Of a DNA stretch of 64,000 bases, positions 1 to 64,000 are shown one piece after another; position 1 is the stretch's first letter, and each line of letters opens with the position of its first letter. The translations under genes and the position numbers were made by a program. The stretch spans positions 51,297-115,296 of the forward strand of contig JAXMHM010000027.1 of assembly GCA_046346755.1 (NCBI GenBank). The letters run 5' to 3'. Under the pieces are notes generated by a model, which worked only from the letters and a program-made list of their open reading frames with translations, was not told where the DNA came from and did no database searches. Source of the DNA: Opitutaceae bacterium. Lineage in GTDB: Bacteria; Verrucomicrobiota; Verrucomicrobiia; Opitutales; Opitutaceae.

Positions 1-935
1 CGCTGGTCGGCGGTATTCCGAGCTGGCTCCTCATTCTCGCCGAAGCCGTGCTGCTCAAGGGCGGACACGGCAAGGCACGGCCGACCTACCTCAAGGCAGT
101 CTGGCCCAACCTCGAGTGCGTGGTCCATGGCGGCGTCCCGCTTGGACCGTTCGCCGAGGAACTGCGCGCCATCGTCGGGCCTAAAGTCAATTTCCACGAA
201 GTCTATCCCGCCTCCGAGGGCTTCATTGCCACGCAGGACGCAGATTCGACATTCGGTCTTCGGCTCATGGCGGACACCGGTCTCTTCTTTGAATTCCTCC
301 CCATGAAGGAATTCGTAGAAGCAAAACTCGGCGCCCTCGGCCCGCGCGCGGTTCCGCTCGCGGACGTGAAGGAAGGGGTCGACTACGCCCTCGTGCTGAC
401 CACGCCGGCCGGACTCTGCCGCTATGTGATCGGCGATGTGGTGCGGTTCGTTTCCACCGACATTCCCCGACTGCTTTACGTGGGACGGACCCGGCTGCAA
501 TTGAGCGGGTTTGGCGAGCATGTGATCGAAAAGGAACTGACCGATGCACTCCTGACCGTCTGCCACCGTCACGGGTGGAGCATCGTCAACTTCCACGTCG
601 CCCCTCTCTTTGCCGACGGCACCTCGACCCCGCCTCGCGGGCGTCACGAGTGGTGGATCGAGCTCAAGACTCCGTCCGCCGTCACTCCGACCGGACCCAT
701 GATTGCGGCCGAGCTTGATGTTGAGCTGCAACAGCTTAACGACGACTACGACGCCAAGCGCAAAGGTCGGGGGCTCGAAGCCCCAGTCGTGCGTCTGGTC
801 ATGCCCGGACTATTCGAGCAGTGGATGCGGACGGCCGGAAAATGGGGCGGTCAGGGCAAGATGCCCCGCTGCCGCAGCGATCGCCATATCGCCGAGGAAC
901 TCGCAAAACTCGCGCGTTTCTCCCAGGACGCTTGA
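1..935 (+). CDS. GH3 (auxin-responsive promoter) family protein, C-terminal part; 5' end lies outside the window
   Basis: The ORF is open to the window edge in the frame of 48..935. The sequence style (FHEVYPASEGFIA, GLCRYVIGDVV, KMPRC near the C-terminus) matches bacterial GH3-family adenylating enzymes as I remember them. Confidence 0.75.
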   Translation, partial: LVGGIPSWLLILAEAVLLKGGHGKARPTYLKAVWPNLECVVHGGVPLGPFAEELRAIVGPKVNFHEVYPASEGFIATQDADSTFGLRLMADTGLFFEFLPMKEFVEAKLGALGPRAVPLADVKEGVDYALVLTTPAGLCRYVIGDVVRFVSTDIPRLLYVGRTRLQLSGFGEHVIEKELTDALLTVCHRHGWSIVNFHVAPLFADGTSTPPRGRHEWWIELKTPSAVTPTGPMIAAELDVELQQLNDDYDAKRKGRGLEAPVVRLVMPGLFEQWMRTAGKWGGQGKMPRCRSDRHIAEELAKLARFSQDA

Positions 936-1047
936 GACGCGATCGGTTGCGTCCCGCCCGAGCTGCGCCAGACGGTCGACGGATGGGGGGTCTGTCGAAA
1001 TGCTCATTTTTGAGCATCCAGCGAAGAACATCCCCCGGCCTAGAGCT

Positions 1048-1063
1048 TGGCATGAACCGTGCT
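1048..1063 (+). promoter_or_regulatory. candidate sigma-54 (-24/-12) promoter TGGCATGAACCGTGCT
   Basis: GG (1049-1050) and GC (1061-1062) are 12 nt apart. The site matches the consensus TGGCACG-N4-TTGCW at most positions. No protein gene follows on the + strand. Confidence 0.35.
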
Positions 1064-1073
1064 ATTTCACCTG

Positions 1074-1183
1074 CACACTGTCCTGCTTCGCGCAGGGCTT
1101 TGGGGTAAACATGGATAACCGACGCAAGTCGGTAAGAAAACTGAGGGCCCGGCGTAAGGGGTTTCGCCGGGCCCTTCCTTTTT
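1074..1183 (+). ncRNA. candidate small RNA of about 110 nt (promoter to terminator), three hairpins
   Basis: Hairpin 1 is 1080-1098 (CCTGC/GCAGG core). Hairpin 2 is 1118-1133 (ACCGAC-GCAA-GTCGGT, GNRA loop). Hairpin 3 is the terminator at 1145-1183. The only ORF here is a shadow frame that reads through the terminator. Confidence 0.3.
1145..1183. terminator. rho-independent terminator, probably bidirectional
   Basis: GGGCCCGGCG-taaggggttt-CGCCGGGCCC is followed by TTCCTTTTT on the + strand. The minus strand reads a TTTTCTT tract after the same stem, 39 nt downstream of the DMT gene stop at 1222. Confidence 0.75.
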
Positions 1184-1221
1184 CCCGCGGCTGCGGTGGA
1201 GGCGAGTCAGCGACGGCACTT

Positions 1222-2106
1222 CTAGCCAAAGACGACCAGACCGATGGCCGCGAGCATGAGCACCGCACCCCCGAGACGGTTGCGGAGCAGGTGGGACGGA
1301 AGCGATTGTTCCTCGTTTCCGAACCAATGGCCGATCAGCCAGACTGCGATCACACTCCAAAGTCCGCGCGACGCGTAAACGATGTTCACCGCCGTGGCGT
1401 CACCAAACACGCCCAAGGTGTAGGACATGCCCGCAGCCTGAATCGCCAGCAGCACCGCACCGGGCAGCAGCCAGGGCCAGGCGGCCCGGGGCACCGATCG
1501 GAGCGGTGCATGAAACCGGGGAATGAGCGCGAACGAGTACACCCCCATGGACCCAAACATCAGCGGCAGAAAGCGCCCCACTCCCCAGGTCGGCGCCCAC
1601 TTTTGCACCAGCACATCCGTCAACGCATAGGCACCGGCGGCCAGTGCCGCCCAGGTGATGGTGGCGCCGAGCCGGCGATGAACCATGCCCCTCCCTCCGG
1701 TGTTCAGCAGGACGATGGCCGTCGTGCTCAACAGCGCTGCCAACCACCACTTGAGCGGCACGGGATCGTGCAGCAGGAGGGCACTCAACAACGCCACCAT
1801 CAAAATCTTCAAACCCAGCACCGGGGTGGCCACGGAGACATCGCCCTCCAGCGCCAGAAATGTTGCCACCTGACCGCCAAAAAACAGCGCGCCGGCCAGC
1901 AAAGGCTGCCACAGGTCCTGCAGGGGCTGCGGGTGTCCCCCCAGCCACCACAGCGGGGAAAAACAAAGTCCCATCGCCACGTTCGCGACAAAGGTGGTCC
2001 GCCAGAGACCGACGCCATAGGCGGCGGAGCGTTTGACGAGCAGGACCGCCAGCACGTAGCCAAGGCTGCTGGCGAGCGGAAGGAGCAGGTGAGCCGGAAA
2101 ACTCAT
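1222..2106 (-). CDS. DMT superfamily (EamA-like) transporter
   Basis: About 10 hydrophobic helices in a two-fold EamA-like arrangement. Start moved to the ATG at 2106 (MSFPAHLLL...). The ORF-track N-terminal extension is Arg/Ser-rich and non-membrane. Confidence 0.8.
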   Translation of the reverse strand: MSFPAHLLLPLASSLGYVLAVLLVKRSAAYGVGLWRTTFVANVAMGLCFSPLWWLGGHPQPLQDLWQPLLAGALFFGGQVATFLALEGDVSVATPVLGLKILMVALLSALLLHDPVPLKWWLAALLSTTAIVLLNTGGRGMVHRRLGATITWAALAAGAYALTDVLVQKWAPTWGVGRFLPLMFGSMGVYSFALIPRFHAPLRSVPRAAWPWLLPGAVLLAIQAAGMSYTLGVFGDATAVNIVYASRGLWSVIAVWLIGHWFGNEEQSLPSHLLRNRLGGAVLMLAAIGLVVFG

Positions 2107-2131
2107 GCCGGCTCCCGTCCGAACGAGGGAC

Positions 2132-2662
2132 TCACAGGAGGGACTCGATCTGCGCCTCGTACGCGGCGACGTCCTGCAGCGACCCGACTTTCCGATGCCG
2201 GACGTGTCCCTCGCGATCGATGAGGAAGGTCGTCGGCATGGCTTCAACCTGGTAGGCCTCGGCGATGTCGGAGTCCCCCATCACGATCACATAGTTGACC
2301 CCCAGACTTTCGGTGAACGTCTTCACCACGCCCGGCCCCTGGGCATCCAGCGAGATTCCGACGATCACCAACCCGCGCTCGCCATACTTCTTCTGCAGGG
2401 CGATGTAGTCGGGCATTTCCCGGCGGCAGGGAGGGCACCAGGTGGCCCAGAAATCGAGCACGACCACCTTGCCGCGGAACTGGGAGAGCGTGACATCGCG
2501 TCCGGCGAGGTCCTTGAGCCGCCAGGGTGCCGCCGTGGTCGAGGCCGCGGTCGAGGCCGGTTTTTCCTTTTCGCGGGGAGCGCAGCCGACCAAACCGAGG
2601 AGCATCAGCGGGAGCAGGAGGCGGAAAACAAGCGGGCGTGGGTTCATGACAGTGGGAGGCAC
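2132..2662 (-). CDS. TlpA-family thiol:disulfide oxidoreductase (thioredoxin fold), lipoprotein
   Basis: Signal peptide with lipobox (LLGLVGC), a WCPPC active site, and AhpC/TSA-like flanks (VVVLDFWATWCPPCRREMP). Confidence 0.85.
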   Translation of the reverse strand: MPPTVMNPRPLVFRLLLPLMLLGLVGCAPREKEKPASTAASTTAAPWRLKDLAGRDVTLSQFRGKVVVLDFWATWCPPCRREMPDYIALQKKYGERGLVIVGISLDAQGPGVVKTFTESLGVNYVIVMGDSDIAEAYQVEAMPTTFLIDREGHVRHRKVGSLQDVAAYEAQIESLL

Positions 2663-2722
2663 AGCACATCCACTCTCTTCCCCACGTCAAACCGCCACCA
2701 GCGGCAACCGCCGGTTTCCGAC

Positions 2723-3625
2723 TCAGGCTTCCCGGGCTTCCGGCAGGTCCATACCGAGCGTCTCAATGAACTTCTTCATGGCGGGCGTGAGCACGCGACC
2801 CTTGCGGTAGAGAATGGCCAGGGGGCGGGTGAATTCACGTCCCTTAAACTTGAGCACCGACAAGGTCCCCTGCTTGGCCTCCTGCAGCACGGTGGCCTGG
2901 GGTACAATGGCGATCCCGTGATCGATCTCCACCGCCCGTTTCACCGTTTCAATGTTGTCGAATTCCATGACCGGCTCGATCTCGAGCCGATTGTCCCGGA
3001 AGATCTGATCCACCGCCTTGCGCGTCGGGATGTCGGGATCGAAGCCAATGAATTTCTGCGAAGCCAGGTCGCGCAAGTCGACCTCGCCGCCTCCTTTGGC
3101 CAGAGGGTGATTCGGATGCGTGATGAGGACCAGCTTGTCGTTGCGGAACGGCATGGCCTCGATCTGACGCTGTTTGACCGGAAAAGCGACCAGGCCGAAA
3201 TCGACCGAGTTGTGCAGAATGTCCTCGTACACGAGGTTCGAGCGCCGGTACTCCACCCGGACGTTGACCGAGGGGAAATCGTTGAGGAACCGCTTGATGT
3301 AGGGCGGAAGCTCATGCAGCCCGATCGAATAAATCGTGGAGATCCGGATCATGCCGCTGATGACCTTCTTCATCTCCTGCAACTCCGACGCGAGCTTGTC
3401 GTAGGTGTGCAGAATCTCCTTGGCCGATTCGTACACACGCTGACCTTCCCGCGTGAGCTGAAATTGCTTTTGACTCCGGTCGATGAGCAGCGTCTTAAAA
3501 TGCCGCTCCATCGCCCGCGCCTGCTGGCTCACCGCGGATTGGGTGATACCGTTGATTTTGGCCGATTTGGAAAAGCTCTTGGTTTCCACCAAATCCGCGA
3601 AGATCTTGAAATTATCAATCTGCAT
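2723..3625 (-). CDS. LysR-family transcriptional regulator
   Basis: N-terminal wHTH (FSKSAKINGITQSAVSQQARAMERHF) plus a LysR substrate-binding domain. Divergent from the yggS-like gene. Confidence 0.9.
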   Translation of the reverse strand: MQIDNFKIFADLVETKSFSKSAKINGITQSAVSQQARAMERHFKTLLIDRSQKQFQLTREGQRVYESAKEILHTYDKLASELQEMKKVISGMIRISTIYSIGLHELPPYIKRFLNDFPSVNVRVEYRRSNLVYEDILHNSVDFGLVAFPVKQRQIEAMPFRNDKLVLITHPNHPLAKGGGEVDLRDLASQKFIGFDPDIPTRKAVDQIFRDNRLEIEPVMEFDNIETVKRAVEIDHGIAIVPQATVLQEAKQGTLSVLKFKGREFTRPLAILYRKGRVLTPAMKKFIETLGMDLPEAREA

Positions 3626-3695
3626 AGGCTCTCCGAGTTAGAAGTGTGTATAACCTTTTCTAATTACAGAGCAACCTATTAAAAGCCCTATTTTA
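3626..3695. promoter_or_regulatory. AT-rich divergent promoter/operator region (LysR / YggS-like)
   Basis: Locally AT-rich 70 bp with TTA-N10-TAA and TAAT-N13-ATTA dyads, compatible with LysR-type T-N11-A boxes. No experimental support. Confidence 0.35.
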
Positions 3696-4406
3696 ATGTA
3701 CCTTTCCTACGAGCAGTTCTGCGCCAACACCCGTGCCGTTCTCGCCCGCATGGCTGACGCGTGTGCCCGCACGGGTCGCAACCCGGCTGAGGTGAAGCTC
3801 TTACCGGTGACCAAGACGCATCCGGCCGAAGCGGCGGCTTTTGTCCTGAGGTACGGCGGCCTGTCCGCGGTCGGCGAAAACCGGGTTCAGGAAGCAGCGG
3901 AAAAACGACCGGCGGTCGATGCCGCCCTGCAGTGGGAACTGATTGGCCACCTTCAATCCAACAAAGCCCGCCTCGCGGTGGAGGTATTCGACCGAATTCA
4001 GAGCGTGGACAGTGAAAAACTCGTCGGCGTCCTTGCCCGGGCAGCCGTGGCGAGGGGACGGCCCCTCCGGGTGTTGCTGCAGATCAACGCGGGCAACGAC
4101 CCGGCGAAATTTGGGGCCGATCCAGAAGAGGCCCCGCGCCTGCTGGAGCAGGCTCTCGGCAGTCCTGGGCTCCAGGTGGAAGGCCTGATGACGATCGCGC
4201 CACTCAGTGACGATCCTGACGTTGCCCGTCGAACCTTTGCCCATCTTCGGAAGATTCGGGACGCACTCGCCCTCCGTTTCGGCGTGCCCTTGCACGAACT
4301 CTCGATGGGGATGAGCGGTGACCTGGCCGAGGCAATTGCGGAAGGGAGCACCCAAGTGAGGGTGGGTACGGCGCTCTTCGGACATCGTCCCCCGCCGGCC
4401 ACCTGA
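3696..4406 (+). CDS. yggS: YggS-family pyridoxal-phosphate homeostasis protein
   Basis: LLPVTKTH (PLP Lys), GENRVQE and GHLQSNK motifs; about 235 aa, single alanine-racemase-N-like domain. Confidence 0.85.
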   Translation: MYLSYEQFCANTRAVLARMADACARTGRNPAEVKLLPVTKTHPAEAAAFVLRYGGLSAVGENRVQEAAEKRPAVDAALQWELIGHLQSNKARLAVEVFDRIQSVDSEKLVGVLARAAVARGRPLRVLLQINAGNDPAKFGADPEEAPRLLEQALGSPGLQVEGLMTIAPLSDDPDVARRTFAHLRKIRDALALRFGVPLHELSMGMSGDLAEAIAEGSTQVRVGTALFGHRPPPAT

Positions 4407-4480
4407 GCCGCATCGGTCAACCGCTGCGCCAAAGCTGCTTTCCTGTTTGCACGGCTCGCGAAAGCGCCTTCGCTGACACC

Positions 4481-5347
4481 GTGAAACCGACGTCCTCCGA
4501 AGCGAGCCTCCGCGAAGCGTTGCTGACGTTGCTCGACGATCCTGCACCCGCGGTGCGGCGCGCGTTGCTGGCCCATTTTGCCGCGGATCCGCTGGAGTCG
4601 GCGCGGCTGCTCAAGGACCTGGCGGGGGGATCGAACCGCCTGCTCGCCTGGCATGCGCGCAGCTACCTGGAGGAGTTGAAACTGGCGGATCCCGTCGGCG
4701 ATTTTCGCGATTTCATCCGTTCGCTGAAGTACGAATTGGAGACGGGCTCCATGCTGATGGCCCGCACGGTGTATCCAACCCTCGATGTCGCCGCGTGCAG
4801 TGACCAGCTTGACCGGCTGGCCGCCCGCTGCCGCGAGCTCATCGCCGAACCCTGCAGCGCACGGGAGAAGTGCCGCGTCATCAACCGGGTCCTCTATCAC
4901 GACCATGGATTTCACGGGAACATCGAGCACTACACGGACCCGGAGAACAGCTTCCTGCACCGGGTGCTGGAGCGGCACAAGGGCATCCCGATTTCACTCT
5001 GCCTCGTGTACCTGCTGGTCGCCCAACGCTTGGGTCTGACGCTGGAACCCGTCGCCCCTCCGGGGCATTTTGTGCTCGGCTGCTTCAGCGACGACGCTCC
5101 GTTCTACATCGATGCCTTCGACGGAGGCGTGTTGCGCAGCACCGACGAGCTTTGCGCCCGGCTCGCCCAGCAACAGATTCCGGTCAAGGCGGCGGACCTG
5201 GCCCCATCCTCCATTCGGGAAATGCTCTGTCGCTGCTGCCGAAATCTGGTCAATCACTACGCGCGAGCCGGCGATTTTGACCGGTCCCGTCTCTTCGCCG
5301 GCTTCGTGGAGGAGTTCGAGGCGACCTACGCGAGGAATTCGGGTTGA
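4481..5347 (+). CDS. SirB1/transglutaminase-like family protein
   Basis: Central region (DPENSFLHRVLERHKGIPISLCLVYLLVAQRLGL...PGHF) is typical of the SirB1 N-terminal transglutaminase-like family. Confidence 0.65.
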   Translation: MKPTSSEASLREALLTLLDDPAPAVRRALLAHFAADPLESARLLKDLAGGSNRLLAWHARSYLEELKLADPVGDFRDFIRSLKYELETGSMLMARTVYPTLDVAACSDQLDRLAARCRELIAEPCSAREKCRVINRVLYHDHGFHGNIEHYTDPENSFLHRVLERHKGIPISLCLVYLLVAQRLGLTLEPVAPPGHFVLGCFSDDAPFYIDAFDGGVLRSTDELCARLAQQQIPVKAADLAPSSIREMLCRCCRNLVNHYARAGDFDRSRLFAGFVEEFEATYARNSG

Positions 5348-5351
5348 GTGA

Positions 5352-6317
5352 GTGAACGGCACGGCCCTGGAAGGCCCGTCCGTCCTCTCTCCTGTTTCAC
5401 GACCGATGGATTCCGTTCCCACCCTCGCCGACCTCGGCGACCCACCCCGCACCGGCACCGCGCTCGCGGTGCTCGGCCACCCCATCCGCCACTCGATCAG
5501 CCCGGCGATGCACAACGCCGCCCTCGCGGCCATGGCCCGCAGCCGGCCGGAGTTCGCCTCGTGGTCGTATGGTCGCTTCGACGTGCCGCCGGCGGATCTT
5601 CCCACCGCGTTGTCTCGTCTGCACGCCCTCGGCTACCGTGGGCTGAACCTGACCGTGCCGCACAAGGTCCTCGCCTTCGGCAGCATGACCGAAATCGACC
5701 CCGCGGCCCGCCCGATTGGGGCGGTCAACACCCTGCGCTGGTCGCCGCAGGGCTGGCACGGCTTCAACACCGACGGCTACGGACTGGCGACCGCCATCGG
5801 TGAAACGCTGGGACTGACGCTGCAGGGCACGCACGTGGTGCTGCTGGGCGCCGGTGGCGCCGCCCGGGGCGCGGCGGTGGAGTGCCTGCAGCGGGGCTGT
5901 GCCTCACTCTGGATCGCCAATCGGACCCAGGAGAATCTGGATACACTGCTCTCGGTGTTGCGCCCGCTCGCCGGGGCGATTCCGCTGCACGGTTTCCCGC
6001 CAGACCGGCTGCCCGGCGGGCTGCCCACCGGCAGCCTGGTCGTGAACGCCACCAGCGCCGGGCTGAAGCCGCAGGATCCCCCGCCCATCGATCTGGCCAC
6101 GATACCCTCGCCCGCCGGGGTCTATGACATGATCTACAACCCTCCCGTCACCCCGCTGCTTGCGCAGGCAGCCCGACTCGGGCTCCCGCATGCCAATGGG
6201 CTGTCCATGCTGATCCACCAGGGGGCCCGCGCCCTGGAGATCTGGTCGGGTGCCTCTGTTCCGGTCGCAGCCATGCGACAGGCCGCCGAGCAGGCCTTGG
6301 GGCGGACGCATCCCTGA
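5352..6317 (+). CDS. aroE: shikimate dehydrogenase
   Basis: HSISPAMHN, NLTVPHK, GAVNT, NTDG and GAGGAARG motifs. The true start may be the ATG at 5406 (MDSVPT...). Confidence 0.9.
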   Translation: MNGTALEGPSVLSPVSRPMDSVPTLADLGDPPRTGTALAVLGHPIRHSISPAMHNAALAAMARSRPEFASWSYGRFDVPPADLPTALSRLHALGYRGLNLTVPHKVLAFGSMTEIDPAARPIGAVNTLRWSPQGWHGFNTDGYGLATAIGETLGLTLQGTHVVLLGAGGAARGAAVECLQRGCASLWIANRTQENLDTLLSVLRPLAGAIPLHGFPPDRLPGGLPTGSLVVNATSAGLKPQDPPPIDLATIPSPAGVYDMIYNPPVTPLLAQAARLGLPHANGLSMLIHQGARALEIWSGASVPVAAMRQAAEQALGRTHP

Positions 6318-6420
6318 CCGACCGGCCGCAGGTCGCCTGTCCGCCAACCCGGCGTGCAGGATCGACTTATCGGCGGGCTCCGCTTGACTGCGGCCGAGCC
6401 GTCACCGGCCCTCCCTCTCC

Positions 6421-7332
6421 ATGGCCACCGCCTACACCGCCTTTTTCGCCGCCTATCCCTGGTTCCTGCCCACGGTGGCCGCCGTGCTCGGGGCGATCGT
6501 CGGCAGCTTCCTCAACGTGGTCATCTACCGGGTGCCCGCCGGCAAATCCATCGTCTCGCCGGGATCCCACTGCGCCTGCGGTCAAGCCATCGCGTGGTAC
6601 GACAACATTCCGATCCTGAGCTGGTTCATCCTGCGAGGGCGGGCCCGGTGCTGCGGGCGTCCGTACTCCATCCGTTATGCCCTGATCGAAATGCTCGTGG
6701 CCGGGCTCTTTCTGGTCAGCTGGCTCAGTTTCTCGCCGGCCAAGGCGGTGGTGGGCTGGGTGCTGCTCAGCGGCCTGGTGTGCGCCACCTTCATCGATCT
6801 CGACCACATGATCATCCCCGACGTCTTCACCATCGGCGGCGGGTTGGTCGGGGTGGCGCTCTCCCTCCTTGTCCCCGCGCTGCACGGGTTCGGGGGCGAC
6901 CTGTGGGTGGCGGACGTCGTCCGGTCGGGCGTGGCGTCCCTCAAGGGTCTGCTCATCGGTTCCGGACTGGTGCTGTGGATTGCCCTGGTCGCCGAGGCCG
7001 TGCTCAAGAAGGAGGCAATGGGGTTTGGCGACGTCAAATTCGTCGGGGCCATCGGCGCCTTCTGTGGCTGGCAGGGTGCGGTCTGCAGTATTTTTGGCGG
7101 TGCGGTCGTCGGCACGCTCTGGGTCGCAATCGCCGTGCTGTGGAAACGCATCGGCGGCGCCAACGCACAGTCCCTCGCCCCGGCCGAAACCCCCGACGGC
7201 AAACCGGCTGATCTCGGTTTCGGGGTGCACGTGCCCTTCGGACCGATGCTCGCGGTCGCGGCCCTGCTCTATTTTCTCGTGGCCCACCGGTGGGTCGACC
7301 CCTACTTCGCGCAATTCGCCAGTCTCTTCTAA
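6421..7332 (+). CDS. prepilin peptidase (A24 family, type IV leader peptidase/N-methyltransferase)
   Basis: Cys-rich N-terminal segment (CxxC...CC), GFGDVKF catalytic-Asp motif, polytopic membrane protein. Confidence 0.9.
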   Translation: MATAYTAFFAAYPWFLPTVAAVLGAIVGSFLNVVIYRVPAGKSIVSPGSHCACGQAIAWYDNIPILSWFILRGRARCCGRPYSIRYALIEMLVAGLFLVSWLSFSPAKAVVGWVLLSGLVCATFIDLDHMIIPDVFTIGGGLVGVALSLLVPALHGFGGDLWVADVVRSGVASLKGLLIGSGLVLWIALVAEAVLKKEAMGFGDVKFVGAIGAFCGWQGAVCSIFGGAVVGTLWVAIAVLWKRIGGANAQSLAPAETPDGKPADLGFGVHVPFGPMLAVAALLYFLVAHRWVDPYFAQFASLF

Positions 7333-7335
7333 ACC

Positions 7336-7372
7336 GGCCGGCAGGCGCCCTTCCACAGGGCGCGCGCCGGCC
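7336..7372. terminator. strong GC hairpin between convergent genes
   Basis: GGCCGGC-ag-GCGCCC-ttccaca-GGGCGC-gc-GCCGGCC gives 13 bp with a 2x2 internal loop. U-tracts are weak on both strands. Confidence 0.5.
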
Positions 7373-7387
7373 CGCGTCACTCCGAAC

Positions 7388-10300
7388 TCACCACTCGTAG
7401 ACTTCGATCAGGGCCACCCCGGTGGTTTCACCCACCCCGGATACCTTGGCCGAATAGGCGCCGGGCTGCAGGGTGCGCACAATCACGGCATCCTTGCTGC
7501 CTGCGGCCAGCGGAAACGCTCCGGCGCCCCGTCCGTCGTCGGTGTCCCAATTGTCATTGGTCGCCACCTTTTCGTCCCCTCGGTACAGCTCCAACGTGGG
7601 ATCAGCCAGCACGCCCGCGACTCCAAAGGTGCCAAGGGTGGGTCCCACCGCACGGACAAGGATGCGCCGCGGTCCATCGCCAACAATGACAAACCCGGCG
7701 ATCAGGACTTCACCGCCGGTACCCACCTGGCTGCGGGCCGACACATTCACCAGCCGCGGCCCGCCGTCGCTCGTGGGCGGATCGAGGTCATAGAGTTCCA
7801 CCAAGGCCACGCCGGGTTCGGCCGTGTCCAGCTTGGCTGAATACGCACCGGGAAACACCGGGGTGACCAGCGCCGCGTCCTTGGATCCCGGCGGGAGCGC
7901 GAAAGCTCCCACCGACAGGAAGCGCGCCGCGTCGGCCACAAGCCAGTTGTCATTGCGATCAAGCACCTGCGACGAGGAACCAATCACCTCCAACCGGGGA
8001 TTCGGAACCGTGCCAGGCACCCCAAACGCTGCCAGCGCCGGCCCGATCCCGCGGATGAGCAAACTCTTGGGGCCCTGCTGCACGGAAAAACCCACGATCA
8101 GGGTCCGATCACCCTGTCCCGCCGAGGACCGCACCGAGAGGTTTGCGAGGCGACTCGCATTCCCCGCCGGCAAGGGCGCTCCGTCGACGATCACGGTGGC
8201 ACCTTCGCTCGAAAGCGATCCCGTGGAGTCGGTCACCACCACCGTGTAGACACCGCTCTGGCTGCTCTGGAGATTGTTCAGGACCAAGGTGGAACTTGTG
8301 GCGCCCGGGATGGGTACACCGTTGTTTCTCCATTGGTAGCGCAGGGTGTCCGCGCCGGCCGCGGCCGTCGCCAGAGTCACGCTGCCACCAGCCGAAACCC
8401 GGGCCGGCCGCGGCTGCAGCGAGAAACGCAGCGGTCGGTCCACCGGCGAACCGGTGCGACGGCTGTTGTGACGGAACATGGGCCAGGCGCTGCTGGCCTC
8501 GTCGAGATCCAGCCGGATCGCATAGAGGCGGAAGTCGCCTCCACCGAAGTACAACATGCCACCATGAATCAGAGGGGACGACCTCACCTGTTGCGCGGTG
8601 TAGTAGGTGCGCCGCAGGGTGCCATCGCTGTTCAGCGCCACCAGGGTGCCGTCGAGCGTGCCAATGTAGATCGAACCGTCTGAGGCCACCGCGGGGGACG
8701 AGGTGCGAATTTCCGCCGCCACCTTGGTCGCCCAGCGCAGGGTGCCATCCGGATTGAGGGCCACGACTTTGCCGTCATAGGTGCCGAAATACACGGTGCC
8801 GTTCTCACCCAAGGCAGGGGACGAGGACGTGCCGGCTTCGAGGGCATACTGCCACTTGAGCGTGCCGTCCGGATTGACCGCAACAAACCGGCCCGTGAGG
8901 GTGCCGAGATAAAGGACTCCCGAGTTATCAATGGCGGGTGAAGTGTAAACCTCGCCACCAACATCGAGCGTCCACTTGACCACCCCGGCGGGGGTGTAAG
9001 CCCGGAGGATGCGGTCGGTCGAGGCAATGTAGACGGTGCCGTCGCGAGCCACGGTGGGCGAGGTGTAGGACTCGCCAAACAAGCCCACCAGCCACTTCCG
9101 GGTCCCGTCCGGGTTGATGGCATGCAAGGGTCCGTTTGTGCCCCGGGCATAGATTGTACCATCGGGACCGATGGCCGGCGACCCCTCGACCGCGCCGGTC
9201 ACCGTGTAACTCCACTTCACCGCTCCGTCCGCGGTGATGGACTCAACCCGGCCCGCGGAGTCGACCACAATCAGGGTCCCATCCGGCGCTGCGGCCGCCG
9301 ACGCATAGGTACCGTATCCAAACAATATATCCGACCAGAGCATTTCGCCAAGTGCGTTGACCGCGGCAACGCCCCCGAAATAGTCCACAAAGAGCGCCCC
9401 GCCCCCCGGGTGCGCCACCGGCGAGGAATAAACCGGGCCGTAGACGACCGACTGCCACTCGCTGTCGATCAGAGAAAAGATGAAGTTCCCACCCGGGCCC
9501 ACCGAATCCACCAGAAAATAATAGGTCCGACCTTCAATCGCGTCGAACGTCACCATCGGGTCGTAGATCACGCCCTGCGCGTCGTCGTCGCTGTCGAGCT
9601 CCACCAGCGTTTTCAGGCTCGTTCCCGAGTAGACTCCGAGAACACTGTCCATATCGTCACTGTAGATCGAGGCCTGGAAGCGCCGCGACTTCGGGGCCAC
9701 CCACTTGTACCAGACGGAGCGCCCGGAGGCCGTTTCAACCACCACGGGTTCGCCGCTCTCCGGGGAGGCTCCGCGTGAGTTTCCCGCCACCCGGAAACTC
9801 AGGCCGCTGACCACGGCAGCGGAGGAGAAGCTGTCATTGGTCAGAGGAATGGTGAGGTTGAGGATCACCAGCCCACCCGGAGCCGTGCGGGACTCGACCG
9901 CAATGGCGTAGGTGGTGCCTTTGATCGCGTTGATCGTCACCTGGCTGGTGACCAGGTCGCCATCATTGTCATTCGCAGCCACCTGGGTGAGCGCCGCGAT
10001 ATTGTTACCCGTGTAGACGGCCAGGCGCGTATCCACGGCGCTGCCCAGGGTGTCGATCCGGTAGGTTGCGGTGTCCGGGGCGTTCCACACCCACCAGACC
10101 GAACCGCCCCCCTCGGACGGTGCGGCGTGCTGCGGTTCATTCGACTGCCGGAGCGCGCCGAACGTGGAGCCGCGGGCGGAGACATAGCTGCCCCAGAGGA
10201 TGCCGGCCTCGCTGGTGCCGTCGTTGAAGGGGCGGGTCGTGGCGTCGAGTGCCCGGGAGACATTGAGACGGCCGCCGGTGTGGACCAGGGTTTGCAGCGC

Positions 10301-11623
10301 GGCCTTGACCTCCGCTCCGCGCAGGAGTCGGTTGACGGTGTGGGAAGGCAGATCGCTGGGAAACTGGGCGCACAGGAGGGCGACCGCCCCGCTGACGTGG
10401 GCGGCGGCAAAGGAGCTGCCCGAAACCGTGGCCAGGGGCGTCTCCGCACTCATGCCCAGGGTTCGGATGGCGACACCCGGGGCCGCCAGGTCGACATTGC
10501 CGCTTCCGTAGTTACTATTCAAAGACAATTGGTCATTGCGAGTTGACGCGGCCACGGCCACCACGTTTTCAATCAGGTGGCTCGCCGGATAGACCGGGAA
10601 AAGCGCGTTGTCGAACCCACCATTGCCGGCCGAGGCCACCACCAGGACACCGGCGTCGCGCAGCCGCTGGATCACCTCGAATTCAGCCTGCGAGTATTCG
10701 CTGAAGCCATAACTGGCGTTGATGACCTTCGCCCCCTTGGAGAGCGCATAGTGCATGCACTCGATGGCATCGGACACCGTGCCGGTGGTCGCCGAAGCCC
10801 GGAATTTCAGGGGCATAAGGCTCGCTTTCCAGGAGACCCCGGCCACTCCCAGGTTGTTGTTGCCCACGGCCCCGATGATGCCTGCCACCGCCGTGCCATG
10901 TCCCTCTCCTTGCGTCTCATTCGGATCGCCACTGCCGGGCTGGCCTTGCGGCACGAGGGCATTGATCCCGTGCACGTCGTCGATGTAGCCATTGCCATCA
11001 TCGTCCACCCCGTTGGTCTCCTTGCCGTTGCCGGATTCGCCTGGATTCGTCCACAGGTTCGCGGCGAGGTCGGGGTGGGCAAGATAAGCGCCTGAGTCAA
11101 TGATCGCCACAACCACCGACGACGAATCCGTTCGAACATCCCACGTCTCGGGGCCATCGATGTCGGCATCAAATCCTCCCTGATTCTGGCCGAGGTTGCT
11201 CAGCGCCCATTGCGCGCCCGAGCTGAACTCGGGGTCGTTCGGCACCCGGTGCGCGACGGTGAGTTGGTCCTTTTCGACGTAGGCGTAGCGTCCCGACGCA
11301 CGCAGGCGCTGGACAAAGGCCTCTGGAGACTCCCCTTCCGGCACCCGGATCACCTGCAACCCGCCGAATTGTTCATACTGACGCACCACGGCAAGGGCGC
11401 CCAGCCCGTCAACCCGCATGGCCCGGGACGGGGGGACTTCGCCACTCCGCGGCCGCGCCAGGACGACGGACGGTTGGTAATCCATGGTGCGACGAACCGG
11501 CTTTGCCGCGTGGTCGGGCGGGCGGCTCCATTCCCGCAGATCGCCCTCGCCCTGAGCGAGGACGGCGCACGCACCGAGGCTAAAGCAAAGAAAGCCAACA
11601 AATCGCATAAGCAAAAGCTTCAA
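7388..11623 (-). CDS. secreted multidomain S8 (subtilisin-family) serine protease, 1411 aa
   Basis: Signal peptide, propeptide-like region and an S8 domain with triad contexts AIIDSG (D176), HGTAVAG (H242) and SGSSFAAAH (S404). These are followed by two NDxF...GEP...SVWYxW-type beta-sandwich domains and PQQ/BamB-like propeller repeats (DGT.Y.. x about 8). Next come an Ig-like domain (LRYQWRNNG...GVYTVVV) and two C-terminal repeats. Confidence 0.9.
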   Translation of the reverse strand: MKLLLMRFVGFLCFSLGACAVLAQGEGDLREWSRPPDHAAKPVRRTMDYQPSVVLARPRSGEVPPSRAMRVDGLGALAVVRQYEQFGGLQVIRVPEGESPEAFVQRLRASGRYAYVEKDQLTVAHRVPNDPEFSSGAQWALSNLGQNQGGFDADIDGPETWDVRTDSSSVVVAIIDSGAYLAHPDLAANLWTNPGESGNGKETNGVDDDGNGYIDDVHGINALVPQGQPGSGDPNETQGEGHGTAVAGIIGAVGNNNLGVAGVSWKASLMPLKFRASATTGTVSDAIECMHYALSKGAKVINASYGFSEYSQAEFEVIQRLRDAGVLVVASAGNGGFDNALFPVYPASHLIENVVAVAASTRNDQLSLNSNYGSGNVDLAAPGVAIRTLGMSAETPLATVSGSSFAAAHVSGAVALLCAQFPSDLPSHTVNRLLRGAEVKAALQTLVHTGGRLNVSRALDATTRPFNDGTSEAGILWGSYVSARGSTFGALRQSNEPQHAAPSEGGGSVWWVWNAPDTATYRIDTLGSAVDTRLAVYTGNNIAALTQVAANDNDGDLVTSQVTINAIKGTTYAIAVESRTAPGGLVILNLTIPLTNDSFSSAAVVSGLSFRVAGNSRGASPESGEPVVVETASGRSVWYKWVAPKSRRFQASIYSDDMDSVLGVYSGTSLKTLVELDSDDDAQGVIYDPMVTFDAIEGRTYYFLVDSVGPGGNFIFSLIDSEWQSVVYGPVYSSPVAHPGGGALFVDYFGGVAAVNALGEMLWSDILFGYGTYASAAAAPDGTLIVVDSAGRVESITADGAVKWSYTVTGAVEGSPAIGPDGTIYARGTNGPLHAINPDGTRKWLVGLFGESYTSPTVARDGTVYIASTDRILRAYTPAGVVKWTLDVGGEVYTSPAIDNSGVLYLGTLTGRFVAVNPDGTLKWQYALEAGTSSSPALGENGTVYFGTYDGKVVALNPDGTLRWATKVAAEIRTSSPAVASDGSIYIGTLDGTLVALNSDGTLRRTYYTAQQVRSSPLIHGGMLYFGGGDFRLYAIRLDLDEASSAWPMFRHNSRRTGSPVDRPLRFSLQPRPARVSAGGSVTLATAAAGADTLRYQWRNNGVPIPGATSSTLVLNNLQSSQSGVYTVVVTDSTGSLSSEGATVIVDGAPLPAGNASRLANLSVRSSAGQGDRTLIVGFSVQQGPKSLLIRGIGPALAAFGVPGTVPNPRLEVIGSSSQVLDRNDNWLVADAARFLSVGAFALPPGSKDAALVTPVFPGAYSAKLDTAEPGVALVELYDLDPPTSDGGPRLVNVSARSQVGTGGEVLIAGFVIVGDGPRRILVRAVGPTLGTFGVAGVLADPTLELYRGDEKVATNDNWDTDDGRGAGAFPLAAGSKDAVIVRTLQPGAYSAKVSGVGETTGVALIEVYEW
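7391..8152 (-). repeat. tandem duplication of a 122-132 aa C-terminal domain inside the S8 protease gene
   Basis: Residues 1158-1289 and 1290-1411 align: RLxNxSxRSxxGxG...LIxGFxx...LxRxxGPxLxxFGVxG...P.LE...NDNW...GSKDA...PGAYSAK...GVALxExY. Confidence 0.7.
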
Positions 11624-11714
11624 TCGTGCAGGAAAGCCCGCGCAAGCTCGTAAACGACTGCAACTCAGCGTTCATCAACGCCGTCCACGGGGTGACCTCT
11701 CCTGCCTCGCGAGG

Positions 11715-12620
11715 TCAGGTCTGCGCTCGCACTCGATGGCGGGTTCGAAACACGCACCGGGAGCGCAAGGACTCCAGTCCAGGATGCTCGACTCCGCGGC
11801 CGGTGAAACGCACCAATCCAAACCGAACCGCCACCCCCACCAGCTGACCTCGATGCTGAAGTCCCAGCTTGAGGTGCAGCCGCTTTCGGTAGGCGTGCAC
11901 CGCCTGCGCGCTCAAGCCGATCCGATCAGCGGCCGCCTCGTCGTCGCAGCCTTCTCCGAGGATGGCCATGACGTACAGTTCAACCGGGCTGAGCAGTTTG
12001 GGCACGTGGGAGAGCGGCCCCTGGCCGTGGAGCACGTCGAGGCAGGAACCACTCCAATATGCACCCCCGCATCCAACCTGCCGGATGGCCTCCACCAGCC
12101 GGGCCACCCCATCGACCTGGGTATCGATTGCGCCGTGCGCCCCGAGCGTGCGCAGCGTGTGGATAACCATGGGAGCCGCCTGTTCGACCACCACGAGGAG
12201 GCGTTTACAGCGACCGAGCCGCCGGGACTGAGCCAGCAGATCAAGGACGTCGCCGTCCGCCAGGCTCGGCGAGGCCACCACCAAGTCCACTTCGGAGGTG
12301 GACAAACGCCGGCGCAGGCCCGCCACCTCGGTTTCCCGCCAAGACACCGCATGCGAGACACAGCTCAGCAGCGCCCGTTGCACCGCATCCGCCGCCAGGT
12401 GGTCGCTCACCGCAACCCCGACCGTGTGCACATGACTCAAGGTGGCCGGATCGCAGCACTCCGACTCCGATGGCAAGGGCGCCAGCAAGACTTCAGAGTT
12501 GGCATCCCGCTCGGACTCCAATCGAGGCCCAATTCCCCGCACTCCCGTTTCACGCGCGGCTTCAAAGGCGCGGTTTCCGTCTCTTTCACGCTCGGTTGAT
12601 CGCGGGAATGTGAGTGGCAT
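11715..12620 (-). CDS. LuxR/FixJ-type transcriptional regulator with a degenerate (pseudo-)receiver domain
   Basis: C-terminal LuxR HTH (LSPVELYVMAILGEGCDDEAAADRIGLSAQAVHAYRKRLHLKLG). The receiver-like region lacks the phospho-acceptor Asp (DLVVASPSL). The start is uncertain: the N-terminal ~60 aa is low complexity with no internal Met. Confidence 0.75.
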   Translation of the reverse strand: MPLTFPRSTERERDGNRAFEAARETGVRGIGPRLESERDANSEVLLAPLPSESECCDPATLSHVHTVGVAVSDHLAADAVQRALLSCVSHAVSWRETEVAGLRRRLSTSEVDLVVASPSLADGDVLDLLAQSRRLGRCKRLLVVVEQAAPMVIHTLRTLGAHGAIDTQVDGVARLVEAIRQVGCGGAYWSGSCLDVLHGQGPLSHVPKLLSPVELYVMAILGEGCDDEAAADRIGLSAQAVHAYRKRLHLKLGLQHRGQLVGVAVRFGLVRFTGRGVEHPGLESLRSRCVFRTRHRVRAQT

Positions 12621-12648
12621 GCGTTATTTGCCATATCATTGCGTTATT
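12621..12648. promoter_or_regulatory. direct repeat GCGTTATT-N12-GCGTTATT abutting the annotated LuxR start codon
   Basis: Exact 8-bp direct repeat at 12621-12628 and 12641-12648 (20-bp period) in a locally AT-rich patch. Confidence 0.3.
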
Positions 12649-12788
12649 CAAGCAAGGTCATTTCGCGTGGTTTTCCCTTTTTCCCGACCCTACGGGATCC
12701 CGGGAAATTGAGTCAGGGTTGGTCTCGTGGCCGTTCCCGCCCACCGGAGGAGTCCGGAACGAGTCTTTGCCGGCCTTTCGAACCCAGT

Positions 12789-12932
12789 CTAGAAGAGACG
12801 GGAGATCGATTCCTTGATCGCCGGCCAGTGGGTGAAAACGAGGTGGGTCGCATACCAGCCTGCCAAACCCGCGACAAGCCAGACCCAGGGGATCGCGCGC
12901 ATCAGGGAACGCAACGAGGAGAGGAAGTTCAT
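12789..12932 (-). CDS. 47-aa single-pass membrane peptide (candidate immunity/accessory protein)
   Basis: Hand translation: MNFLSSLRSLMRAIPWVWLVAGLAGWYATHLVFTHWPAIKESISRLF. It has one clear TM helix and lies directly downstream of the peptide pair. No SD sequence, and it follows a strong hairpin, so coding status is uncertain. Confidence 0.3.
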   Translation of the reverse strand: MNFLSSLRSLMRAIPWVWLVAGLAGWYATHLVFTHWPAIKESISRLF

Positions 12933-12943
12933 CGGCACGGGGT

Positions 12944-12972
12944 GCGCGGACGGCCGAGATCGCCGTCCGCGC
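12944..12972 (-). terminator. perfect 11-bp GC stem-loop between peptide B and the small membrane ORF (attenuator/stabiliser-type; no U-tract)
   Basis: GCGCGGACGGC-N7-GCCGTCCGCGC, starting 9 nt after the peptide B stop codon. Confidence 0.45.
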
Positions 12973-12980
12973 GACGAGGG

Positions 12981-13160
12981 TTAGTCCTTGAGTGCATAGG
13001 CCGCCGCCTCGAAGAGCGCCACCGTCCCGGCCAGGGGACCGAAGGCGACGTTCTCCAAGACGGACTTGCAGTAGGCCCCGATGAATTGTCCGAGATCGAC
13101 CACGGCGGATTCTCCTCCGGCCTGGACGAGTGCAAGGTCTGCAGCGGCGAGGTGTTTCAT
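12981..13160 (-). CDS. double-glycine-leader peptide B, 59 aa (bacteriocin/pheromone-like precursor)
   Basis: Not in the ORF track (<60 aa); hand translated as MKHLAAADLALVQAGG/ESAVVDLGQFIGAYCKSVLENVAFGPLAGTVALFEAAAYALKD. GAGGAA lies 7 nt upstream of the ATG. Two GxxxG motifs are present. Confidence 0.6.
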   Translation of the reverse strand: MKHLAAADLALVQAGGESAVVDLGQFIGAYCKSVLENVAFGPLAGTVALFEAAAYALKD

Positions 13161-13175
13161 GGGTGATTCCTCGCG

Positions 13176-13352
13176 TCAGACATTATTCCAGCCGTCCGCC
13201 ACCGCGTCTTTGAACTGACCCCAGTTGTCGTAGACGTTTTTGGCCACGTAGCCAAACGAGGCGATCGCCACCGAGATGAGGATCGCGGTGCCGCTGATCG
13301 GTTCAACGCCGCCCTGAATCGAGGCGGCTTCCTGCTGTGTCATGGTTTTCAT
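13176..13352 (-). CDS. double-glycine-leader peptide A, 58 aa (bacteriocin/pheromone-like precursor)
   Basis: Internal ATG of ORF 13176..13436: MKTMTQQEAASIQGG/VEPISGTAILISVAIASFGYVAKNVYDNWGQFKDAVADGWNNV. E at -8, I at -4, GG at -2/-1. The longer ORF-track N-terminus is Arg-rich and implausible. Confidence 0.65.
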   Translation of the reverse strand: MKTMTQQEAASIQGGVEPISGTAILISVAIASFGYVAKNVYDNWGQFKDAVADGWNNV

Positions 13353-13666
13353 ACTGTGTTCTGCTGTTGGGATGGCCCGCAGTCGCCGGTCGACCACTGC
13401 GGTCGTCCGATTGCGGGAAGGGGGGAACGGCGCCACCCAAGCGGCGCACCTCGGTGTACTTCGAAGGGAAACGCATTCGGCGTCGGCTGCGGTGACCCGA
13501 GGGTTGGTTCATGGGTTCAGGCATGAGGGGGGAGACAGGAGGCCGAAAGGCGGGGATTGTCCCAATTTATGGCCCCTTCTGCCCTTTTTAGGGCCAGGCC
13601 TTCACGGCCCGACACGTCCGATTGTCGCTTGGCCTTTTTACGGACGTCACCCAGGTTGGAGGATCT

Positions 13667-14323
13667 ATGCCCAGCGAGTCCTTTCAGATTCCCATCGCCT
13701 TCGATCTCGGCGCCACGGTCACCTTTGCGGTGACCGGTGCGATGGCCGCCCGGCGACGCGGTTACGACATCGTGGGCCTCTTCTTCCTCGCGCTCGCTTC
13801 CGGGCTCGGAGGGGGTCTGATCCGAGATGGTCTGTTTATCCAACAGGGTCCTCCGGCCTTGATGACGGATGGACGATACCTATGGGCCGTGCTGGTCGGC
13901 GGCGCCGCCGGGGTCCTCCTCGGTGAGCGACTCACCCGTCTGGCCCGCGCCATCGCCCTCATCGACGCGGTGGGCCTGGGAGCCTACGCCGTCGTGGGTG
14001 TGCAGAAATCCCTCGCCGCCGGACTCGCCGTTCCCGCCGCCATCCTGGTGGGCGTGATCAATGCCGCGGGGGGTGGAGTGCTGCGCGATGTGCTCACACG
14101 CGAGGAGCCCCTGGTGTTCAAACCGGGTCAGTTCTACGTGCTCATCGCCCTGGCCGGAGCGATCGTCTTTGTGGTGCTCTGTCAGCAAACCTACCTGACG
14201 ACCACCGCCGCCGCGCTCATCGCGATTGCCCTGACGTTTCTCCTGCGCACCCTGACCATTGTCTTCAACTGGAAGACGAACGCCCTCGACGCCCCACCTC
14301 CCTCCCCTCGTCCCCCGACCTGA
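13667..14323 (+). CDS. trimeric intracellular cation channel (TRIC/UPF0126, YadS-like) family membrane protein
   Basis: Two UPF0126 repeats with glycine-rich motifs (ASGLGGGLIRD and NAAGGGVLRD). Start set at the ATG at 13667. Confidence 0.85.
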   Translation: MPSESFQIPIAFDLGATVTFAVTGAMAARRRGYDIVGLFFLALASGLGGGLIRDGLFIQQGPPALMTDGRYLWAVLVGGAAGVLLGERLTRLARAIALIDAVGLGAYAVVGVQKSLAAGLAVPAAILVGVINAAGGGVLRDVLTREEPLVFKPGQFYVLIALAGAIVFVVLCQQTYLTTTAAALIAIALTFLLRTLTIVFNWKTNALDAPPPSPRPPT

Positions 14324-14341
14324 GTGGATGCGCCGCCCAGG

Positions 14342-15406
14342 TCAGGCGGCGGGCCGAGAGAGGGTTGCGCCGTCCAAGGCCAGCCCCCTCCTCAACGCCG
14401 CGGAAAACGTATCAGCATCGACGTTACCGCCACCCACCAGGACCACCGTGCGCCGGCCGGCAAGCAGGTCACAGCGGCCGGAAAGCACCGCGGCCAGGCC
14501 GGCCGCTCCGGCCCCTTCCACCACGGCGCGTTGGCCTTCAAACAGGCGCAGCATGGCTCGGGCGATTTCGTCCTCGGTGACCGTCACCACGGCGTCCACC
14601 TTGCCCTGCAGGACGCGAAATGAATGCTCCCCCACCCGCGCCACCGCCAGACCATCGGCGAGGGTGGGTGTCACGGTGACCGACTCGGGCGTTCCCGCCT
14701 GCCAGGCCCGCGTCAGCGAGGGCGCGCGCTCAGGCTCCACACCGATCACCCGCACCTGGGGAGCAAGCGCGCGCATGACCGTCGCCACCCCGGCCAGCAG
14801 GCCTCCACCCCCCACCGGGACCACGATGGCTTCCAGATCCGGCACCTGCTCCAGCACCTCCAACGCGACGGTCCCCTGACCCGCCATCACCTCCACATCG
14901 TCAAACGGATGCACCCACCGAGCCCCGCTTCCGCGCGCAAGAGCGAGGGCCGCCCCCGTCGCCTCGGCAAACGTCTCCCCCGCCAGCACCACGTCCGCAC
15001 CCAGCGCGCGGCAGCGTTGCACCTTCACCCGGGCCGCCGTCGTCGCCATGACCAGGGTCACCGGCACGCCCAGCGCCTTGCCATGATACGCCAGCCCAAG
15101 CGCGTGATTGCCCGCCGACGCCGCCACCACCCCCCGGGCCCGATCGGCGAGTGAGAGGCGCTCCAAGGCATGCCGCGCACCTCGCTCCTTGAAGCTCCCC
15201 GTGATCTGCAGGTCGTCGCGCTTGAGCCAGAGCGCACCGTCCGTGGGCGGGATCAGCCCCGAAGCAGCCTGACAAGGGGTGACGCGCAGGGCGCCGGCGA
15301 TCCGATGTCGCGCCGCCCGCACGTCCTCCACGCAAAGACAGGCCGGGCCAGTCGGAGGAGTCGCCGCGGGGGCGGCGGGGGATTCGGGAACAGAGGTCTG
15401 GTTCAT
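14342..15406 (-). CDS. ilvA: threonine ammonia-lyase (threonine dehydratase), short form without obvious ACT-like regulatory domain
   Basis: PLP-dependent beta-family motifs (SFKERGA, AASAGNHA, GGGGL). Start moved to the ATG at 15406, because the ORF-track start (15457) lies inside the terminator hairpin. Confidence 0.85.
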   Translation of the reverse strand: MNQTSVPESPAAPAATPPTGPACLCVEDVRAARHRIAGALRVTPCQAASGLIPPTDGALWLKRDDLQITGSFKERGARHALERLSLADRARGVVAASAGNHALGLAYHGKALGVPVTLVMATTAARVKVQRCRALGADVVLAGETFAEATGAALALARGSGARWVHPFDDVEVMAGQGTVALEVLEQVPDLEAIVVPVGGGGLLAGVATVMRALAPQVRVIGVEPERAPSLTRAWQAGTPESVTVTPTLADGLAVARVGEHSFRVLQGKVDAVVTVTEDEIARAMLRLFEGQRAVVEGAGAAGLAAVLSGRCDLLAGRRTVVLVGGGNVDADTFSAALRRGLALDGATLSRPAA

Positions 15407-15436
15407 GGGAGGAGCGAACCCGACCGGAGACGGCAC

Positions 15437-15467
15437 AAAAAAACCCACGGCCGTCACCGGCCGTGGG
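15437..15467 (-). terminator. intrinsic terminator of a leader-peptide attenuator
   Basis: Minus strand: CCCACGGCCG-GTGA-CGGCCGTGGG followed by TTTTTTT. It lies 30 nt upstream of the ilvA ATG and 32 nt downstream of the leader ORF stop. Confidence 0.8.
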
Positions 15468-15499
15468 TTGTGAGTGGAAAGTCGTTTGAAGAACGCCTC

Positions 15500-15553
15500 T
15501 CAACACGCCCGCACGCCGGCGCGAGGAATGATAATAATCATCATCATGCCCAT
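15500..15553 (-). CDS. 17-codon Ile-rich leader peptide MGMMMIIIIPRAGVRAC
   Basis: Hand translation: ATG GGC ATG ATG ATG ATT ATT ATC ATT CCT CGC GCC GGC GTG CGG GCG TGT TGA. Four consecutive Ile codons sit immediately upstream of the terminator and the Ile-pathway enzyme. Confidence 0.6.
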   Translation of the reverse strand: MGMMMIIIIPRAGVRAC

Positions 15554-15749
15554 GGCGGCGGGAATTCGGGTGGAGACGGACAACATCGACCCGTACAAGG
15601 TCGAAAACACCGCCCCCCGTCAAGTCCGGAGACGGGCCCGACCCGATCGGACCCCTGACCTTGAACAGGTTGCCACTGTGCACAAGCGGACGGGTCCACG
15701 GTTTTGAGCGTTGCCCACCGGGGTGGCTGGCTCAGGCTCGGCACCCATT

Positions 15750-17264
15750 ATGAGTCTTTCCAACCCGGCGTCGTCGGACGCCGTTGCCGCCACTCCACCC
15801 AACACGGGGGGCATGTTTGGTCACCCGACAGGCCTGGGCACCCTGTTCGTCACCGAAATGTGGGAGCGCTTCAGCTACTATGGTATGCGGGCGCTGCTCA
15901 TGTTGTTCATGGTCGCCGCCGCGGCCGATGGCGGTCTGGGCTACGATACGAAAACGGCAGCCGCCGTCTATGGCACCTACACCATGAGCGTGTACCTGCT
16001 GTCGATCCTCGGTGGATTCATCGCTGACAATTTCATCGGCGCCCGCCGCGCGGTTCTGGTCGGAGGCATCATCATTGCCGCCGGCCACTACTCGATGGCG
16101 CTCAATTCCCTGACGTCCTTTTACGCCGGCCTTGTGCTCATCGCGATGGGCACGGGACTGCTCAAACCCAACATCTCGACGATGGTGGGCAGCCTCTACT
16201 CGAGCAGCGACGAGCGTCGCGACGCCGGTTTCTCCATCTTCTACATGGGCATCAACCTGGGCGCGTTCGCCTCGCCCTTGGTCACCGGGTTTCTGGCCCA
16301 GAGCGAGTTCTGGAGAGGGTGTCTGGAGTCCTGGGGGATGGCGCGCACCAGCAGCTGGCACTGGGGATTCGCCGCGGCGGGAGTGGGCATGACCTTCGGG
16401 CTGATCGTCTACGTGCTGCAGCGCGGCCGGCTGGCCCACGTCGGCAATCCTCCCCCGAACATCCCCGGCGTCGCCCGTCCCTGGGGCAGGCTCGGTTTGG
16501 TGGCACTCGGATCGCTGGCGCTGATCGCCGCCATGCGCGCCAGTGACGAGTATCCAAAGCTCGTTTACGTTCTCTTTGCCGTTCAGGTCGCCGCCGTCCT
16601 CTACTTCGCGTTCAAGCCCGATCAGGACAGCAAGCGGCTCGCCGCCATCCTGGTGTTCTTCATTGCCGCGGAGATCTTCTGGGCTCTCTTCGAGCAGACG
16701 GGCTCCACCATCGCCCTGTTTGCGGACAAAATGACGCGGAACGAAGTTTTCGGCCACTCGTTTCCGTCGGCGTGGTGGCAGTCGGTCAACTCGGTCTGGG
16801 TCATCGCGCTCGCCCCGGTATTCGCCTTCCTTTGGATCCGGCTCGGTCACCGCCAGCCCTCCAGTCCGCTTAAGTTCGTCCTCGGGCTGCTCTTCGTCGG
16901 ACTCTCCTTTGTTTGGATGGTACCGGCGGCAAAACTCACCGTGGACGGCAAGGTCGGTCCCCAGTGGCTGATCGGTCTCTTCTTCCTGCAGACGGTCGGG
17001 GAAATGCTGCTCAGCCCGGTGGGGCTCTCGACCATGACCAAACTGGCGCCGCAGAAGCTGGTCGGGCTGGTCATGGGCATCTGGTTCCTTGCCGCCGCCC
17101 TCGGCAACAAGCTGGCCGGGGTGCTCGCCAGCGGCTACTCGCCGGCCAACGCGGACGAACTTGCCAGCTTCTTCCTGCGCCAGGCCCTCTGGGTCGGCGT
17201 CGCCACCGCGGTGCTGCTGGCGCTGGTGCCCTGGGTCAAGCGCCTCATGGGCGGCGTGCGCTGA
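15750..17264 (+). CDS. POT/PTR2-family proton-dependent di-/tripeptide transporter
   Basis: GHPxGLxxLFxTEMWERFSYYGMRALL signature and FYxxINxGA motif; about 14 TM helices. Start set at the ATG at 15750. Confidence 0.9.
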   Translation: MSLSNPASSDAVAATPPNTGGMFGHPTGLGTLFVTEMWERFSYYGMRALLMLFMVAAAADGGLGYDTKTAAAVYGTYTMSVYLLSILGGFIADNFIGARRAVLVGGIIIAAGHYSMALNSLTSFYAGLVLIAMGTGLLKPNISTMVGSLYSSSDERRDAGFSIFYMGINLGAFASPLVTGFLAQSEFWRGCLESWGMARTSSWHWGFAAAGVGMTFGLIVYVLQRGRLAHVGNPPPNIPGVARPWGRLGLVALGSLALIAAMRASDEYPKLVYVLFAVQVAAVLYFAFKPDQDSKRLAAILVFFIAAEIFWALFEQTGSTIALFADKMTRNEVFGHSFPSAWWQSVNSVWVIALAPVFAFLWIRLGHRQPSSPLKFVLGLLFVGLSFVWMVPAAKLTVDGKVGPQWLIGLFFLQTVGEMLLSPVGLSTMTKLAPQKLVGLVMGIWFLAAALGNKLAGVLASGYSPANADELASFFLRQALWVGVATAVLLALVPWVKRLMGGVR

Positions 17265-17293
17265 ACCGGCCCGTCGACCCTCCCTTCACTCCC

Positions 17294-17911
17294 ATGCCGA
17301 CGCGCGCCTGGTTTTCGACCTACCTCTACTGCGAGCCGCTTCAGGCGCGCGGACTCGACCGGCTCAACCTCGAGCTGGCCGATGAGTGCGCCCGGCTGCG
17401 CGACTTCGACGACGCCGGCCGCCGGTGGTCCGCCAAGAACTACCCGGGTGGATACACGAGCTACGCCTCGATGAACGCGCTGCACGGCTTCTCCAGCACG
17501 TTCGCGACGCTGGAACGCAAGCTGACGCGGCACGTCAAGACCTTCGCGCGGTCGCTCGACATGGACCTTCGCGGCCGCACAGTCACCATGACCGACTGCT
17601 GGGTGAACATCATGCCCCCGACGGCGGCGCACTCGATGCACCTGCACCCGCTCTCGTTCATCAGCGGCACCTACTATGTGGTCACACCACCCGGATGCCC
17701 GGGCCTCAAGTTCGAAGACCCGCGGCTCTCCAGCCTGATGGCCGCGCCTCCGAAACGGGCCGACGCCCGCGACGCCAACCGCACGCACGTCACCTACCCC
17801 GCCGTGGCCGGCAACGTGATCCTGTTTGAAAGCTGGCTGCGCCACGAGGTCGCTCAGAACCGGGTCGAAGGCGAGCGCATCAGCATCAGTTTCAACTACG
17901 CCTGGTCCTGA
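17294..17911 (+). CDS. 2OG-Fe(II) oxygenase-like protein (TIGR02466-type)
   Basis: The C-terminal half of ORF 16913..17911 starts at the ATG at 17294. It has a HxH...H-type jelly-roll pattern (AHSMHLHP ... ESWLRHEV ... ISISFNY). Confidence 0.7.
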   Translation: MPTRAWFSTYLYCEPLQARGLDRLNLELADECARLRDFDDAGRRWSAKNYPGGYTSYASMNALHGFSSTFATLERKLTRHVKTFARSLDMDLRGRTVTMTDCWVNIMPPTAAHSMHLHPLSFISGTYYVVTPPGCPGLKFEDPRLSSLMAAPPKRADARDANRTHVTYPAVAGNVILFESWLRHEVAQNRVEGERISISFNYAWS

Positions 17912-17926
17912 GCCGCCCCGCCGACG

Positions 17927-18838
17927 TCAGCTGACCATCAGGATCACCGGCAACGCCACCGCCGACAGCAAGGTGCTGGCCACGATCGCACTCGCCGCCA
18001 CCGATTCGTCCCCCCCGAGCTGTCGGACCATGGTGTACGACACCGCCGCCGTGGGGCACGCCATGAGGAGAAGCACCACGCGCGTTTCCCCTGCATCGAG
18101 CTGCAGCAGACGCGCCACGCCGAATCCCACCAGGGGGGAAACCAGGGTCTTGAAAAGCGCCGCCAGGAACACCGCCCGCCGGTTGCCCCGGATCGGAGTG
18201 GACACCAGCGCCGAGCCAATGCAGAGCAGCGCGAGGGGAACGGCCATGCGGGACAGCAACGACAGGGTGAGATCAAGCGGTTCCCACACCGGCCAATTGC
18301 AGTAGTAGAAAATGCCCCCGCCAATGCTGGCCAGGATGATGGGATTGCGAAGCAACTCCCGCGCAATGAGCACGCCCATGCGATGAGCCTCGGTTTTCCG
18401 GCTGGCGAGGAGCATCGCCACAGCCGCTCCGTTGTAGAGCAGGAGCATCGGGGCCATGGCCAGCACGGCCGCGGTTCGGGGAATGCCGGGCAGCGTCAGC
18501 ACAATCGGAAGTCCGACAAACGTCAGGTTGCCGCGGAAAGCCGCCTGCACCCAGGTGCCCACGCCCTCGTTCTTGACTCCAATCAGTCGCGCGGCGAGCC
18601 AGGCCAGAGCCAGACTGATCAGCGTCGCCACCACCAAACCTCCCAGCAAACGCCCCGTTTCCGCTTCTCCGTGTTCGGCATGGGTGAGACTGACCCAGAC
18701 CAGGATCGGCAGGCCCACCCAGTAGGTCAGCTTGTTCACACCGGCCATGAAACCGGGGGCAAAAAAGCCGCCGCGCTCCAGCGCCACGCCCAGGGCGAGG
18801 ATGAGAAAGAAGGGGGCAAGGAGCGTGAAGAGCTGCAC
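17927..18838 (-). CDS. AEC (auxin efflux carrier) family transporter
   Basis: Polytopic membrane protein with an AEC-like two-half architecture. Start inferred at the GTG at 18838 (..QLFTLLAPFFLILALG..) to avoid overlap with the upstream GT2 gene; the ORF-track start is 18952. Confidence 0.75.
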   Translation of the reverse strand: MQLFTLLAPFFLILALGVALERGGFFAPGFMAGVNKLTYWVGLPILVWVSLTHAEHGEAETGRLLGGLVVATLISLALAWLAARLIGVKNEGVGTWVQAAFRGNLTFVGLPIVLTLPGIPRTAAVLAMAPMLLLYNGAAVAMLLASRKTEAHRMGVLIARELLRNPIILASIGGGIFYYCNWPVWEPLDLTLSLLSRMAVPLALLCIGSALVSTPIRGNRRAVFLAALFKTLVSPLVGFGVARLLQLDAGETRVVLLLMACPTAAVSYTMVRQLGGDESVAASAIVASTLLSAVALPVILMVS

Positions 18839-18879
18839 GAAGGTGGGTCGGGATGGGCTCGGACGAAATCTGTGTCGGG

Positions 18880-19740
18880 TCAGGCGCGCCAGTCTCCGGG
18901 ACGATAAAACAGGGGGCCGCCCCACTTTCTCCGCCAGAGGAGATAAGGCCACCAGGCGAGCCGGTACATCCGCTGGTCGCGGCGGCCGGGCAGGAGCGCG
19001 CCGAGCGGGTGTCCCGACTCATCGCGCCAATAACGGAGCGTCTGCTCCCACCAATTTCTCCCGCAATAGCCCAGGTGCCTCAACTGCATCCGGCGAATCT
19101 CGGCGAAGATGTCGCGCCGCAGGCGCGAGGACTTGGTGGCGGGATGTTCCCGCGATTCCGCCAGGAACACCGGCAGGTGCCGGAAACGCGCGCCCCGGCT
19201 CGCGAGGCGGAGCCAGAATTCGTAGTCGAAGGTGGCGTCAAAGGAAGGATCGAACCAGCCGTGACGCTCGTGCATGCGCCGCCGCCAGAACGTCGCCGGC
19301 TGGCAGAGAAAGCAGTGCTGCACGAGGTGGCGAAACTCGTACGGGAGCGTCGGATACTCCCGGGTCCGCTGTCCGGCGGAATCGACAAACCAGGCCCGTC
19401 CATAGAGCACGTCGAGTTCGGGATCCGCCTCGAACTCCCGCGCCACCGCCTCGAGGGCGCCGGGCAGCAGCACGTCGTCGCTGTTCAGGTAGCCGCAGAT
19501 CTCGCCCTTCAGGGATTGCAGTCCGGAATTGATGGCTGCGACCTGGCCGCCGTCGGGCCCGCTCCGCCATCGCAGCGGCCGTGGCCAGGTTCTCAGCACC
19601 TCGACCGATCCGTCGCGCGAACCGCCGTCCCAGACCCCATGGTTCACCTCCACGCCGGACTGGCTCTGCACGCTTTCCAGACAGGCGGGAAGGTAAGGAG
19701 CCTGGTTGAACGAGGGAGTGACGAGGGCGAAGCCGGTCAT
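18880..19740 (-). CDS. family 2 glycosyltransferase
   Basis: N-terminus VTPSFNQAPYLPACLESVQSQ ... DGGSRDGS ... DD motif typical of GT2. Start at the ATG at 19740. Confidence 0.85.
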   Translation of the reverse strand: MTGFALVTPSFNQAPYLPACLESVQSQSGVEVNHGVWDGGSRDGSVEVLRTWPRPLRWRSGPDGGQVAAINSGLQSLKGEICGYLNSDDVLLPGALEAVAREFEADPELDVLYGRAWFVDSAGQRTREYPTLPYEFRHLVQHCFLCQPATFWRRRMHERHGWFDPSFDATFDYEFWLRLASRGARFRHLPVFLAESREHPATKSSRLRRDIFAEIRRMQLRHLGYCGRNWWEQTLRYWRDESGHPLGALLPGRRDQRMYRLAWWPYLLWRRKWGGPLFYRPGDWRA

Positions 19741-19792
19741 GCGTCGAGGAGATCCAGCATGGCGGTGAAAGGCAGGGCGGCGAGATCCGGCC

Positions 19793-19823
19793 AAAAAAAA
19801 CTCCGCCCCGGCGAGGGGCGGAG
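19793..19823 (-). terminator. rho-independent terminator downstream of the methyltransferase gene
   Basis: Minus strand: CTCCGCCCC-tcgcc-GGGGCGGAG followed by T8. Confidence 0.85.
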
Positions 19824-19862
19824 TTGAAAGGACCGGATGCCACCGGCACCCGGAACACCGCC

Positions 19863-21449
19863 TTAGGCGGGCTGCAGGAAGGACAGACGGATGAGTTGCT
19901 CCACCACGCCACCGATGCGGGGGGCGAGAACTGCCTTCAGGCGGTTGTCGTCGGCAATCGGCTGACCGTTTTCCTGGACGCTGAAGAGACCGGCGCGGAC
20001 CTTTTCGGCCATGGCTTCGATGATCTTGGCCGGATCGCGCGTGCCATCGAGCAGAGACAGCACATGCCGCGAGAACGAGTCGACCTTGACCGAGACATGG
20101 CGCAGGTTCGTGACGTGGCGGCCGTCGTTCAGCGCTTGGTAGCGCATGTAAGCCGGAGCCTTGAGCAGGGGTTCATTTCCCACCGCCAGAGTCGGATGCG
20201 GGACCGCCAGCACATCGATCAGGCCCTTGCTGTAAAGGAGGAGCAGCTGTTGGGAGACAATCGCCTCTTCACGCTGGTCGATGATCGCCTCACGGATGGC
20301 CGAAGCGCCGCCAGAAAGCTTCGCGCGGACTTCCGACATCAGCTTACCAAACGAGATGTGGTTCGGCATCGACTTCTGGAGCGACACCAGCATGACCTTC
20401 ACCAGAGCGCTGTCGGAGGAGAACGTGACGCCATTGGCCATGCGGAACTCTTCCTTTTCGCCAGGGGCGAGGCTCGGCTCGGGTTTGACCGCGCTGGCAA
20501 CCGCGCCGAAGTAGAAGTCGCGCATCAGGGCGGCATCGATGTTCCGCTTGATCTTGGCGTCCTTCTTCACAAGCAGCGTCATGCGGAACATGCGATTCCG
20601 GAGGAAATCCATGTACTGCTCCATCTGCACGATGTTGTTGCCGACCTTGGCCAGGGTTTCCTGGACCTGCGGAGGGAAATTGCCGGCGAGCATGGCGCTC
20701 AGTTCCGGTTCACCGAGGTACTGGAGGTTGTGACGGGCCGCGGCGGTGGCGAATTCGTAGAAATAGAACGCCTTGTTCTCCTCTTCGAGGAAGTCGTGAC
20801 GGAGGTATCCGTCCTGCCAGCCCTGCATCGCCGTCAGTTCGTTCTTCAGGAACTGGCCGTAGGGATTGTTCTCGGTCGGCACGGAATCGACGAGGAACTT
20901 GACCAACGCACGGGACTGCCCGATCCGCTGCTGGATGTCGGGGAACTGCGCCGTGTGGAAGAGCATCATGTCGCGGATCATGCCGCGCATGTGCCAGCCC
21001 GGAAGGGCGTTGTAGCTGATGTAGGCGACGCCGTTGTCCGTGAGGAGGGTGTCGCAGATATTGAGGATCCGCTCGCGGACATCCTCCGGAACCCAGCTGA
21101 AAATGCCGTGAACGATGATGTAGTCGAACTTCTGGCCCTGGGAATCGAAATTGCGGATGTCCTGGTGGGTCAGCGTGACGTTGGTCAGCCCTGCGCCCGC
21201 AATGGCCTTCTGGCCGCGTTCGACCTGCTTGGCCGACAGATCAATGCCGACGAACGTGCTGCCCGGGTAGTTCTGGGCAAAGGGGATCAAATTCGCGCCG
21301 TCCGCACAGCCGAGTTCCAGGATCCGGCACTTCTCCGGCTCCGTTGGGGTGAGCCCGAAAAGCCTTCCCATCGTCGCCAGCTTTACCGGATGGGTTTGCG
21401 GGAAGGAAGAACTTGGGTACGGAACTTCGTCGTATGTGTTAATGGACAT
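19863..21449 (-). CDS. class I SAM-dependent methyltransferase with C-terminal methyltransferase-regulatory-type domain
   Basis: ILELGCADGANL (SAM motif I) near the N-terminus; the long C-terminal domain resembles the predicted methyltransferase regulatory domain family. Confidence 0.8.
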   Translation of the reverse strand: MSINTYDEVPYPSSSFPQTHPVKLATMGRLFGLTPTEPEKCRILELGCADGANLIPFAQNYPGSTFVGIDLSAKQVERGQKAIAGAGLTNVTLTHQDIRNFDSQGQKFDYIIVHGIFSWVPEDVRERILNICDTLLTDNGVAYISYNALPGWHMRGMIRDMMLFHTAQFPDIQQRIGQSRALVKFLVDSVPTENNPYGQFLKNELTAMQGWQDGYLRHDFLEEENKAFYFYEFATAAARHNLQYLGEPELSAMLAGNFPPQVQETLAKVGNNIVQMEQYMDFLRNRMFRMTLLVKKDAKIKRNIDAALMRDFYFGAVASAVKPEPSLAPGEKEEFRMANGVTFSSDSALVKVMLVSLQKSMPNHISFGKLMSEVRAKLSGGASAIREAIIDQREEAIVSQQLLLLYSKGLIDVLAVPHPTLAVGNEPLLKAPAYMRYQALNDGRHVTNLRHVSVKVDSFSRHVLSLLDGTRDPAKIIEAMAEKVRAGLFSVQENGQPIADDNRLKAVLAPRIGGVVEQLIRLSFLQPA

Positions 21450-21668
21450 TCCTAATGACCTACCCAGAAGCGCCGCCCAAATACCAGAAAAAACTCTCGC
21501 ACCCTACATTTTGGGGAAGCCGCCGGATCCCGCGCTGGTGCCGGTCTCGGGACACCGCAAGGGAATTATCGCCATTCCGCGAATTTATCGAAGGTGACGC
21601 GAGGGAACACCGAGGCACCCACCGGGGTCGTGTCGCACCGGGCGGCGGTGCCCGGCGGCAGTTCCCCG

Positions 21669-22172
21669 TCAGGGCAGCTCCGCCGCCAGAACCTTTTCGG
21701 TCTGTTGGGTGCGGAAACGGTGGAGTCGCTCCGCCACCGACGCATCCGTGCCGGCCAAAATCGCCGCGGCAAAAAGCGCCGCATTGATCGCACCCGGTTT
21801 GCCAATGGCGAAGGTGGCCACCGGAACGCCTCCCGGCATCTGGACAATGGAGTAGAGAGAGTCGACGCCTTTGAGGATGGCGCTTTCGACCGGCACACCC
21901 AGCACGGGCACCGGCGTCAAGGCTGCGGTCATTCCGGGAAGGTGAGCTGCCCCACCCGCCCCTGCAATGATCACCCGCAGGCCGCGGGACTCCGCCGTGC
22001 GAGCATACTCATACATCCGATCCGGCGTGCGATGGGCGCTGACCACCTTCTTTTCGTAGGCGATCCCCAGCTGGTCGAGCGTCGTGGCGGCATGCTCCAG
22101 GGTCGCCCAGTCCGACGTGCTGCCCATGATGATTCCAACGCTGGGATTTCCCGAGTCCATGTCGCGAACCAT
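21669..22172 (-). CDS. purE: 5-(carboxyamino)imidazole ribonucleotide mutase
   Basis: [20 protein letters not shown] and [10 protein letters not shown] motifs. Start ambiguous (22172 or 22160; ORF-track 22226). Confidence 0.9.
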
Positions 22173-22238
22173 GAGGCTCGGCGGGCGGTTGCCAACGCTG
22201 AAGTCAGCGCGGCCTCCGCCCGACACTCCGGCTTCCGC

Positions 22239-24041
22239 TCACACCAGCGGCGTGCCCTGCGGCAGTTGGACCACTGCGGTGCCGGCAATCTTGTCATGCC
22301 ACGACTGCCGCTCGCGATCGAACGCGATCCACAGGAACCCGAGTCCGGCCGCAAACAAGGAGAGGAAACTGGCCAGAGCCCGGACGATGGAGGTCGTCCA
22401 ATCCACGGGACGCTCGTCCAGCCGCACCACCTTGAGTCCACAGACAATTCCGCCAATGGTGGTTCCCCGCAGTTTCCACATGACCGCGCCGTAGGTCGCC
22501 AACAGCAGGAGAAACAGTGAACCGGCCGAAATGAGGCTCGCGGCGGCGCCGACCACCACGACATCGATCGCCAAGGCGCCCACCCGAATCCAGAAACCGG
22601 CCCGCGGAAGCACGGCCGCGGGCAGCGGCGCGTAGCCCGAATCCGCGAGCGGCGGGGACGTTGGCGCTTCCGGCGACACCGGGATCGAGGAGGAAGGCAC
22701 CGCATCGACCACGCTCGTTTCCGACGCCGCTCCGGCAGCTCCCGCCACCACACCGAAACCACTCGACGTCGAGGCCATCGGAGCACTGAAGGAAGACGCG
22801 GCGGGACGGGGAGCAGCGTAGGCGGCCGGACCGGGCCGGACCACAGGCCCCGGGGTCGCCGCCGGACGGGGACGCCGGGAACTGAGAATCAGTGTGTAGA
22901 CGGCGAGACCGAGCGAGAGCACGCCACCGATCTTCCACAGCACCAGTCCCACCACGGGAATCAGGTAAAGCGCAGTCAGCACCAGCCCGCCGATCGCCAC
23001 CGCAAGCACAACCTGGGCCCGGGATCCTTCCATCGCTCCAAAGAGCAGGCGTCGTCCCAGCCAGGCCAGCAACGCCGCCTTGCCAATGAACGTGGCGAAC
23101 GTGAGCGCAGCACCCGCCAGCAACGGACCCACCACGGTGACAGCCAGAAGCACCATGAAAATCGGCGTCAGCACCATGCAGATGATCGAGGCGAGGAGCG
23201 TGCGGCCGGGACGGGTCTCGAGGGTCTCGGCGCACTTTTCCACCGCGCGGGGAAACAGGGCGGCGAGCAGAAGGTAGAGTCCCAGGAACACCGCCGCCAC
23301 GCCCCAGGCCCAGCCCAGGTTGTCGGCGATGGCCAGCGGGCGGCCCCAGAACAGGGCGTTCCGAATCCAGGCCCGGAACCCGGTGAAATCCGGCAGGTGC
23401 GAAAGGAAACCAATTTCCTGCGACTCGCCCGTCACCTTTGCGCCCGGAGCGCGCTGGATCGGGCCGCCGACGGACACCACATCGTGGACCACCGCATTGG
23501 GTCCGAGCACGACGCCACCCAGCACCGCCACGACGGTGTCGGCCTGGCCATTGACGGTTGTATTTCCAAGGATGGATACCGCCGCATCACCCACCCGGCC
23601 CTCGACCCGCGTGTCGCCGAGGATCGAAACCACCGCGTCCGCCACATCGCCATAGGTGGTGCTGGAGCCGCCGATCGCCACCACCGCATCGCGGTGGCTG
23701 GTCGCCTCGAGAGTCGCATCACGATTGAACACGACCATGGCATCGCCGGACCGTTCAATCGGGGGCCGGCGGGGTTTCGAGGCCTTGGCCGGCGCCGCCG
23801 CCGGGGCGGTCGGGGACGTCGGTGCCGGTGTTGCCGCCTCGGGAGCCGCCTCCACCGCCGCCGCGGTCAGGTCGCGCAGCGGCGGTGGGTCACCGGGAGA
23901 CGCCTCCGGCGGAGGCGTGATCGGTTCCGCCGGCTGTGCCGGAGCGGGTTGGGACGGAGGGGCTTCCTGGGCCCAGAGTGCGAGGGTGAAGGTGAGCGCG
24001 AGTGCGATCACCAGAGAGGCAATAAGTCGACGGGTCGTCAT
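22239..24041 (-). CDS. membrane protein: signal peptide, Pro-rich linker, bactofilin-like beta-helix repeats, polytopic region, C-terminal RDD domain
   Basis: Repeats of the type DAVVAIGG..V.GDV.DAVVSILG. C-terminal RDD-family pattern (R...D...WHDKIAGT). Last gene of the ECF sigma operon. Confidence 0.7.
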   Translation of the reverse strand: MTTRRLIASLVIALALTFTLALWAQEAPPSQPAPAQPAEPITPPPEASPGDPPPLRDLTAAAVEAAPEAATPAPTSPTAPAAAPAKASKPRRPPIERSGDAMVVFNRDATLEATSHRDAVVAIGGSSTTYGDVADAVVSILGDTRVEGRVGDAAVSILGNTTVNGQADTVVAVLGGVVLGPNAVVHDVVSVGGPIQRAPGAKVTGESQEIGFLSHLPDFTGFRAWIRNALFWGRPLAIADNLGWAWGVAAVFLGLYLLLAALFPRAVEKCAETLETRPGRTLLASIICMVLTPIFMVLLAVTVVGPLLAGAALTFATFIGKAALLAWLGRRLLFGAMEGSRAQVVLAVAIGGLVLTALYLIPVVGLVLWKIGGVLSLGLAVYTLILSSRRPRPAATPGPVVRPGPAAYAAPRPAASSFSAPMASTSSGFGVVAGAAGAASETSVVDAVPSSSIPVSPEAPTSPPLADSGYAPLPAAVLPRAGFWIRVGALAIDVVVVGAAASLISAGSLFLLLLATYGAVMWKLRGTTIGGIVCGLKVVRLDERPVDWTTSIVRALASFLSLFAAGLGFLWIAFDRERQSWHDKIAGTAVVQLPQGTPLV

Positions 24042-24081
24042 GGCAGTTTAAAGGAGAAAGGGGGAACCGTTTCGGGTGAGC

Positions 24082-24546
24082 TCACGCGTTGGGACGCAGC
24101 ACGCGGTAAACCGCGGCTCCGGCGCCGATCAGCGTGAGGTAGGCCAGGCCCACTGCTCCCAAAGCGACATAGATCCAGGTCATGGCAGTGGGAGGAAGGG
24201 CTCGGATCACGAGGTCGGACAGGCTGCGACAGGTGGCGTTGAGGTTGTGCCACCACACCAGCGGTGCGGTGAAGAGTTCGCTGGCCGTGGTGACGGGCGT
24301 TGTGCTCAACCCGCGGATCAGGAGCCACACCGTTGCAGCCGCCATCGTGGCCGTCAGTCCGAGGAACAGCACCCGCACCCAGGCCGGCCAATGCGAGAAG
24401 GATTTGCGCCACCAGGGCAGCATCTCGCGTGCGGCGATGGCCGCGAGGACCCGCGCCTCAAGCGAGGACGGAGCGCGCCGCGCGGGAAGGTCATGCACCA
24501 GCCGGGAAATCCGCTGTTCGAGCTCGTTGTGATCAATCGGTTTCAT
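24082..24546 (-). CDS. putative anti-sigma factor (single/dual-pass membrane protein)
   Basis: Lies 5 nt downstream of the ECF sigma gene. It has a short cytoplasmic N-terminus and then TM helices; function is assigned by position. Confidence 0.55.
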   Translation of the reverse strand: MKPIDHNELEQRISRLVHDLPARRAPSSLEARVLAAIAAREMLPWWRKSFSHWPAWVRVLFLGLTATMAAATVWLLIRGLSTTPVTTASELFTAPLVWWHNLNATCRSLSDLVIRALPPTAMTWIYVALGAVGLAYLTLIGAGAAVYRVLRPNA

Positions 24547-24551
24547 GGGGC

Positions 24552-25151
24552 TTAGTCGTTGATGGCTTCGTGGGCAGTGCCGCTGTGCGCCAGGATCTGG
24601 GCAAGTGCGGCGCGTCCCCGCAGGATATCGGTCTTCACCTTGGCCAGCGACACCCGCAAGCGTCGGGCAATTTCGTCGTACGGAAGATCCTCAAAATGAT
24701 AGAGCACCAAAGGAACTCGTTGATGTTCGGGGAGTTTCTCCAAAGCGCGGTCGACCCACTCCCGCCGTTCACCTTGCGATATCCCGGCAATAAAGTCGGA
24801 GTCGGGCGCGGCAAACTCCACCGGCTCATCCGACTCGGAGCCGTCGTCGCTCGGGCGGACAAACTCCGAGAAAAACCGCCAGCGCTTGCGATAGCGCTGC
24901 AAGTGGTTGAGCGACATGTTGGTAGCCACCGTCTTGAGCCAACCGCCAGCGGTGGGACTCGAGTGGAGGTCATCAAATCGCTCGTAGGCCTTCATGAACA
25001 CTTCCTGCGAAATATCCTCCGCCTGCGCCTCGTTGCCGAGGAGTCGCACAGCCGTCGAATACACCATGTCCTGGTAAGCGCGCATGAAGGTGGTGAAGTC
25101 GGGCGGCTTCAGCTCCGCAGGGTGTGGTTGCACTGGAAGTTCATCGTTCAT
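24552..25151 (-). CDS. ECF-type RNA polymerase sigma-70 factor
   Basis: Region 2 (DISQEVFMKAYERF) and region 4 (YDEIARRLRVSLAKVKTDILRGR) patterns. Confidence 0.9.
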   Translation of the reverse strand: MNDELPVQPHPAELKPPDFTTFMRAYQDMVYSTAVRLLGNEAQAEDISQEVFMKAYERFDDLHSSPTAGGWLKTVATNMSLNHLQRYRKRWRFFSEFVRPSDDGSESDEPVEFAAPDSDFIAGISQGERREWVDRALEKLPEHQRVPLVLYHFEDLPYDEIARRLRVSLAKVKTDILRGRAALAQILAHSGTAHEAIND

Positions 25152-25541
25152 GCGCAGAACACACAGCTCAGTGCGATAGTTTCAAAAAAGGTGTGGCAGA
25201 GTGCATTTAGGCTGGCGAGCCCCACTTTTGCCGTTCTGACAAGCACTTCCGGGGACATGGTCCCGTTGGAGGTGGCCTCGTTGAGGCCGCGACGGGGCCG
25301 ACAGGTCCCGCCTGTCATGTCCCGCCTCGGTTCTCCGATTTCTTCGCGCAACGCCCATCTCCGCAGGGTCGGCGACCCCGCCTACAGCCGGATTCGCAAC
25401 GCCGGGCTGCGCAGGGGCACGGCCCCTTTATCGCAATCGCGACAGTTCCCATTGCCAAACCGGCCTTTGGACCTACGTTCACCGGTTGCGCCCTGGCGCC
25501 GACCTCACCTTCCCACCGTGTTCCAACCTGTGTCCCTGCCC

Positions 25542-25925
25542 ATGCATCGCCTCTGTCTCTTTGCCACCCTGCTGCTTTTTTCCGTGTCCGGTTGTCGTAC
25601 GGTGAACTTGGACGAACGGGGTGACCTTCAGGCCGTTTACCGCCTCGGGGAGTTTCAAATGCTGATCAACCACACTGCTCCGGCCGCCGCCAAGGTGACG
25701 CCAGCGGTGCTGCAGCAGTTTGACCTTTATCAGACCAAGGCCACCACCGGAACCTACGAGGCCTACTTCGAGGCTCGGGCCCGGAACGATCAGCGGGTGC
25801 GCGTTTGGATTGTGGAGCAGAATCGCAACCAGACCCTGGTTCGCATTCGTTGGGGTGAGGGCGGTGACCTCGGACAATCCCGCCGGCTGTTCGAGGCGAT
25901 TGATCGCGCGCTGCCTCCCCGCTAG
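25542..25925 (+). CDS. small lipoprotein (DUF3568-like)
   Basis: Start at the ATG at 25542 within shadow ORF 24300..25925. Lipobox LFSVSGC; 127 aa. Confidence 0.65.
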   Translation: MHRLCLFATLLLFSVSGCRTVNLDERGDLQAVYRLGEFQMLINHTAPAAAKVTPAVLQQFDLYQTKATTGTYEAYFEARARNDQRVRVWIVEQNRNQTLVRIRWGEGGDLGQSRRLFEAIDRALPPR

Positions 25926-26277
25926 TCCTTTTCCTGGGGCGGATGTGGCGATCCGGAGGCAGGCCTCACGCCACGCCGGCATCGGGCCGGAAGTAACAAA
26001 CGGATCTTGGTTTCATCTGTTCCGTTGTCGCGACGCGGAGCGCACGGTAGCTTGGGCACAATCTCAAATCACGCTGCCGAACCAAGGATGAACGCGATTC
26101 GCCCCTGAAGAAACGGATCAAAGGACACCGGGATCCTTCCGCCCGTCCGTCGCAGGCCAGCGGGTGATTCCCGAGCGTCGTTCCGTTTCGAAGGCTGGTG
26201 TTCGTGTTCGGTCCGGGTTCGGACTCCGGGCGTTCTCGCCCAGGACCCGCTCACCGCCTCCAACGTCGCCTCCCTCC

Positions 26278-29200
26278 ATGCTCTCCCCCCATCCCGTGCT
26301 CGAAGCACGGATCCAGGCCCTCGGCCAGCAGCTGTTCACGCTGATGGACGCCCATCCCGCGCCCGGCATCTTTTCCAAGAAGGGCGCCTACGCCCGCATC
26401 ATGGAATGGTCGATGCGCGACCCCGCGTTCAAGGCCCAGCTGTTCCGTTTCGTCGACGTCCTGCCTTCACTCGACTCCAGCGCCGAGATCGTGCGGCACC
26501 TGCAGGAGTACCTTGGGGACCAGGCCGTCGAACTGCATCCGGCGCTGAAAGCCGGTCTCGGCGCGGCCTCGTTTGCCCCGGGGCTCGTCGCCACACCGGT
26601 AAAGTCGCAGGTCACCGACATGGCGCGTCAGTTCGTCGCGGGCGAAAATGCCCGAGACCTCGTCCGTCGTCTCCAGGCCAATGCGCGTAATGGCGTGGCC
26701 ACCACAATCGATCTGCTCGGGGAGACCGTGGTGAGCGAGGCCGAGGCGGACGAGTTCCTCCAGCGCAACCTCGACATCATCGCCACGGTCAGCGAGGCCC
26801 TTCGCCGTCAGCCGGAACCGTGCGCGAGCGACATCGGCGCCGGCGGTACACCGCTTCCCCGCCTGAATCTCTCGGTCAAGATCTCCGCCCTCACCCCCGA
26901 GGTCCATCCCGCCGACCCGGAGAACTCGATCGAGGCCCTGAAACGGCGTCTGAGACCCATCCTCCGCCGCGCCGCCGAAGTGGGGGCCCTGATCAACTTC
27001 GACATGGAAAGCTACCGGACGAAGGACCTGACCTTCGCCCTCTTCCGCTCCATCCTCGAGGAACCTGAATTCTCCCAGGCCCCTGCGGTCGGCATCGCGG
27101 TCCAGGCCTACCTGCGCGATGCCGAGGCCGACTTGCGCAGTCTGATCGCCTGGGCGCGGAGCCGTTCGCGGCGGATCACCGTGCGCCTCGTCAAGGGAGC
27201 CTATTGGGACTACGAGACGATCCTCGCCCGGCAGCGCGACTGGCCCGTTCCAGTCTGGCAGCGCAAGCCGGAGAGCGATGCTGCTTACGAGGCCCTGTCG
27301 CTGCTCCTGCTGGAGAACGCGGACCTCATCTCTTCGGCCTTCGCCTCCCATAACGTCCGCTCCTGCGCCCACGCCATCGCCCAGGCGGAACGGCTCGACA
27401 TCGACCCGCGCGCCTACGAGTTCCAGGCGCTGTTCGGCATGGCCGACGAGCTCAAATCAGCCCTCGTTAAAACCGGTCACCGGGTGCGTGAGTACTGCCC
27501 GGTCGGCGAACTCCTGCCCGGCATGGCGTACCTCGTGCGGCGGCTCCTCGAAAACACCTCCAACGAGGGCTTCCTCCGCGCCAGCAACCTCGGCGAAGCC
27601 ACGCGCGAAGCGCTGCTGCGGAATCCGGTGGACGTGCTCGCGAGTCCCGCTCCGTCCAGCACCCTCCCGCGTCCAGCCACCGACACGAAGGCGTTCCGCA
27701 ACGCACCGAACACCGACTTCACGCGCGCGGACTCACGAAGCGCACTGCGCGCCGCGCTGCATCCGTCCGAGGGCAGCGTCGCCGCCGGCTATCTGGGAAA
27801 ACGCTGGCCTCTGATCATCGGCGGACAACGCCGCGAGCCCTCGGGCGGCGAGTACATCGCCACGCTCAACCCAGCCCGGCCCGCCCAGGTCCTCGGTCAC
27901 TGGGCGCGTGCCACGGTGGCCGACGCCGATGCGGCCGTGGCGGCCGCCACTGCTGCCTTTCCGGCCTGGCGGGCCACACCCGTGGCCCGGCGCGCCGCCA
28001 TCCTCGAACGCGCCGCCGACCTGATGGAGGCCCGGCGCTTCGCGCTCTGCGCGCTGGAAATTCGCGAGGCCGGTAAACCGTGGATGGAGGCCGACGCGGA
28101 CGTCAGCGAGGCGATCGACTTCTGTCGTTTCTACGCCGCCGACATGCGCCGACTGGGCGCGGGCTCCGTCACCCAGCCGACGCCAGGCGAGTCCAATGTC
28201 CTGGTGCACACGCCTCGCGGCGTCGGGGTCGCCATTGCGCCCTGGAACTTCCCGCTCGCCATCCTCTGCGGTCTGACGGTCGCACCGCTCGTCGCGGGTA
28301 ACACGGTAATCATGAAGCCCGCCGAACAGACCTCGATCATCGGGGCCGTGTTCATGGACCTGCTCACCGAAGCCGGCGTGCCGGCCGGCGTGGTCAACCT
28401 CGTCACGGGCCGCGGCGAGGACGTCGGTGCGCACCTCGTCGCCCACCCGCGGGTCGACTTCATTGCATTCACCGGCTCACGCGCGGTCGGACTGAAGATC
28501 TGGGAAACCGCCGGGCGCACACCGCCGGGACAGGCCAATCTGAAGAAGGTTGTGTGCGAGATGGGCGGAAAGAACGCGCTGATCATCGACTCCGACGCCG
28601 ATCTCGACGAAGCCATCCCGGCCGCGTTGTACTCAGCTTTTGGATTCAGCGGTCAGAAATGCTCCGCCCTTTCCCGGCTGATCGTGCTCGACGGCATCCA
28701 CGATGCGTTCCTCGCGCGTCTGACCGCCGCCGCGGCCAGCCTGCCCGTCGGGGATCCCGCCCTGCCCGGCACCGTCGTCGGACCTGTGATCGACGCCGAA
28801 TCCCGCGACCGGCTGCTCGCCCGGATTGCGGAGTCGGCACGGGAAAGCCGTCTCGTGCACCAGGGTCGCCTCTCCGATGCGGTCACCGCCAGCGGGGGCT
28901 ACTTTGTCCCTCCCACCCTCTTCGCCGACGTCGCTCCGGACCATCGCCTCGCCCGCGAGGAATTTTTCGGTCCCGTGCTCGGTGTCCTGCGCGCCCGCAA
29001 CCTCGACGAGGCCTTCGCGCTGGCCAACGGCACCGAGTATGCCCTGACCGGCGGACTCTTCTCACGCAGCCCGCGCGCCCTCGCACGGGCCCGCGAGGAG
29101 TTTCTCTGCGGCAACCTCTACCTCAACCGGACGATCACCGGCGCCCTGGTCGAACGCCACCCCTTCGGCGGATTCCGCATGAGCGGCGGCGGCACCAAGG

Positions 29201-29304
29201 CCGGCGGCCGTGGATACCTCGAGAACTTTCTCTTCCCCCGGGTCATCAGCGAAAACACCCTCCGCCGCGGCTTCACCCCGCCCGAGGAGAGCCAACAATC
29301 GTAG
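26278..29304 (+). CDS. putA: bifunctional proline dehydrogenase / L-glutamate-gamma-semialdehyde (P5C) dehydrogenase
   Basis: PRODH barrel region followed by an aldehyde dehydrogenase domain (EMGGKNA, FGFSGQKCSA). Start set at the ATG at 26278. No N-terminal RHH DNA-binding domain. Confidence 0.9.
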   Translation: MLSPHPVLEARIQALGQQLFTLMDAHPAPGIFSKKGAYARIMEWSMRDPAFKAQLFRFVDVLPSLDSSAEIVRHLQEYLGDQAVELHPALKAGLGAASFAPGLVATPVKSQVTDMARQFVAGENARDLVRRLQANARNGVATTIDLLGETVVSEAEADEFLQRNLDIIATVSEALRRQPEPCASDIGAGGTPLPRLNLSVKISALTPEVHPADPENSIEALKRRLRPILRRAAEVGALINFDMESYRTKDLTFALFRSILEEPEFSQAPAVGIAVQAYLRDAEADLRSLIAWARSRSRRITVRLVKGAYWDYETILARQRDWPVPVWQRKPESDAAYEALSLLLLENADLISSAFASHNVRSCAHAIAQAERLDIDPRAYEFQALFGMADELKSALVKTGHRVREYCPVGELLPGMAYLVRRLLENTSNEGFLRASNLGEATREALLRNPVDVLASPAPSSTLPRPATDTKAFRNAPNTDFTRADSRSALRAALHPSEGSVAAGYLGKRWPLIIGGQRREPSGGEYIATLNPARPAQVLGHWARATVADADAAVAAATAAFPAWRATPVARRAAILERAADLMEARRFALCALEIREAGKPWMEADADVSEAIDFCRFYAADMRRLGAGSVTQPTPGESNVLVHTPRGVGVAIAPWNFPLAILCGLTVAPLVAGNTVIMKPAEQTSIIGAVFMDLLTEAGVPAGVVNLVTGRGEDVGAHLVAHPRVDFIAFTGSRAVGLKIWETAGRTPPGQANLKKVVCEMGGKNALIIDSDADLDEAIPAALYSAFGFSGQKCSALSRLIVLDGIHDAFLARLTAAAASLPVGDPALPGTVVGPVIDAESRDRLLARIAESARESRLVHQGRLSDAVTASGGYFVPPTLFADVAPDHRLAREEFFGPVLGVLRARNLDEAFALANGTEYALTGGLFSRSPRALARAREEFLCGNLYLNRTITGALVERHPFGGFRMSGGGTKAGGRGYLENFLFPRVISENTLRRGFTPPEESQQS

Positions 29305-29310
29305 CCCTCC

Positions 29311-29349
29311 CCGGAGGGAGTGTCATCCGGCGGATGACACTCCCTCCGG
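29311..29349. terminator. 18-bp perfect inverted repeat between convergent putA and ATPase genes
   Basis: CCGGAGGGAGTGTCATCC-ggc-GGATGACACTCCCTCCGG. No U-tract, so it may act as a bidirectional terminator/insulator or be a palindromic element. Confidence 0.55.
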
Positions 29350-29352
29350 CCG

Positions 29353-31431
29353 TCAGGGGTCGAGACGCGCCAGGCGGAGGCTGTTGCCGACGACGAGGAT
29401 GGAGCTGAGCGACATGGCTACGCCGGCATAGACGGGATTGAGCAGCCAGCCGAAGGGGGGATAAAGAAGTCCGGCCGCCAGCGGGATGCCTGCAACATTG
29501 TAGGCAAAGGCCCAGAACAGGTTCTGTCGAATGACGCGCAGGGTGGCCCGGGAAATGCGAATGGCCTCGGCCACGCTGCGCGGGTCGTTCCGCATCAGGG
29601 TGACGTCCGCCGCCTCGATGGCCACATCGGTGCCGCTGCGGAGGGCGAAGCCCACATCTGCCCGGACCAGCGCCGGGGCGTCGTTGACCCCGTCTCCCAC
29701 CATGCCCACGACGCGTCCCTCCTGCTGCAGAGCGGCGACCACCTGCGCCTTTCGGCCCGGCAGGACTCCGGCGTGGACACGTGTGATCCCAAGCTGCCGG
29801 GCTACTGCCAAGGCGGTTCGCTCCTGGTCTCCCGTCAGCATGGCCACCTCCACCCCGAGGCTGCGCAGGGAGGCCACCGCCTCGACGGCGGTGGGGCGGA
29901 TCCGATCGGCGACGCCGAGCAATCCGGCCGGCGCGTGGTCGATGGCCACATAGACCGTGGTGTGCCCATCGTTCTCCATCCGCCCGGCCTCTTCCTTCAG
30001 CCCTTCGAACGCCACTCCACCCTGAGCCAGCCAGGCGAGACTGCCCACCCGCACCTCGCGGCCCTCGATGGTGGCGACAATTCCAAATCCCGGCGCCGAG
30101 GTGAATCCCGCGCCGGACGGAACCTCCATCCCTCGGTCGACCGCAGCGCGCACCACCGCCTGGGCCAATGGGTGCTCAGAGACGCGCTCCGCGCCGGCCG
30201 CCAGGCGCAGCACCTCGTCCTCCGTCCACGGAGCAAGCGCGTGCAGCCCGGCCACACCCGGCCGCCCCTCGGTCAGCGTGCCCGTCTTGTCCATCACCAC
30301 GGTATCCAATCCTTGGGCACGTTCCATCGCCGCCCCGCCCTTGACGAGAATTCCGCGCCGGGCCGCCAGCCCCGCACCCGCCATGATCGCCGTCGGCGTG
30401 GCCAGTCCGAGCGCGCAGGGGCAGGCAATGACCAACACGGAAACGGCGGCGATCAGCCCGAAGACGCCACTCCCTTCGCCCCCCAGAAGCCACCATGCCA
30501 AAAACGTCAGCGCGGCCACCCCGAGCACGGCGGGCACAAACCAGGCGCTCACCCGGTCCGCCAGGCGAGCGATCGGCGCGTCCTCCTCCTGCGCCTGCTC
30601 GACCAGGCGGATGATCTGGCGCAGGGTCGTGTCCTCGCCCACACGCTCCACCCGCACCTCCAGTGCGCCCTGCCGATTTAGGGTCGAACCGATGACCGAA
30701 TCGCCCGGCGCCTTTTCCACCGGTTGGGATTCGCCCGTGAGCAAGGCTTCGTCGACCGTCGATGCGCCGGACGTCACCACTCCATCCAGCGGAATCTTCT
30801 CCCCCGGTCGGACTTCCACCACGTCGCCCACGACCACCTCCGCCAGCGGCACCTCCTCGGTCCGCCCTCCCCGCCGGCGGCGTGCGCGCGGGGGCGTCAG
30901 ATCGAGCAGCGCACGCACGGCGGCTCCGGTTCGGTCGTAGGTGCGGCGCTCCAACACCTGTCCCGCCAGCACAATGGTGGTGATGACCGCCACCGCCTCA
31001 AAGTAGAGCGGCGGGTGGCCGCCCGCCCTCATCGCAGCCGGCAGATGCTCGGGAAAGAGCAGCACAAACCCACTCAACCCCAGCGCCGCGCTCGTGCCTG
31101 TCACCGTGAGGGTGAACATATTGGTGTCCCGATCCCGCAACGAAACATACCAGCGACGCAGAAACGGCGAACCGCACCCGAAGAACACCGGCAGCGCGAG
31201 CAGGGCCTGCAACCAGCCATTGAACTCATGAGCCACCCAGCGCTCGGGACGCAGCGGCTCCGGCAGCAACCCGCCCATCGCCAGGTAAACGACCGCGAGG
31301 GTGAACGGCAGCGCCAGCGCCAGACGCCGGGGCAGGTGATCGGAACGGCGCAGGCCCATGTAGGCCTCGTCGGGGTCCAGGGATGACGAGGGAGGGGGTG
31401 TTGCAGGCGTTGACGGGAGGTGTGACAGCAT
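29353..31431 (-). CDS. P1B-type heavy-metal (Cu+-like) translocating ATPase lacking an N-terminal HMA domain
   Basis: CPC motif ([11 protein letters not shown]), DKTGTLT, SEHPLA and GDGVNDAP. The N-terminus is Pro/Ser-rich without a CxxC motif. Start set at the ATG at 31431. Confidence 0.9.
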
Positions 31432-31848
31432 GGCGAACGACTGCGGGGACCGAGCAGCATGCCGGCTCAACCCGCCGGTGCGAGCCAGGTTCGTCGCGTT
31501 CCCAAGTCAGCCCTTCGGCGGGGAACCCACCCGAGGATCCCAATCGATCGGATTCCGCCCGAACAAGAATCATCCCATTGAACCACGCATTAACACGAAT
31601 AAACCCTTACTCCGGAGGTCAAGCGCATCGATCCATTCATAAACCACAGATGCACAAGGGTAAACGCAGATCCGAAGTCTGTGCAGCTCTTCGCTGCACC
31701 GGTTAAATACCCGCTTTGGCGTGGCTCGTTTGGATCCGGGTTCATCCGTGTCCATCCGGAGTTCAATTGAAGGCTCCTGCCGCAGGCTGGAGCGGCTGCC
31801 TTCCTCTCACGGCTGCAACTTTGACGCCCGCCGACGGGTGATGGAGGG

Positions 31849-32340
31849 GTGGACCTCCTCGTATACCTGCTCACCGGACTGCTCATCCTCGTCGGACTGA
31901 TTGGCATCATCGTTCCTTTGCTGCCCGGGACTACCCTCATCCTGGCCGGCATGATTCTCCATAAAGTTCTTTTGCCCAATAGCATCAGCACAACGGCACT
32001 CGCCGTCATCGCGCTTTTCTGGGGATTGTCTGTCCTGGCTGACTTTGCCGGTGTGCTGATTGGGACGCGCCTGGCTGGCGGAACCCGCTGGGGGATGGCC
32101 GGCGCGGGTCTGGGGGCGTTGGTGGGGGTTTGTTTTTCCGTGCCCGCCCTCATTCTTGGCACGTTGGCTGGGGCGGTGCTGGCCGAAAAGGCGATCTCAG
32201 GTGCCCCGGATCAGCAAGCGCTCCGCTCCGGGGTAGGGGCGGCCGCCGGATTCTTTGTTTCAACCCTGGCGCGTCTCGCCTGCGCCGCGGTGATGATCAT
32301 ACTTTTTCTGAGTCTCCTCAGTTGGGCTCCTGCCCGCTAA
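31849..32340 (+). CDS. DUF456-family membrane protein
   Basis: Four hydrophobic helices; N-terminal LVGLIGIIVPLLPG pattern typical of DUF456. Confidence 0.7.
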   Translation: MDLLVYLLTGLLILVGLIGIIVPLLPGTTLILAGMILHKVLLPNSISTTALAVIALFWGLSVLADFAGVLIGTRLAGGTRWGMAGAGLGALVGVCFSVPALILGTLAGAVLAEKAISGAPDQQALRSGVGAAAGFFVSTLARLACAAVMIILFLSLLSWAPAR

Positions 32341-32511
32341 TCACCATCAAGCCACTCGGCATGATAGGATTGGGGGATTTTTGTCCCAAAATTCACCTCA
32401 TCCCATCGTCGACGACTTCCAGCGAAGCGAGCCCGGCGGTCGCCGCGAGATTGAGACGATCGACAGACGTGTCGATGGAGCCATGGCGCACCGCGCCCCG
32501 CCACCTGAAGC

Positions 32512-34977
32512 ATGATTTCCCGACCGCATCGCCCACTTGCTGCCTGCGTAGCTTATACGCTGCTGCACATAGGGTTGCAGATTCTGGCTCAGAATTTCGA
32601 AGTCGCCCCGGGGATTTCGGTCTGGTACCCGCCCGCCGGCTTGGCTCTGGGACTGCTGATCCTTCTTGGGCCGCGATTTGCCCCGCTGATCTTCGTCGTC
32701 AACGCCGTGGTGGCCATCCCTACGACGAGGTCCGAGGCACTTTGGGCTCCGCTGCTCTTTCCTTTTCTCATCACCGCCTACTACACCGGTCTGGCATGGT
32801 GGATCCGGCGCGTTCATGGTCCCCGTCTGCTTCCCGGGTCCTTGCGCCAAACGCTGACGTTTACCGCTGCGGTCATCCTGGGTCCAGCAGGCATGGCTTT
32901 GGTGGGAAGTGGCGCGGCCGTTCTCACGGGACTCACCCCCGCTTCCGGGATGGGTTGGGCGACCGTCCTGTGGTGGGTGGGTGACTCCAGTGGTTTGCTC
33001 ACGGTCCTTCCTCCTATCCTCGTCTTTGCCGCCCCTTGGCTGCGCGTCGCCGGACCTTCGGAACGGAATCAGGTGCGCCGAGCAAATATCGCCTCGGCGG
33101 GATTTCTGTTCGCCTGCGTCGCGCTGATCCTCTCCCTCGCCCTGGTTTTCACCCTCGACTCCAGTTTTCATTTCCAGGCCCTTTCACTGTGCTTCCTGCC
33201 TCTCATCTGGATCTGCCTGCGCCATGGATTGCCGGGCGCAACCCTGGCCACGCTCCTCGTGACCATGGCGGGACTCGCTGGACTGCATTTCACTCCCGGT
33301 ACCCGCGAACAGATTGTGGGTTTCCTGTTTTTTGAACTCACCTTTACCGGGGTCGGCCTGGGACTCGGTTCGGCGGTCAGTCGTCGCAACGAAGCCGAGG
33401 CTGAGCTCGCCACCAACCAGGCCCGCCTCGATCGCGTCGTGTCCGGAGCACGACTGGGACTCTGGGACTGGGAGGTGGGCAGCGACCGCGTCGCCTACAA
33501 TCTTCGCTGCGCGGAACTGCTGGGTTCGCCCCACGCCCCGCTCGCACCCACGCGCGCAGCGTGGGAGGACGCGATTCATCCCGACGATCGCGACGAAGTG
33601 GCGTCCGCCCTGCGCGGTCACCTCAATGGACTCCGCTCAATCTTCGAGGCTGAATACCGTATCCGAACTTTGGATAAGCGTGTGCGTTGGATTCACACCC
33701 GGGGATCGGTGGTGGAGCGCGACGAACTCGGCCGGCCCCTGCTGGTGTCGGGCACGCACCTCGATGTCACCCACCAAAAGCAGATCGAAGCGGACAACCT
33801 GGCCAACGAGCGCCAGCTCATGGAGGTGCAGAAATCGGAGAGCCTTGGCATGCTCGCTGGCGGTGTGGCGCATGACTTCAACAACCTGCTCACCGCGATC
33901 CTCGGGAACGCCCAGCTGGCCAAACTCGACATTCCGCCGAACACGCCGCCCTTCGAGGCGCTTGGCCAGATTGAAACGGCCTCGAATCGCGCCGCGCGGC
34001 TCTGCCAGCAGATGATGGCGTACGCCGGTCGCAGCCCCCTCAATCCGGTCGATCTCAATCTCAATGACCTGATCTCCGATACCCTGCCCCTGATCCAGGC
34101 GACGGTGGGCAAGAAGGCGACGCCCGAACTCAAGCTGGGGCGCCCTCTCTCTCGATTCCGGGGTGAACCTTCACAAGTGCAGCACGTGCTGATGAACCTC
34201 GTCATCAACGCCTCCGAAGCCATCGGCAACCAAGCCGGACGCATCGAGCTGCGCACCGCCATGTTGAGCCTCGATGGGGAACGGCTGACGACACTGTTCC
34301 AGGCCCCGAGCCTGCCCACCGGCGACTATGTGCTGCTGGAGGTCAGTGACACCGGCGCGGGCATCGCCCCCGACCTGCTGACGCGTATTTTCGAGCCCTT
34401 TTTCACCACGAAACCGGCGGGCCCCGGACTGGGTCTCGCCGCCGTGCTGGGCATCGTGAGGTCCCACGGGGGAGCCCTGCGCGTCACCAGCGAACTCGGC
34501 CGCGGAAGCACTTTCCAACTCATCTTTCCCGCCCTGCGATCCAGCGCCCCGCCCGATCGCGCGCCTGCCCGCCCGATCGAGACCCACTGGACTGGCTCCG
34601 GGCTGGTGCTGGTGATCGACGACGAGGAGCCTGTGCGCAAGGTGATCGCCGGCATGGTCAAGAGCCTGGGGTTCACCCCCGTCCTGGCCACCGACGGAAT
34701 CGAGGGGGTGGACGCTTTTCGCCGTCACGCGGGACGCCTGCGCGCGGTGATGCTTGATCTGGCGATGCCCAGGATGGACGGCTCCGAAGCGCTGCGGGCC
34801 ATGCAAGGGATCGATGCCCGCGTTCCGGTCCTGCTCATGAGCGGATTTTCCAACAAACTCACCCTCGACCAGTTTGCCCAGGCGCGGCCGTCGGGACTCC
34901 TCGCCAAACCCTTCAGTCGAAGTTCGCTGCAGCAACAGCTCCAGGCCGCGATGGTCGCCTACCCCCTGCGGGCCTGA
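32512..34977 (+). CDS. hybrid sensor histidine kinase/response regulator with MASE1-like membrane sensor and PAS domain
   Basis: Polytopic N-terminus, PAS (EAEYRIRTLDKRVRWIHTRG), H-box (GGVAHDFNNLL), N/G boxes, and a C-terminal receiver (LVIDDEEP...DLAMPRMDG). Confidence 0.9.
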   Translation: MISRPHRPLAACVAYTLLHIGLQILAQNFEVAPGISVWYPPAGLALGLLILLGPRFAPLIFVVNAVVAIPTTRSEALWAPLLFPFLITAYYTGLAWWIRRVHGPRLLPGSLRQTLTFTAAVILGPAGMALVGSGAAVLTGLTPASGMGWATVLWWVGDSSGLLTVLPPILVFAAPWLRVAGPSERNQVRRANIASAGFLFACVALILSLALVFTLDSSFHFQALSLCFLPLIWICLRHGLPGATLATLLVTMAGLAGLHFTPGTREQIVGFLFFELTFTGVGLGLGSAVSRRNEAEAELATNQARLDRVVSGARLGLWDWEVGSDRVAYNLRCAELLGSPHAPLAPTRAAWEDAIHPDDRDEVASALRGHLNGLRSIFEAEYRIRTLDKRVRWIHTRGSVVERDELGRPLLVSGTHLDVTHQKQIEADNLANERQLMEVQKSESLGMLAGGVAHDFNNLLTAILGNAQLAKLDIPPNTPPFEALGQIETASNRAARLCQQMMAYAGRSPLNPVDLNLNDLISDTLPLIQATVGKKATPELKLGRPLSRFRGEPSQVQHVLMNLVINASEAIGNQAGRIELRTAMLSLDGERLTTLFQAPSLPTGDYVLLEVSDTGAGIAPDLLTRIFEPFFTTKPAGPGLGLAAVLGIVRSHGGALRVTSELGRGSTFQLIFPALRSSAPPDRAPARPIETHWTGSGLVLVIDDEEPVRKVIAGMVKSLGFTPVLATDGIEGVDAFRRHAGRLRAVMLDLAMPRMDGSEALRAMQGIDARVPVLLMSGFSNKLTLDQFAQARPSGLLAKPFSRSSLQQQLQAAMVAYPLRA

Positions 34978-35079
34978 CCGGCCGGTCCGGTGTCGTCCGC
35001 CTGTCACGCGCGACCCGACGCTTTTTGGTTCGCCCGTGGACGGGGAGGTACGATCTGATCCCGGCTTTCGCACCTCGCC

Positions 35080-35634
35080 ATGCCCGATATCGTTCTCGTT
35101 TCCGGTAGTCCCTCCGCCACCTCGCGCTCGGTCGCCGTCCTCAAAGACGTTCAAACCCAGCTCGAAACGCTCGGCCTGCGGACCACGTTCATCAGCGTAC
35201 GCGACTTTCCCGCCGAGGACCTGGTTCTTGCGCGATACGACAGCCCGGTCTTCAACGACGCCAAGGCCAGCATCGAACAGGCAGCCGGGATCATTATCAG
35301 CACGCCCATCTACAAGGCCTCCTACACGGGGACGTTGAAGACCTTCCTCGATATCCTGCCGCAGTACGCGCTTCGGGGAAAGACCGTGCTGCCCCTCGCC
35401 ACCGGCGGTACGCTCGCGCACCTGCTCGCAGTCGACTACTCGCTCAAACCGGTGCTCGCGGTGCTGGGAGCAACCGAAATTCTCCAAGGCGTCTATTCGA
35501 CGGATGCGCAAATCCGGGTTTCGCCGGGCCAGCCTCTGGACCTGGAGGACGAACTGCGCCAACGCCTCACGCAAGCGGTGGCGCAACTGGCCGCCAGCGT
35601 GCTCGCACGCCGTCGATCTTCGCCCCCCGCCTGA
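35080..35634 (+). CDS. ssuE: NADPH-dependent FMN reductase
   Basis: SGSPS..SRS N-terminus and IISTPIYKASYTGTLK motif typical of SsuE/FMN reductases. Confidence 0.75.
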   Translation: MPDIVLVSGSPSATSRSVAVLKDVQTQLETLGLRTTFISVRDFPAEDLVLARYDSPVFNDAKASIEQAAGIIISTPIYKASYTGTLKTFLDILPQYALRGKTVLPLATGGTLAHLLAVDYSLKPVLAVLGATEILQGVYSTDAQIRVSPGQPLDLEDELRQRLTQAVAQLAASVLARRRSSPPA

Positions 35635-35731
35635 ACGCCTCGAGAAGAACTGAACGGTCAGACGCCGCCCCTGCGGCATGAACCTTTTTCAGGCGCATTG
35701 AGTTGTCAGCGGGACGGGGCTGGGCACTGTT

Positions 35732-36676
35732 TTGGACCCACTTCACCCCATGAGCACCGTCCCCTCTCCCACTCCCGCTTCCCCCGTCCGGCGTCTGACC
35801 GCCCAGGATTTTGACCAGGAATTGCTCGATCTTTACGACTACTACGCGCATGGCCGCATTGATCGGCGCACCTTCATCGACCGCGCCGGAAAGTACGCCG
35901 TGGGCGGCCTGACCGCGGCGGCGCTCCTGGAAATGATGAGCCCGCAGTACGCGTTCGCTGCGCAAGTGCCCAAGGACGACGCCCGCGTCACCAGCGAAAC
36001 CGTCACCTACCGCTCGCCCGAGGGCCACGGTGAAATGCGAGGCCTCCTGGCGCGGCCGGCGGGTGTGACGGAAAAACGGGCCGGTGTGCTCGTGGTTCAT
36101 GAGAACCGCGGGCTCAATCCCTACATCGAGGACGTCACGCGCCGACTGGCGCTGGCGGGTTTTGTGGCCTTCGCCCCCGATGCCCTGACTCCGCTTGGCG
36201 GTTATCCCGGGACCGACGACGAGGGGCGCACCCTGCAGGCCAAACTCGATCGATTGAAAGTGATCGAAGACTTTGTCGCCGGCGCGCGTTTCCTTCAGTC
36301 GCACCGCGCCGTGAACGGTTCGCTCGGGGTCGTCGGCTTCTGTTTCGGCGGCGGCATGGCCAACACCCTGGCCTGGCGGCTTCCGGAGCTGGTGAAAGCC
36401 GCGGTCCCCTACTACGGAGGCCAACCCAAGGCGGAGGAGGCTGCTCTGATCAAAGGCGCCCTCCTGTTGCACTACGCGGAGCTCGACACGCGGGTCAACG
36501 CCGGCTGGCCGGCCTACGAGGCCGCGCTCAAGGCGGCGGGCGTGCGTTACGAGGCCCATGTTTATCCCAAAGTCAATCACGGCTTTCACAACGACACGAC
36601 CCCGCGTTACGACAAGGCCGCGGCGGAGCTGTCCTGGGAGCGGACCCTCGCCTTCTTCCATACCCACCTGGGTTGA
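35732..36676 (+). CDS. dienelactone hydrolase family protein
   Basis: N-terminal export-like segment, then a DLH pattern ([33 protein letters not shown]). Confidence 0.85.
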
Positions 36677-36950
36677 TTCAGCCGTCGCTCCGACCGCGGC
36701 CCTGCACGGCATCGGGAACCGGATCCGTCCGGTGCTCGGCCGCGGCGGTTGACCTGATCCCAAGTTCAGCCGATTAACCACTGAGAGCACGAAGCGCACC
36801 GAGTGACGTCCCGAAAAATCAGGACATCGATGTCTCGCCCGCAAAGTACGGCCGCTCGTCGGTCGATTGCATCGGTCAAGCGCCTTTGTCTCTGCTCCTT
36901 GAGTTCGCTGTGGCTCATTCAGCCGCGGTGGTTAGGTTGAATCGACTTTT

Positions 36951-38075
36951 GTGAAACGCTCCTTCGTCCTCCACACCCTTCTGATCTTCTTGTGCTGGTG
37001 GGCTCCCGCACCGGCGGCGGAACCGGTCCGGATCGGGTTTTTCATGTCGGTGACCGGTCGTGACGCCTCCTTTGGCGAAGCTTCGTTGAGGGGCGCGCGC
37101 CTCGCCATCGAGGACGTAAATCGCGCCGGAGGCATCCTCGGGCATCCGGTGGAACTCGTCGTCGAGGACAACCGCTCCGCCCCCGGCGAATCCGCCACGG
37201 CCGCGAAGCGATTGATTTCCCGCGACCGGGTCATTGCCCTGATCGGCGAATGTTCGTCGTCGCGCACCCTTGAGGCGGCTCCCGTGGCACAGGCCGCCGG
37301 CGTGCCGCTGATCACGCCGGCTTCGACCAGCCCGAAGGTCACGCAGGTGGGAGACTCCATCTTTCGCGTCTGCTTCATTGATCCGTTTCAAGGCGATGTC
37401 ATCGCCGCCTTCGCACGCCGGTCGCTGCAGAAAAAGCGGGCGGCCCTGCTGGTGGATTCGACCTCGCCCTACTCGGTCGGGCTCGCGGAGTACTTCGCCC
37501 GCACGTTCACCCAGCTGGGAGGCGAGGTTGTGGGCACGCAGACCTATGCAGGCGCGGAAACCGATTTTCGCGCGCAGCTGACCGCCCTTCGCGCCGCGCA
37601 ACCGGACGCGCTTTTCCTACCGGGCTACTACGTGGCCGCAGGGCTGGTCGCCCAGCAGGCCAGCCAACTCGGTCTTAAGGCCACCCTGCTCGGAGGCGAC
37701 GGATTCGAGGCGCCGCAGTTGCTGGAGATCGGTGGTGCCGCCCTGGAAGGCGCCTATTATTCCACTCACTTCGCCACCGAGAACACGGGCGAGGTGTCGC
37801 GCGCCTTTGTCCGCGCCTACGAGGGGCGCCACGGCTCAGCCCCCAACGGGCTTTCCGCACTCACCTACGATGCCATCACCCTCGTCGCCGATGCGGCCCG
37901 TCGCGCCGGTTCGGTGGAAAAATCCGCGTTGAAGGCGGCCCTGGCTGCGACCCGGAACTTCCCGGGCGTCACCGGACGCACCAGCATCAACGCCCAGCGG
38001 GACGCCGACAAGGATGCCGCCATCATCACCGTCCGCGGGGGCAAACTGGTGTTTGTCGAGACGATACGTCCGTGA
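36951..38075 (+). CDS. ABC transporter substrate-binding protein (branched-chain amino acid / LivJ-like), orphan
   Basis: GTG start, signal peptide, and a type I periplasmic binding fold pattern (IGFFMSVTG..., LIGECSSS). No permease or ATPase genes are adjacent. Confidence 0.85.
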   Translation: MKRSFVLHTLLIFLCWWAPAPAAEPVRIGFFMSVTGRDASFGEASLRGARLAIEDVNRAGGILGHPVELVVEDNRSAPGESATAAKRLISRDRVIALIGECSSSRTLEAAPVAQAAGVPLITPASTSPKVTQVGDSIFRVCFIDPFQGDVIAAFARRSLQKKRAALLVDSTSPYSVGLAEYFARTFTQLGGEVVGTQTYAGAETDFRAQLTALRAAQPDALFLPGYYVAAGLVAQQASQLGLKATLLGGDGFEAPQLLEIGGAALEGAYYSTHFATENTGEVSRAFVRAYEGRHGSAPNGLSALTYDAITLVADAARRAGSVEKSALKAALAATRNFPGVTGRTSINAQRDADKDAAIITVRGGKLVFVETIRP

Positions 38076-38090
38076 GTGGCGGCGTCAGGG

Positions 38091-38894
38091 TCAAGGCAGG
38101 AGCTCCGGCACCGTATCCCCGGGCTGCAGGGCGCGCACTCCGGTGGAGCGGTACACCCACGCGCTCCCGAGCAGAAAAGTCACTTTGCCATCGTGCAGGC
38201 GGGCGATCGCGGCGTTGCCAAGTCCAAAGACCGTCTCAGTGGGATTGAACTGCAGGTACACGCCTATCTTGGCGGCGCGGTACGCGTACTCTCCGGGGCT
38301 GGTCGGGTCGGGGTGATGCGGATTGATGACGGCCGGGAAAATCCCCAGGGCCTCGCGGGACGGAATGTCCGCCACCGGGAAATCGTTGGTGGTGCCAATG
38401 AGCAACCCCGCTACGTTGGCACCCGCACTCGTGCCTCCATACGGCACCCCGGCAAGGACCCGGCGGCGAATCACCTCCACCTGACCGGTGCGGTACAGTT
38501 CACCGAGCACCACAAACGTCTCACCGCCGCCGACAAAAATCCCGTCGGCCGTCTCCAGCAGAGCAATCGCACCCGCCGCATCTCGGCGGTGCAACGAAGT
38601 CACCACCTGTCCCCCAAGGTGAGTGAACGCCTCCTGCAGGCGGAGTTCCATGCGATCTCGCTCCGACGGATGGCTGGCATGCAGCACCAGGGCGATCGTC
38701 TTGCATCCCTGAAAGTGCGTTCGCATGGCCGGAAGTGTCGCGTCCGAAAAGTGATTTCCGGACATCATGCTTCCGCCGATGACCAGCACCGAGGCACGCG
38801 GCGAGGTGTGAAACACCGGCTCGGCGGCGGCCAGCGACGGCACGGCCAGTGCAAGGAGGAGGGCAAAGACTGGAAAGGCAGACGCAGGAGGCAT
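38091..38894 (-). CDS. peptidase S51 / class I glutamine-amidotransferase-like secreted protein
   Basis: Signal peptide; GIFVGGGETF and GGTSAGANV (nucleophile Ser context) resemble dipeptidase E/cyanophycinase-type S51. Start at the ATG at 38894. Confidence 0.65.
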   Translation of the reverse strand: MPPASAFPVFALLLALAVPSLAAAEPVFHTSPRASVLVIGGSMMSGNHFSDATLPAMRTHFQGCKTIALVLHASHPSERDRMELRLQEAFTHLGGQVVTSLHRRDAAGAIALLETADGIFVGGGETFVVLGELYRTGQVEVIRRRVLAGVPYGGTSAGANVAGLLIGTTNDFPVADIPSREALGIFPAVINPHHPDPTSPGEYAYRAAKIGVYLQFNPTETVFGLGNAAIARLHDGKVTFLLGSAWVYRSTGVRALQPGDTVPELLP

Positions 38895-38949
38895 GTCGTA
38901 CGACGTTGAAGAAAATTCGGAGTGAAGGCGACTCCACATCCACCCTCAC

Positions 38950-40365
38950 TCAGGGAAACGGCCAATAGCCGACGGCCTTCATCCGCTTTTCGAGGGCGAA
39001 CCGTGTGAACAGGGTCTCGGTTTCTCCGGCCGGTCGGCGCCAGGCTCCGAGCGAACGATCCTCAACCAGGGTCATCAGCAGGTCCGCGATGATGACCGTG
39101 GAGTCGACCACAATCTTCTCCGGGAGTTTGTCGATGGTATCAGCCAGATCATGATAGTAGCGCACGGACTCCCGTGGGATCGGTGCGTTGAAGGTGATGG
39201 CCCGGACGCCAGCGAGTTGATAGGGCGTATGGTCGCTCCCGTACCAGTTGATGTTCTGCACCCCCGTCGGCAGGCGTTCCTTCGGGAAACGCCGGTGCCA
39301 GGCCTTGAGAAACGGAAGCAGCGACTCATCGCCCAGTGCGTTAACGGCGATGGGCACGCCGACCATGTCGAGGTTGATCATCGCCACCACGGGAGCATTC
39401 CCCAGCTTGCCGGCCTGGTGGCGCGAGCCCCACAGCCCCTGTTCCTCGCCATTGAACCACACCAGTTCAACCGTCCGGGCCAGCTCCTTGCCGCGCAGGC
39501 TGTCCGCCAGCGCATAGAGCTGGGCGATCCCCAGTCCGTTGTCCAGGGCACCTTGTCCGAGATCCCAACTGTCCATGTGCGCCCCGACAATCACGCGATC
39601 CGGCGAACGGCCCGGAAACCGGAGGACCACGTTGGCGGTCGTCACCGGCTTATTGTGTGACCGGGTCTCGACGCGGAGGCGGACCGCCGTGCCCCGTTCC
39701 ATCAGCCGCCGCAGCCAGTTCCCTTCTTCCTGCGCGAGGGAGTAGATCGGAACCGGAAGCGGCTCTCCGACAAAACTCCCGGTGCGGGCCAGCAACTGAC
39801 CACCGGCCTCGCGATTCACAAACAGCAGGGCGAGAAGGTTGCGCTCCTTGGCGTTTCGCACCATCTCCGCGGCAGCCAGCGCCGTACCCGACTGGATCAA
39901 ACCAATCCGGCCCGCCACCGACTCCTTCGGATAATCGGTGGCCTTGCCATCCTTGACATCCACCAGGAGTCCCTCGACCGGGGCATGCGCCTCCGAGTAG
40001 GCGAGCGCCGCGACGCGCAGGCGTCGCGGAAAGGGCTCGATCAGGTCAACTCGATCCTCGCCCCGTTCCCACCCCGGCATCGTGAAGGCATCCAGTTCTG
40101 GCTCGAGTCCAAGCGCGCGCAGCTCGCGCACCAGTTGGTCCAGGGCGCGCTGGCCCGCCGGGGAGCCCGTCAGGCGGCCACCCACATCGTCACAGAGCCG
40201 CGTGAGCATGGCATGCGCCGCCGCGCCGGATCGAGCAACGGCTTCCGCGCGGGCCGCGGACGGCTTGGCCGCCGGCAACGTTGCCGCAGCCCCGGCGACC
40301 AGACACACCGTCAGGGGCAGCCAGCGCCGCAACACCTTGGTTACACCAGTATCCATGATTCTCAT
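38950..40365 (-). CDS. M28-family metallopeptidase with PA domain, secreted
   Basis: Signal peptide; GAHMDSWD, WFNGEEQG and GSDHTPY metal-ligand motifs. Confidence 0.85.
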   Translation of the reverse strand: MRIMDTGVTKVLRRWLPLTVCLVAGAAATLPAAKPSAARAEAVARSGAAAHAMLTRLCDDVGGRLTGSPAGQRALDQLVRELRALGLEPELDAFTMPGWERGEDRVDLIEPFPRRLRVAALAYSEAHAPVEGLLVDVKDGKATDYPKESVAGRIGLIQSGTALAAAEMVRNAKERNLLALLFVNREAGGQLLARTGSFVGEPLPVPIYSLAQEEGNWLRRLMERGTAVRLRVETRSHNKPVTTANVVLRFPGRSPDRVIVGAHMDSWDLGQGALDNGLGIAQLYALADSLRGKELARTVELVWFNGEEQGLWGSRHQAGKLGNAPVVAMINLDMVGVPIAVNALGDESLLPFLKAWHRRFPKERLPTGVQNINWYGSDHTPYQLAGVRAITFNAPIPRESVRYYHDLADTIDKLPEKIVVDSTVIIADLLMTLVEDRSLGAWRRPAGETETLFTRFALEKRMKAVGYWPFP

Positions 40366-40389
40366 TTCTTGGAAATTCGACCGCCGCGG

Positions 40390-42279
40390 CTACTCGGGCT
40401 TGACGCGATCAGCGATGGTCAGGGTGTTGAAATCGAGCACGCGCTCCAGCCGACCGTGCGTGAGCGTCAGCTTCTGGGAGCCCTTTTCGGCGTTCAGGTA
40501 GGGGCCTTCGAAGAGTTTCCACCGGCTGTAGTCGACCGTCTTGCCGTTCACCACCGGCGCCTTGCCATAGGTGGCCACCACGGTCTTGCCGCGCAGGGTC
40601 TTCCAGGTGACGGTCGGCACCGGCTCCAGCTTGTAGGACAACGGCAGCGCGCGAATCGCCGCCTGAAACGCCTCCATCGAAGAAAACTCCGACACACTCG
40701 CCGCCTGCACGATCGTGCCGTTCTTGAGGTGCGGGCTGTAGAGTCGGCGATCTCCCTTCTCCACGCGATCAGGCACCCAGGAACTCTTGTAGCCTTTGAC
40801 CGGCTGCCACTCGTAGGGAGCGAGGGGACGGTAGGCGAGATAGGCATCGCCTCCGCGCGCAAAGATCCAGCCCGAAGAATCCTCGGTCAGGTCTTTCAGA
40901 TCGGTGGAGAAGAACCCATTGATGTGCGGAAACCGGGTTCCGGGCGGTATGTCATAGAGCGCAATCACGCTGTCGAGGTCCTGGAACACCTGCTCGAAGC
41001 GGGAACTGCCGAGGAACTTGTCCGGCGAATCGTAGGAAACCTTGCCCTCCTTGGTCACCGAGTTGGTCATGCGATCCGGCAACTCCGCAAAATAGGTCAT
41101 CATGTCGTGGGAGGACGAGATCGGGTGGAGCGAGAACATCGTGTTGTGCGCCCCGCGCGGATCCGGGACCGCCCAGGTCACATCCCAGACGTGGGTCTGG
41201 ATGGGGTCGCTGAGGCCGCCCTGCGTCGATCCCACTGCGTACTCCTTGCGCGAGTAGTTGGTCTTGTAGATGGGCGCCATTTCAACATCGCTGTTGCGCC
41301 AGCGGCGGCGCGTGCGCTTGAGGTCCCGCTGCAAGAAATCGCCGCTGCGGTCCACCCCGATCCGGTAGATGACCTCGGGCAGGTCATAGTACCGTGCCGC
41401 AACCGCAAAGTAGATCCCCCAGCCGCCGTAACCCGAAGGGGTCGGGGTGTTACCGAGCATCTGCCAGCTGAAATACGAGGAAAGGGCGTTCCAGCGTTCC
41501 ACCACGGAGACGTCCTCGCTCCGGGCATTGGGGCCATGCAGCACCCCCTCAAGCGAGTTGGCAAACTGGTCGGCCAGGATCCAGTCAAGCATCATGCGGG
41601 CGCGCGTGCGCATCGCCGGGTCCTCCGCCCACGCGGTCAGGTAGACCAGGGGGATGGCGTACTCACCGATGTAGTGACTGCACGTATACTCGCCCTGGCC
41701 GATCGTGGTGGCGAGCTTCATCCAGTGGATCAGATAGTCCCGCGCCTCCTCCAGATTCTCGGACGAGCTCTTGCCTGTGTACCAGCTGGATCCGGGTTCA
41801 TTCGGATAGAGCTGAGCCATGAGGTAGAGCGACGAATAGTACATGCACCAGTGGTTTTCCGTGTCACCCCGCAGCTGCATGGTCGAACTCCATGCGCTCC
41901 GGAGCGCCGCCCGCGCCTCGGCGGACAGCTGGTCGCGGCCGAGGTAGGCCACGGCCACCGCGGGAAACATCCAGAACGGGCCGCTGCCCGGCTCCTTCGC
42001 ATGCTCAATCACCGTGCGGTTGCACCGCTCGATGTCCTGGCGCAGGGCCAGCTGGGTCGCCACCGCGGCCATGTCCCCCAGAAGGGGTGCATCGGCCTTG
42101 ATCAGTCCGGAGCGCCAGGCAAGGGCTTCGTGAATCCGATCCTCATAGGCCTGCCGTCGCACCGCGGCGGACGTCACCACGGTCCGGTCGGGCACCGGGC
42201 CGACAAACGAGGGCTGCGCCACCGCCGTGGCCGCCGCGAAAAAGGAAAGAAAGGGGAGGAAAATCGAGCGGGCGTTCAT
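40390..42279 (-). CDS. secreted protein of unknown family, 629 aa (paralog of 49525..51453)
   Basis: Signal peptide (start at the ATG at 42279). Blocks shared with the paralog: GDTENHW.MYY, GQGEY, IGEY..PL, SRMMLD, LKRTR.R.R, GS.QGGL..PIQ, YDSPDK, GTRFPHI, GWIF..GG..Y.AYRP. Confidence 0.85.
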   Translation of the reverse strand: MNARSIFLPFLSFFAAATAVAQPSFVGPVPDRTVVTSAAVRRQAYEDRIHEALAWRSGLIKADAPLLGDMAAVATQLALRQDIERCNRTVIEHAKEPGSGPFWMFPAVAVAYLGRDQLSAEARAALRSAWSSTMQLRGDTENHWCMYYSSLYLMAQLYPNEPGSSWYTGKSSSENLEEARDYLIHWMKLATTIGQGEYTCSHYIGEYAIPLVYLTAWAEDPAMRTRARMMLDWILADQFANSLEGVLHGPNARSEDVSVVERWNALSSYFSWQMLGNTPTPSGYGGWGIYFAVAARYYDLPEVIYRIGVDRSGDFLQRDLKRTRRRWRNSDVEMAPIYKTNYSRKEYAVGSTQGGLSDPIQTHVWDVTWAVPDPRGAHNTMFSLHPISSSHDMMTYFAELPDRMTNSVTKEGKVSYDSPDKFLGSSRFEQVFQDLDSVIALYDIPPGTRFPHINGFFSTDLKDLTEDSSGWIFARGGDAYLAYRPLAPYEWQPVKGYKSSWVPDRVEKGDRRLYSPHLKNGTIVQAASVSEFSSMEAFQAAIRALPLSYKLEPVPTVTWKTLRGKTVVATYGKAPVVNGKTVDYSRWKLFEGPYLNAEKGSQKLTLTHGRLERVLDFNTLTIADRVKPE

Positions 42280-42286
42280 GGTGGGC

Positions 42287-43312
42287 TCAGCGGGAGGCCG
42301 ACGGTTGAAAGACAAAACTGTGCACGGTTGAACCTTCCAGCCCGGCGGGTCTCCAGGTCCGCCCGAAGTCATCGGATTGGTAGAGGTCCATTTGATACAC
42401 GCTCAGGTAGAGCCGGCCCGTGCCCGGATCGATCCCGACGGAAATGCCGTGCGATTCAGGGGGCAATCCTTCAATCCGCTGTTGCCAGGTCTGACCGTCA
42501 TCCTCGCTCACCCAGACTCCGAAGGTCCAGCTGGAGATCGCCAGGCGACCGCGCCGGGAGCCGTCAAACGCCACGTTGTAGAGCGAGTGCTCCGGAGAGA
42601 GGCCGGGCAGTTGTTTCCAGGTGACTCCGCGGTCGCGGGACATCCAGGCTCCGTCTTCATGGGTGACCGCGATCCACTGGGTCGGATCATGGGGCGATTG
42701 CTGGACATCCCCCACCGTAGCCCGGGTCGGAAGCACGCGCCGCCAGCGCTTGCCGGCGTCCTCCGTCAGGTAGATGCCGGATTCGCATCCCGCGAGCACC
42801 CGGCCCGCCCGGGTCCGGTCGACCTCGATGGTCTGGGTGTACTTGCCCCGGTTCGGCAATCCGTTCTCGCAACGAGCCCAGGTGGCACCACCGTCGCGCG
42901 ACACCGCAATCCCATCCGGCAGGGCCAGGTAGAGATGATCGAGGGCGGACGGGTCGCGCGAGACGTCCTTTCCCTCCGTCATGTCCCAGCGGGTGGCGAT
43001 TCGGAGACTCTTGCCCCCATCCTGACTCGTGACGGCTCCGTTCAGGGTTGCCATGACCACCCGATTCCGATCTCGCGGATCGAACGAGGCCTGGAACAGG
43101 TGCGGAAAATTGAGTCCAAAGTGCTCAAACGCGCCCGTCTCGGTTCTGCGAAAGAGCCCGTTTTCAGTCACCAGCTTTGAACCAATCACGTAGTTGCGAT
43201 TGACCGCGGCGCACAGGACGAGGTCATAGGCCGAGGCGGCGAATGCCTTCGCCGACATCAGCAAACCGGCCGCAACCGCAAGTCCCAGGGTGAGCGTGTG
43301 TCGTGTCTTCAT
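42287..43312 (-). CDS. BNR/Asp-box repeat beta-propeller protein, secreted
   Basis: Signal peptide and six S-x-D-x-G-x-(T/R)-W boxes (SRDGGATW, TEDAGKRW, SRDRGVTW, SEDDGQTW, SDDFGRTW ...). Confidence 0.85.
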   Translation of the reverse strand: MKTRHTLTLGLAVAAGLLMSAKAFAASAYDLVLCAAVNRNYVIGSKLVTENGLFRRTETGAFEHFGLNFPHLFQASFDPRDRNRVVMATLNGAVTSQDGGKSLRIATRWDMTEGKDVSRDPSALDHLYLALPDGIAVSRDGGATWARCENGLPNRGKYTQTIEVDRTRAGRVLAGCESGIYLTEDAGKRWRRVLPTRATVGDVQQSPHDPTQWIAVTHEDGAWMSRDRGVTWKQLPGLSPEHSLYNVAFDGSRRGRLAISSWTFGVWVSEDDGQTWQQRIEGLPPESHGISVGIDPGTGRLYLSVYQMDLYQSDDFGRTWRPAGLEGSTVHSFVFQPSASR

Positions 43313-43371
43313 AAAGCGTGGCTTCTGTCATTGCGGTGGGGCGGGACGCCGGCCAAGTCTCGGGGAACACC

Positions 43372-43899
43372 ATGAAAACGCACGTTCTGGCGCTCGCCAC
43401 CCTCCTCGTCCTTGCCTGTCCCCGGCTGCTGGCGGCTCCCTCCGTGGAAGCCCGGCTGGCCGAACTGGGTCTCACCCTGCCCGCGCCCGCGACGGCCATC
43501 GCCAACTACGTTCCGGCCGTGCGGACGGGAAATCTGGTGTTTCTCGCCGGTCAGATCGCCCGCGGTCCCGACGGCAAATTCCTCGTCGGCAAAGTCGGTC
43601 GCGAGGTGAACGAGGCCGATGCCAATGCCGCGGCGCGCACCTGCGCCTTGCAGCTCCTCGCCGCCCTCAAGGCGGAGCTGGGCGACCTGTCCAAAGTGAA
43701 ACGCATCGTCCGGGTCGGAGGCTTCGTCAACTGCACCGATGACTTCACGGCGCAGCCCAAGGTGGTGAATGGCTGCTCGGATCTGCTCGTTGCCGTGTTC
43801 GGCGACAAGGGACGGCATGCCCGGGCCGCCGTTGGCGTCAATGCACTTCCCGCCGGCGCCCCGGTGGAAATCGACCTCGTGGCCGAAGTCGTCGACTGA
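43372..43899 (+). CDS. RidA/YjgF-family protein with N-terminal signal peptide
   Basis: Start at the ATG at 43372 (MKTHVLALATLLVLACP...). RidA-like core (GNLVFLAGQI ... ARAAVGVNALPAGAPVEI). Confidence 0.8.
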   Translation: MKTHVLALATLLVLACPRLLAAPSVEARLAELGLTLPAPATAIANYVPAVRTGNLVFLAGQIARGPDGKFLVGKVGREVNEADANAAARTCALQLLAALKAELGDLSKVKRIVRVGGFVNCTDDFTAQPKVVNGCSDLLVAVFGDKGRHARAAVGVNALPAGAPVEIDLVAEVVD

Positions 43900-43914
43900 A
43901 CAACACCGCATGAC

Positions 43915-45210
43915 CTAAAGCTCCCGGGTCGAGGCCTTGAGGCCCGCGATGACGCGCTCGCAATCGGACTGGGACGTGAAGAGGTGAGTGGACACCCGCA
44001 CCGCCTGCAGTCCCTGCTCGGTGACGGGCCGGCAGCGCAGGTGGTGTTTTTTGAGCAGGAAATCGAACAGGACCGAGGCCTTCGCCCGCGCGTGCTGCAC
44101 CGTCATCATGGAACCACGCAACGCGGGATCCCTGGGAGTGAGGATCGTCAGGCCTGCAACGGCCTTCAGTTCATCGATCAGGTGGCTCGCCAGGCCATGA
44201 CCGCGCGCGGCCACGCGGTCGCGTCCGATCTTCTGCTGAAAACGGACGGCTTCCGCCAGGGCCGCGACCGCGCCGGCATTGCGGGTGCCGTACTCGTGGC
44301 GCGTGGCTGACTCCGCGTACTTCAGTTCACCCGGAAGGTAGTCCAGTTCGCCCGAGTGGGCGCCGATTCCCGTCGGGGCGACGTCGGCCAGCCGGTCGCG
44401 TCGCAGAAAGAGCACACCGGTCTCATGCGGGGCGCCCAGCCACTTGTGTCCGCTAAAGGCGTAGGAGTCGCAGCCGATCGCGGCAAAGTCGACCGGCACC
44501 ATGCCGACCGACTGGGCGCCGTCGATGTGAAACCAGATCCCGCGGGAGCGGGCCAGCGCGGCGATTGCCGCCACCGGCAGGACGACGCCTGCGGTGCAGG
44601 TGATGTGACTCACCTGGATGACCCGGGTGCGGTCCGTCACGAGCGCTTTGATACGCTTGAGATTCTCCTCGTCGCTCGTCGCGGCCGGCTCGAACAGCCG
44701 GACTTTGATGCCTCGCTGACGGACCTGGTTGAACCAGGGAAACGAGCCGCCCGGATGCGCGTGCGTTTCAAAGATGACCTCGTCGCCTTCGCGCAGGGAC
44801 AATCCCGCCGCAATGATGGAATTGCCCTCGGTCGCGTTGCGCACGAAGCAGATTTCCTCGGGCTTCGCCCCGACAAAGGGAGCGACTGTTTCCCGCGCCA
44901 CTTCGAACCGGGCGTGACCCGTTTCGGAGTGCTCCTGCAGTTCCAGCATGGTCGAAAAAAAGGTGTCCAACACCGGCTGAGGGGTGGGACCGAGTCCCCC
45001 AGTGTTCAGGTAGACGGGATCCTCCAGCAGCGGGTACAGGGCCCGCACCGAACGCCAGTACTCGTCGGCTCGCGCCGGGTTGAAAACCGGCACGGACGCG
45101 GGGGTGGAGCGTGCGGTGGCCGCAGCCGCCGCGGCGGTGGTGCAGCCGGCCAGTGCACCGAGGGTTCCGAGACCGAAGCCCTGGACGAAAGTTCTGCGAT
45201 CGAGGTTCAT
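43915..45210 (-). CDS. class V aminotransferase-fold PLP enzyme with twin-arginine (TAT) signal
   Basis: DRRTFVQGFGLG TAT motif, NTGGLGP, HIDGAQS and SGHKW (PLP Lys). 4-nt ATGA overlap with the upstream gene. Confidence 0.85.
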   Translation of the reverse strand: MNLDRRTFVQGFGLGTLGALAGCTTAAAAAATARSTPASVPVFNPARADEYWRSVRALYPLLEDPVYLNTGGLGPTPQPVLDTFFSTMLELQEHSETGHARFEVARETVAPFVGAKPEEICFVRNATEGNSIIAAGLSLREGDEVIFETHAHPGGSFPWFNQVRQRGIKVRLFEPAATSDEENLKRIKALVTDRTRVIQVSHITCTAGVVLPVAAIAALARSRGIWFHIDGAQSVGMVPVDFAAIGCDSYAFSGHKWLGAPHETGVLFLRRDRLADVAPTGIGAHSGELDYLPGELKYAESATRHEYGTRNAGAVAALAEAVRFQQKIGRDRVAARGHGLASHLIDELKAVAGLTILTPRDPALRGSMMTVQHARAKASVLFDFLLKKHHLRCRPVTEQGLQAVRVSTHLFTSQSDCERVIAGLKASTREL

Positions 45211-46070
45211 GGCACGCAGGTGAAGGTGAGCACGTGGTCGACTTCGATCCGCTGACCCGGTGCAACCTCCCGGTTCTGATCGAATTCGGTCGGAAAGGCC
45301 GCCAGCGGATAGTTGCGCCGCACAAACCAGGGGAGCGGCCCCGGGCGATTCTCAAACCGGATTACCACGCGACGGAGCGACTCGTCGAGCTGCCCGTGCC
45401 ACTCCATCCATCGCGCCGGCACCCCATGGACCGCCTTGATTCCCTCCAGGCCGCCCTCGGCCGTGATCTTGATCGTGGCGTCGAGGTGATCGTCGAGCAG
45501 CTCCCGGACTCCTCGAAACTGCAGTCCGCTGTAGTGCGAGCCCGCCAGTCCGCCCTGCGAGTGGGGATTCCCGAGGGAGAGGGTCTCACCGGATACATTG
45601 TCCAGGTGACTCAGCCAGTGCAGCGACCAGGATCCGGCGACCTCATCGACTGCGACCGCCAGGGCACGGGTCTCGCGAAACAGCACGCGGTCGTCGCGTT
45701 TCCAGTCGAGGGTATGCGCCAGCGTGGCCCGCGGACCCGCCGCTGCCAGCGTGATCCATCCGGTGTGGCACTGCCGCCCGTGGTTTTCCTTCCATTGATA
45801 ACCCGCCTCCCGGGTGCAGGTGGGGCCGCCCCAGAAATTCGTTCCCGAGACCTGGTTGAGCGTCAGGCTCAAGGCATGATGCCACGGGTGATCATTGGGA
45901 CGAAACACCGTGAGGGTGTCGCCCTTCAGCGATTTGACCGGGTGCAGGAACGGACGGGGGGATTCCTTCAGCTCCGTGGCGGGAAGGTAGTGGTAGCGAA
46001 AGAGCAGGTGCTCCCCGGAAAAAACGGCCACGGAACGACCGATGTCATGCTGAAGGTGAAGGGCGCTCAT
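45207..46070 (-). CDS. DUF6807 (PmoA-like) family protein
   Basis: RPFLHPVKSL.G..LT.FRPNDHPWHH.LSLTL..VSG.NFWGG pattern. ATGA overlaps at both ends. Confidence 0.7.
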   Translation of the reverse strand: MSALHLQHDIGRSVAVFSGEHLLFRYHYLPATELKESPRPFLHPVKSLKGDTLTVFRPNDHPWHHALSLTLNQVSGTNFWGGPTCTREAGYQWKENHGRQCHTGWITLAAAGPRATLAHTLDWKRDDRVLFRETRALAVAVDEVAGSWSLHWLSHLDNVSGETLSLGNPHSQGGLAGSHYSGLQFRGVRELLDDHLDATIKITAEGGLEGIKAVHGVPARWMEWHGQLDESLRRVVIRFENRPGPLPWFVRRNYPLAAFPTEFDQNREVAPGQRIEVDHVLTFTCVP

Positions 46071-48508
46071 GGCAGGAGGAAGGTTTCTTGGAAGTGGGAA
46101 TCGATGACGTGACGGGTGGCTCCCCCTGGCAGACGGAGATCCGCGGGCACGCCCTCTGGCTTTTTCAATGAGAACTGTAGCCGGGAACCTTCGCGTCGCC
46201 AGGCGACCTCGATCATTCCCCGCGGCGTGCAGACACTGCCTGACGCGTGAGTGAGACCGCAGAGGCGGGGCTCGACCGCAATGCGGGCAAAACCCGGCTC
46301 GGTCGGGGTCACGCCGAGGATGCGCTGCTGGAATTCCAGCACAGGATGAGCCGACCAGGCATGGCAGAGCGAACGCCAGTAGCTGTTTTCCTCGACGAAG
46401 GTGGACAGCCCGTAGCCCACCGATTCATGCCAGGGACCGAGGTGACGGGTCATGTCGTCATAGTGTCCACAACGCAGGAGCGCCGTGAAGCCCGTGTGCC
46501 ACCAGAAGAAGGAGCCGGGCGCCAGCTTCTCGTCATGGGGAAAACGCCGCATGAGAATCGCGCGCTCCCGCTCGCCCGGCAGGCCGGCCACCACGGCCCA
46601 GGCATTGCCATACTGACTGACCTCGGGACCGCCGGGGCGGTCAAAGTACAGTCCTTCGGACTCGGACCAGAAGCGCGCATGGGCCTTGATCCGAAGCGCC
46701 GCCGCTTCCGCAACCAGCGCCGCCGCCTCGGCCTCGCGGCCGACAAACCGCAGCAGCCAGGCCGTTTCGTCCAGGGCGACGATGAACTGCGTGGTGAAAA
46801 TCGTGGTGGGCCCGTGGTCGGCGCCAGGCACCACCCCACGCGGCCACCACGGGCACCAGTCGGTCACATTCCAGAAAGGCAGGCGCGATGGCAGCCCGTC
46901 GGCGTCACTGTGACGCCGATACCAGTCCAGGACCGTCCGCACCCCCGGGAGCAGGTCCTTCACCGTGGCCAGGTCCGCGGTGCAGGCAAAGTAGTCCTTG
47001 ATCGTCGTGATCCAGTGGATGCTCCACGCCGGGATGATCTGGACGAGTCGCGAGGGATACCGGGACTGCGTCAAACCGTCGGAAAGCCGGGACCAATCGA
47101 AGTGGTAAAGCGCCTGCCGGCTCAGTCGTGCATCGCCGGTGGTGTACAACGCGAGCTTCGAGGTGATCATGGTGTCACCCGCGTACTGCATCTGCTCGTA
47201 GTGAGGACAGTCCTCAAACGTCTCGTGCGAACACATGCGCATGGTGTGCAGGCCGACCTTCCAGATCTGGTCCATCGCCGGATCCGAGCAGGTAAAAGTG
47301 GCGGTGACCTTGTAAGGATAGGCGGTGAAGCGCTGACGGATCGACCGAAGGGTCAGCGGCTGGCTGCCCACCGTGATTTGCAAACCTACATAGCGGAACG
47401 CCCGCCAGTGCAGGGGTTCGAACACGTCGTCGCGACCGGAGGGTTCCCAGTGATCGCTCCAGCCGGTCACTTCGCCGCGGCGGTCGAACGTCCAGCCCCG
47501 CGTCTCGTCGGCGAAGTGCGAGGCAAGGTTGGCCAGTGGCTGCTGGCGTCCCAGCAACTTCGCGCCCGGCGTATCCCACCGCAGCCGCAGGGCCTCGGCA
47601 TAGGTCAACCGTACGGAACTCCCCTGCCCGCCCGAGACGTCCAAGCGGGGAAATGCGGTCGTGAGGATGCCCATGTCCAGCACCACGTCGACGGTGGTGC
47701 CCGCCGGCAGCGTGAGCGACTCGCCCCGATCCAGCAGCGCCTTCCAATCAGCCGGCACCGGCGCGCCGCCGCGCAGGTAGGCGTCGGGGAAGGGCGCGGG
47801 CTCGCCCTCCTCCAACATGGGAATCATGCGCGGCATCAATCCGTAGGGACTGGTTGGGTCGCGGCGATTCTCCAGTAACTCCGCCTTGAACAACACATGG
47901 GCTGGGGACCAGGCGCCATCGTCAAACTCCGGCTCTCGCCAACCCACCTGTTCCTCGGCGGAAACCCGATGCTCGAAATAGCCATGGTAGCCCTCGAAGG
48001 TGGTGCCGTCGTTCTGAAACCGGTGCGCCCGGTCGACCGACACCTTCCAGGTGGCGTCCGTCGCCAGCTCGCTGAGGCGTTCTCCCTTCCCACCCACCAC
48101 GGCGCCTTCGAGCACAAATCCACCCGTGTAGGTCATGATCGAGCACGGCGCGCCGAGTAGCGCGGGGCGGTGCGCGACATGCGACATGTCCTGCACCAGG
48201 GCGGCCAGCACATTGCGCCCGCGGCGCAGGTGCGGCGTGAGATCAAACGTATCAAAAAAGTGGTGATTCACATCACCCTTGGCAGGCCCGCGGCCGACAA
48301 AGACCCCATTGCACCAGAACAGGTAGCGGCTGTCCGCGGAGAGCCGAACCTCGAGACGTGACCGCTCCGGGTCGTCCACCGCGAAGGTGCGCCGGAAGAG
48401 ACGCACCTGGTAGTGCGACGGCGTGGCGTTTTCAGGCGCGGGTGCGCCGTGGGAACCCTCGCTGGACCAGATCCAGGAGGCGGAGTTGACGAAGGGGACG
48501 GGAGACAC
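46067..48508 (-). CDS. GH78-family alpha-L-rhamnosidase-like glycoside hydrolase
   Basis: N-terminal pattern (ASWIW..., YQVRLFRRTF, LSADSRYLFWCNG..VGRGP) and a six-hairpin region typical of bacterial rhamnosidases. No signal peptide seen. Confidence 0.75.
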   Translation of the reverse strand: MSPVPFVNSASWIWSSEGSHGAPAPENATPSHYQVRLFRRTFAVDDPERSRLEVRLSADSRYLFWCNGVFVGRGPAKGDVNHHFFDTFDLTPHLRRGRNVLAALVQDMSHVAHRPALLGAPCSIMTYTGGFVLEGAVVGGKGERLSELATDATWKVSVDRAHRFQNDGTTFEGYHGYFEHRVSAEEQVGWREPEFDDGAWSPAHVLFKAELLENRRDPTSPYGLMPRMIPMLEEGEPAPFPDAYLRGGAPVPADWKALLDRGESLTLPAGTTVDVVLDMGILTTAFPRLDVSGGQGSSVRLTYAEALRLRWDTPGAKLLGRQQPLANLASHFADETRGWTFDRRGEVTGWSDHWEPSGRDDVFEPLHWRAFRYVGLQITVGSQPLTLRSIRQRFTAYPYKVTATFTCSDPAMDQIWKVGLHTMRMCSHETFEDCPHYEQMQYAGDTMITSKLALYTTGDARLSRQALYHFDWSRLSDGLTQSRYPSRLVQIIPAWSIHWITTIKDYFACTADLATVKDLLPGVRTVLDWYRRHSDADGLPSRLPFWNVTDWCPWWPRGVVPGADHGPTTIFTTQFIVALDETAWLLRFVGREAEAAALVAEAAALRIKAHARFWSESEGLYFDRPGGPEVSQYGNAWAVVAGLPGERERAILMRRFPHDEKLAPGSFFWWHTGFTALLRCGHYDDMTRHLGPWHESVGYGLSTFVEENSYWRSLCHAWSAHPVLEFQQRILGVTPTEPGFARIAVEPRLCGLTHASGSVCTPRGMIEVAWRREGSRLQFSLKKPEGVPADLRLPGGATRHVIDSHFQETFLLP

Positions 48509-48526
48509 GGGGAAAACAGCGGACGG

Positions 48527-49528
48527 TCAGCGGAGGGGAGCCGGCAGAAAGGAAAAATCAAATCCATGGGCGCCATAGAGGCCACCCGATTTCCACGTAC
48601 GGCCCAAATCGTCGGAAAAAAAGGTCCCTTCCTCGAACGTGGAAGCCCACAGTCGTCCGTCCGCGTCCGGATCAAACGCCAGAACGAGGACATTGCGAAC
48701 CGGCAGTCCCGCCGAGCGATCCTGCCAGGTTGCGCCGCCATCGCTGCTCACTCGCACACCCTGGGACCACCCGCCCACCGCCAGGACCGACGCATCCCGG
48801 CGGTGCAACGCCACCGCGTAGAGATTGGCCGTGGCCGACGCGGGGTCCGTCGCGACCCAGGTCTCCCCTGCGTCGCGCGAGATCCAGGCCCCGCGGTGCT
48901 GCGTGCCGGCAATCAGCAAGCGAGGATTCGCCTCGCTCTGCGCCAGCCGCAGGATGGTGGTGGAGGGAGAAGGCACGCGATTCCAGGTGACAGCGCCATC
49001 GGTCGACACGAAGACGCCGTCCGCCGTGCCGAGAATGACACGGTGGGTTCGCGCGCGGTCTGCCACCACGGTCTGGCAATAGAGCTCGGTGAGCCCCGCT
49101 TGAGCGAGCGACCAGGTGGCGCCGCCGTCCTCGGAACGGATCGGCCCCCACAGGGTGGCGGCGTAGACGCGGCTGGGTTGATTCCGATCAAAGGCGAGGC
49201 TGCGCACATCGGCCACCTGCCAGCCCGTGGTCTTGCGCCACGTACCACCACCATCGACGCTGCGAATAACCCCATCGGCGCTGCCAATCAACAGCACGCC
49301 CGGAGCGCCTGGCTGGCCTGCCACGGTGGCAATGCCAAGAATACGCGGTCCGAAGTGCCGCCATTCACCGCTGCCTTCGCGTCGGTAGAGTCCGGAGTCG
49401 GTCGGTATGGAGGAGTTCTTTTGCGCCTTGGTCATGCCCACGGCCGCGTAAAGCTGCGCCGTTTCGGCACCGACAACGGCCACGGGGACTCCCAGGAACA
49501 GGACCAATAAAGTGAAAACGGAGTTCAT
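48527..49528 (-). CDS. BNR/Asp-box repeat beta-propeller protein, secreted (paralog of 42287..43312)
   Basis: Signal peptide and six Asp-boxes (SVDGGGTW, SEDGGATW, STDGAVTW, SRDAGETW, SSDGGATW, SDDLGRTW). Confidence 0.85.
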   Translation of the reverse strand: MNSVFTLLVLFLGVPVAVVGAETAQLYAAVGMTKAQKNSSIPTDSGLYRREGSGEWRHFGPRILGIATVAGQPGAPGVLLIGSADGVIRSVDGGGTWRKTTGWQVADVRSLAFDRNQPSRVYAATLWGPIRSEDGGATWSLAQAGLTELYCQTVVADRARTHRVILGTADGVFVSTDGAVTWNRVPSPSTTILRLAQSEANPRLLIAGTQHRGAWISRDAGETWVATDPASATANLYAVALHRRDASVLAVGGWSQGVRVSSDGGATWQDRSAGLPVRNVLVLAFDPDADGRLWASTFEEGTFFSDDLGRTWKSGGLYGAHGFDFSFLPAPLR

Positions 49529-51453
49529 GGCCGGACAAACGAGTGCTCAGTCACCGCCCGCTGAAAATCGAGCACGTAGCGTTCGATGCCGTATCGGAGT
49601 TCGAGGCGCTGGCTTCCCCGGTCGGCCACGCCATACGGACTCTCGAACAGCGGCCAGTGCGCCGTATCCATGGCCGTGCCATTGACCGAGGGTGCCTGTC
49701 CGTAGCGGGCGTGGAGTCGACTCCCATCCAGACTGGCATAATTGACCTCCAGTCCCGGATCGGTGGTCGTGGTGAGAGGGAGGGATCGAACCGCCGTCTG
49801 AAACGCTTCGTAGGAGGCAAAGTCCCGCGCCGGGGCCACCTGCACGACGTAACCGTTGCGCGGAGCGGTGCTGACATAGCAGCGGTGTCCCGTTCCCCAT
49901 TCCTTGAAGCCAGAACTGATGAAGCCCCCCGCCCCACCGGCCAGGAGTCCAGTCCAGTCGTTGGGTCGCCACTCGCCCCGCACGAGCGGTCGGTACGCAA
50001 TATAGACCGGGCCGCCTTGGGAAAAAATCCAGCCCGACGGGTCTTCGACCGTGTTGCGCAGGTCGCGGGAAAACAGGGCGGTGATATGAGGAAAGCGGGT
50101 GCCCGACGGCAGATCGTAGAGCGCGATCAGCGCCGCCCCGTGCTGGAACACCTGCTCATAGGGCGAACCGCCGGCCAATTTGTCGGGCGAATCATAATCC
50201 ACCTTGGACCGTACAATCGTGTCCGTCGTCGTGTCCCAGGACATGGGAAAATACATCGTGCCCTCATGCGGTGACGAATACGGATGCAGGGCAAAGAAGG
50301 TGTTGGACGCATCCAAGGGCTGGTCCACGCGCCAGCGCAGGCTCCAGGTTTGTTGCTGGATGGGTTGGAGCAAGCCGCCTTGGGACGAGCCAAGGACAAA
50401 GTCCTTGTCGACATAACTGTACTTGTAGACGGGAGCCGTGCGCTTGTCGCCCACGACAAACGATTCCGGCCCAGCCTGACGCATTCTCCAACGGGTGCGT
50501 TTCAGCTCCCGTTCCACATAGGGACGGTCCGGCGTCCGGGCGATTCGCTCAAGGATGGGAGGCGGTGTGTAGCCACTCATCGCGAGGAGAAGGGCCTGCT
50601 GACTCATCTGCCGGTCACCCAGTCCAAAAAGCAGCCACCCCAGCGCCGCGGCGGTGGTGCGAGCCGGTTGCAGCAACTGGCGGGGGTAAACCCGGCTGTG
50701 GGCTCCCGCATACTGTCCGGACAGGTGTTCGATGACGTAGTCGTAGGCCAGGTAGTCGAGCATCATGCGCGATTTCTGCCGAAGCAGCGGATCGTCACAC
50801 CACCCCGCGAGCAGGGCCAGCGGCACCACGTACTCGCCGATGTAGCCTGGCGAATCGTACTCGCCCTGGCCAAACGACGTGGTGACTCGCATCCAGTGTT
50901 CGAGATAGGACCGGGCCTCCTCCCGGTTCTCCTCCGCCGACCGGCCGTTGAACCAACGCTCCGGCCCGGAATCTTTCCACGTCTGCGCAGCCAGGTACAG
51001 TCCCCCGTAGTACATCACCCAGTGGTTCTCGGTATCGCCACGACTTGGCCAGTAGGTTCGCCACAGCTCCGCAATCCGCTTCCACGATGTATCGTCCAGC
51101 GCCGGCCCTCCCGCCGCCATGACCGCAGCCATGGGGTACATCCAAAACATATTCTGCGTGGGCACCGCTTCATTCAATCGCGCCAGTCGCGCCAGCGCCG
51201 CCTTGCGGCTTTCACCCCGTTGCAAGGCCGCCGCCACGTCCAGAACACTCCCACGATTGGCATCGTTCTCGTCCAGATTTGACACCGCCGTCCGCAGGAT
51301 CCACTCGCGACGAAGCTGAAAGCGCCGGGCAATCTCCGCGTCTGAAGAGAAGTGAATGCCTGACTCCTGCGAAAACACCGGCAGCACACCCACCCAAATC
51401 ATGAAAAAAAACCATGTTGAGCGACCAAGGGGCAGTCCTGAAAACAACGACAT
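49525..51453 (-). CDS. secreted protein of unknown family, about 642 aa (paralog of 40390..42279)
   Basis: Same conserved blocks as the paralog. Start inferred at the ATG at 51453 (MSLFSGLPLG..., signal-like); the ORF-track start is 51510. ATGA overlap with the downstream BNR gene. Confidence 0.85.
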   Translation of the reverse strand: MSLFSGLPLGRSTWFFFMIWVGVLPVFSQESGIHFSSDAEIARRFQLRREWILRTAVSNLDENDANRGSVLDVAAALQRGESRKAALARLARLNEAVPTQNMFWMYPMAAVMAAGGPALDDTSWKRIAELWRTYWPSRGDTENHWVMYYGGLYLAAQTWKDSGPERWFNGRSAEENREEARSYLEHWMRVTTSFGQGEYDSPGYIGEYVVPLALLAGWCDDPLLRQKSRMMLDYLAYDYVIEHLSGQYAGAHSRVYPRQLLQPARTTAAALGWLLFGLGDRQMSQQALLLAMSGYTPPPILERIARTPDRPYVERELKRTRWRMRQAGPESFVVGDKRTAPVYKYSYVDKDFVLGSSQGGLLQPIQQQTWSLRWRVDQPLDASNTFFALHPYSSPHEGTMYFPMSWDTTTDTIVRSKVDYDSPDKLAGGSPYEQVFQHGAALIALYDLPSGTRFPHITALFSRDLRNTVEDPSGWIFSQGGPVYIAYRPLVRGEWRPNDWTGLLAGGAGGFISSGFKEWGTGHRCYVSTAPRNGYVVQVAPARDFASYEAFQTAVRSLPLTTTTDPGLEVNYASLDGSRLHARYGQAPSVNGTAMDTAHWPLFESPYGVADRGSQRLELRYGIERYVLDFQRAVTEHSFVRP

Positions 51454-51517
51454 TGGAATCAAAATAGCGGGGTAGTGTTCAGCATGAGCTGGCTTTTTTT
51501 CGCATTTCAATCAGCAT

Positions 51518-51533
51518 TTTCAGTGAAATTTCA
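51518..51533. promoter_or_regulatory. overlapping palindromes TTTCAgTGAAA / TGAAATTTCA in a divergent promoter region
   Basis: Lies in the AT-rich 86-bp gap between the minus-strand operon and the isomerase gene. The 13-nt core TTTCA-R-TGAAATT recurs at 52467. Confidence 0.4.
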
Positions 51534-51539
51534 TTCCCC

Positions 51540-52409
51540 ATGATCCACGCGCCCAAAACCTCCGTCCCCCGACTGATTCAATGTGCCACGCCCTGGTCGC
51601 TCGAAGGATATCCCAACTCCCGAAAGGAGTGGCCCTTGGAGCGAAAATTCCGAGCCATGAAAAAGGCTGGATTTGACGGAGTGGCGGCCTTCATGACACC
51701 CGAAAAAAAAGCCCTGGCCGACCAATTGGGACTGCGGGTGATGGGGGGATTCGACGGATCCGGCTACACGCAGGCGCGTCGCCAGATGCTCGCGCAGCGT
51801 GACTTGGGGGTACACTTCATGAACGTGCAGTTGCTCGACCATGATACGGCGCCCGAGCGGGCGGTGGCATTGGCGCTCCGCCTGCTCGCTCTCTCGCGCC
51901 GCCTCGGGCTGGGGGTGCATGTCGAAACCCACCGGGATACCTCGACGGAGACTCCGGAAAAGTACACCGAGATCGCCCGGCTCTATCAGAAGGCGACCGG
52001 CTCCCTGCTTCCCACCACCTGGGATCACTCGCACTTCGCCGTTTCCAAACACATCCTGCCCAAAGACTACTCACGCCGGTTGCTCGCCTGGCCAGAGCTG
52101 ATTCAGCACTCGCAGATCTTCCACCTCCGGCCCTTCAACAGTCAGCATTGCCAGGTTCCCGTCACCAATGGAAAGGGACGCCTTACCCCTGAATTCCGCG
52201 ACTACCTTGCCTTTGTCGAGGACCTGTTTGCACTCTGGCTGCAGGGGCCGCAGCCTGGCAAAGAACTTTGGGTCTGCCCGGAGCTTGGCACGAGCGTCGG
52301 CTACAATGTCAGCACCAACCCGCCCGTGTGGGCGGATGCAATCCGAGCAAGGCAGGAATACGCGAAGGCTTGGCGGCGCGCACTCCGCCGCGTAGGGTCG
52401 AAACCCTGA
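51540..52409 (+). CDS. sugar phosphate isomerase/epimerase (xylose isomerase-like TIM barrel) family protein
   Basis: About 290 aa; alternating beta/alpha pattern with conserved His/Glu/Asp positions (VHVETHRDT, WDHSHF). Sits in a carbohydrate locus. Confidence 0.65.
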   Translation: MIHAPKTSVPRLIQCATPWSLEGYPNSRKEWPLERKFRAMKKAGFDGVAAFMTPEKKALADQLGLRVMGGFDGSGYTQARRQMLAQRDLGVHFMNVQLLDHDTAPERAVALALRLLALSRRLGLGVHVETHRDTSTETPEKYTEIARLYQKATGSLLPTTWDHSHFAVSKHILPKDYSRRLLAWPELIQHSQIFHLRPFNSQHCQVPVTNGKGRLTPEFRDYLAFVEDLFALWLQGPQPGKELWVCPELGTSVGYNVSTNPPVWADAIRARQEYAKAWRRALRRVGSKP

Positions 52410-52466
52410 CTATTTCAGGACGTGTGCTGAAAATCACTTGACCGCACCCTGACATTTTTCATCTCC

Positions 52467-52477
52467 TTTCAATGAAA
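52467..52477. promoter_or_regulatory. palindrome TTTCAaTGAAA upstream of the LacI-family gene
   Basis: Second copy of the TTTCA-R-TGAAATT core, 27 nt upstream of the regulator ATG. Confidence 0.4.
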
Positions 52478-52503
52478 TTCTCAGAAGGCGCTACCCCAGC
52501 CCC

Positions 52504-53535
52504 ATGCTGATCACCGAGATCGCTACCAAAGCCCGCGTGTCCCCCGCCACGGTTTCCCGTGCCATCAACCAGCCCCAGCTGGTTGCGGCCGAGAGCTTGG
52601 CCCGTATCCGCGCTGTCATGCAGCAGCACAACTATGTGCCTGCACCCTTGAACCGCCGTCGGGGTCCCAAGGCCCGTCTGCCGGAGCAGCGGCGCATTGG
52701 AGTGTGGTTTGTCGGGGCCCGCGCAAACAATCCGAGCCTGAACTGGTTTCAGGATCAGCTGCTGCAGGTGCAGTCGACGGATCCGCGCTACCGGGTGGAT
52801 CTGCGGGTCCTCTTTTCCAACACGCCGGATGAGCTGCCGCGCAATCTGGCGGGCGAGCGTCTGGATGGCGTCATTGTGCAGGGCATGGAGCCTTCGGCTG
52901 ATTGTCTCGCCAAACTGCGCGAGCTGCCGCACGTCTGGTTCATGACTCGACGCTCGGTGTCTTATCCGGGTGACTACGTGGAACCCAACAATGAGGAAAA
53001 CGGCCGGATGGCGGCCGAGTACCTTCATGAGCGGGGACACAAGGCCGTGGCGGTCATCACCACCGACCCTGAGTACAGCGCCATCGTACGCCGCAACCGC
53101 GCCTTCGTGGAGCGGGCCGGAGAGCTGGGCATGGCCGTTCATTCCGTCCTCGGTGCCGCCAACCCCGGGGTGAGCTACTTGGAGATTTCTCCGCTCAACG
53201 GCGAAAGCGACGCCTTGGTTAAGCGGCTTCTGGACTGTACACCAAAGGCGACTGGCCTGTACATTCCGGTTGACCATTTTTGCGGAGCGTTCTTCCGCGC
53301 CCTGCGCGAAGCGGGACGCAAGCCGGGCCGCGACTTCGAAGCGATTCTCGGGAACTACAATCCCATCATTTACCACAACCTCGACCACTCGCCGGCGGCA
53401 ATTGACATCAATTTGCCCATGCTCGTCCGCAAGGTTGTCGATCACCTGCTCTGGCGGATCGAGAATCCGGCCGTGGGTGGGCGTATCGGTATCACCATTT
53501 CACCTAGGATGCTTACACGGGGCACGTCACCCTAG
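52504..53535 (+). CDS. LacI-family transcriptional regulator
   Basis: N-terminal HTH (ITEIATKARVSPATVSRAINQ) plus a periplasmic-binding-protein-like sugar-binding domain. Confidence 0.9.
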   Translation: MLITEIATKARVSPATVSRAINQPQLVAAESLARIRAVMQQHNYVPAPLNRRRGPKARLPEQRRIGVWFVGARANNPSLNWFQDQLLQVQSTDPRYRVDLRVLFSNTPDELPRNLAGERLDGVIVQGMEPSADCLAKLRELPHVWFMTRRSVSYPGDYVEPNNEENGRMAAEYLHERGHKAVAVITTDPEYSAIVRRNRAFVERAGELGMAVHSVLGAANPGVSYLEISPLNGESDALVKRLLDCTPKATGLYIPVDHFCGAFFRALREAGRKPGRDFEAILGNYNPIIYHNLDHSPAAIDINLPMLVRKVVDHLLWRIENPAVGGRIGITISPRMLTRGTSP

Positions 53536-53634
53536 GTTCCCACAATCCAGCCGCTTTCACCCCTTCCCCTGCCCTCCCTTTCCACTGAACCCGTTAACCG
53601 TGTTCATCTTCGGAAGCTACAAACCATCGAAAAC

Positions 53635-56600
53635 ATGAAACCAACCCCGCGTACCCCAATTGACCGGGTCAGGCACCACCTGGCCATCGGTCTTGCGGCA
53701 CTGCTCACAGCCACTGCTGCCCAAGGGCAGACGGCTGCCGCCGACTCAGTCCGTCGGCTTCAGGAAGAAAACGCTGCCCTGCGTAAGCGCTTGGCCGAAA
53801 TGGAAGGAAAAGCTGCACCCGCCGCTCCCGCTGCCACCGCAGCGAGGCCGGCCGCCGCCTCCCCCACCGGTCCGACCGTTTCAGGCGAGCGCCTCACCAA
53901 CGAAACTCCCGAATCCGGCGTCGTTGCCTTGTCCCCCTTCGAGGTGACCAGCGACAAGGATTACGGCTACCTCAAGACCAATGCCGCCACGGCCACCCGT
54001 ATCGGCATGGAGATCCAAAAGGTGCCGCTGAACATCTCCGTCATGTCGCGCGAGTTCCTCGACGACACGAACTCCCGTTCGCTGATGGATCTGTTCCGCT
54101 ATTCGGCTTCGACCTCGGGCGACACGCGCTTCGCGATGCGCCGTCCCGCCAACGAAGCCACGCCGCAGGGCACGTTCACGATGCGTGGTTTCTCGGTGAA
54201 TACCCTGATGCGCAACGGCGTGTTCCGGTATGTGGCTTACAATCTGGACAACGTCGAGCGCGTTGAAATCGTCAAGGGACCCGCGGCCGTGTTCTTCGGC
54301 CAGGGCTATCCCGGTGGCGTGATCAACTACGTCACGAAGCAACCGAGCTTCAGTGACATCGGCACCTCCTTCCGCATCCAGATCAACGACAACAGCGGCC
54401 AGAAGGTCACCTTCGATGACAATCACGTCCTCTCGAAGAAGGCCGCCTTCCGCATCGTCGGCGCCTGGGAAGACACGCAGGGCGAGCGCCGGTTCGAGTT
54501 CCGCAAGAACTTCAACATCACGCCTTCCATCAGCTTCATCCCGTTTGAGGATGGCAAGCTGCGCATGAACCTGGAGCTGGAGTACCTGAAGGAAAAGTTC
54601 AGCCAGAACGACTACGACTGGATCTACAGCGACTTCGCCGGTTGGAAGACCGCCGCGCTGGCCACCACGGCCTACGTTGCGAATTCGATCAAGACCCCCA
54701 GCCTGGCCTACGCCACCTACATCAACAACATTCGTACCGCCACCGGCAACTTCTCGCTGCCGGCCTACACGAAGGTTGAACGGGGTGCCTACTACACCAA
54801 CGCCGCCGGTCAGTTCGTCAAGGACGAGGCGTTCAACTACACCAGCCGCGGCGCCTACACCGACAACGAGGTGAAGGCCGTGACGGCTTCGATGGACTAT
54901 TCGCCCACCGACTGGTTGGACATCCGTTATGTCTTCGTGAAGGACTCGAGCCGCTACAATTCGGTCGAAGGTCTTACGACGCCTTGGGGTGATGGCATCC
55001 ACTGGAACGTCGCCGGAAGCAGCACCGCCGGATACTACCGCGAAACCAATACGAACTACGTCGACTTGGTCTTCAAGAAGGACCTCTTCGGCGTGAAGAA
55101 CAAGATCCTCACCGGATACAATCGCGCCAGCTGGGTTCAGCAGTACAATGCGAATGATCCGCTGTTGACGCCGTACTACGGCCATGTCCCCGGTGCGACC
55201 AATCCGATTGCCAATCCCGGCTACGTCGCCGGAACGTCGGGCGGCTCCCAGGTTCCCGCTCTGCTCGCCGGCTCCGGCGGTCAGATCCCGGTCAACCAAG
55301 TCATCCGCGACCGCAACGGCGTCATCAAGCTGGTGCGCGCCGTGTACACCGACTGGGATCCGGGCTTCGAGACGAATCCCGACATCAACGTGCTGTTCCC
55401 GATCGACCGCGTGTTGCTCGACGGTTACAAGCCCGAGCTTTCGGCGGCCTACCTGAATTACCAGGGTTCGCTGCTGAATGATCGCTTGAATGTCATCGGT
55501 GGTTACCGTCGTGAATGGCGCAAGGAGGAAGGTCAGTTCCTCATCGCCAACTTCCCCTGGTTCATTCCTCCGCCGAACGCGGGTGAAAACCAGACGGCCT
55601 ACCCGATGGACGTCTACTCGTACGACTACAACTACGCGAAGACGAACTTCCTCGATCAGAAGGGTGACTCCTGGATGGGCGGCGCTTCCTTTGCCGTCAC
55701 CAAGAACGTGAACGTGTACGCTTCGATCTCGAAGACGTTCAAGTTCAACACGGGTAACGCCGGCGGCTTTTTCCCCGGTGACGAACTCTCCGTTTACCAG
55801 AGCGCGCTCGACTACGCCAAGTCGCAGGGCAAGACGGGCTTCGACTACCTCGGCCAGACCATCACCTCGGTCGCGCAAGCGGTTCAGGTCATGACCGCCC
55901 GTGGCGCGTATGAGCAGGTGAAGAACGAAACCGGCATGAACTGGGAATTCGGCGCGAAGATCACGACCGACGACAACAAGGTTGTCGGCACGTTGTCCTT
56001 CTTCCGTGGCGAACGCACCAATCAGCGCCTCGACGATGGAGCCAGACAGTCCAACCTCGAAGAGCCCTTCAACAGCAGCACGACGCTCTTCGCGCCGGGC
56101 ACGAAGGGGTACAACACCCGCAACTTCCGCTGGCGCACGACGCAGCTGAAGAACCGCATCGAAGGCACGGAAGCCGAGGTCATCTGGACCCCGATCCGCA
56201 ACTTCCAGGCGGTCATCAACGGTTCCTGGCTGTGGACTGCGAAGACGGTGTACGACAAGACCCGCAATGCCCCCGGCAGCACGGCTTACAATGCCTCCAC
56301 GGCTGCGGCCAAAGTGGCGTCTGACATCTACTACAACGCCCGCATCGAGAACGTTCCGGAATACCGGTTCAACTTCTTCGGCAAGTACACCATCACCGAC
56401 GGCATGGCGCGCGGCGCCTCGATCGGTGGCGGTATGCGCTACTCGTCCGAGACGGTGGTCAGCCGTTCGGTTGACTGGAATCCCCTCGCAGGCGGCTATC
56501 AGGCCGGAGACTACACGGTCTTCGACTTGACGGTCGGCTATCCGTGGGAAGTGTTCGGCTACAAGATGCAGTCCTCGTTCGGCGTCTACAACGTGTTCGA

Positions 56601-56676
56601 CAAGGAATACTCGGAAGGCTCGTTCGCGATGTCTCCGGGTCGCAACTGGCTCTTCTCCAGTACGCTGAGATTCTAA
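53635..56676 (+). CDS. TonB-dependent outer-membrane receptor with N-terminal coiled-coil/Pro-Ala extension
   Basis: Signal peptide, VRRLQEENAALRKRLAEMEGK, plug domain (VERVEIVKGPAAVFFGQG), a long beta-barrel, and a C-terminal ...STLRF. Confidence 0.9.
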   Translation: MKPTPRTPIDRVRHHLAIGLAALLTATAAQGQTAAADSVRRLQEENAALRKRLAEMEGKAAPAAPAATAARPAAASPTGPTVSGERLTNETPESGVVALSPFEVTSDKDYGYLKTNAATATRIGMEIQKVPLNISVMSREFLDDTNSRSLMDLFRYSASTSGDTRFAMRRPANEATPQGTFTMRGFSVNTLMRNGVFRYVAYNLDNVERVEIVKGPAAVFFGQGYPGGVINYVTKQPSFSDIGTSFRIQINDNSGQKVTFDDNHVLSKKAAFRIVGAWEDTQGERRFEFRKNFNITPSISFIPFEDGKLRMNLELEYLKEKFSQNDYDWIYSDFAGWKTAALATTAYVANSIKTPSLAYATYINNIRTATGNFSLPAYTKVERGAYYTNAAGQFVKDEAFNYTSRGAYTDNEVKAVTASMDYSPTDWLDIRYVFVKDSSRYNSVEGLTTPWGDGIHWNVAGSSTAGYYRETNTNYVDLVFKKDLFGVKNKILTGYNRASWVQQYNANDPLLTPYYGHVPGATNPIANPGYVAGTSGGSQVPALLAGSGGQIPVNQVIRDRNGVIKLVRAVYTDWDPGFETNPDINVLFPIDRVLLDGYKPELSAAYLNYQGSLLNDRLNVIGGYRREWRKEEGQFLIANFPWFIPPPNAGENQTAYPMDVYSYDYNYAKTNFLDQKGDSWMGGASFAVTKNVNVYASISKTFKFNTGNAGGFFPGDELSVYQSALDYAKSQGKTGFDYLGQTITSVAQAVQVMTARGAYEQVKNETGMNWEFGAKITTDDNKVVGTLSFFRGERTNQRLDDGARQSNLEEPFNSSTTLFAPGTKGYNTRNFRWRTTQLKNRIEGTEAEVIWTPIRNFQAVINGSWLWTAKTVYDKTRNAPGSTAYNASTAAAKVASDIYYNARIENVPEYRFNFFGKYTITDGMARGASIGGGMRYSSETVVSRSVDWNPLAGGYQAGDYTVFDLTVGYPWEVFGYKMQSSFGVYNVFDKEYSEGSFAMSPGRNWLFSSTLRF

Positions 56677-56712
56677 TCCACGTCTCACTCACACGGGTGA
56701 GTGTCCCCTCCC

Positions 56713-56744
56713 GGGCGGGAGCCGAAAGGCTCCCGCCCTTTTTT
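56713..56744 (+). terminator. rho-independent terminator after the TonB-dependent receptor gene
   Basis: GGGCGGGAGCC-gaaa-GGCTCCCGCCC followed by TTTTTT. A second hairpin lies just upstream (CACTCAC-acgg-GTGAGTG). Confidence 0.9.
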
Positions 56745-56861
56745 GTGGTCAGCGCTCAGGTAACCGTCACTCCGTCAAAGGCCCACCCTCTCGCTTGATC
56801 AAGTTGGAACTCGCCTTGGAGGCAAACCCGCGCATTCTCCTCAGCACCCACCGGGTTCGTT

Positions 56862-57353
56862 ATGAATCTTACCCCCTTCTCGGTCGCGCTTGCCGCAATC
56901 GCGCTTGCCTTCAGTGCAGGCTGTCAGAATTCCCGTTCCGCGCGCATCGAGCGCCATGCGGAGCTGTTCGCAACGCTCGACGGCTTTAGCCAGAGCTTGA
57001 TTCGTCAGGGACTAATCAACTTCGGTTTCAACGACAAGATGGTGGAAATGGCCCTCGGCGAACCCAACCGCATCACCACCGCCACGACCGAAGAAGGCTC
57101 CGTCGTGTTTTGGACCTACCGCAACTTCGTCATACAGAATTCCGAAGCCGCGACCATCGGCACATCCCCCGCCAACCGACATGTCAGTCCGGTGATGGTG
57201 AGTTCTTCGGTGCCACGAGGCGGTCCCAGTCTTTTCAGCACCAAAGCCGGACCTTCACAAGCCACCGTGGCCCTCGACGAGGGAGGCCACGTCGGCACGC
57301 TTGAAGTCAAGTTTGTCGAAGGTCTTGTCGCTGCCGCCGTCATTACTCGCTGA
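56862..57353 (+). CDS. lipoprotein, BamE/SmpA-OmlA-like fold suspected (paralog of 59662..60168)
   Basis: Lipobox AFSAGC. N-terminal 70 aa align with the other lipoprotein (RI..(H/K)..(L/V)FATL ... M..MALG.P). Confidence 0.7.
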   Translation: MNLTPFSVALAAIALAFSAGCQNSRSARIERHAELFATLDGFSQSLIRQGLINFGFNDKMVEMALGEPNRITTATTEEGSVVFWTYRNFVIQNSEAATIGTSPANRHVSPVMVSSSVPRGGPSLFSTKAGPSQATVALDEGGHVGTLEVKFVEGLVAAAVITR

Positions 57354-57365
57354 ACGCGCGACGCG

Positions 57366-59636
57366 TCACGGAGCCGGTTCACGATCGAGTCGGGCCGTGG
57401 CCCGGAGGCGGGCCTGAGTGATGTCGTCCACACGCATGCGGGCCTGAATGACCTCGACCAGCCTGGGCTGCTGGTCCCGGATGAACTTGGACTGAGGCGA
57501 CTCATCCTGCGCACGCGCCAACGCTTCGATCAGCAGGGCCAGGCCCTCGACATCGTCGCGAGGCAGAAGCCGGTCCTTCACATGCAGGGCCGCAAGATTG
57601 AAGAGCGAGAGGACATTGCCGCGGTTCGCCGCACGCCGGTAAAGCTCAGCAGCCTTCGCAAAGTCCACCGGCACCCCCACGCCGTACTCGTGACACACCC
57701 CGAGGTTGTGCTCAGCTCCAGTCGCGCCCTTGGCCACGAGATCGGTGAACAGCGCAAACACGCGCGCCGGGTCCGGTTTGACTCCGAGGCCTCGCGTATA
57801 GAGATCCGCCAACCGGTAGCCTGCCTCGAGATTTCCCAGCTGGTATTGCTGTGAAAAGTACGCAAAGGCCGCCGCCGCATCACCCTTCTGCAGCGCCGCG
57901 TCCCCGGGGGCGACGCTGAAGGTCAGGATCTCTCCCCCCTCGCCCACATACAGCCCCGGTAGGTAGTCACCCAGCGCTTCCTTCCGCCAGTAGTGACCGG
58001 TCGACTGCTGGGTCGCCCGGTCCGTGAAGGCCATGCGCGAACTTTTCATGCGGATCACCGTGGGCGGGCGGTCTGGAAACGGGTTACGCGGGAACAGTCC
58101 CACCACCAGACGATTGTCGGCAAGGAGGTGCGAGGCCACGACGGGAAACACCCGCGCCTTGCGTTCGCCCCATGCCGCGATCTGGAGGCTGGCCTCAAAG
58201 CGGGGAAACCAGGGTGCAATGAAGGGGCAGATACGATCCAGCCGCTGCGGAAGGTAGCGGTAGTCGTAGGTTCTCCAGGTGCGGCCATTGTCGTTGGAGC
58301 CCTCGAAATCCACCTGGTACCGCGCCTTATCGAATTTGGCATAGAGCGAATATTCATTCGCACTGCTCAACCCCTTGGCCCAGGTCACGGGCCACGAGAG
58401 CCAGGCCGGTGCGCTATAAATCGGAACCCCCGCCGCCTTGGCGAGGTAGAATCCAGCGACATAGAAGTGCGTCCACAGGGCAAGACTCAGGGCGCGAGAC
58501 TTCCAAGGAGAAACCACGCGGTAGGCGGCGGGTCGGACCACCGCCGCAAACACACCCTGCACACGAACAAGGCGAAGTCGCCCGGCCAGCGCAGCCAGCA
58601 TCTGGTCATCCAGCCACAGAAGCCCGAGCGCCAGCGCCGATACATTTAGCCAGCCAAAGTTGCTGGTCAGCTGAATGCCCAGCTGCAGGAGACTCCAGGT
58701 CACGAACGCAAACCAGCGTCCCCGCCGGCCGGCCAGCAGCGCGAGCACGGGAGCGAGCAACTCCGCGGCAAACGTCAGCCCAATCTCAAAGACGTGGTAG
58801 GCTTTCGGGAGATGAAAATCGAGGTAGCCAAAAATCGTTGGGAAGGGACTGGTCTCATACATCACCTCCATCGCCGTCAGGTTCCGCCAGTGGGGATCGC
58901 CCGCCACCAACTTCACGAGCCCCGCCTCGATCATGACGCGGAAGAGCAGCCACCGGACCATGAACATCACGAGGGGCCGGGGTGACGAATGCGCGCCGAG
59001 CCCAGGGCGCAAACCCGAAGGTGCGAACGGGATGCAGAGCAGGGCCACCTCCAGCATGAGGTCGTCGAGTTGCGCCGGAGAAAAAACACTCAAGGCCGAA
59101 ACAAAGGAGAGAAAAATCAGCCAGCAGCTGAACAGCGCCAGGCGTGGCCACAGGTTCAGAACCACCGCCGCAGCCGAAGCCAACCCGAGCCAGGTGAGCA
59201 AGCGGATCATGCCCTCACCCGAGTTCAGCCAAAAAAGACTGGGCGCACCGACAAAGGCTGAGAAGGCCGACTCGGAAGATCGGAGGTGAGCAAAGAACTC
59301 ACCGATCGGAACCACCCCGCGTGGTCCAATCAGGGCGTTCCCTTCATCGAGCAAGCCTGCAAAAATAATGACGTACACCAACCCCACCGCCCGAAGCACC
59401 AGCCATCGCGGCCACAAGTAGGTGGCGGAACCATCCGATCCCACCAGGTCCTGAACGCTCTCCTTGATCACCCGCCCCACTCCAGCCAGCGCACCGCGCG
59501 GTGCAGGCGTTGAAATTTCAGTCACTGCGGAGGCGGGGTTGGAATTAGGTTGGGCCACAAGGCTCTCTTGTCGGGAGCTACGACGGTGGTCCGACGCGAG
59601 CTGGCCGCACCACCGAGCGTGCGGCCAGCCAGTCAA
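57366..59636 (-). CDS. lipase-maturation-factor (LMF)-family polytopic membrane protein fused to C-terminal Sel1/TPR repeats
   Basis: LMF-like features (WPRWLVLR..., MEVMYETSPFPT). The C-terminal ~150 aa carry Sel1 repeats (G.LEAGYRLADLYTRGLGV, AEHNLGVCHEYGVGV, AAELYRRAA..G). The exact start is uncertain. Confidence 0.7.
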   Translation of the reverse strand: MTGWPHARWCGQLASDHRRSSRQESLVAQPNSNPASAVTEISTPAPRGALAGVGRVIKESVQDLVGSDGSATYLWPRWLVLRAVGLVYVIIFAGLLDEGNALIGPRGVVPIGEFFAHLRSSESAFSAFVGAPSLFWLNSGEGMIRLLTWLGLASAAAVVLNLWPRLALFSCWLIFLSFVSALSVFSPAQLDDLMLEVALLCIPFAPSGLRPGLGAHSSPRPLVMFMVRWLLFRVMIEAGLVKLVAGDPHWRNLTAMEVMYETSPFPTIFGYLDFHLPKAYHVFEIGLTFAAELLAPVLALLAGRRGRWFAFVTWSLLQLGIQLTSNFGWLNVSALALGLLWLDDQMLAALAGRLRLVRVQGVFAAVVRPAAYRVVSPWKSRALSLALWTHFYVAGFYLAKAAGVPIYSAPAWLSWPVTWAKGLSSANEYSLYAKFDKARYQVDFEGSNDNGRTWRTYDYRYLPQRLDRICPFIAPWFPRFEASLQIAAWGERKARVFPVVASHLLADNRLVVGLFPRNPFPDRPPTVIRMKSSRMAFTDRATQQSTGHYWRKEALGDYLPGLYVGEGGEILTFSVAPGDAALQKGDAAAAFAYFSQQYQLGNLEAGYRLADLYTRGLGVKPDPARVFALFTDLVAKGATGAEHNLGVCHEYGVGVPVDFAKAAELYRRAANRGNVLSLFNLAALHVKDRLLPRDDVEGLALLIEALARAQDESPQSKFIRDQQPRLVEVIQARMRVDDITQARLRATARLDREPAP

Positions 59637-59661
59637 CCTGCGTCACCGAATCAAAGTTCGA

Positions 59662-60168
59662 TTACCGGTCCGCCTTGATCTCGGCGCTGAACACCTTCCC
59701 GTTCAAAAGGTAAACATAAAGAATACTGGAAACCATGTCCGGCACATCGAGACTCGTCTTCGGTCCGCTCTTCGTGTCGCCCAAACCGGGTGCTTCGCTG
59801 CCCTTCCCGTGGGAAGGAGCATTGGGACCCGTCACGTTGCCCTGATACCGCTGGGTCGGACCATTCAGCATCGGCGTCATTTCGCCGCGAGTACCGTAAT
59901 ACTTCTTGTAAATCCATGTCTCCATCTTGCCCTGCGACGTCTCCTTGGTTTCCACCACCGTCGGTTTGCCGAGTGCCATGTAGGCCATGTCTGCCGTGTA
60001 GCCGACATCGATCGCTCCTTCCTTGATGGCCGCCTGCTCCGCAGGAGTCAGCGTGGCGAAGACAGCGGACTTTTCCTGAATGCGGCTGGAAACGCCCGTT
60101 GATTCGCATCCAGTAAAGCCGGCGATCGCTACGCCGGCCAAAAGGCTGATGAGGGATGTTTTTTTCAT
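59662..60168 (-). CDS. lipoprotein (paralog of 56862..57353)
   Basis: Lipobox GFTGC; aligns with the other lipoprotein over the N-terminal domain. Confidence 0.75.
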   Translation of the reverse strand: MKKTSLISLLAGVAIAGFTGCESTGVSSRIQEKSAVFATLTPAEQAAIKEGAIDVGYTADMAYMALGKPTVVETKETSQGKMETWIYKKYYGTRGEMTPMLNGPTQRYQGNVTGPNAPSHGKGSEAPGLGDTKSGPKTSLDVPDMVSSILYVYLLNGKVFSAEIKADR

Positions 60169-60366
60169 GTCGTGGTTGGGAAGAAAGCAAGCGGTGCAGA
60201 CCGATGTCGGCGTCCAGATTCAGCCTGGAAATCGCCATCACCGAGGCGGTGAAATCGGCAGGCACGCTGCTCCCGCGAGCAGACTGCGTTCCCGGGAAAA
60301 GCGCAAACTCTGAAAATGGAATTTCAGCGGCAATAATGCTTCCCACCCGAGTGTGGCCCCGGTTTC

Positions 60367-62307
60367 TTGGAAGGAGTGGCTCCTCCTCCTTCAAACGACG
60401 ATTCCACCCTGGCGCGAACCACGAAACCAACCTGGAGCCGCCGACTGGCCTGGATCGGGCTCGCCTGGGCTGCGGCCATGGTCGTGCTCCTGGTCCTGAA
60501 CCAGCCGGGTGAAACCCCGGTTCCGGGCAACCGGCCGATCGAGGCGCTCGCCGCCGACTACGTCTCCTCCGACACCTGCCGCTCGTGTCACCCCGGCAAC
60601 TACGCCAGCTGGCATGCCTCGTTCCATCGCACCATGACGCAGCCCGCGACGCCGCAGACCGTCGCCGTGGAACTGGACGGCGTTTCGCTCTCCTACGACG
60701 GACTCGACTACCGGATCGACCGGCGCGACGACGCTTACTTTGTTCGCTCCAAACCCGCGGGCGCCGCCGACTCCGCCTTCGGAAAACCGCTGCAGATTGT
60801 GCAGCTGACCGGTTCGCACAACCTCCAGATTTTCTGGCTCGAGACCGGGGACCGGCGCGAGGGGCGCACGCTCGGGCAGTTTCCCTTCGGCTACATCCTG
60901 GCCGAAAAGAAGTGGGCTCCGATGGTCCATACGTTCCTGGTGCCCCCCGGCCCCAAGGCGGTTTATTCCAAGGGCGACTGGAACAACGGCTGCATCAACT
61001 GCCACGTCACCCACGGTCGTTCCACATTCGTAGAAGGCAGCACGTTCGACTCCAAGGCCAGCGAGTTCGGCATCTCCTGCGAGGCCTGCCACAGCGGCGG
61101 TCGCGAGCACATTGAACGCAACCGCAATCCAATCCGTCGATACGCCCTGCACCTCTTCGGGGGCAAGGATCCGACCATCGCCAACCCGGAGCGGATGGAC
61201 GGCCCGGCGGCTTCGCTCGCCTGCGGCCAGTGCCACAGTATCTGGGCCTTCAACAACGCCGCAGCCAGCGTCACCTGGAACAAGGAAAACGGGACCTACC
61301 GCCCCGGCCAGAAGGAGCTCGACCTGCGCTGGGTGGTGCAACCCCAGGGGACCGACCACCCGGAGGCACGGGCCGAATTGAAGGAGACGGATCCGCACTT
61401 CTTCGGCGATCGTTTCTGGGGCGACGGCATGGTGCGGGTGACCGGGCGCGAGCTCAACGGCGTGCTCGCCTCACCCTGCTACAAAGGAGGCCATTTTTCG
61501 TGCCTCAACTGCCATGAAATGCATCCGGACAAAACGGATCCGGTCACCCTGGATACCTGGCGTCGGAACGATCAGATGAAGCCGAAGATGGAGTCTGATC
61601 AGGCGTGCCTCCAGTGCCACCAGGACATGAAGGCCCGGCTGACCCAGCACACCCATCATGCCAGCTCCTCCGAGGGCAGCCGCTGCTACAACTGCCACAT
61701 GCCGCACACGACCTACGGTCTGCTCCGCTCGATTCGCAGCCACCAGATTTCATCGCCCACCGTCAAGGAAACCACCGAGCACGGCCGGCCCAACGCCTGC
61801 AATCTCTGTCACCTTGATCAGACCCTCGCCTGGACCGCGGAGAAGCTGGAGTCCTGGTACGGGCAGAAGAGCCCGGCCCTTTCCAAGGAAGATCAGGCGC
61901 TGTCACTTGCGGCTCAGATCATTCTGAAGGGCGATGCTGGGCAACGCATGCTGATCGCCTGGAGCATGGGCTGGGCGCCGGCGCAAAAGGCCTCAGGCTA
62001 CGAATGGCTTTACCCCTTCCTGATCTTCGAACTCAACGACCCCTATGCCGCCGTCCGCTTTGGAGCCTGGAAGGCACTGCAAACGCTCCCGGGCTTTTCG
62101 GGTTACGAGTACGACTATACGCAGGAGGACGCGCAGCAAAAGGAAGCGGTCGCGCGCGCCTACCAGAAGTGGTGGACCGAGGTGCGCAAACCCAGCCCGA
62201 CGTTCCGCACCCAGACCCTGCTCGAGTCGACCGGCATGTTCCGACAGGACCTGCTCGACCGGTTCCTCGACCAACGCAACGACCGCAAGATTTACCTCGC
62301 CGAGTAG
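60367..62307 (+). CDS. membrane-anchored octaheme c-type cytochrome with HEAT-like C-terminal region
   Basis: Eight CxxCH motifs: CRSCH, CINCH, CEACH, CGQCH, CLNCH, CLQCH, CYNCH, CNLCH. An N-terminal TM/signal anchor is present. The start codon is uncertain (TTG at 60367 or GTG at 60376). Confidence 0.85.
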   Translation: MEGVAPPPSNDDSTLARTTKPTWSRRLAWIGLAWAAAMVVLLVLNQPGETPVPGNRPIEALAADYVSSDTCRSCHPGNYASWHASFHRTMTQPATPQTVAVELDGVSLSYDGLDYRIDRRDDAYFVRSKPAGAADSAFGKPLQIVQLTGSHNLQIFWLETGDRREGRTLGQFPFGYILAEKKWAPMVHTFLVPPGPKAVYSKGDWNNGCINCHVTHGRSTFVEGSTFDSKASEFGISCEACHSGGREHIERNRNPIRRYALHLFGGKDPTIANPERMDGPAASLACGQCHSIWAFNNAAASVTWNKENGTYRPGQKELDLRWVVQPQGTDHPEARAELKETDPHFFGDRFWGDGMVRVTGRELNGVLASPCYKGGHFSCLNCHEMHPDKTDPVTLDTWRRNDQMKPKMESDQACLQCHQDMKARLTQHTHHASSSEGSRCYNCHMPHTTYGLLRSIRSHQISSPTVKETTEHGRPNACNLCHLDQTLAWTAEKLESWYGQKSPALSKEDQALSLAAQIILKGDAGQRMLIAWSMGWAPAQKASGYEWLYPFLIFELNDPYAAVRFGAWKALQTLPGFSGYEYDYTQEDAQQKEAVARAYQKWWTEVRKPSPTFRTQTLLESTGMFRQDLLDRFLDQRNDRKIYLAE

Positions 62308-62346
62308 TCGCCCCCCCTTCGCCCGGGGATCTCCTCCTTTCCTCTC

Positions 62347-62748
62347 ATGAACGTATCCGATCGTCACCTCCGCTTTGGCTGGTGGTCCCTGTTCACTTTC
62401 CTTGCCCTTGGCCTCGTGCTGGAGTCACTGCACGGTCTCAAGTTCGGCTGGTACCTCGACGTCGGTTACGAGATGCGGCGGCTCATGCTCACGCTCTCGC
62501 ACGCCCATGGCGCGCTCTTCGCCCTGGTCAACATCGCGGCGGGACTCACCCTGCGCACCGTGAAGGAGTTCACGCTCGGGAAGTCCGCCTCGCTCAGTCT
62601 GATCTGGGGCTCGGTGCTCACCCCGGCCGGTTTTTTGCTGGGCGGGCTGTTCATTCACGGCGGCGACCCCGGGATCGGCATTGTGCTGGTGCCGATCGGC
62701 GCCGTCTTGCTCCTGCTGGCCGTCTTCAGCGCCGCTCGCTCCCTGTGA
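62347..62748 (+). CDS. small 4-TM membrane protein, unknown function
   Basis: Four hydrophobic segments with conserved-looking His residues (SLHG, LSHAHGALF). Lies 40 nt downstream of the cytochrome gene. Confidence 0.65.
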   Translation: MNVSDRHLRFGWWSLFTFLALGLVLESLHGLKFGWYLDVGYEMRRLMLTLSHAHGALFALVNIAAGLTLRTVKEFTLGKSASLSLIWGSVLTPAGFLLGGLFIHGGDPGIGIVLVPIGAVLLLLAVFSAARSL

Positions 62749-62771
62749 CGGGGCGTTAACTGCCATTCCCC

Positions 62772-63329
62772 ATGCGCCTTTCCCTCGTGTTCGCGGCCAT
62801 CGCCGTGTTCGTCGCCAGTGTCGCCCGGAGCGCCCCACCCGCCAGCGCAGCACCTCCCGAGGCCGGTCTGCTCGCCGGCACCTGGACGTTGGATCCCGCG
62901 CGCAGCACCGAGCTGAGTCCGTGGAAAACGCTCGAACTCACCCTTCAGGTCAATGGAAACCAGGTCAGGCTCCAACGCCGATTCGGCTGGGGGCGGCGGG
63001 CCTACAGCGAGGAGATGACCTTGGTCGTGGGGCCCCAGGATACGGTGGTTCCCCTCCCGTATTGGCCCGACAACCGCCACCTGGGCGCCTACGCCGGCGG
63101 CGACCAGACGAAGCGAGTCAAAGCGACGTGGCTGGACGACGGTCGTTTGCTTCGGCTCTCGACGGATCTGGTGCTGGACACCCAGCAGGGCCCCCGCGAG
63201 GTGAATTGCCTGAGCGACTACCGGATCTCGGCCAGTGGCTCCCTCCTCACCGTGATCGAACTGCGCAGCACGCGCAATCGTCCCGTTGTCTACGTCTTCA
63301 CCCGCACGCCCGCCCCGCCGAAATCGTAG
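62772..63329 (+). CDS. secreted hypothetical protein
   Basis: Signal peptide (AAIAVFVASVARSA), beta-rich composition, follows the membrane protein by 23 nt. Confidence 0.65.
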   Translation: MRLSLVFAAIAVFVASVARSAPPASAAPPEAGLLAGTWTLDPARSTELSPWKTLELTLQVNGNQVRLQRRFGWGRRAYSEEMTLVVGPQDTVVPLPYWPDNRHLGAYAGGDQTKRVKATWLDDGRLLRLSTDLVLDTQQGPREVNCLSDYRISASGSLLTVIELRSTRNRPVVYVFTRTPAPPKS

Positions 63330-63453
63330 TTCCATCGACGCTCGGCCCCTCCCGATGGGTGGCCACTCGCCCTCCCCAGGAGTCCTCCTCCTTTTCGACT
63401 CGATCGTTGCAGTGGCATCTCCGCCTTCCCTCCCGCCGCGTCACACTCCCGTT

Positions 63454-64000
63454 ATGATCCTTCGCCGTGTGCGATTCTGTTTCTTGCTCCTTCCGCTCTG
63501 CGGCGCGGCCTTGTTCGCCGGCATCGAGCCCAAGAAGGTCGACCGTGCGCCCGCGCAAGCCACGCTGATCCCATTGTCGGAAAACTGGCGCATGGACGGT
63601 GATGTTCCGATCCACGCGCTACTGCTGTCCCTCCAGGGACTCGCCAACCGCGGCCAGCCGAGGATCTACCTGGAGTACCCGAAAACGTGGCAGTGGGAAA
63701 TCGTTCATCCCTTGATCGGCTTCCTCGAGCGCCGGCACGGCCTGCGATTTGATCGCCTTGCCCTGAACGATGCCGACCAGGCGCTGGCGCGCTTCGCTAC
63801 CCACGCCAAGGGATACGTGGTCTGGGATCGTGAGGTTCGTACCTCGCTCATTGTCGCCTTCACCGCAGCGGGTGTCCGCGACGCCGTGGTGGTGAGTGAG
63901 GACCTGATACCGCTCGTGGAGAGACATGGACTCAAGCCTTTGGAGGACCTGCGTGGACGCTTTCGGGGCAAGCCCGACCACGAAATCTATCGCTGGGCCG
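63454..64000 (+). CDS. secreted protein, 3' end outside the window; possibly GxGYxYP-family putative glycoside hydrolase N-terminal domain
   Basis: Not in the ORF track (no stop codon in the window). Hand translation from the ATG at 63454 gives 182 codons without a stop: MILRRVRFCFLLLPLCGAALFAG...LLLSLQGLANRGQPRIYLEY... The family call is from memory and tentative. Confidence 0.6.
   Translation, partial: MILRRVRFCFLLLPLCGAALFAGIEPKKVDRAPAQATLIPLSENWRMDGDVPIHALLLSLQGLANRGQPRIYLEYPKTWQWEIVHPLIGFLERRHGLRFDRLALNDADQALARFATHAKGYVVWDREVRTSLIVAFTAAGVRDAVVVSEDLIPLVERHGLKPLEDLRGRFRGKPDHEIYRWA

Follow-up and report, generated by a model that had tools for sequence, protein, structure and literature searches.

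A predicted lyase-fold protein and its Asp-box β-propeller partner in Opitutaceae as a probable two-subunit carbohydrate-active enzyme

Two proteins encoded side by side in an Opitutaceae genome, a secreted lyase-like protein (A) and a secreted Asp-box β-propeller (B), probably work together as the subunits of a single carbohydrate-active enzyme, secreted or periplasmic, lyase-like and undescribed, a reading to which we assign a probability of about 0.6. The window, which is the whole 64,000 nt stretch of DNA that was analysed, carries the pair twice. Across genomes, the genes for A and B are kept adjacent, the two proteins co-evolve and in some lineages they are fused, which are the features taken here as the mark of an obligate two-subunit system.

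Two paralogous modules and their genomic context

The list of open reading frames contains all four minus-strand genes from which the first-pass annotation had assembled a duplicated two-gene module with inverted gene order:

40390..42279, minus strand: A1, secreted lyase-like protein (629 aa ORF)
42287..43312, minus strand: B1, secreted Asp-box (BNR/Sortilin-Vps10 type) β-propeller (341 aa ORF)
48527..49528, minus strand: B2, secreted Asp-box propeller (333 aa ORF)
49525..51453, minus strand: A2, secreted A1 paralog (642 aa ORF)

Pairwise alignments bear out the duplication for both partners, with 40% identity over ~560 residues between A1 and A2 (E = 6e-134) and 34% identity from end to end between B1 and B2 (E = 7e-53). 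The A1-B1 and A2-B2 pairs are old paralogs, and the pair would have duplicated as one unit. In particular, all nine collinear motif blocks that had been read from the A proteins are found in both of them at matching positions, and each propeller has the six Asp-boxes ascribed to it, at a spacing of ~43 residues. The gene order is indeed inverted: B precedes A in module 1, where B1 lies immediately upstream of A1 and 7 nt separate the B1 stop from the A1 start, and A precedes B in module 2, where B2 lies immediately downstream of A2 and the A2 stop and B2 start overlap by 4 nt (ATGA). Read from the translations, A1, A2, B1 and B2 all have signal-peptide-like N-termini. Both A genes sit in longer ORFs that reach upstream (to 42372 for A1 and to 51510 for A2); the shorter starts are preferred because database homologs are 625-629 aa long (P0001-P0003 for A1; P0121 for A2).

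Further genes adjoin the two modules, with assignments from Pfam and NCBIfam and, for the first three, also from the PDB:

46067-48508, minus strand: GH78-like protein without signal peptide
45207-46070, minus strand: DUF6807 protein
43915-45210, minus strand: Tat-signal PvdN-like class-V PLP enzyme
38950-40365, minus strand: M28 peptidase, directly downstream of A1
38091-38939, minus strand: PepE-like S51 peptidase, downstream of A1

The GH78-like, DUF6807 and PvdN-like genes (43915..48508, minus strand) are co-operonic downstream of A2-B2, with junctions that overlap by 4 nt or lie 18 nt apart, and they are an Opitutaceae-specific context outside the core module. In many Opitutaceae loci, the M28 and S51 peptidase genes likewise follow at a distance of 0.1-4 kb downstream, an association by position. 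The cluster in the window also holds RidA; in the conserved cluster, no GH88/GH105 (unsaturated-uronate hydrolase) or Kdu genes accompany the module. A scan for promoters and terminators left the operon ends undefined, as its matches were weak and for the most part inside genes.

The first-pass annotation had drawn on a context of GH78, LacI, TonB receptor and isomerase-like genes. This context is conserved within Opitutaceae but not outside the family. In Horticoccus luteus, as in the Bacteroidota-type loci, the neighbours of the module are housekeeping genes, murA among them. The context therefore identifies no rhamnose-containing substrate, and we rejected GH78, LacI and TonB as evidence for one. 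Similarly, the whole 64-kb window was rejected as a polysaccharide utilisation locus, since the genes outside about 38-57 kb (PutA, P-type ATPase, histidine kinase, methyltransferase and POT transporter) are unrelated.

Sequence family, predicted fold and candidate active site of protein A

Protein A is a sequence family outside Pfam, NCBIfam and the PDB. Pfam (2025) contained no match for A1, A2 or 29 further diverse relatives, 31 members in all, even at E <= 1, and NCBIfam (2026) contained no match to the family. Searches of PDB (2026) chains, by phmmer and by hmmsearch with two profiles built from the A1 and A2 alignments, returned nothing relevant to A and gave chance matches alone, for example to TrpB, T4 lysozyme and a release factor. 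Moreover, no significant sequence or profile similarity was found to Pfam Hepar_II_III, Alginate_lyase or Lyase_8, or to the CAZy PL families with solved structures. The inability to place these proteins in any family, conceded at first pass, thus survived sequence and profile searches with 31 diverse members. NCBI labels all members 'hypothetical protein', and two homologs in UniRef are labelled 'Heparinase II/III family protein' or 'Heparinase II/III-like protein'. Literature searches (Opitutaceae/lyase/BNR, new PL families, toroid plus Asp-box) found nothing on the family and no mention of its Opitutus terrae accessions.

The family comprises 941 clusters at 50% identity (E <= 1e-3); among species-representative genomes, about 570 stretches were confirmed. 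Its gene copies are expanded in tandem, up to fourfold, in freshwater and soil Opitutaceae, and some members are fused to CBM9, BACON, CHB_HEX_C, F5/8-type-C, CARDB, dockerin and cohesin modules.

The AF2 model of A1 (pLDDT 91.2, pTM 0.91) predicts a helical toroid at residues ~38-310 followed by a β-sandwich at ~315-626, that is, an N-terminal (α/α)5-6 toroid and a C-terminal antiparallel β-sandwich. In a Foldseek search of the PDB with this model, all 42 matches at E <= 1e-3 are polysaccharide lyases of the toroid plus sandwich type, the best being PL35 GAGase II (9.7e-8) and PL15 Atu3025 (2e-7); the families matched are PL35, PL15, PL39, PL12, PL8, PL33 and PL17. The likeness is remote, with TM scores of 0.32-0.43 and 8-12% identity. 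By its model, the fold class of A is that of the toroid plus β-sandwich polysaccharide lyases (PL8/12/15/17/21/33/35/39), and the model and the Foldseek matches uphold the earlier guess from composition, which had read the N-terminal half as alpha-rich and the C-terminal half as beta-rich, like those of many polysaccharide lyases and hydrolases. The lyases compared were the PL35 GAGases (8khv), PL15 Atu3025 (3a0o), PL39 Dp0100 (6jp4), PL17 (7bjt), PL33 BT4410 (8r70), PL12 heparinase III (4mmi, 4fnv and 5jmf) and the PL8 hyaluronate, chondroitin AC and xanthan lyases.

Near-invariant polar residues of A (E141, N142-H143, E197, Y203, D220, D237, R253 and R328), together with the usual His at 251, 363 and 385, would line a cleft between the two predicted domains, where the active site would lie. 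Lyase catalytic triplets were defined as an Asn/His (or Arg/Glu) neutraliser, a Tyr acid/base and a His base. In PL12, PL15, PL17, PL21 and PL35, the Asn/His is followed by the Tyr (about 54) and then the His (about 130-166; PMC12088678, Table 4). In A, 60 residues separate N142-H143 from Y203 and 160 separate Y203 from H363, so that the candidate triplet, placed by spacing and not by superposition, agrees with the published ones in order and distance.

Protein A resembles the toroid plus sandwich lyases in being secreted and, by its model, of two domains. Its Asn-His motif, with which an inner helix begins, the conserved Tyr ~60 residues after it and a usual His ~160 further on make a putative counterpart of their catalytic triplet. 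It differs from them in lacking detectable sequence or profile similarity, and in having several invariant carboxylates and a putative His that is not universal. In particular, positions 251, 363 and 385 are usually His; the A1-type paralog has N251, H363 and H385, and the A2-type paralog has H251, Q363 and Q385, with His363 replaced by Gln throughout the A2 clade. In one clade, N142-H143 is replaced by H-E. The five near-invariant carboxylates E141, E197, D220, D237 and E429 are as compatible with a hydrolase or a metal site as they are with a lyase. Because three otherwise conserved His positions differ between the paralogs, A1-B1 and A2-B2 probably differ in the linkage or substrate that they attack.

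The propeller and its pairing with protein A

Protein B matches Pfam Sortilin-Vps10 and BNR above the cut-offs (7.5e-24 and 4.2e-11, respectively, for B1), and it has repeated S-x-D-x-G-x-T-W Asp-boxes in a β-propeller, six each in B1 and B2. There are 982 homologs of B1, with database names of the Ycf48-like or BNR glycosyl hydrolase kind. The match to the NCBIfam 'F510_1955 family glycosylhydrolase' (106-113 bits) is below the cut-off of 175, and 'F510_1955' was found in the literature just as an unstudied Anoxybacillus locus tag. For the propeller domain of a fused model, the best structural matches are 3b7f, GH74 half-domains, DAIP and Ycf48, the closest of them annotated merely as a 'putative glycosyl hydrolase'. 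B is an Asp-box β-propeller of the Ycf48/DAIP/GH74-half type, probably seven-bladed.

At about 310 residues with Asp-box repeats, B is most like Ycf48/HCF136, DAIP and Reut_B4987 (3b7f), its best whole-chain structural matches (TMt 0.58-0.67), at 15-21% sequence identity. Ycf48 is an assembly aid of photosystem II and DAIP is a protease binder; unlike B, neither adjoins or fuses with a lyase-like protein. B also aligns to one propeller of the GH74 xyloglucanases (E about 1e-12), with a sequence match to 3a0f (7.7e-9). We rejected B as a GH74 enzyme: GH74 has two tandem propellers, whereas B is a single one (333-341 aa) that covers half of the GH74 chains (TMt about 0.3). The idea of a catalytic propeller like those of PL42 (Rha-GlcA lyase), GH145 or PL24/25 (ulvan lyase) came from the GH78 neighbour. 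These families share the propeller fold, and the window also has GH78/rhamnose-related neighbours, but none of them is among the top 50 structural matches of B, which has Asp-boxes and groups with Ycf48, DAIP and GH74; this candidate was rejected as well.

In 78 Opitutaceae genomes, 104 of the 107 testable A genes have a B gene adjacent on the same strand, at a median HSP-to-HSP gap of 35 bp. Distances among A proteins and among their B partners are correlated (Mantel r = 0.88, a value that none of 500 permutations reached), and in 44 of 47 tests the lineage of B follows that of the A paralog. Further, natural fusions of A and B occur in both orders and in at least five clades: at least 18 are A-B fusions among the A2 homologs listed, and 150 cluster representatives include 19 B-A and 2 A-B fusions. 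Single-chain examples include P0226 of Horticoccus luteus, a species in culture, and P0221 of Synoicihabitans lomoniglobus. The fused P0226 models as one rigid A+B unit with a pTM of 0.90 over 979 residues, and B is therefore confidently placed relative to A in the model.

The pairing spans three bacterial phyla. A Planctomycetota genome has it as a fusion, and a metagenome scan for distant A loci, with a 3-sequence alignment as the query, found six in which the order is B, A, double propeller. A T9SS tail on the double propeller points to Bacteroidota as the source of these six loci; in such loci, the double-propeller protein after A is about 900 aa long and matches GH74 weakly (6.8e-17), via repeats. 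Overall, the first-pass proposal of a functional two-component unit gains strong support from the adjacency, the co-divergence, the fusions in both orders and the occurrence in other phyla, and the pairing is conserved well beyond this genome.

Readings of the pair and their significance

In the two-subunit reading, A would be the catalytic subunit, its chemistry would be that of a lyase rather than a hydrolase, and the substrate would be an acidic glycan. B would be an obligate subunit that docks onto A in a fixed geometry, most likely as a wall of the active site or a lid that binds substrate, without catalysis of its own, instead of being a second enzyme. The modules to which other A-family members are fused (CBM9, BACON, dockerin and others) link the family to carbohydrates. 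Several observations count against this reading: the remote structural likeness of A to the lyases, the substitutions at the putative triplet, the near-invariant carboxylates, the 'putative glycosyl hydrolase' label on the closest match of B, and the lack of GH88/GH105 and Kdu genes in the conserved cluster. An obligate Asp-box propeller partner or fusion was not found in the literature for the toroid plus sandwich lyases, and we know of none that has one.

The pair could also be two separate enzymes that act in sequence on one glycan, with B outside the active site of A. For example, B could remove a cap as an exo-glycosidase of the BNR/sialidase/GH74 kind, and A could cleave the backbone; co-expression would then explain why the genes stay together, and channelling why they are sometimes fused. 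Consecutive pathway enzymes are commonly fused, B homologs are named 'glycosyl hydrolase BNR repeat-containing protein' in databases, and B itself resembles GH74 xyloglucanase domains and has the below-cut-off F510_1955 match. However, the GH74 active site, with its two Asp residues, sits between two propellers; a single propeller cannot form this cleft, and the relatives Ycf48 and DAIP are binding proteins. The rigid P0226 model counts against separate enzymes too, and the tight co-divergence of the partners is better explained by a physical interface than by co-expression alone, which leaves this arrangement unlikely. A further reading places A in a CAZy polysaccharide lyase family that is already known but lacks both a Pfam model and a solved structure; the novelty would then be confined to the propeller pairing. 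The two UniRef 'Heparinase II/III' labels point that way; we consider it very improbable, given the 31 diverse members without a match in Pfam, NCBIfam or the PDB, the uniform 'hypothetical protein' label at NCBI and the absence of the Opitutus terrae accessions from the literature found.

A role away from glycans, in which A-B binds or processes a peptide, a protein or another envelope component, is a distinctly unlikely reading. Here, B would be a protein-binding propeller and A a scaffold, and the pair might serve cell-envelope maintenance. Ycf48, DAIP and sortilin, all peptide or protein binders, are among the B matches; M28 and S51 peptidase genes follow A1, the cluster has the periplasmic PvdN-like PLP enzyme and RidA, and housekeeping genes including murA flank the module in Horticoccus and the Bacteroidota-type loci. 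Against this reading stand the structural matches of A, every significant one a polysaccharide lyase, the fusions of A-family members to CBM9, BACON, F5/8-C and dockerin modules, and the tandem copies in Opitutaceae that adjoin LacI and TonB-dependent receptor genes, as is typical of nutrient-acquisition loci.

Beyond the two-subunit enzyme itself, we put forward, as a tentative proposal with the odds somewhat against it, that the A/B pair is a new carbohydrate-active enzyme family whose active site is built jointly by the lyase-fold and Asp-box propeller subunits, which acts on a glycan or by a chemistry beyond the current CAZy families, and whose A1- and A2-types are two specificities or mechanisms. 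Verrucomicrobiota, Planctomycetota and Bacteroidota are major glycan recyclers; if A-B is an enzyme, it would add a new family to their polysaccharide-degrading repertoire, and a large one (941 clusters) whose members NCBI nevertheless annotates as 'hypothetical'. We know of no earlier case of a lyase-fold enzyme that needs a β-propeller subunit, and A-B, if an enzyme, would be the first such case known to us.

Two paralogous pairs and their conservation

The two modules consist of four minus-strand open reading frames, as the first-pass annotation had proposed: two paralogous large proteins, A1 and A2, and their small Asp-box (BNR) propeller partners, B1 and B2.

Open reading frames of the two modules
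42287-43312, minus strand: B1, 341 aa (module 1)
40390-42279, minus strand: A1, 629 aa (module 1)
49525-51453, minus strand: A2, 642 aa (module 2)
48527-49528, minus strand: B2, 333 aa (module 2)

All four translations have signal-peptide-like N-termini. By pairwise alignment, A1 and A2 are 40% identical across ~560 residues (E = 6e-134), and B1 and B2 are 34% identical over their full length (E = 7e-53). Each of the nine motif blocks attributed to the large proteins is found in both A1 and A2 at matching positions, six Asp-boxes are counted in each propeller with a spacing of ~43 residues, and the inverted gene order is confirmed, with B1 preceding A1 across a 7 nt gap and A2 preceding B2 through an ATGA overlap. 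The window belongs to an Opitutaceae bacterium (Verrucomicrobiota); on the closest public contig, part of a MAG named 'Opitutaceae bacterium', A1 has a homologue of 98% identity.

The A-B pairing is the strongest result of the analysis. A scan of one genome per species identified ~570 relatives; the analysis retained the 78 best loci, which all belong to Opitutaceae and related Verrucomicrobiota and contain 111 A genes, 107 with enough flanking DNA to test. In particular, a same-strand B gene directly adjoins 104 of the 107 testable A genes, and the remaining three lie within A-A tandem arrays adjoining a pair. As in the window, B is located upstream of A1-type genes and downstream of A2-type genes, and many genomes have 2-4 tandem B-A pairs. 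Moreover, across 97 adjacent pairs and both window pairs, the distance matrices of A and its partner B are correlated with r = 0.88, a value as high occurring in 0 of 500 permutations, and 44 of 47 tests in multi-pair genomes show the B lineage tracking that of A. These correlated distances and matched lineages indicate that the pair duplicates and diverges as a unit.

Further, A and B occur as single polypeptides. There are 18 A-B fusions of 950-1000 aa among the A2 homologues listed, and 150 cluster representatives include 19 B-A fusions and 2 A-B fusions, mirroring both gene orders of the window. The fusions are distributed over at least five clades, and a Planctomycetota MAG supplies a B-A example. 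For example, the 979-residue fusion P0226 from the cultured Horticoccus luteus was modelled with a pLDDT of 88 and a pTM of 0.90; the model describes a rigid unit, as that pTM would be unreachable with the propeller randomly placed relative to A.

The pairing also holds in six metagenomic loci (L079-L084) of a distant clade, only ~25% identical to A1 and carrying the motif S-E-H-E-R instead of T-E-N-H-W. In all six, A follows directly on B and is itself directly followed by a double Asp-box propeller of ~900 aa.

The L084 triplet
4902-5927: single propeller
5920-7677: A
7743-10538: double propeller

Of three double propellers scanned, two end in a T9SS sorting domain, an indication of Bacteroidota; a gene adjoining the triplet in L080 and L084 is presumably murA, as read from its N-terminal sequence.

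Fold and candidate active site of the large protein

Relatives of the large proteins (family A) are numerous, with at least 1369 database proteins related to A1 and at least 1623 to A2, and an exhaustive search (E ≤ 1e-3) gave 941 clusters at 50% identity. NCBI labels all of them hypothetical, and two A homologues carry the label 'Heparinase II/III family protein', assigned automatically by UniRef. For A1 and A2, Pfam searches at E ≤ 1 returned nothing but one chance match, and NCBIfam and PDB sequence searches returned no match. Likewise, 0 of 31 members spanning 23-56% identity matched any Pfam family, and HMM profiles from one narrow and one wide alignment matched no PDB chain.

A confident AlphaFold2 model of A1, built from 67 sequences (pLDDT 91.2, pTM 0.91), has an all-helical N-terminal domain (~38-310, A1 numbering as throughout) followed by a β-sandwich (~315-626). 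Foldseek matched it to 42 PDB entries at E ≤ 1e-3, all 42 being (α/α)-toroid + β-sandwich polysaccharide lyases, including PL35 GAGase II (9.7e-8), PL15 Atu3025 (2e-7), PL39 Dp0100, PL12 heparinase III, PL33 BT4410, PL17, and the PL8 hyaluronate, chondroitin AC and xanthan lyases; the likeness is remote, with TM scores of 0.32-0.43 and identities of 8-12%. With lyases of one class as the only structural matches, remote ones, and no match by sequence, family A is, according to the model, a new sequence family inside this known fold class, with which the two UniRef labels are consistent.

A diverse alignment identifies invariant or near-invariant polar residues (E141, E197, Y203, D220, D237, R253, R328, K421, S426, E429 and Q433) and conserved aromatics (W365 and W471), and 26 of the 31 sequences have N142-H143. 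According to the PL35 structure paper, the catalytic triplet in PL12, PL15, PL17, PL21 and PL35 is an Asn/His neutraliser, a Tyr ~54 residues on and a His another 130-166 residues on (PMC12088678, Table 4). The counterpart in family A would be N142-H143, Y203 (+60) and H363 (+160), a candidate triplet placed by spacing alone, whose order and spacing make it a lead. Against this fit, position 363 is Gln throughout the A2 clade, and S-E-H-E-R replaces T-E-N-H-W in one distant clade. The five conserved carboxylates would also be compatible with hydrolase chemistry or a metal site.

Positions 251, 363 and 385 are mostly His across the wider family, and are N251, H363 and H385 in A1-type proteins, and H251, Q363 and Q385 in A2-type proteins. 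This systematic swap suggests that the two modules have functionally diverged, and could mean that a metal site is split or that the catalytic site differs.

Three giant proteins (P0368, P0377 and P0382; 1439-3372 aa) each have an embedded family A domain with no propeller in the same polypeptide, beside F5/8-type-C, CARDB, CBM9, Fn3, 3-keto-disaccharide-hydrolase-like, cohesin and type I dockerin modules. Their architecture suggests that A domains also serve in cellulosome-like assemblies.

Genomic neighbourhood

The conserved Opitutaceae gene order is LacI, a 289-aa protein, A2-B2, GH78-like, DUF6807, a class-V PLP enzyme, RidA on the opposite strand, (B1-A1)n, M28 and S51. In the window, neighbouring genes from A2 to the PLP enzyme either overlap by 4 nt or leave a gap of 18 nt, and B1, A1, M28 and S51 are separated by 7-24 nt.

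Neighbouring genes in the window
51540-52409: 289-aa protein, conserved beside LacI in many Opitutaceae loci
46067-48508: GH78-like protein related to rhamnosidase B (2okx, 5.8e-57), without signal peptide
45207-46070: DUF6807 protein, without signal peptide
43915-45210, minus strand: class-V PLP enzyme, Tat signal
43318-43899, plus strand: RidA-family protein, signal peptide present

At the thresholds used, neither Pfam nor NCBIfam has a match for the 289-aa protein, which the first-pass annotation had named sugar isomerase-like. The PLP enzyme aligns end to end with PvdN, a periplasmic pyoverdine-tailoring enzyme (NCBIfam 3.6e-33, below cut-off); a periplasmic PLP enzyme and RidA pair beside A/B modules, conserved across Opitutaceae, is unusual. 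The signal-less GH78-like and DUF6807 proteins are translationally coupled to the secreted A2-B2 and the Tat-exported PLP enzyme, so this operon appears to mix compartments. Elsewhere in the window are a 756-aa bacterial protein (57366-59636) with eukaryotic-type lipase maturation factor domains LMF1 (3e-38) and LMF1_C (1e-24) and Sel1 repeats, and a 1411-aa protein (7388-11623) in which an S8 subtilase domain is combined with Ig domains and a PQQ/BamB-like β-propeller.

The GH78/LacI cluster is conserved in Opitutaceae, but the context does not follow the module elsewhere. Housekeeping genes surround both the fusion gene of Horticoccus and the B-A-BB triplets of Bacteroidota type, which rules out the neighbours as indicators of substrate. 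Fusions of other family A members to CBM9, BACON, CHB_HEX_C, F5/8-type-C, CARDB, dockerin and cohesin modules are better evidence for carbohydrate chemistry.

The propeller and the probable roles of the two proteins

Both propellers score above threshold with Pfam Sortilin-Vps10 and BNR, and below the model's cut-off with the NCBIfam 'F510_1955 family glycosylhydrolase'. In a natural A-B fusion model, the propeller domain's top PDB match is the uncharacterised BNR protein 3b7f (TMt 0.67), alongside single propellers of GH74 xyloglucanases, DAIP, which is a protease-binding protein, and Ycf48, a photosystem II assembly factor. GH74 catalysis requires a cleft between two propellers, whereas B is one propeller, and binding is the function of Ycf48 and DAIP; a binding or structural role is therefore more likely for B than an enzymatic one.

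Overall, A and B probably form a two-subunit secreted carbohydrate-active enzyme (probability about 0.6), in which A, a lyase-fold protein of an unclassified family, would be the putative catalytic subunit and B its obligate propeller partner. The two-component unit envisaged by the first-pass annotation is supported by conserved adjacency, co-evolution, fusions and occurrence in other phyla. That A and B are instead two sequential enzymes is unlikely; the glycosylhydrolase and GH74 matches of B would fit it, and the single propeller would not. A non-glycan function directed at proteins or the envelope, with DAIP among the structural matches of B and carbohydrate-type modules fused to A, is distinctly improbable. 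Membership of A in an existing CAZy family not visible to the searches used would agree with the two UniRef labels, and is very improbable beside the empty profile searches.

A search of the literature library used found no paper on family A or on any lyase-propeller pairing. Family A is large, widespread and entirely unannotated, and the natural single-chain fusions from cultured strains make the proposed A/B enzyme directly testable.
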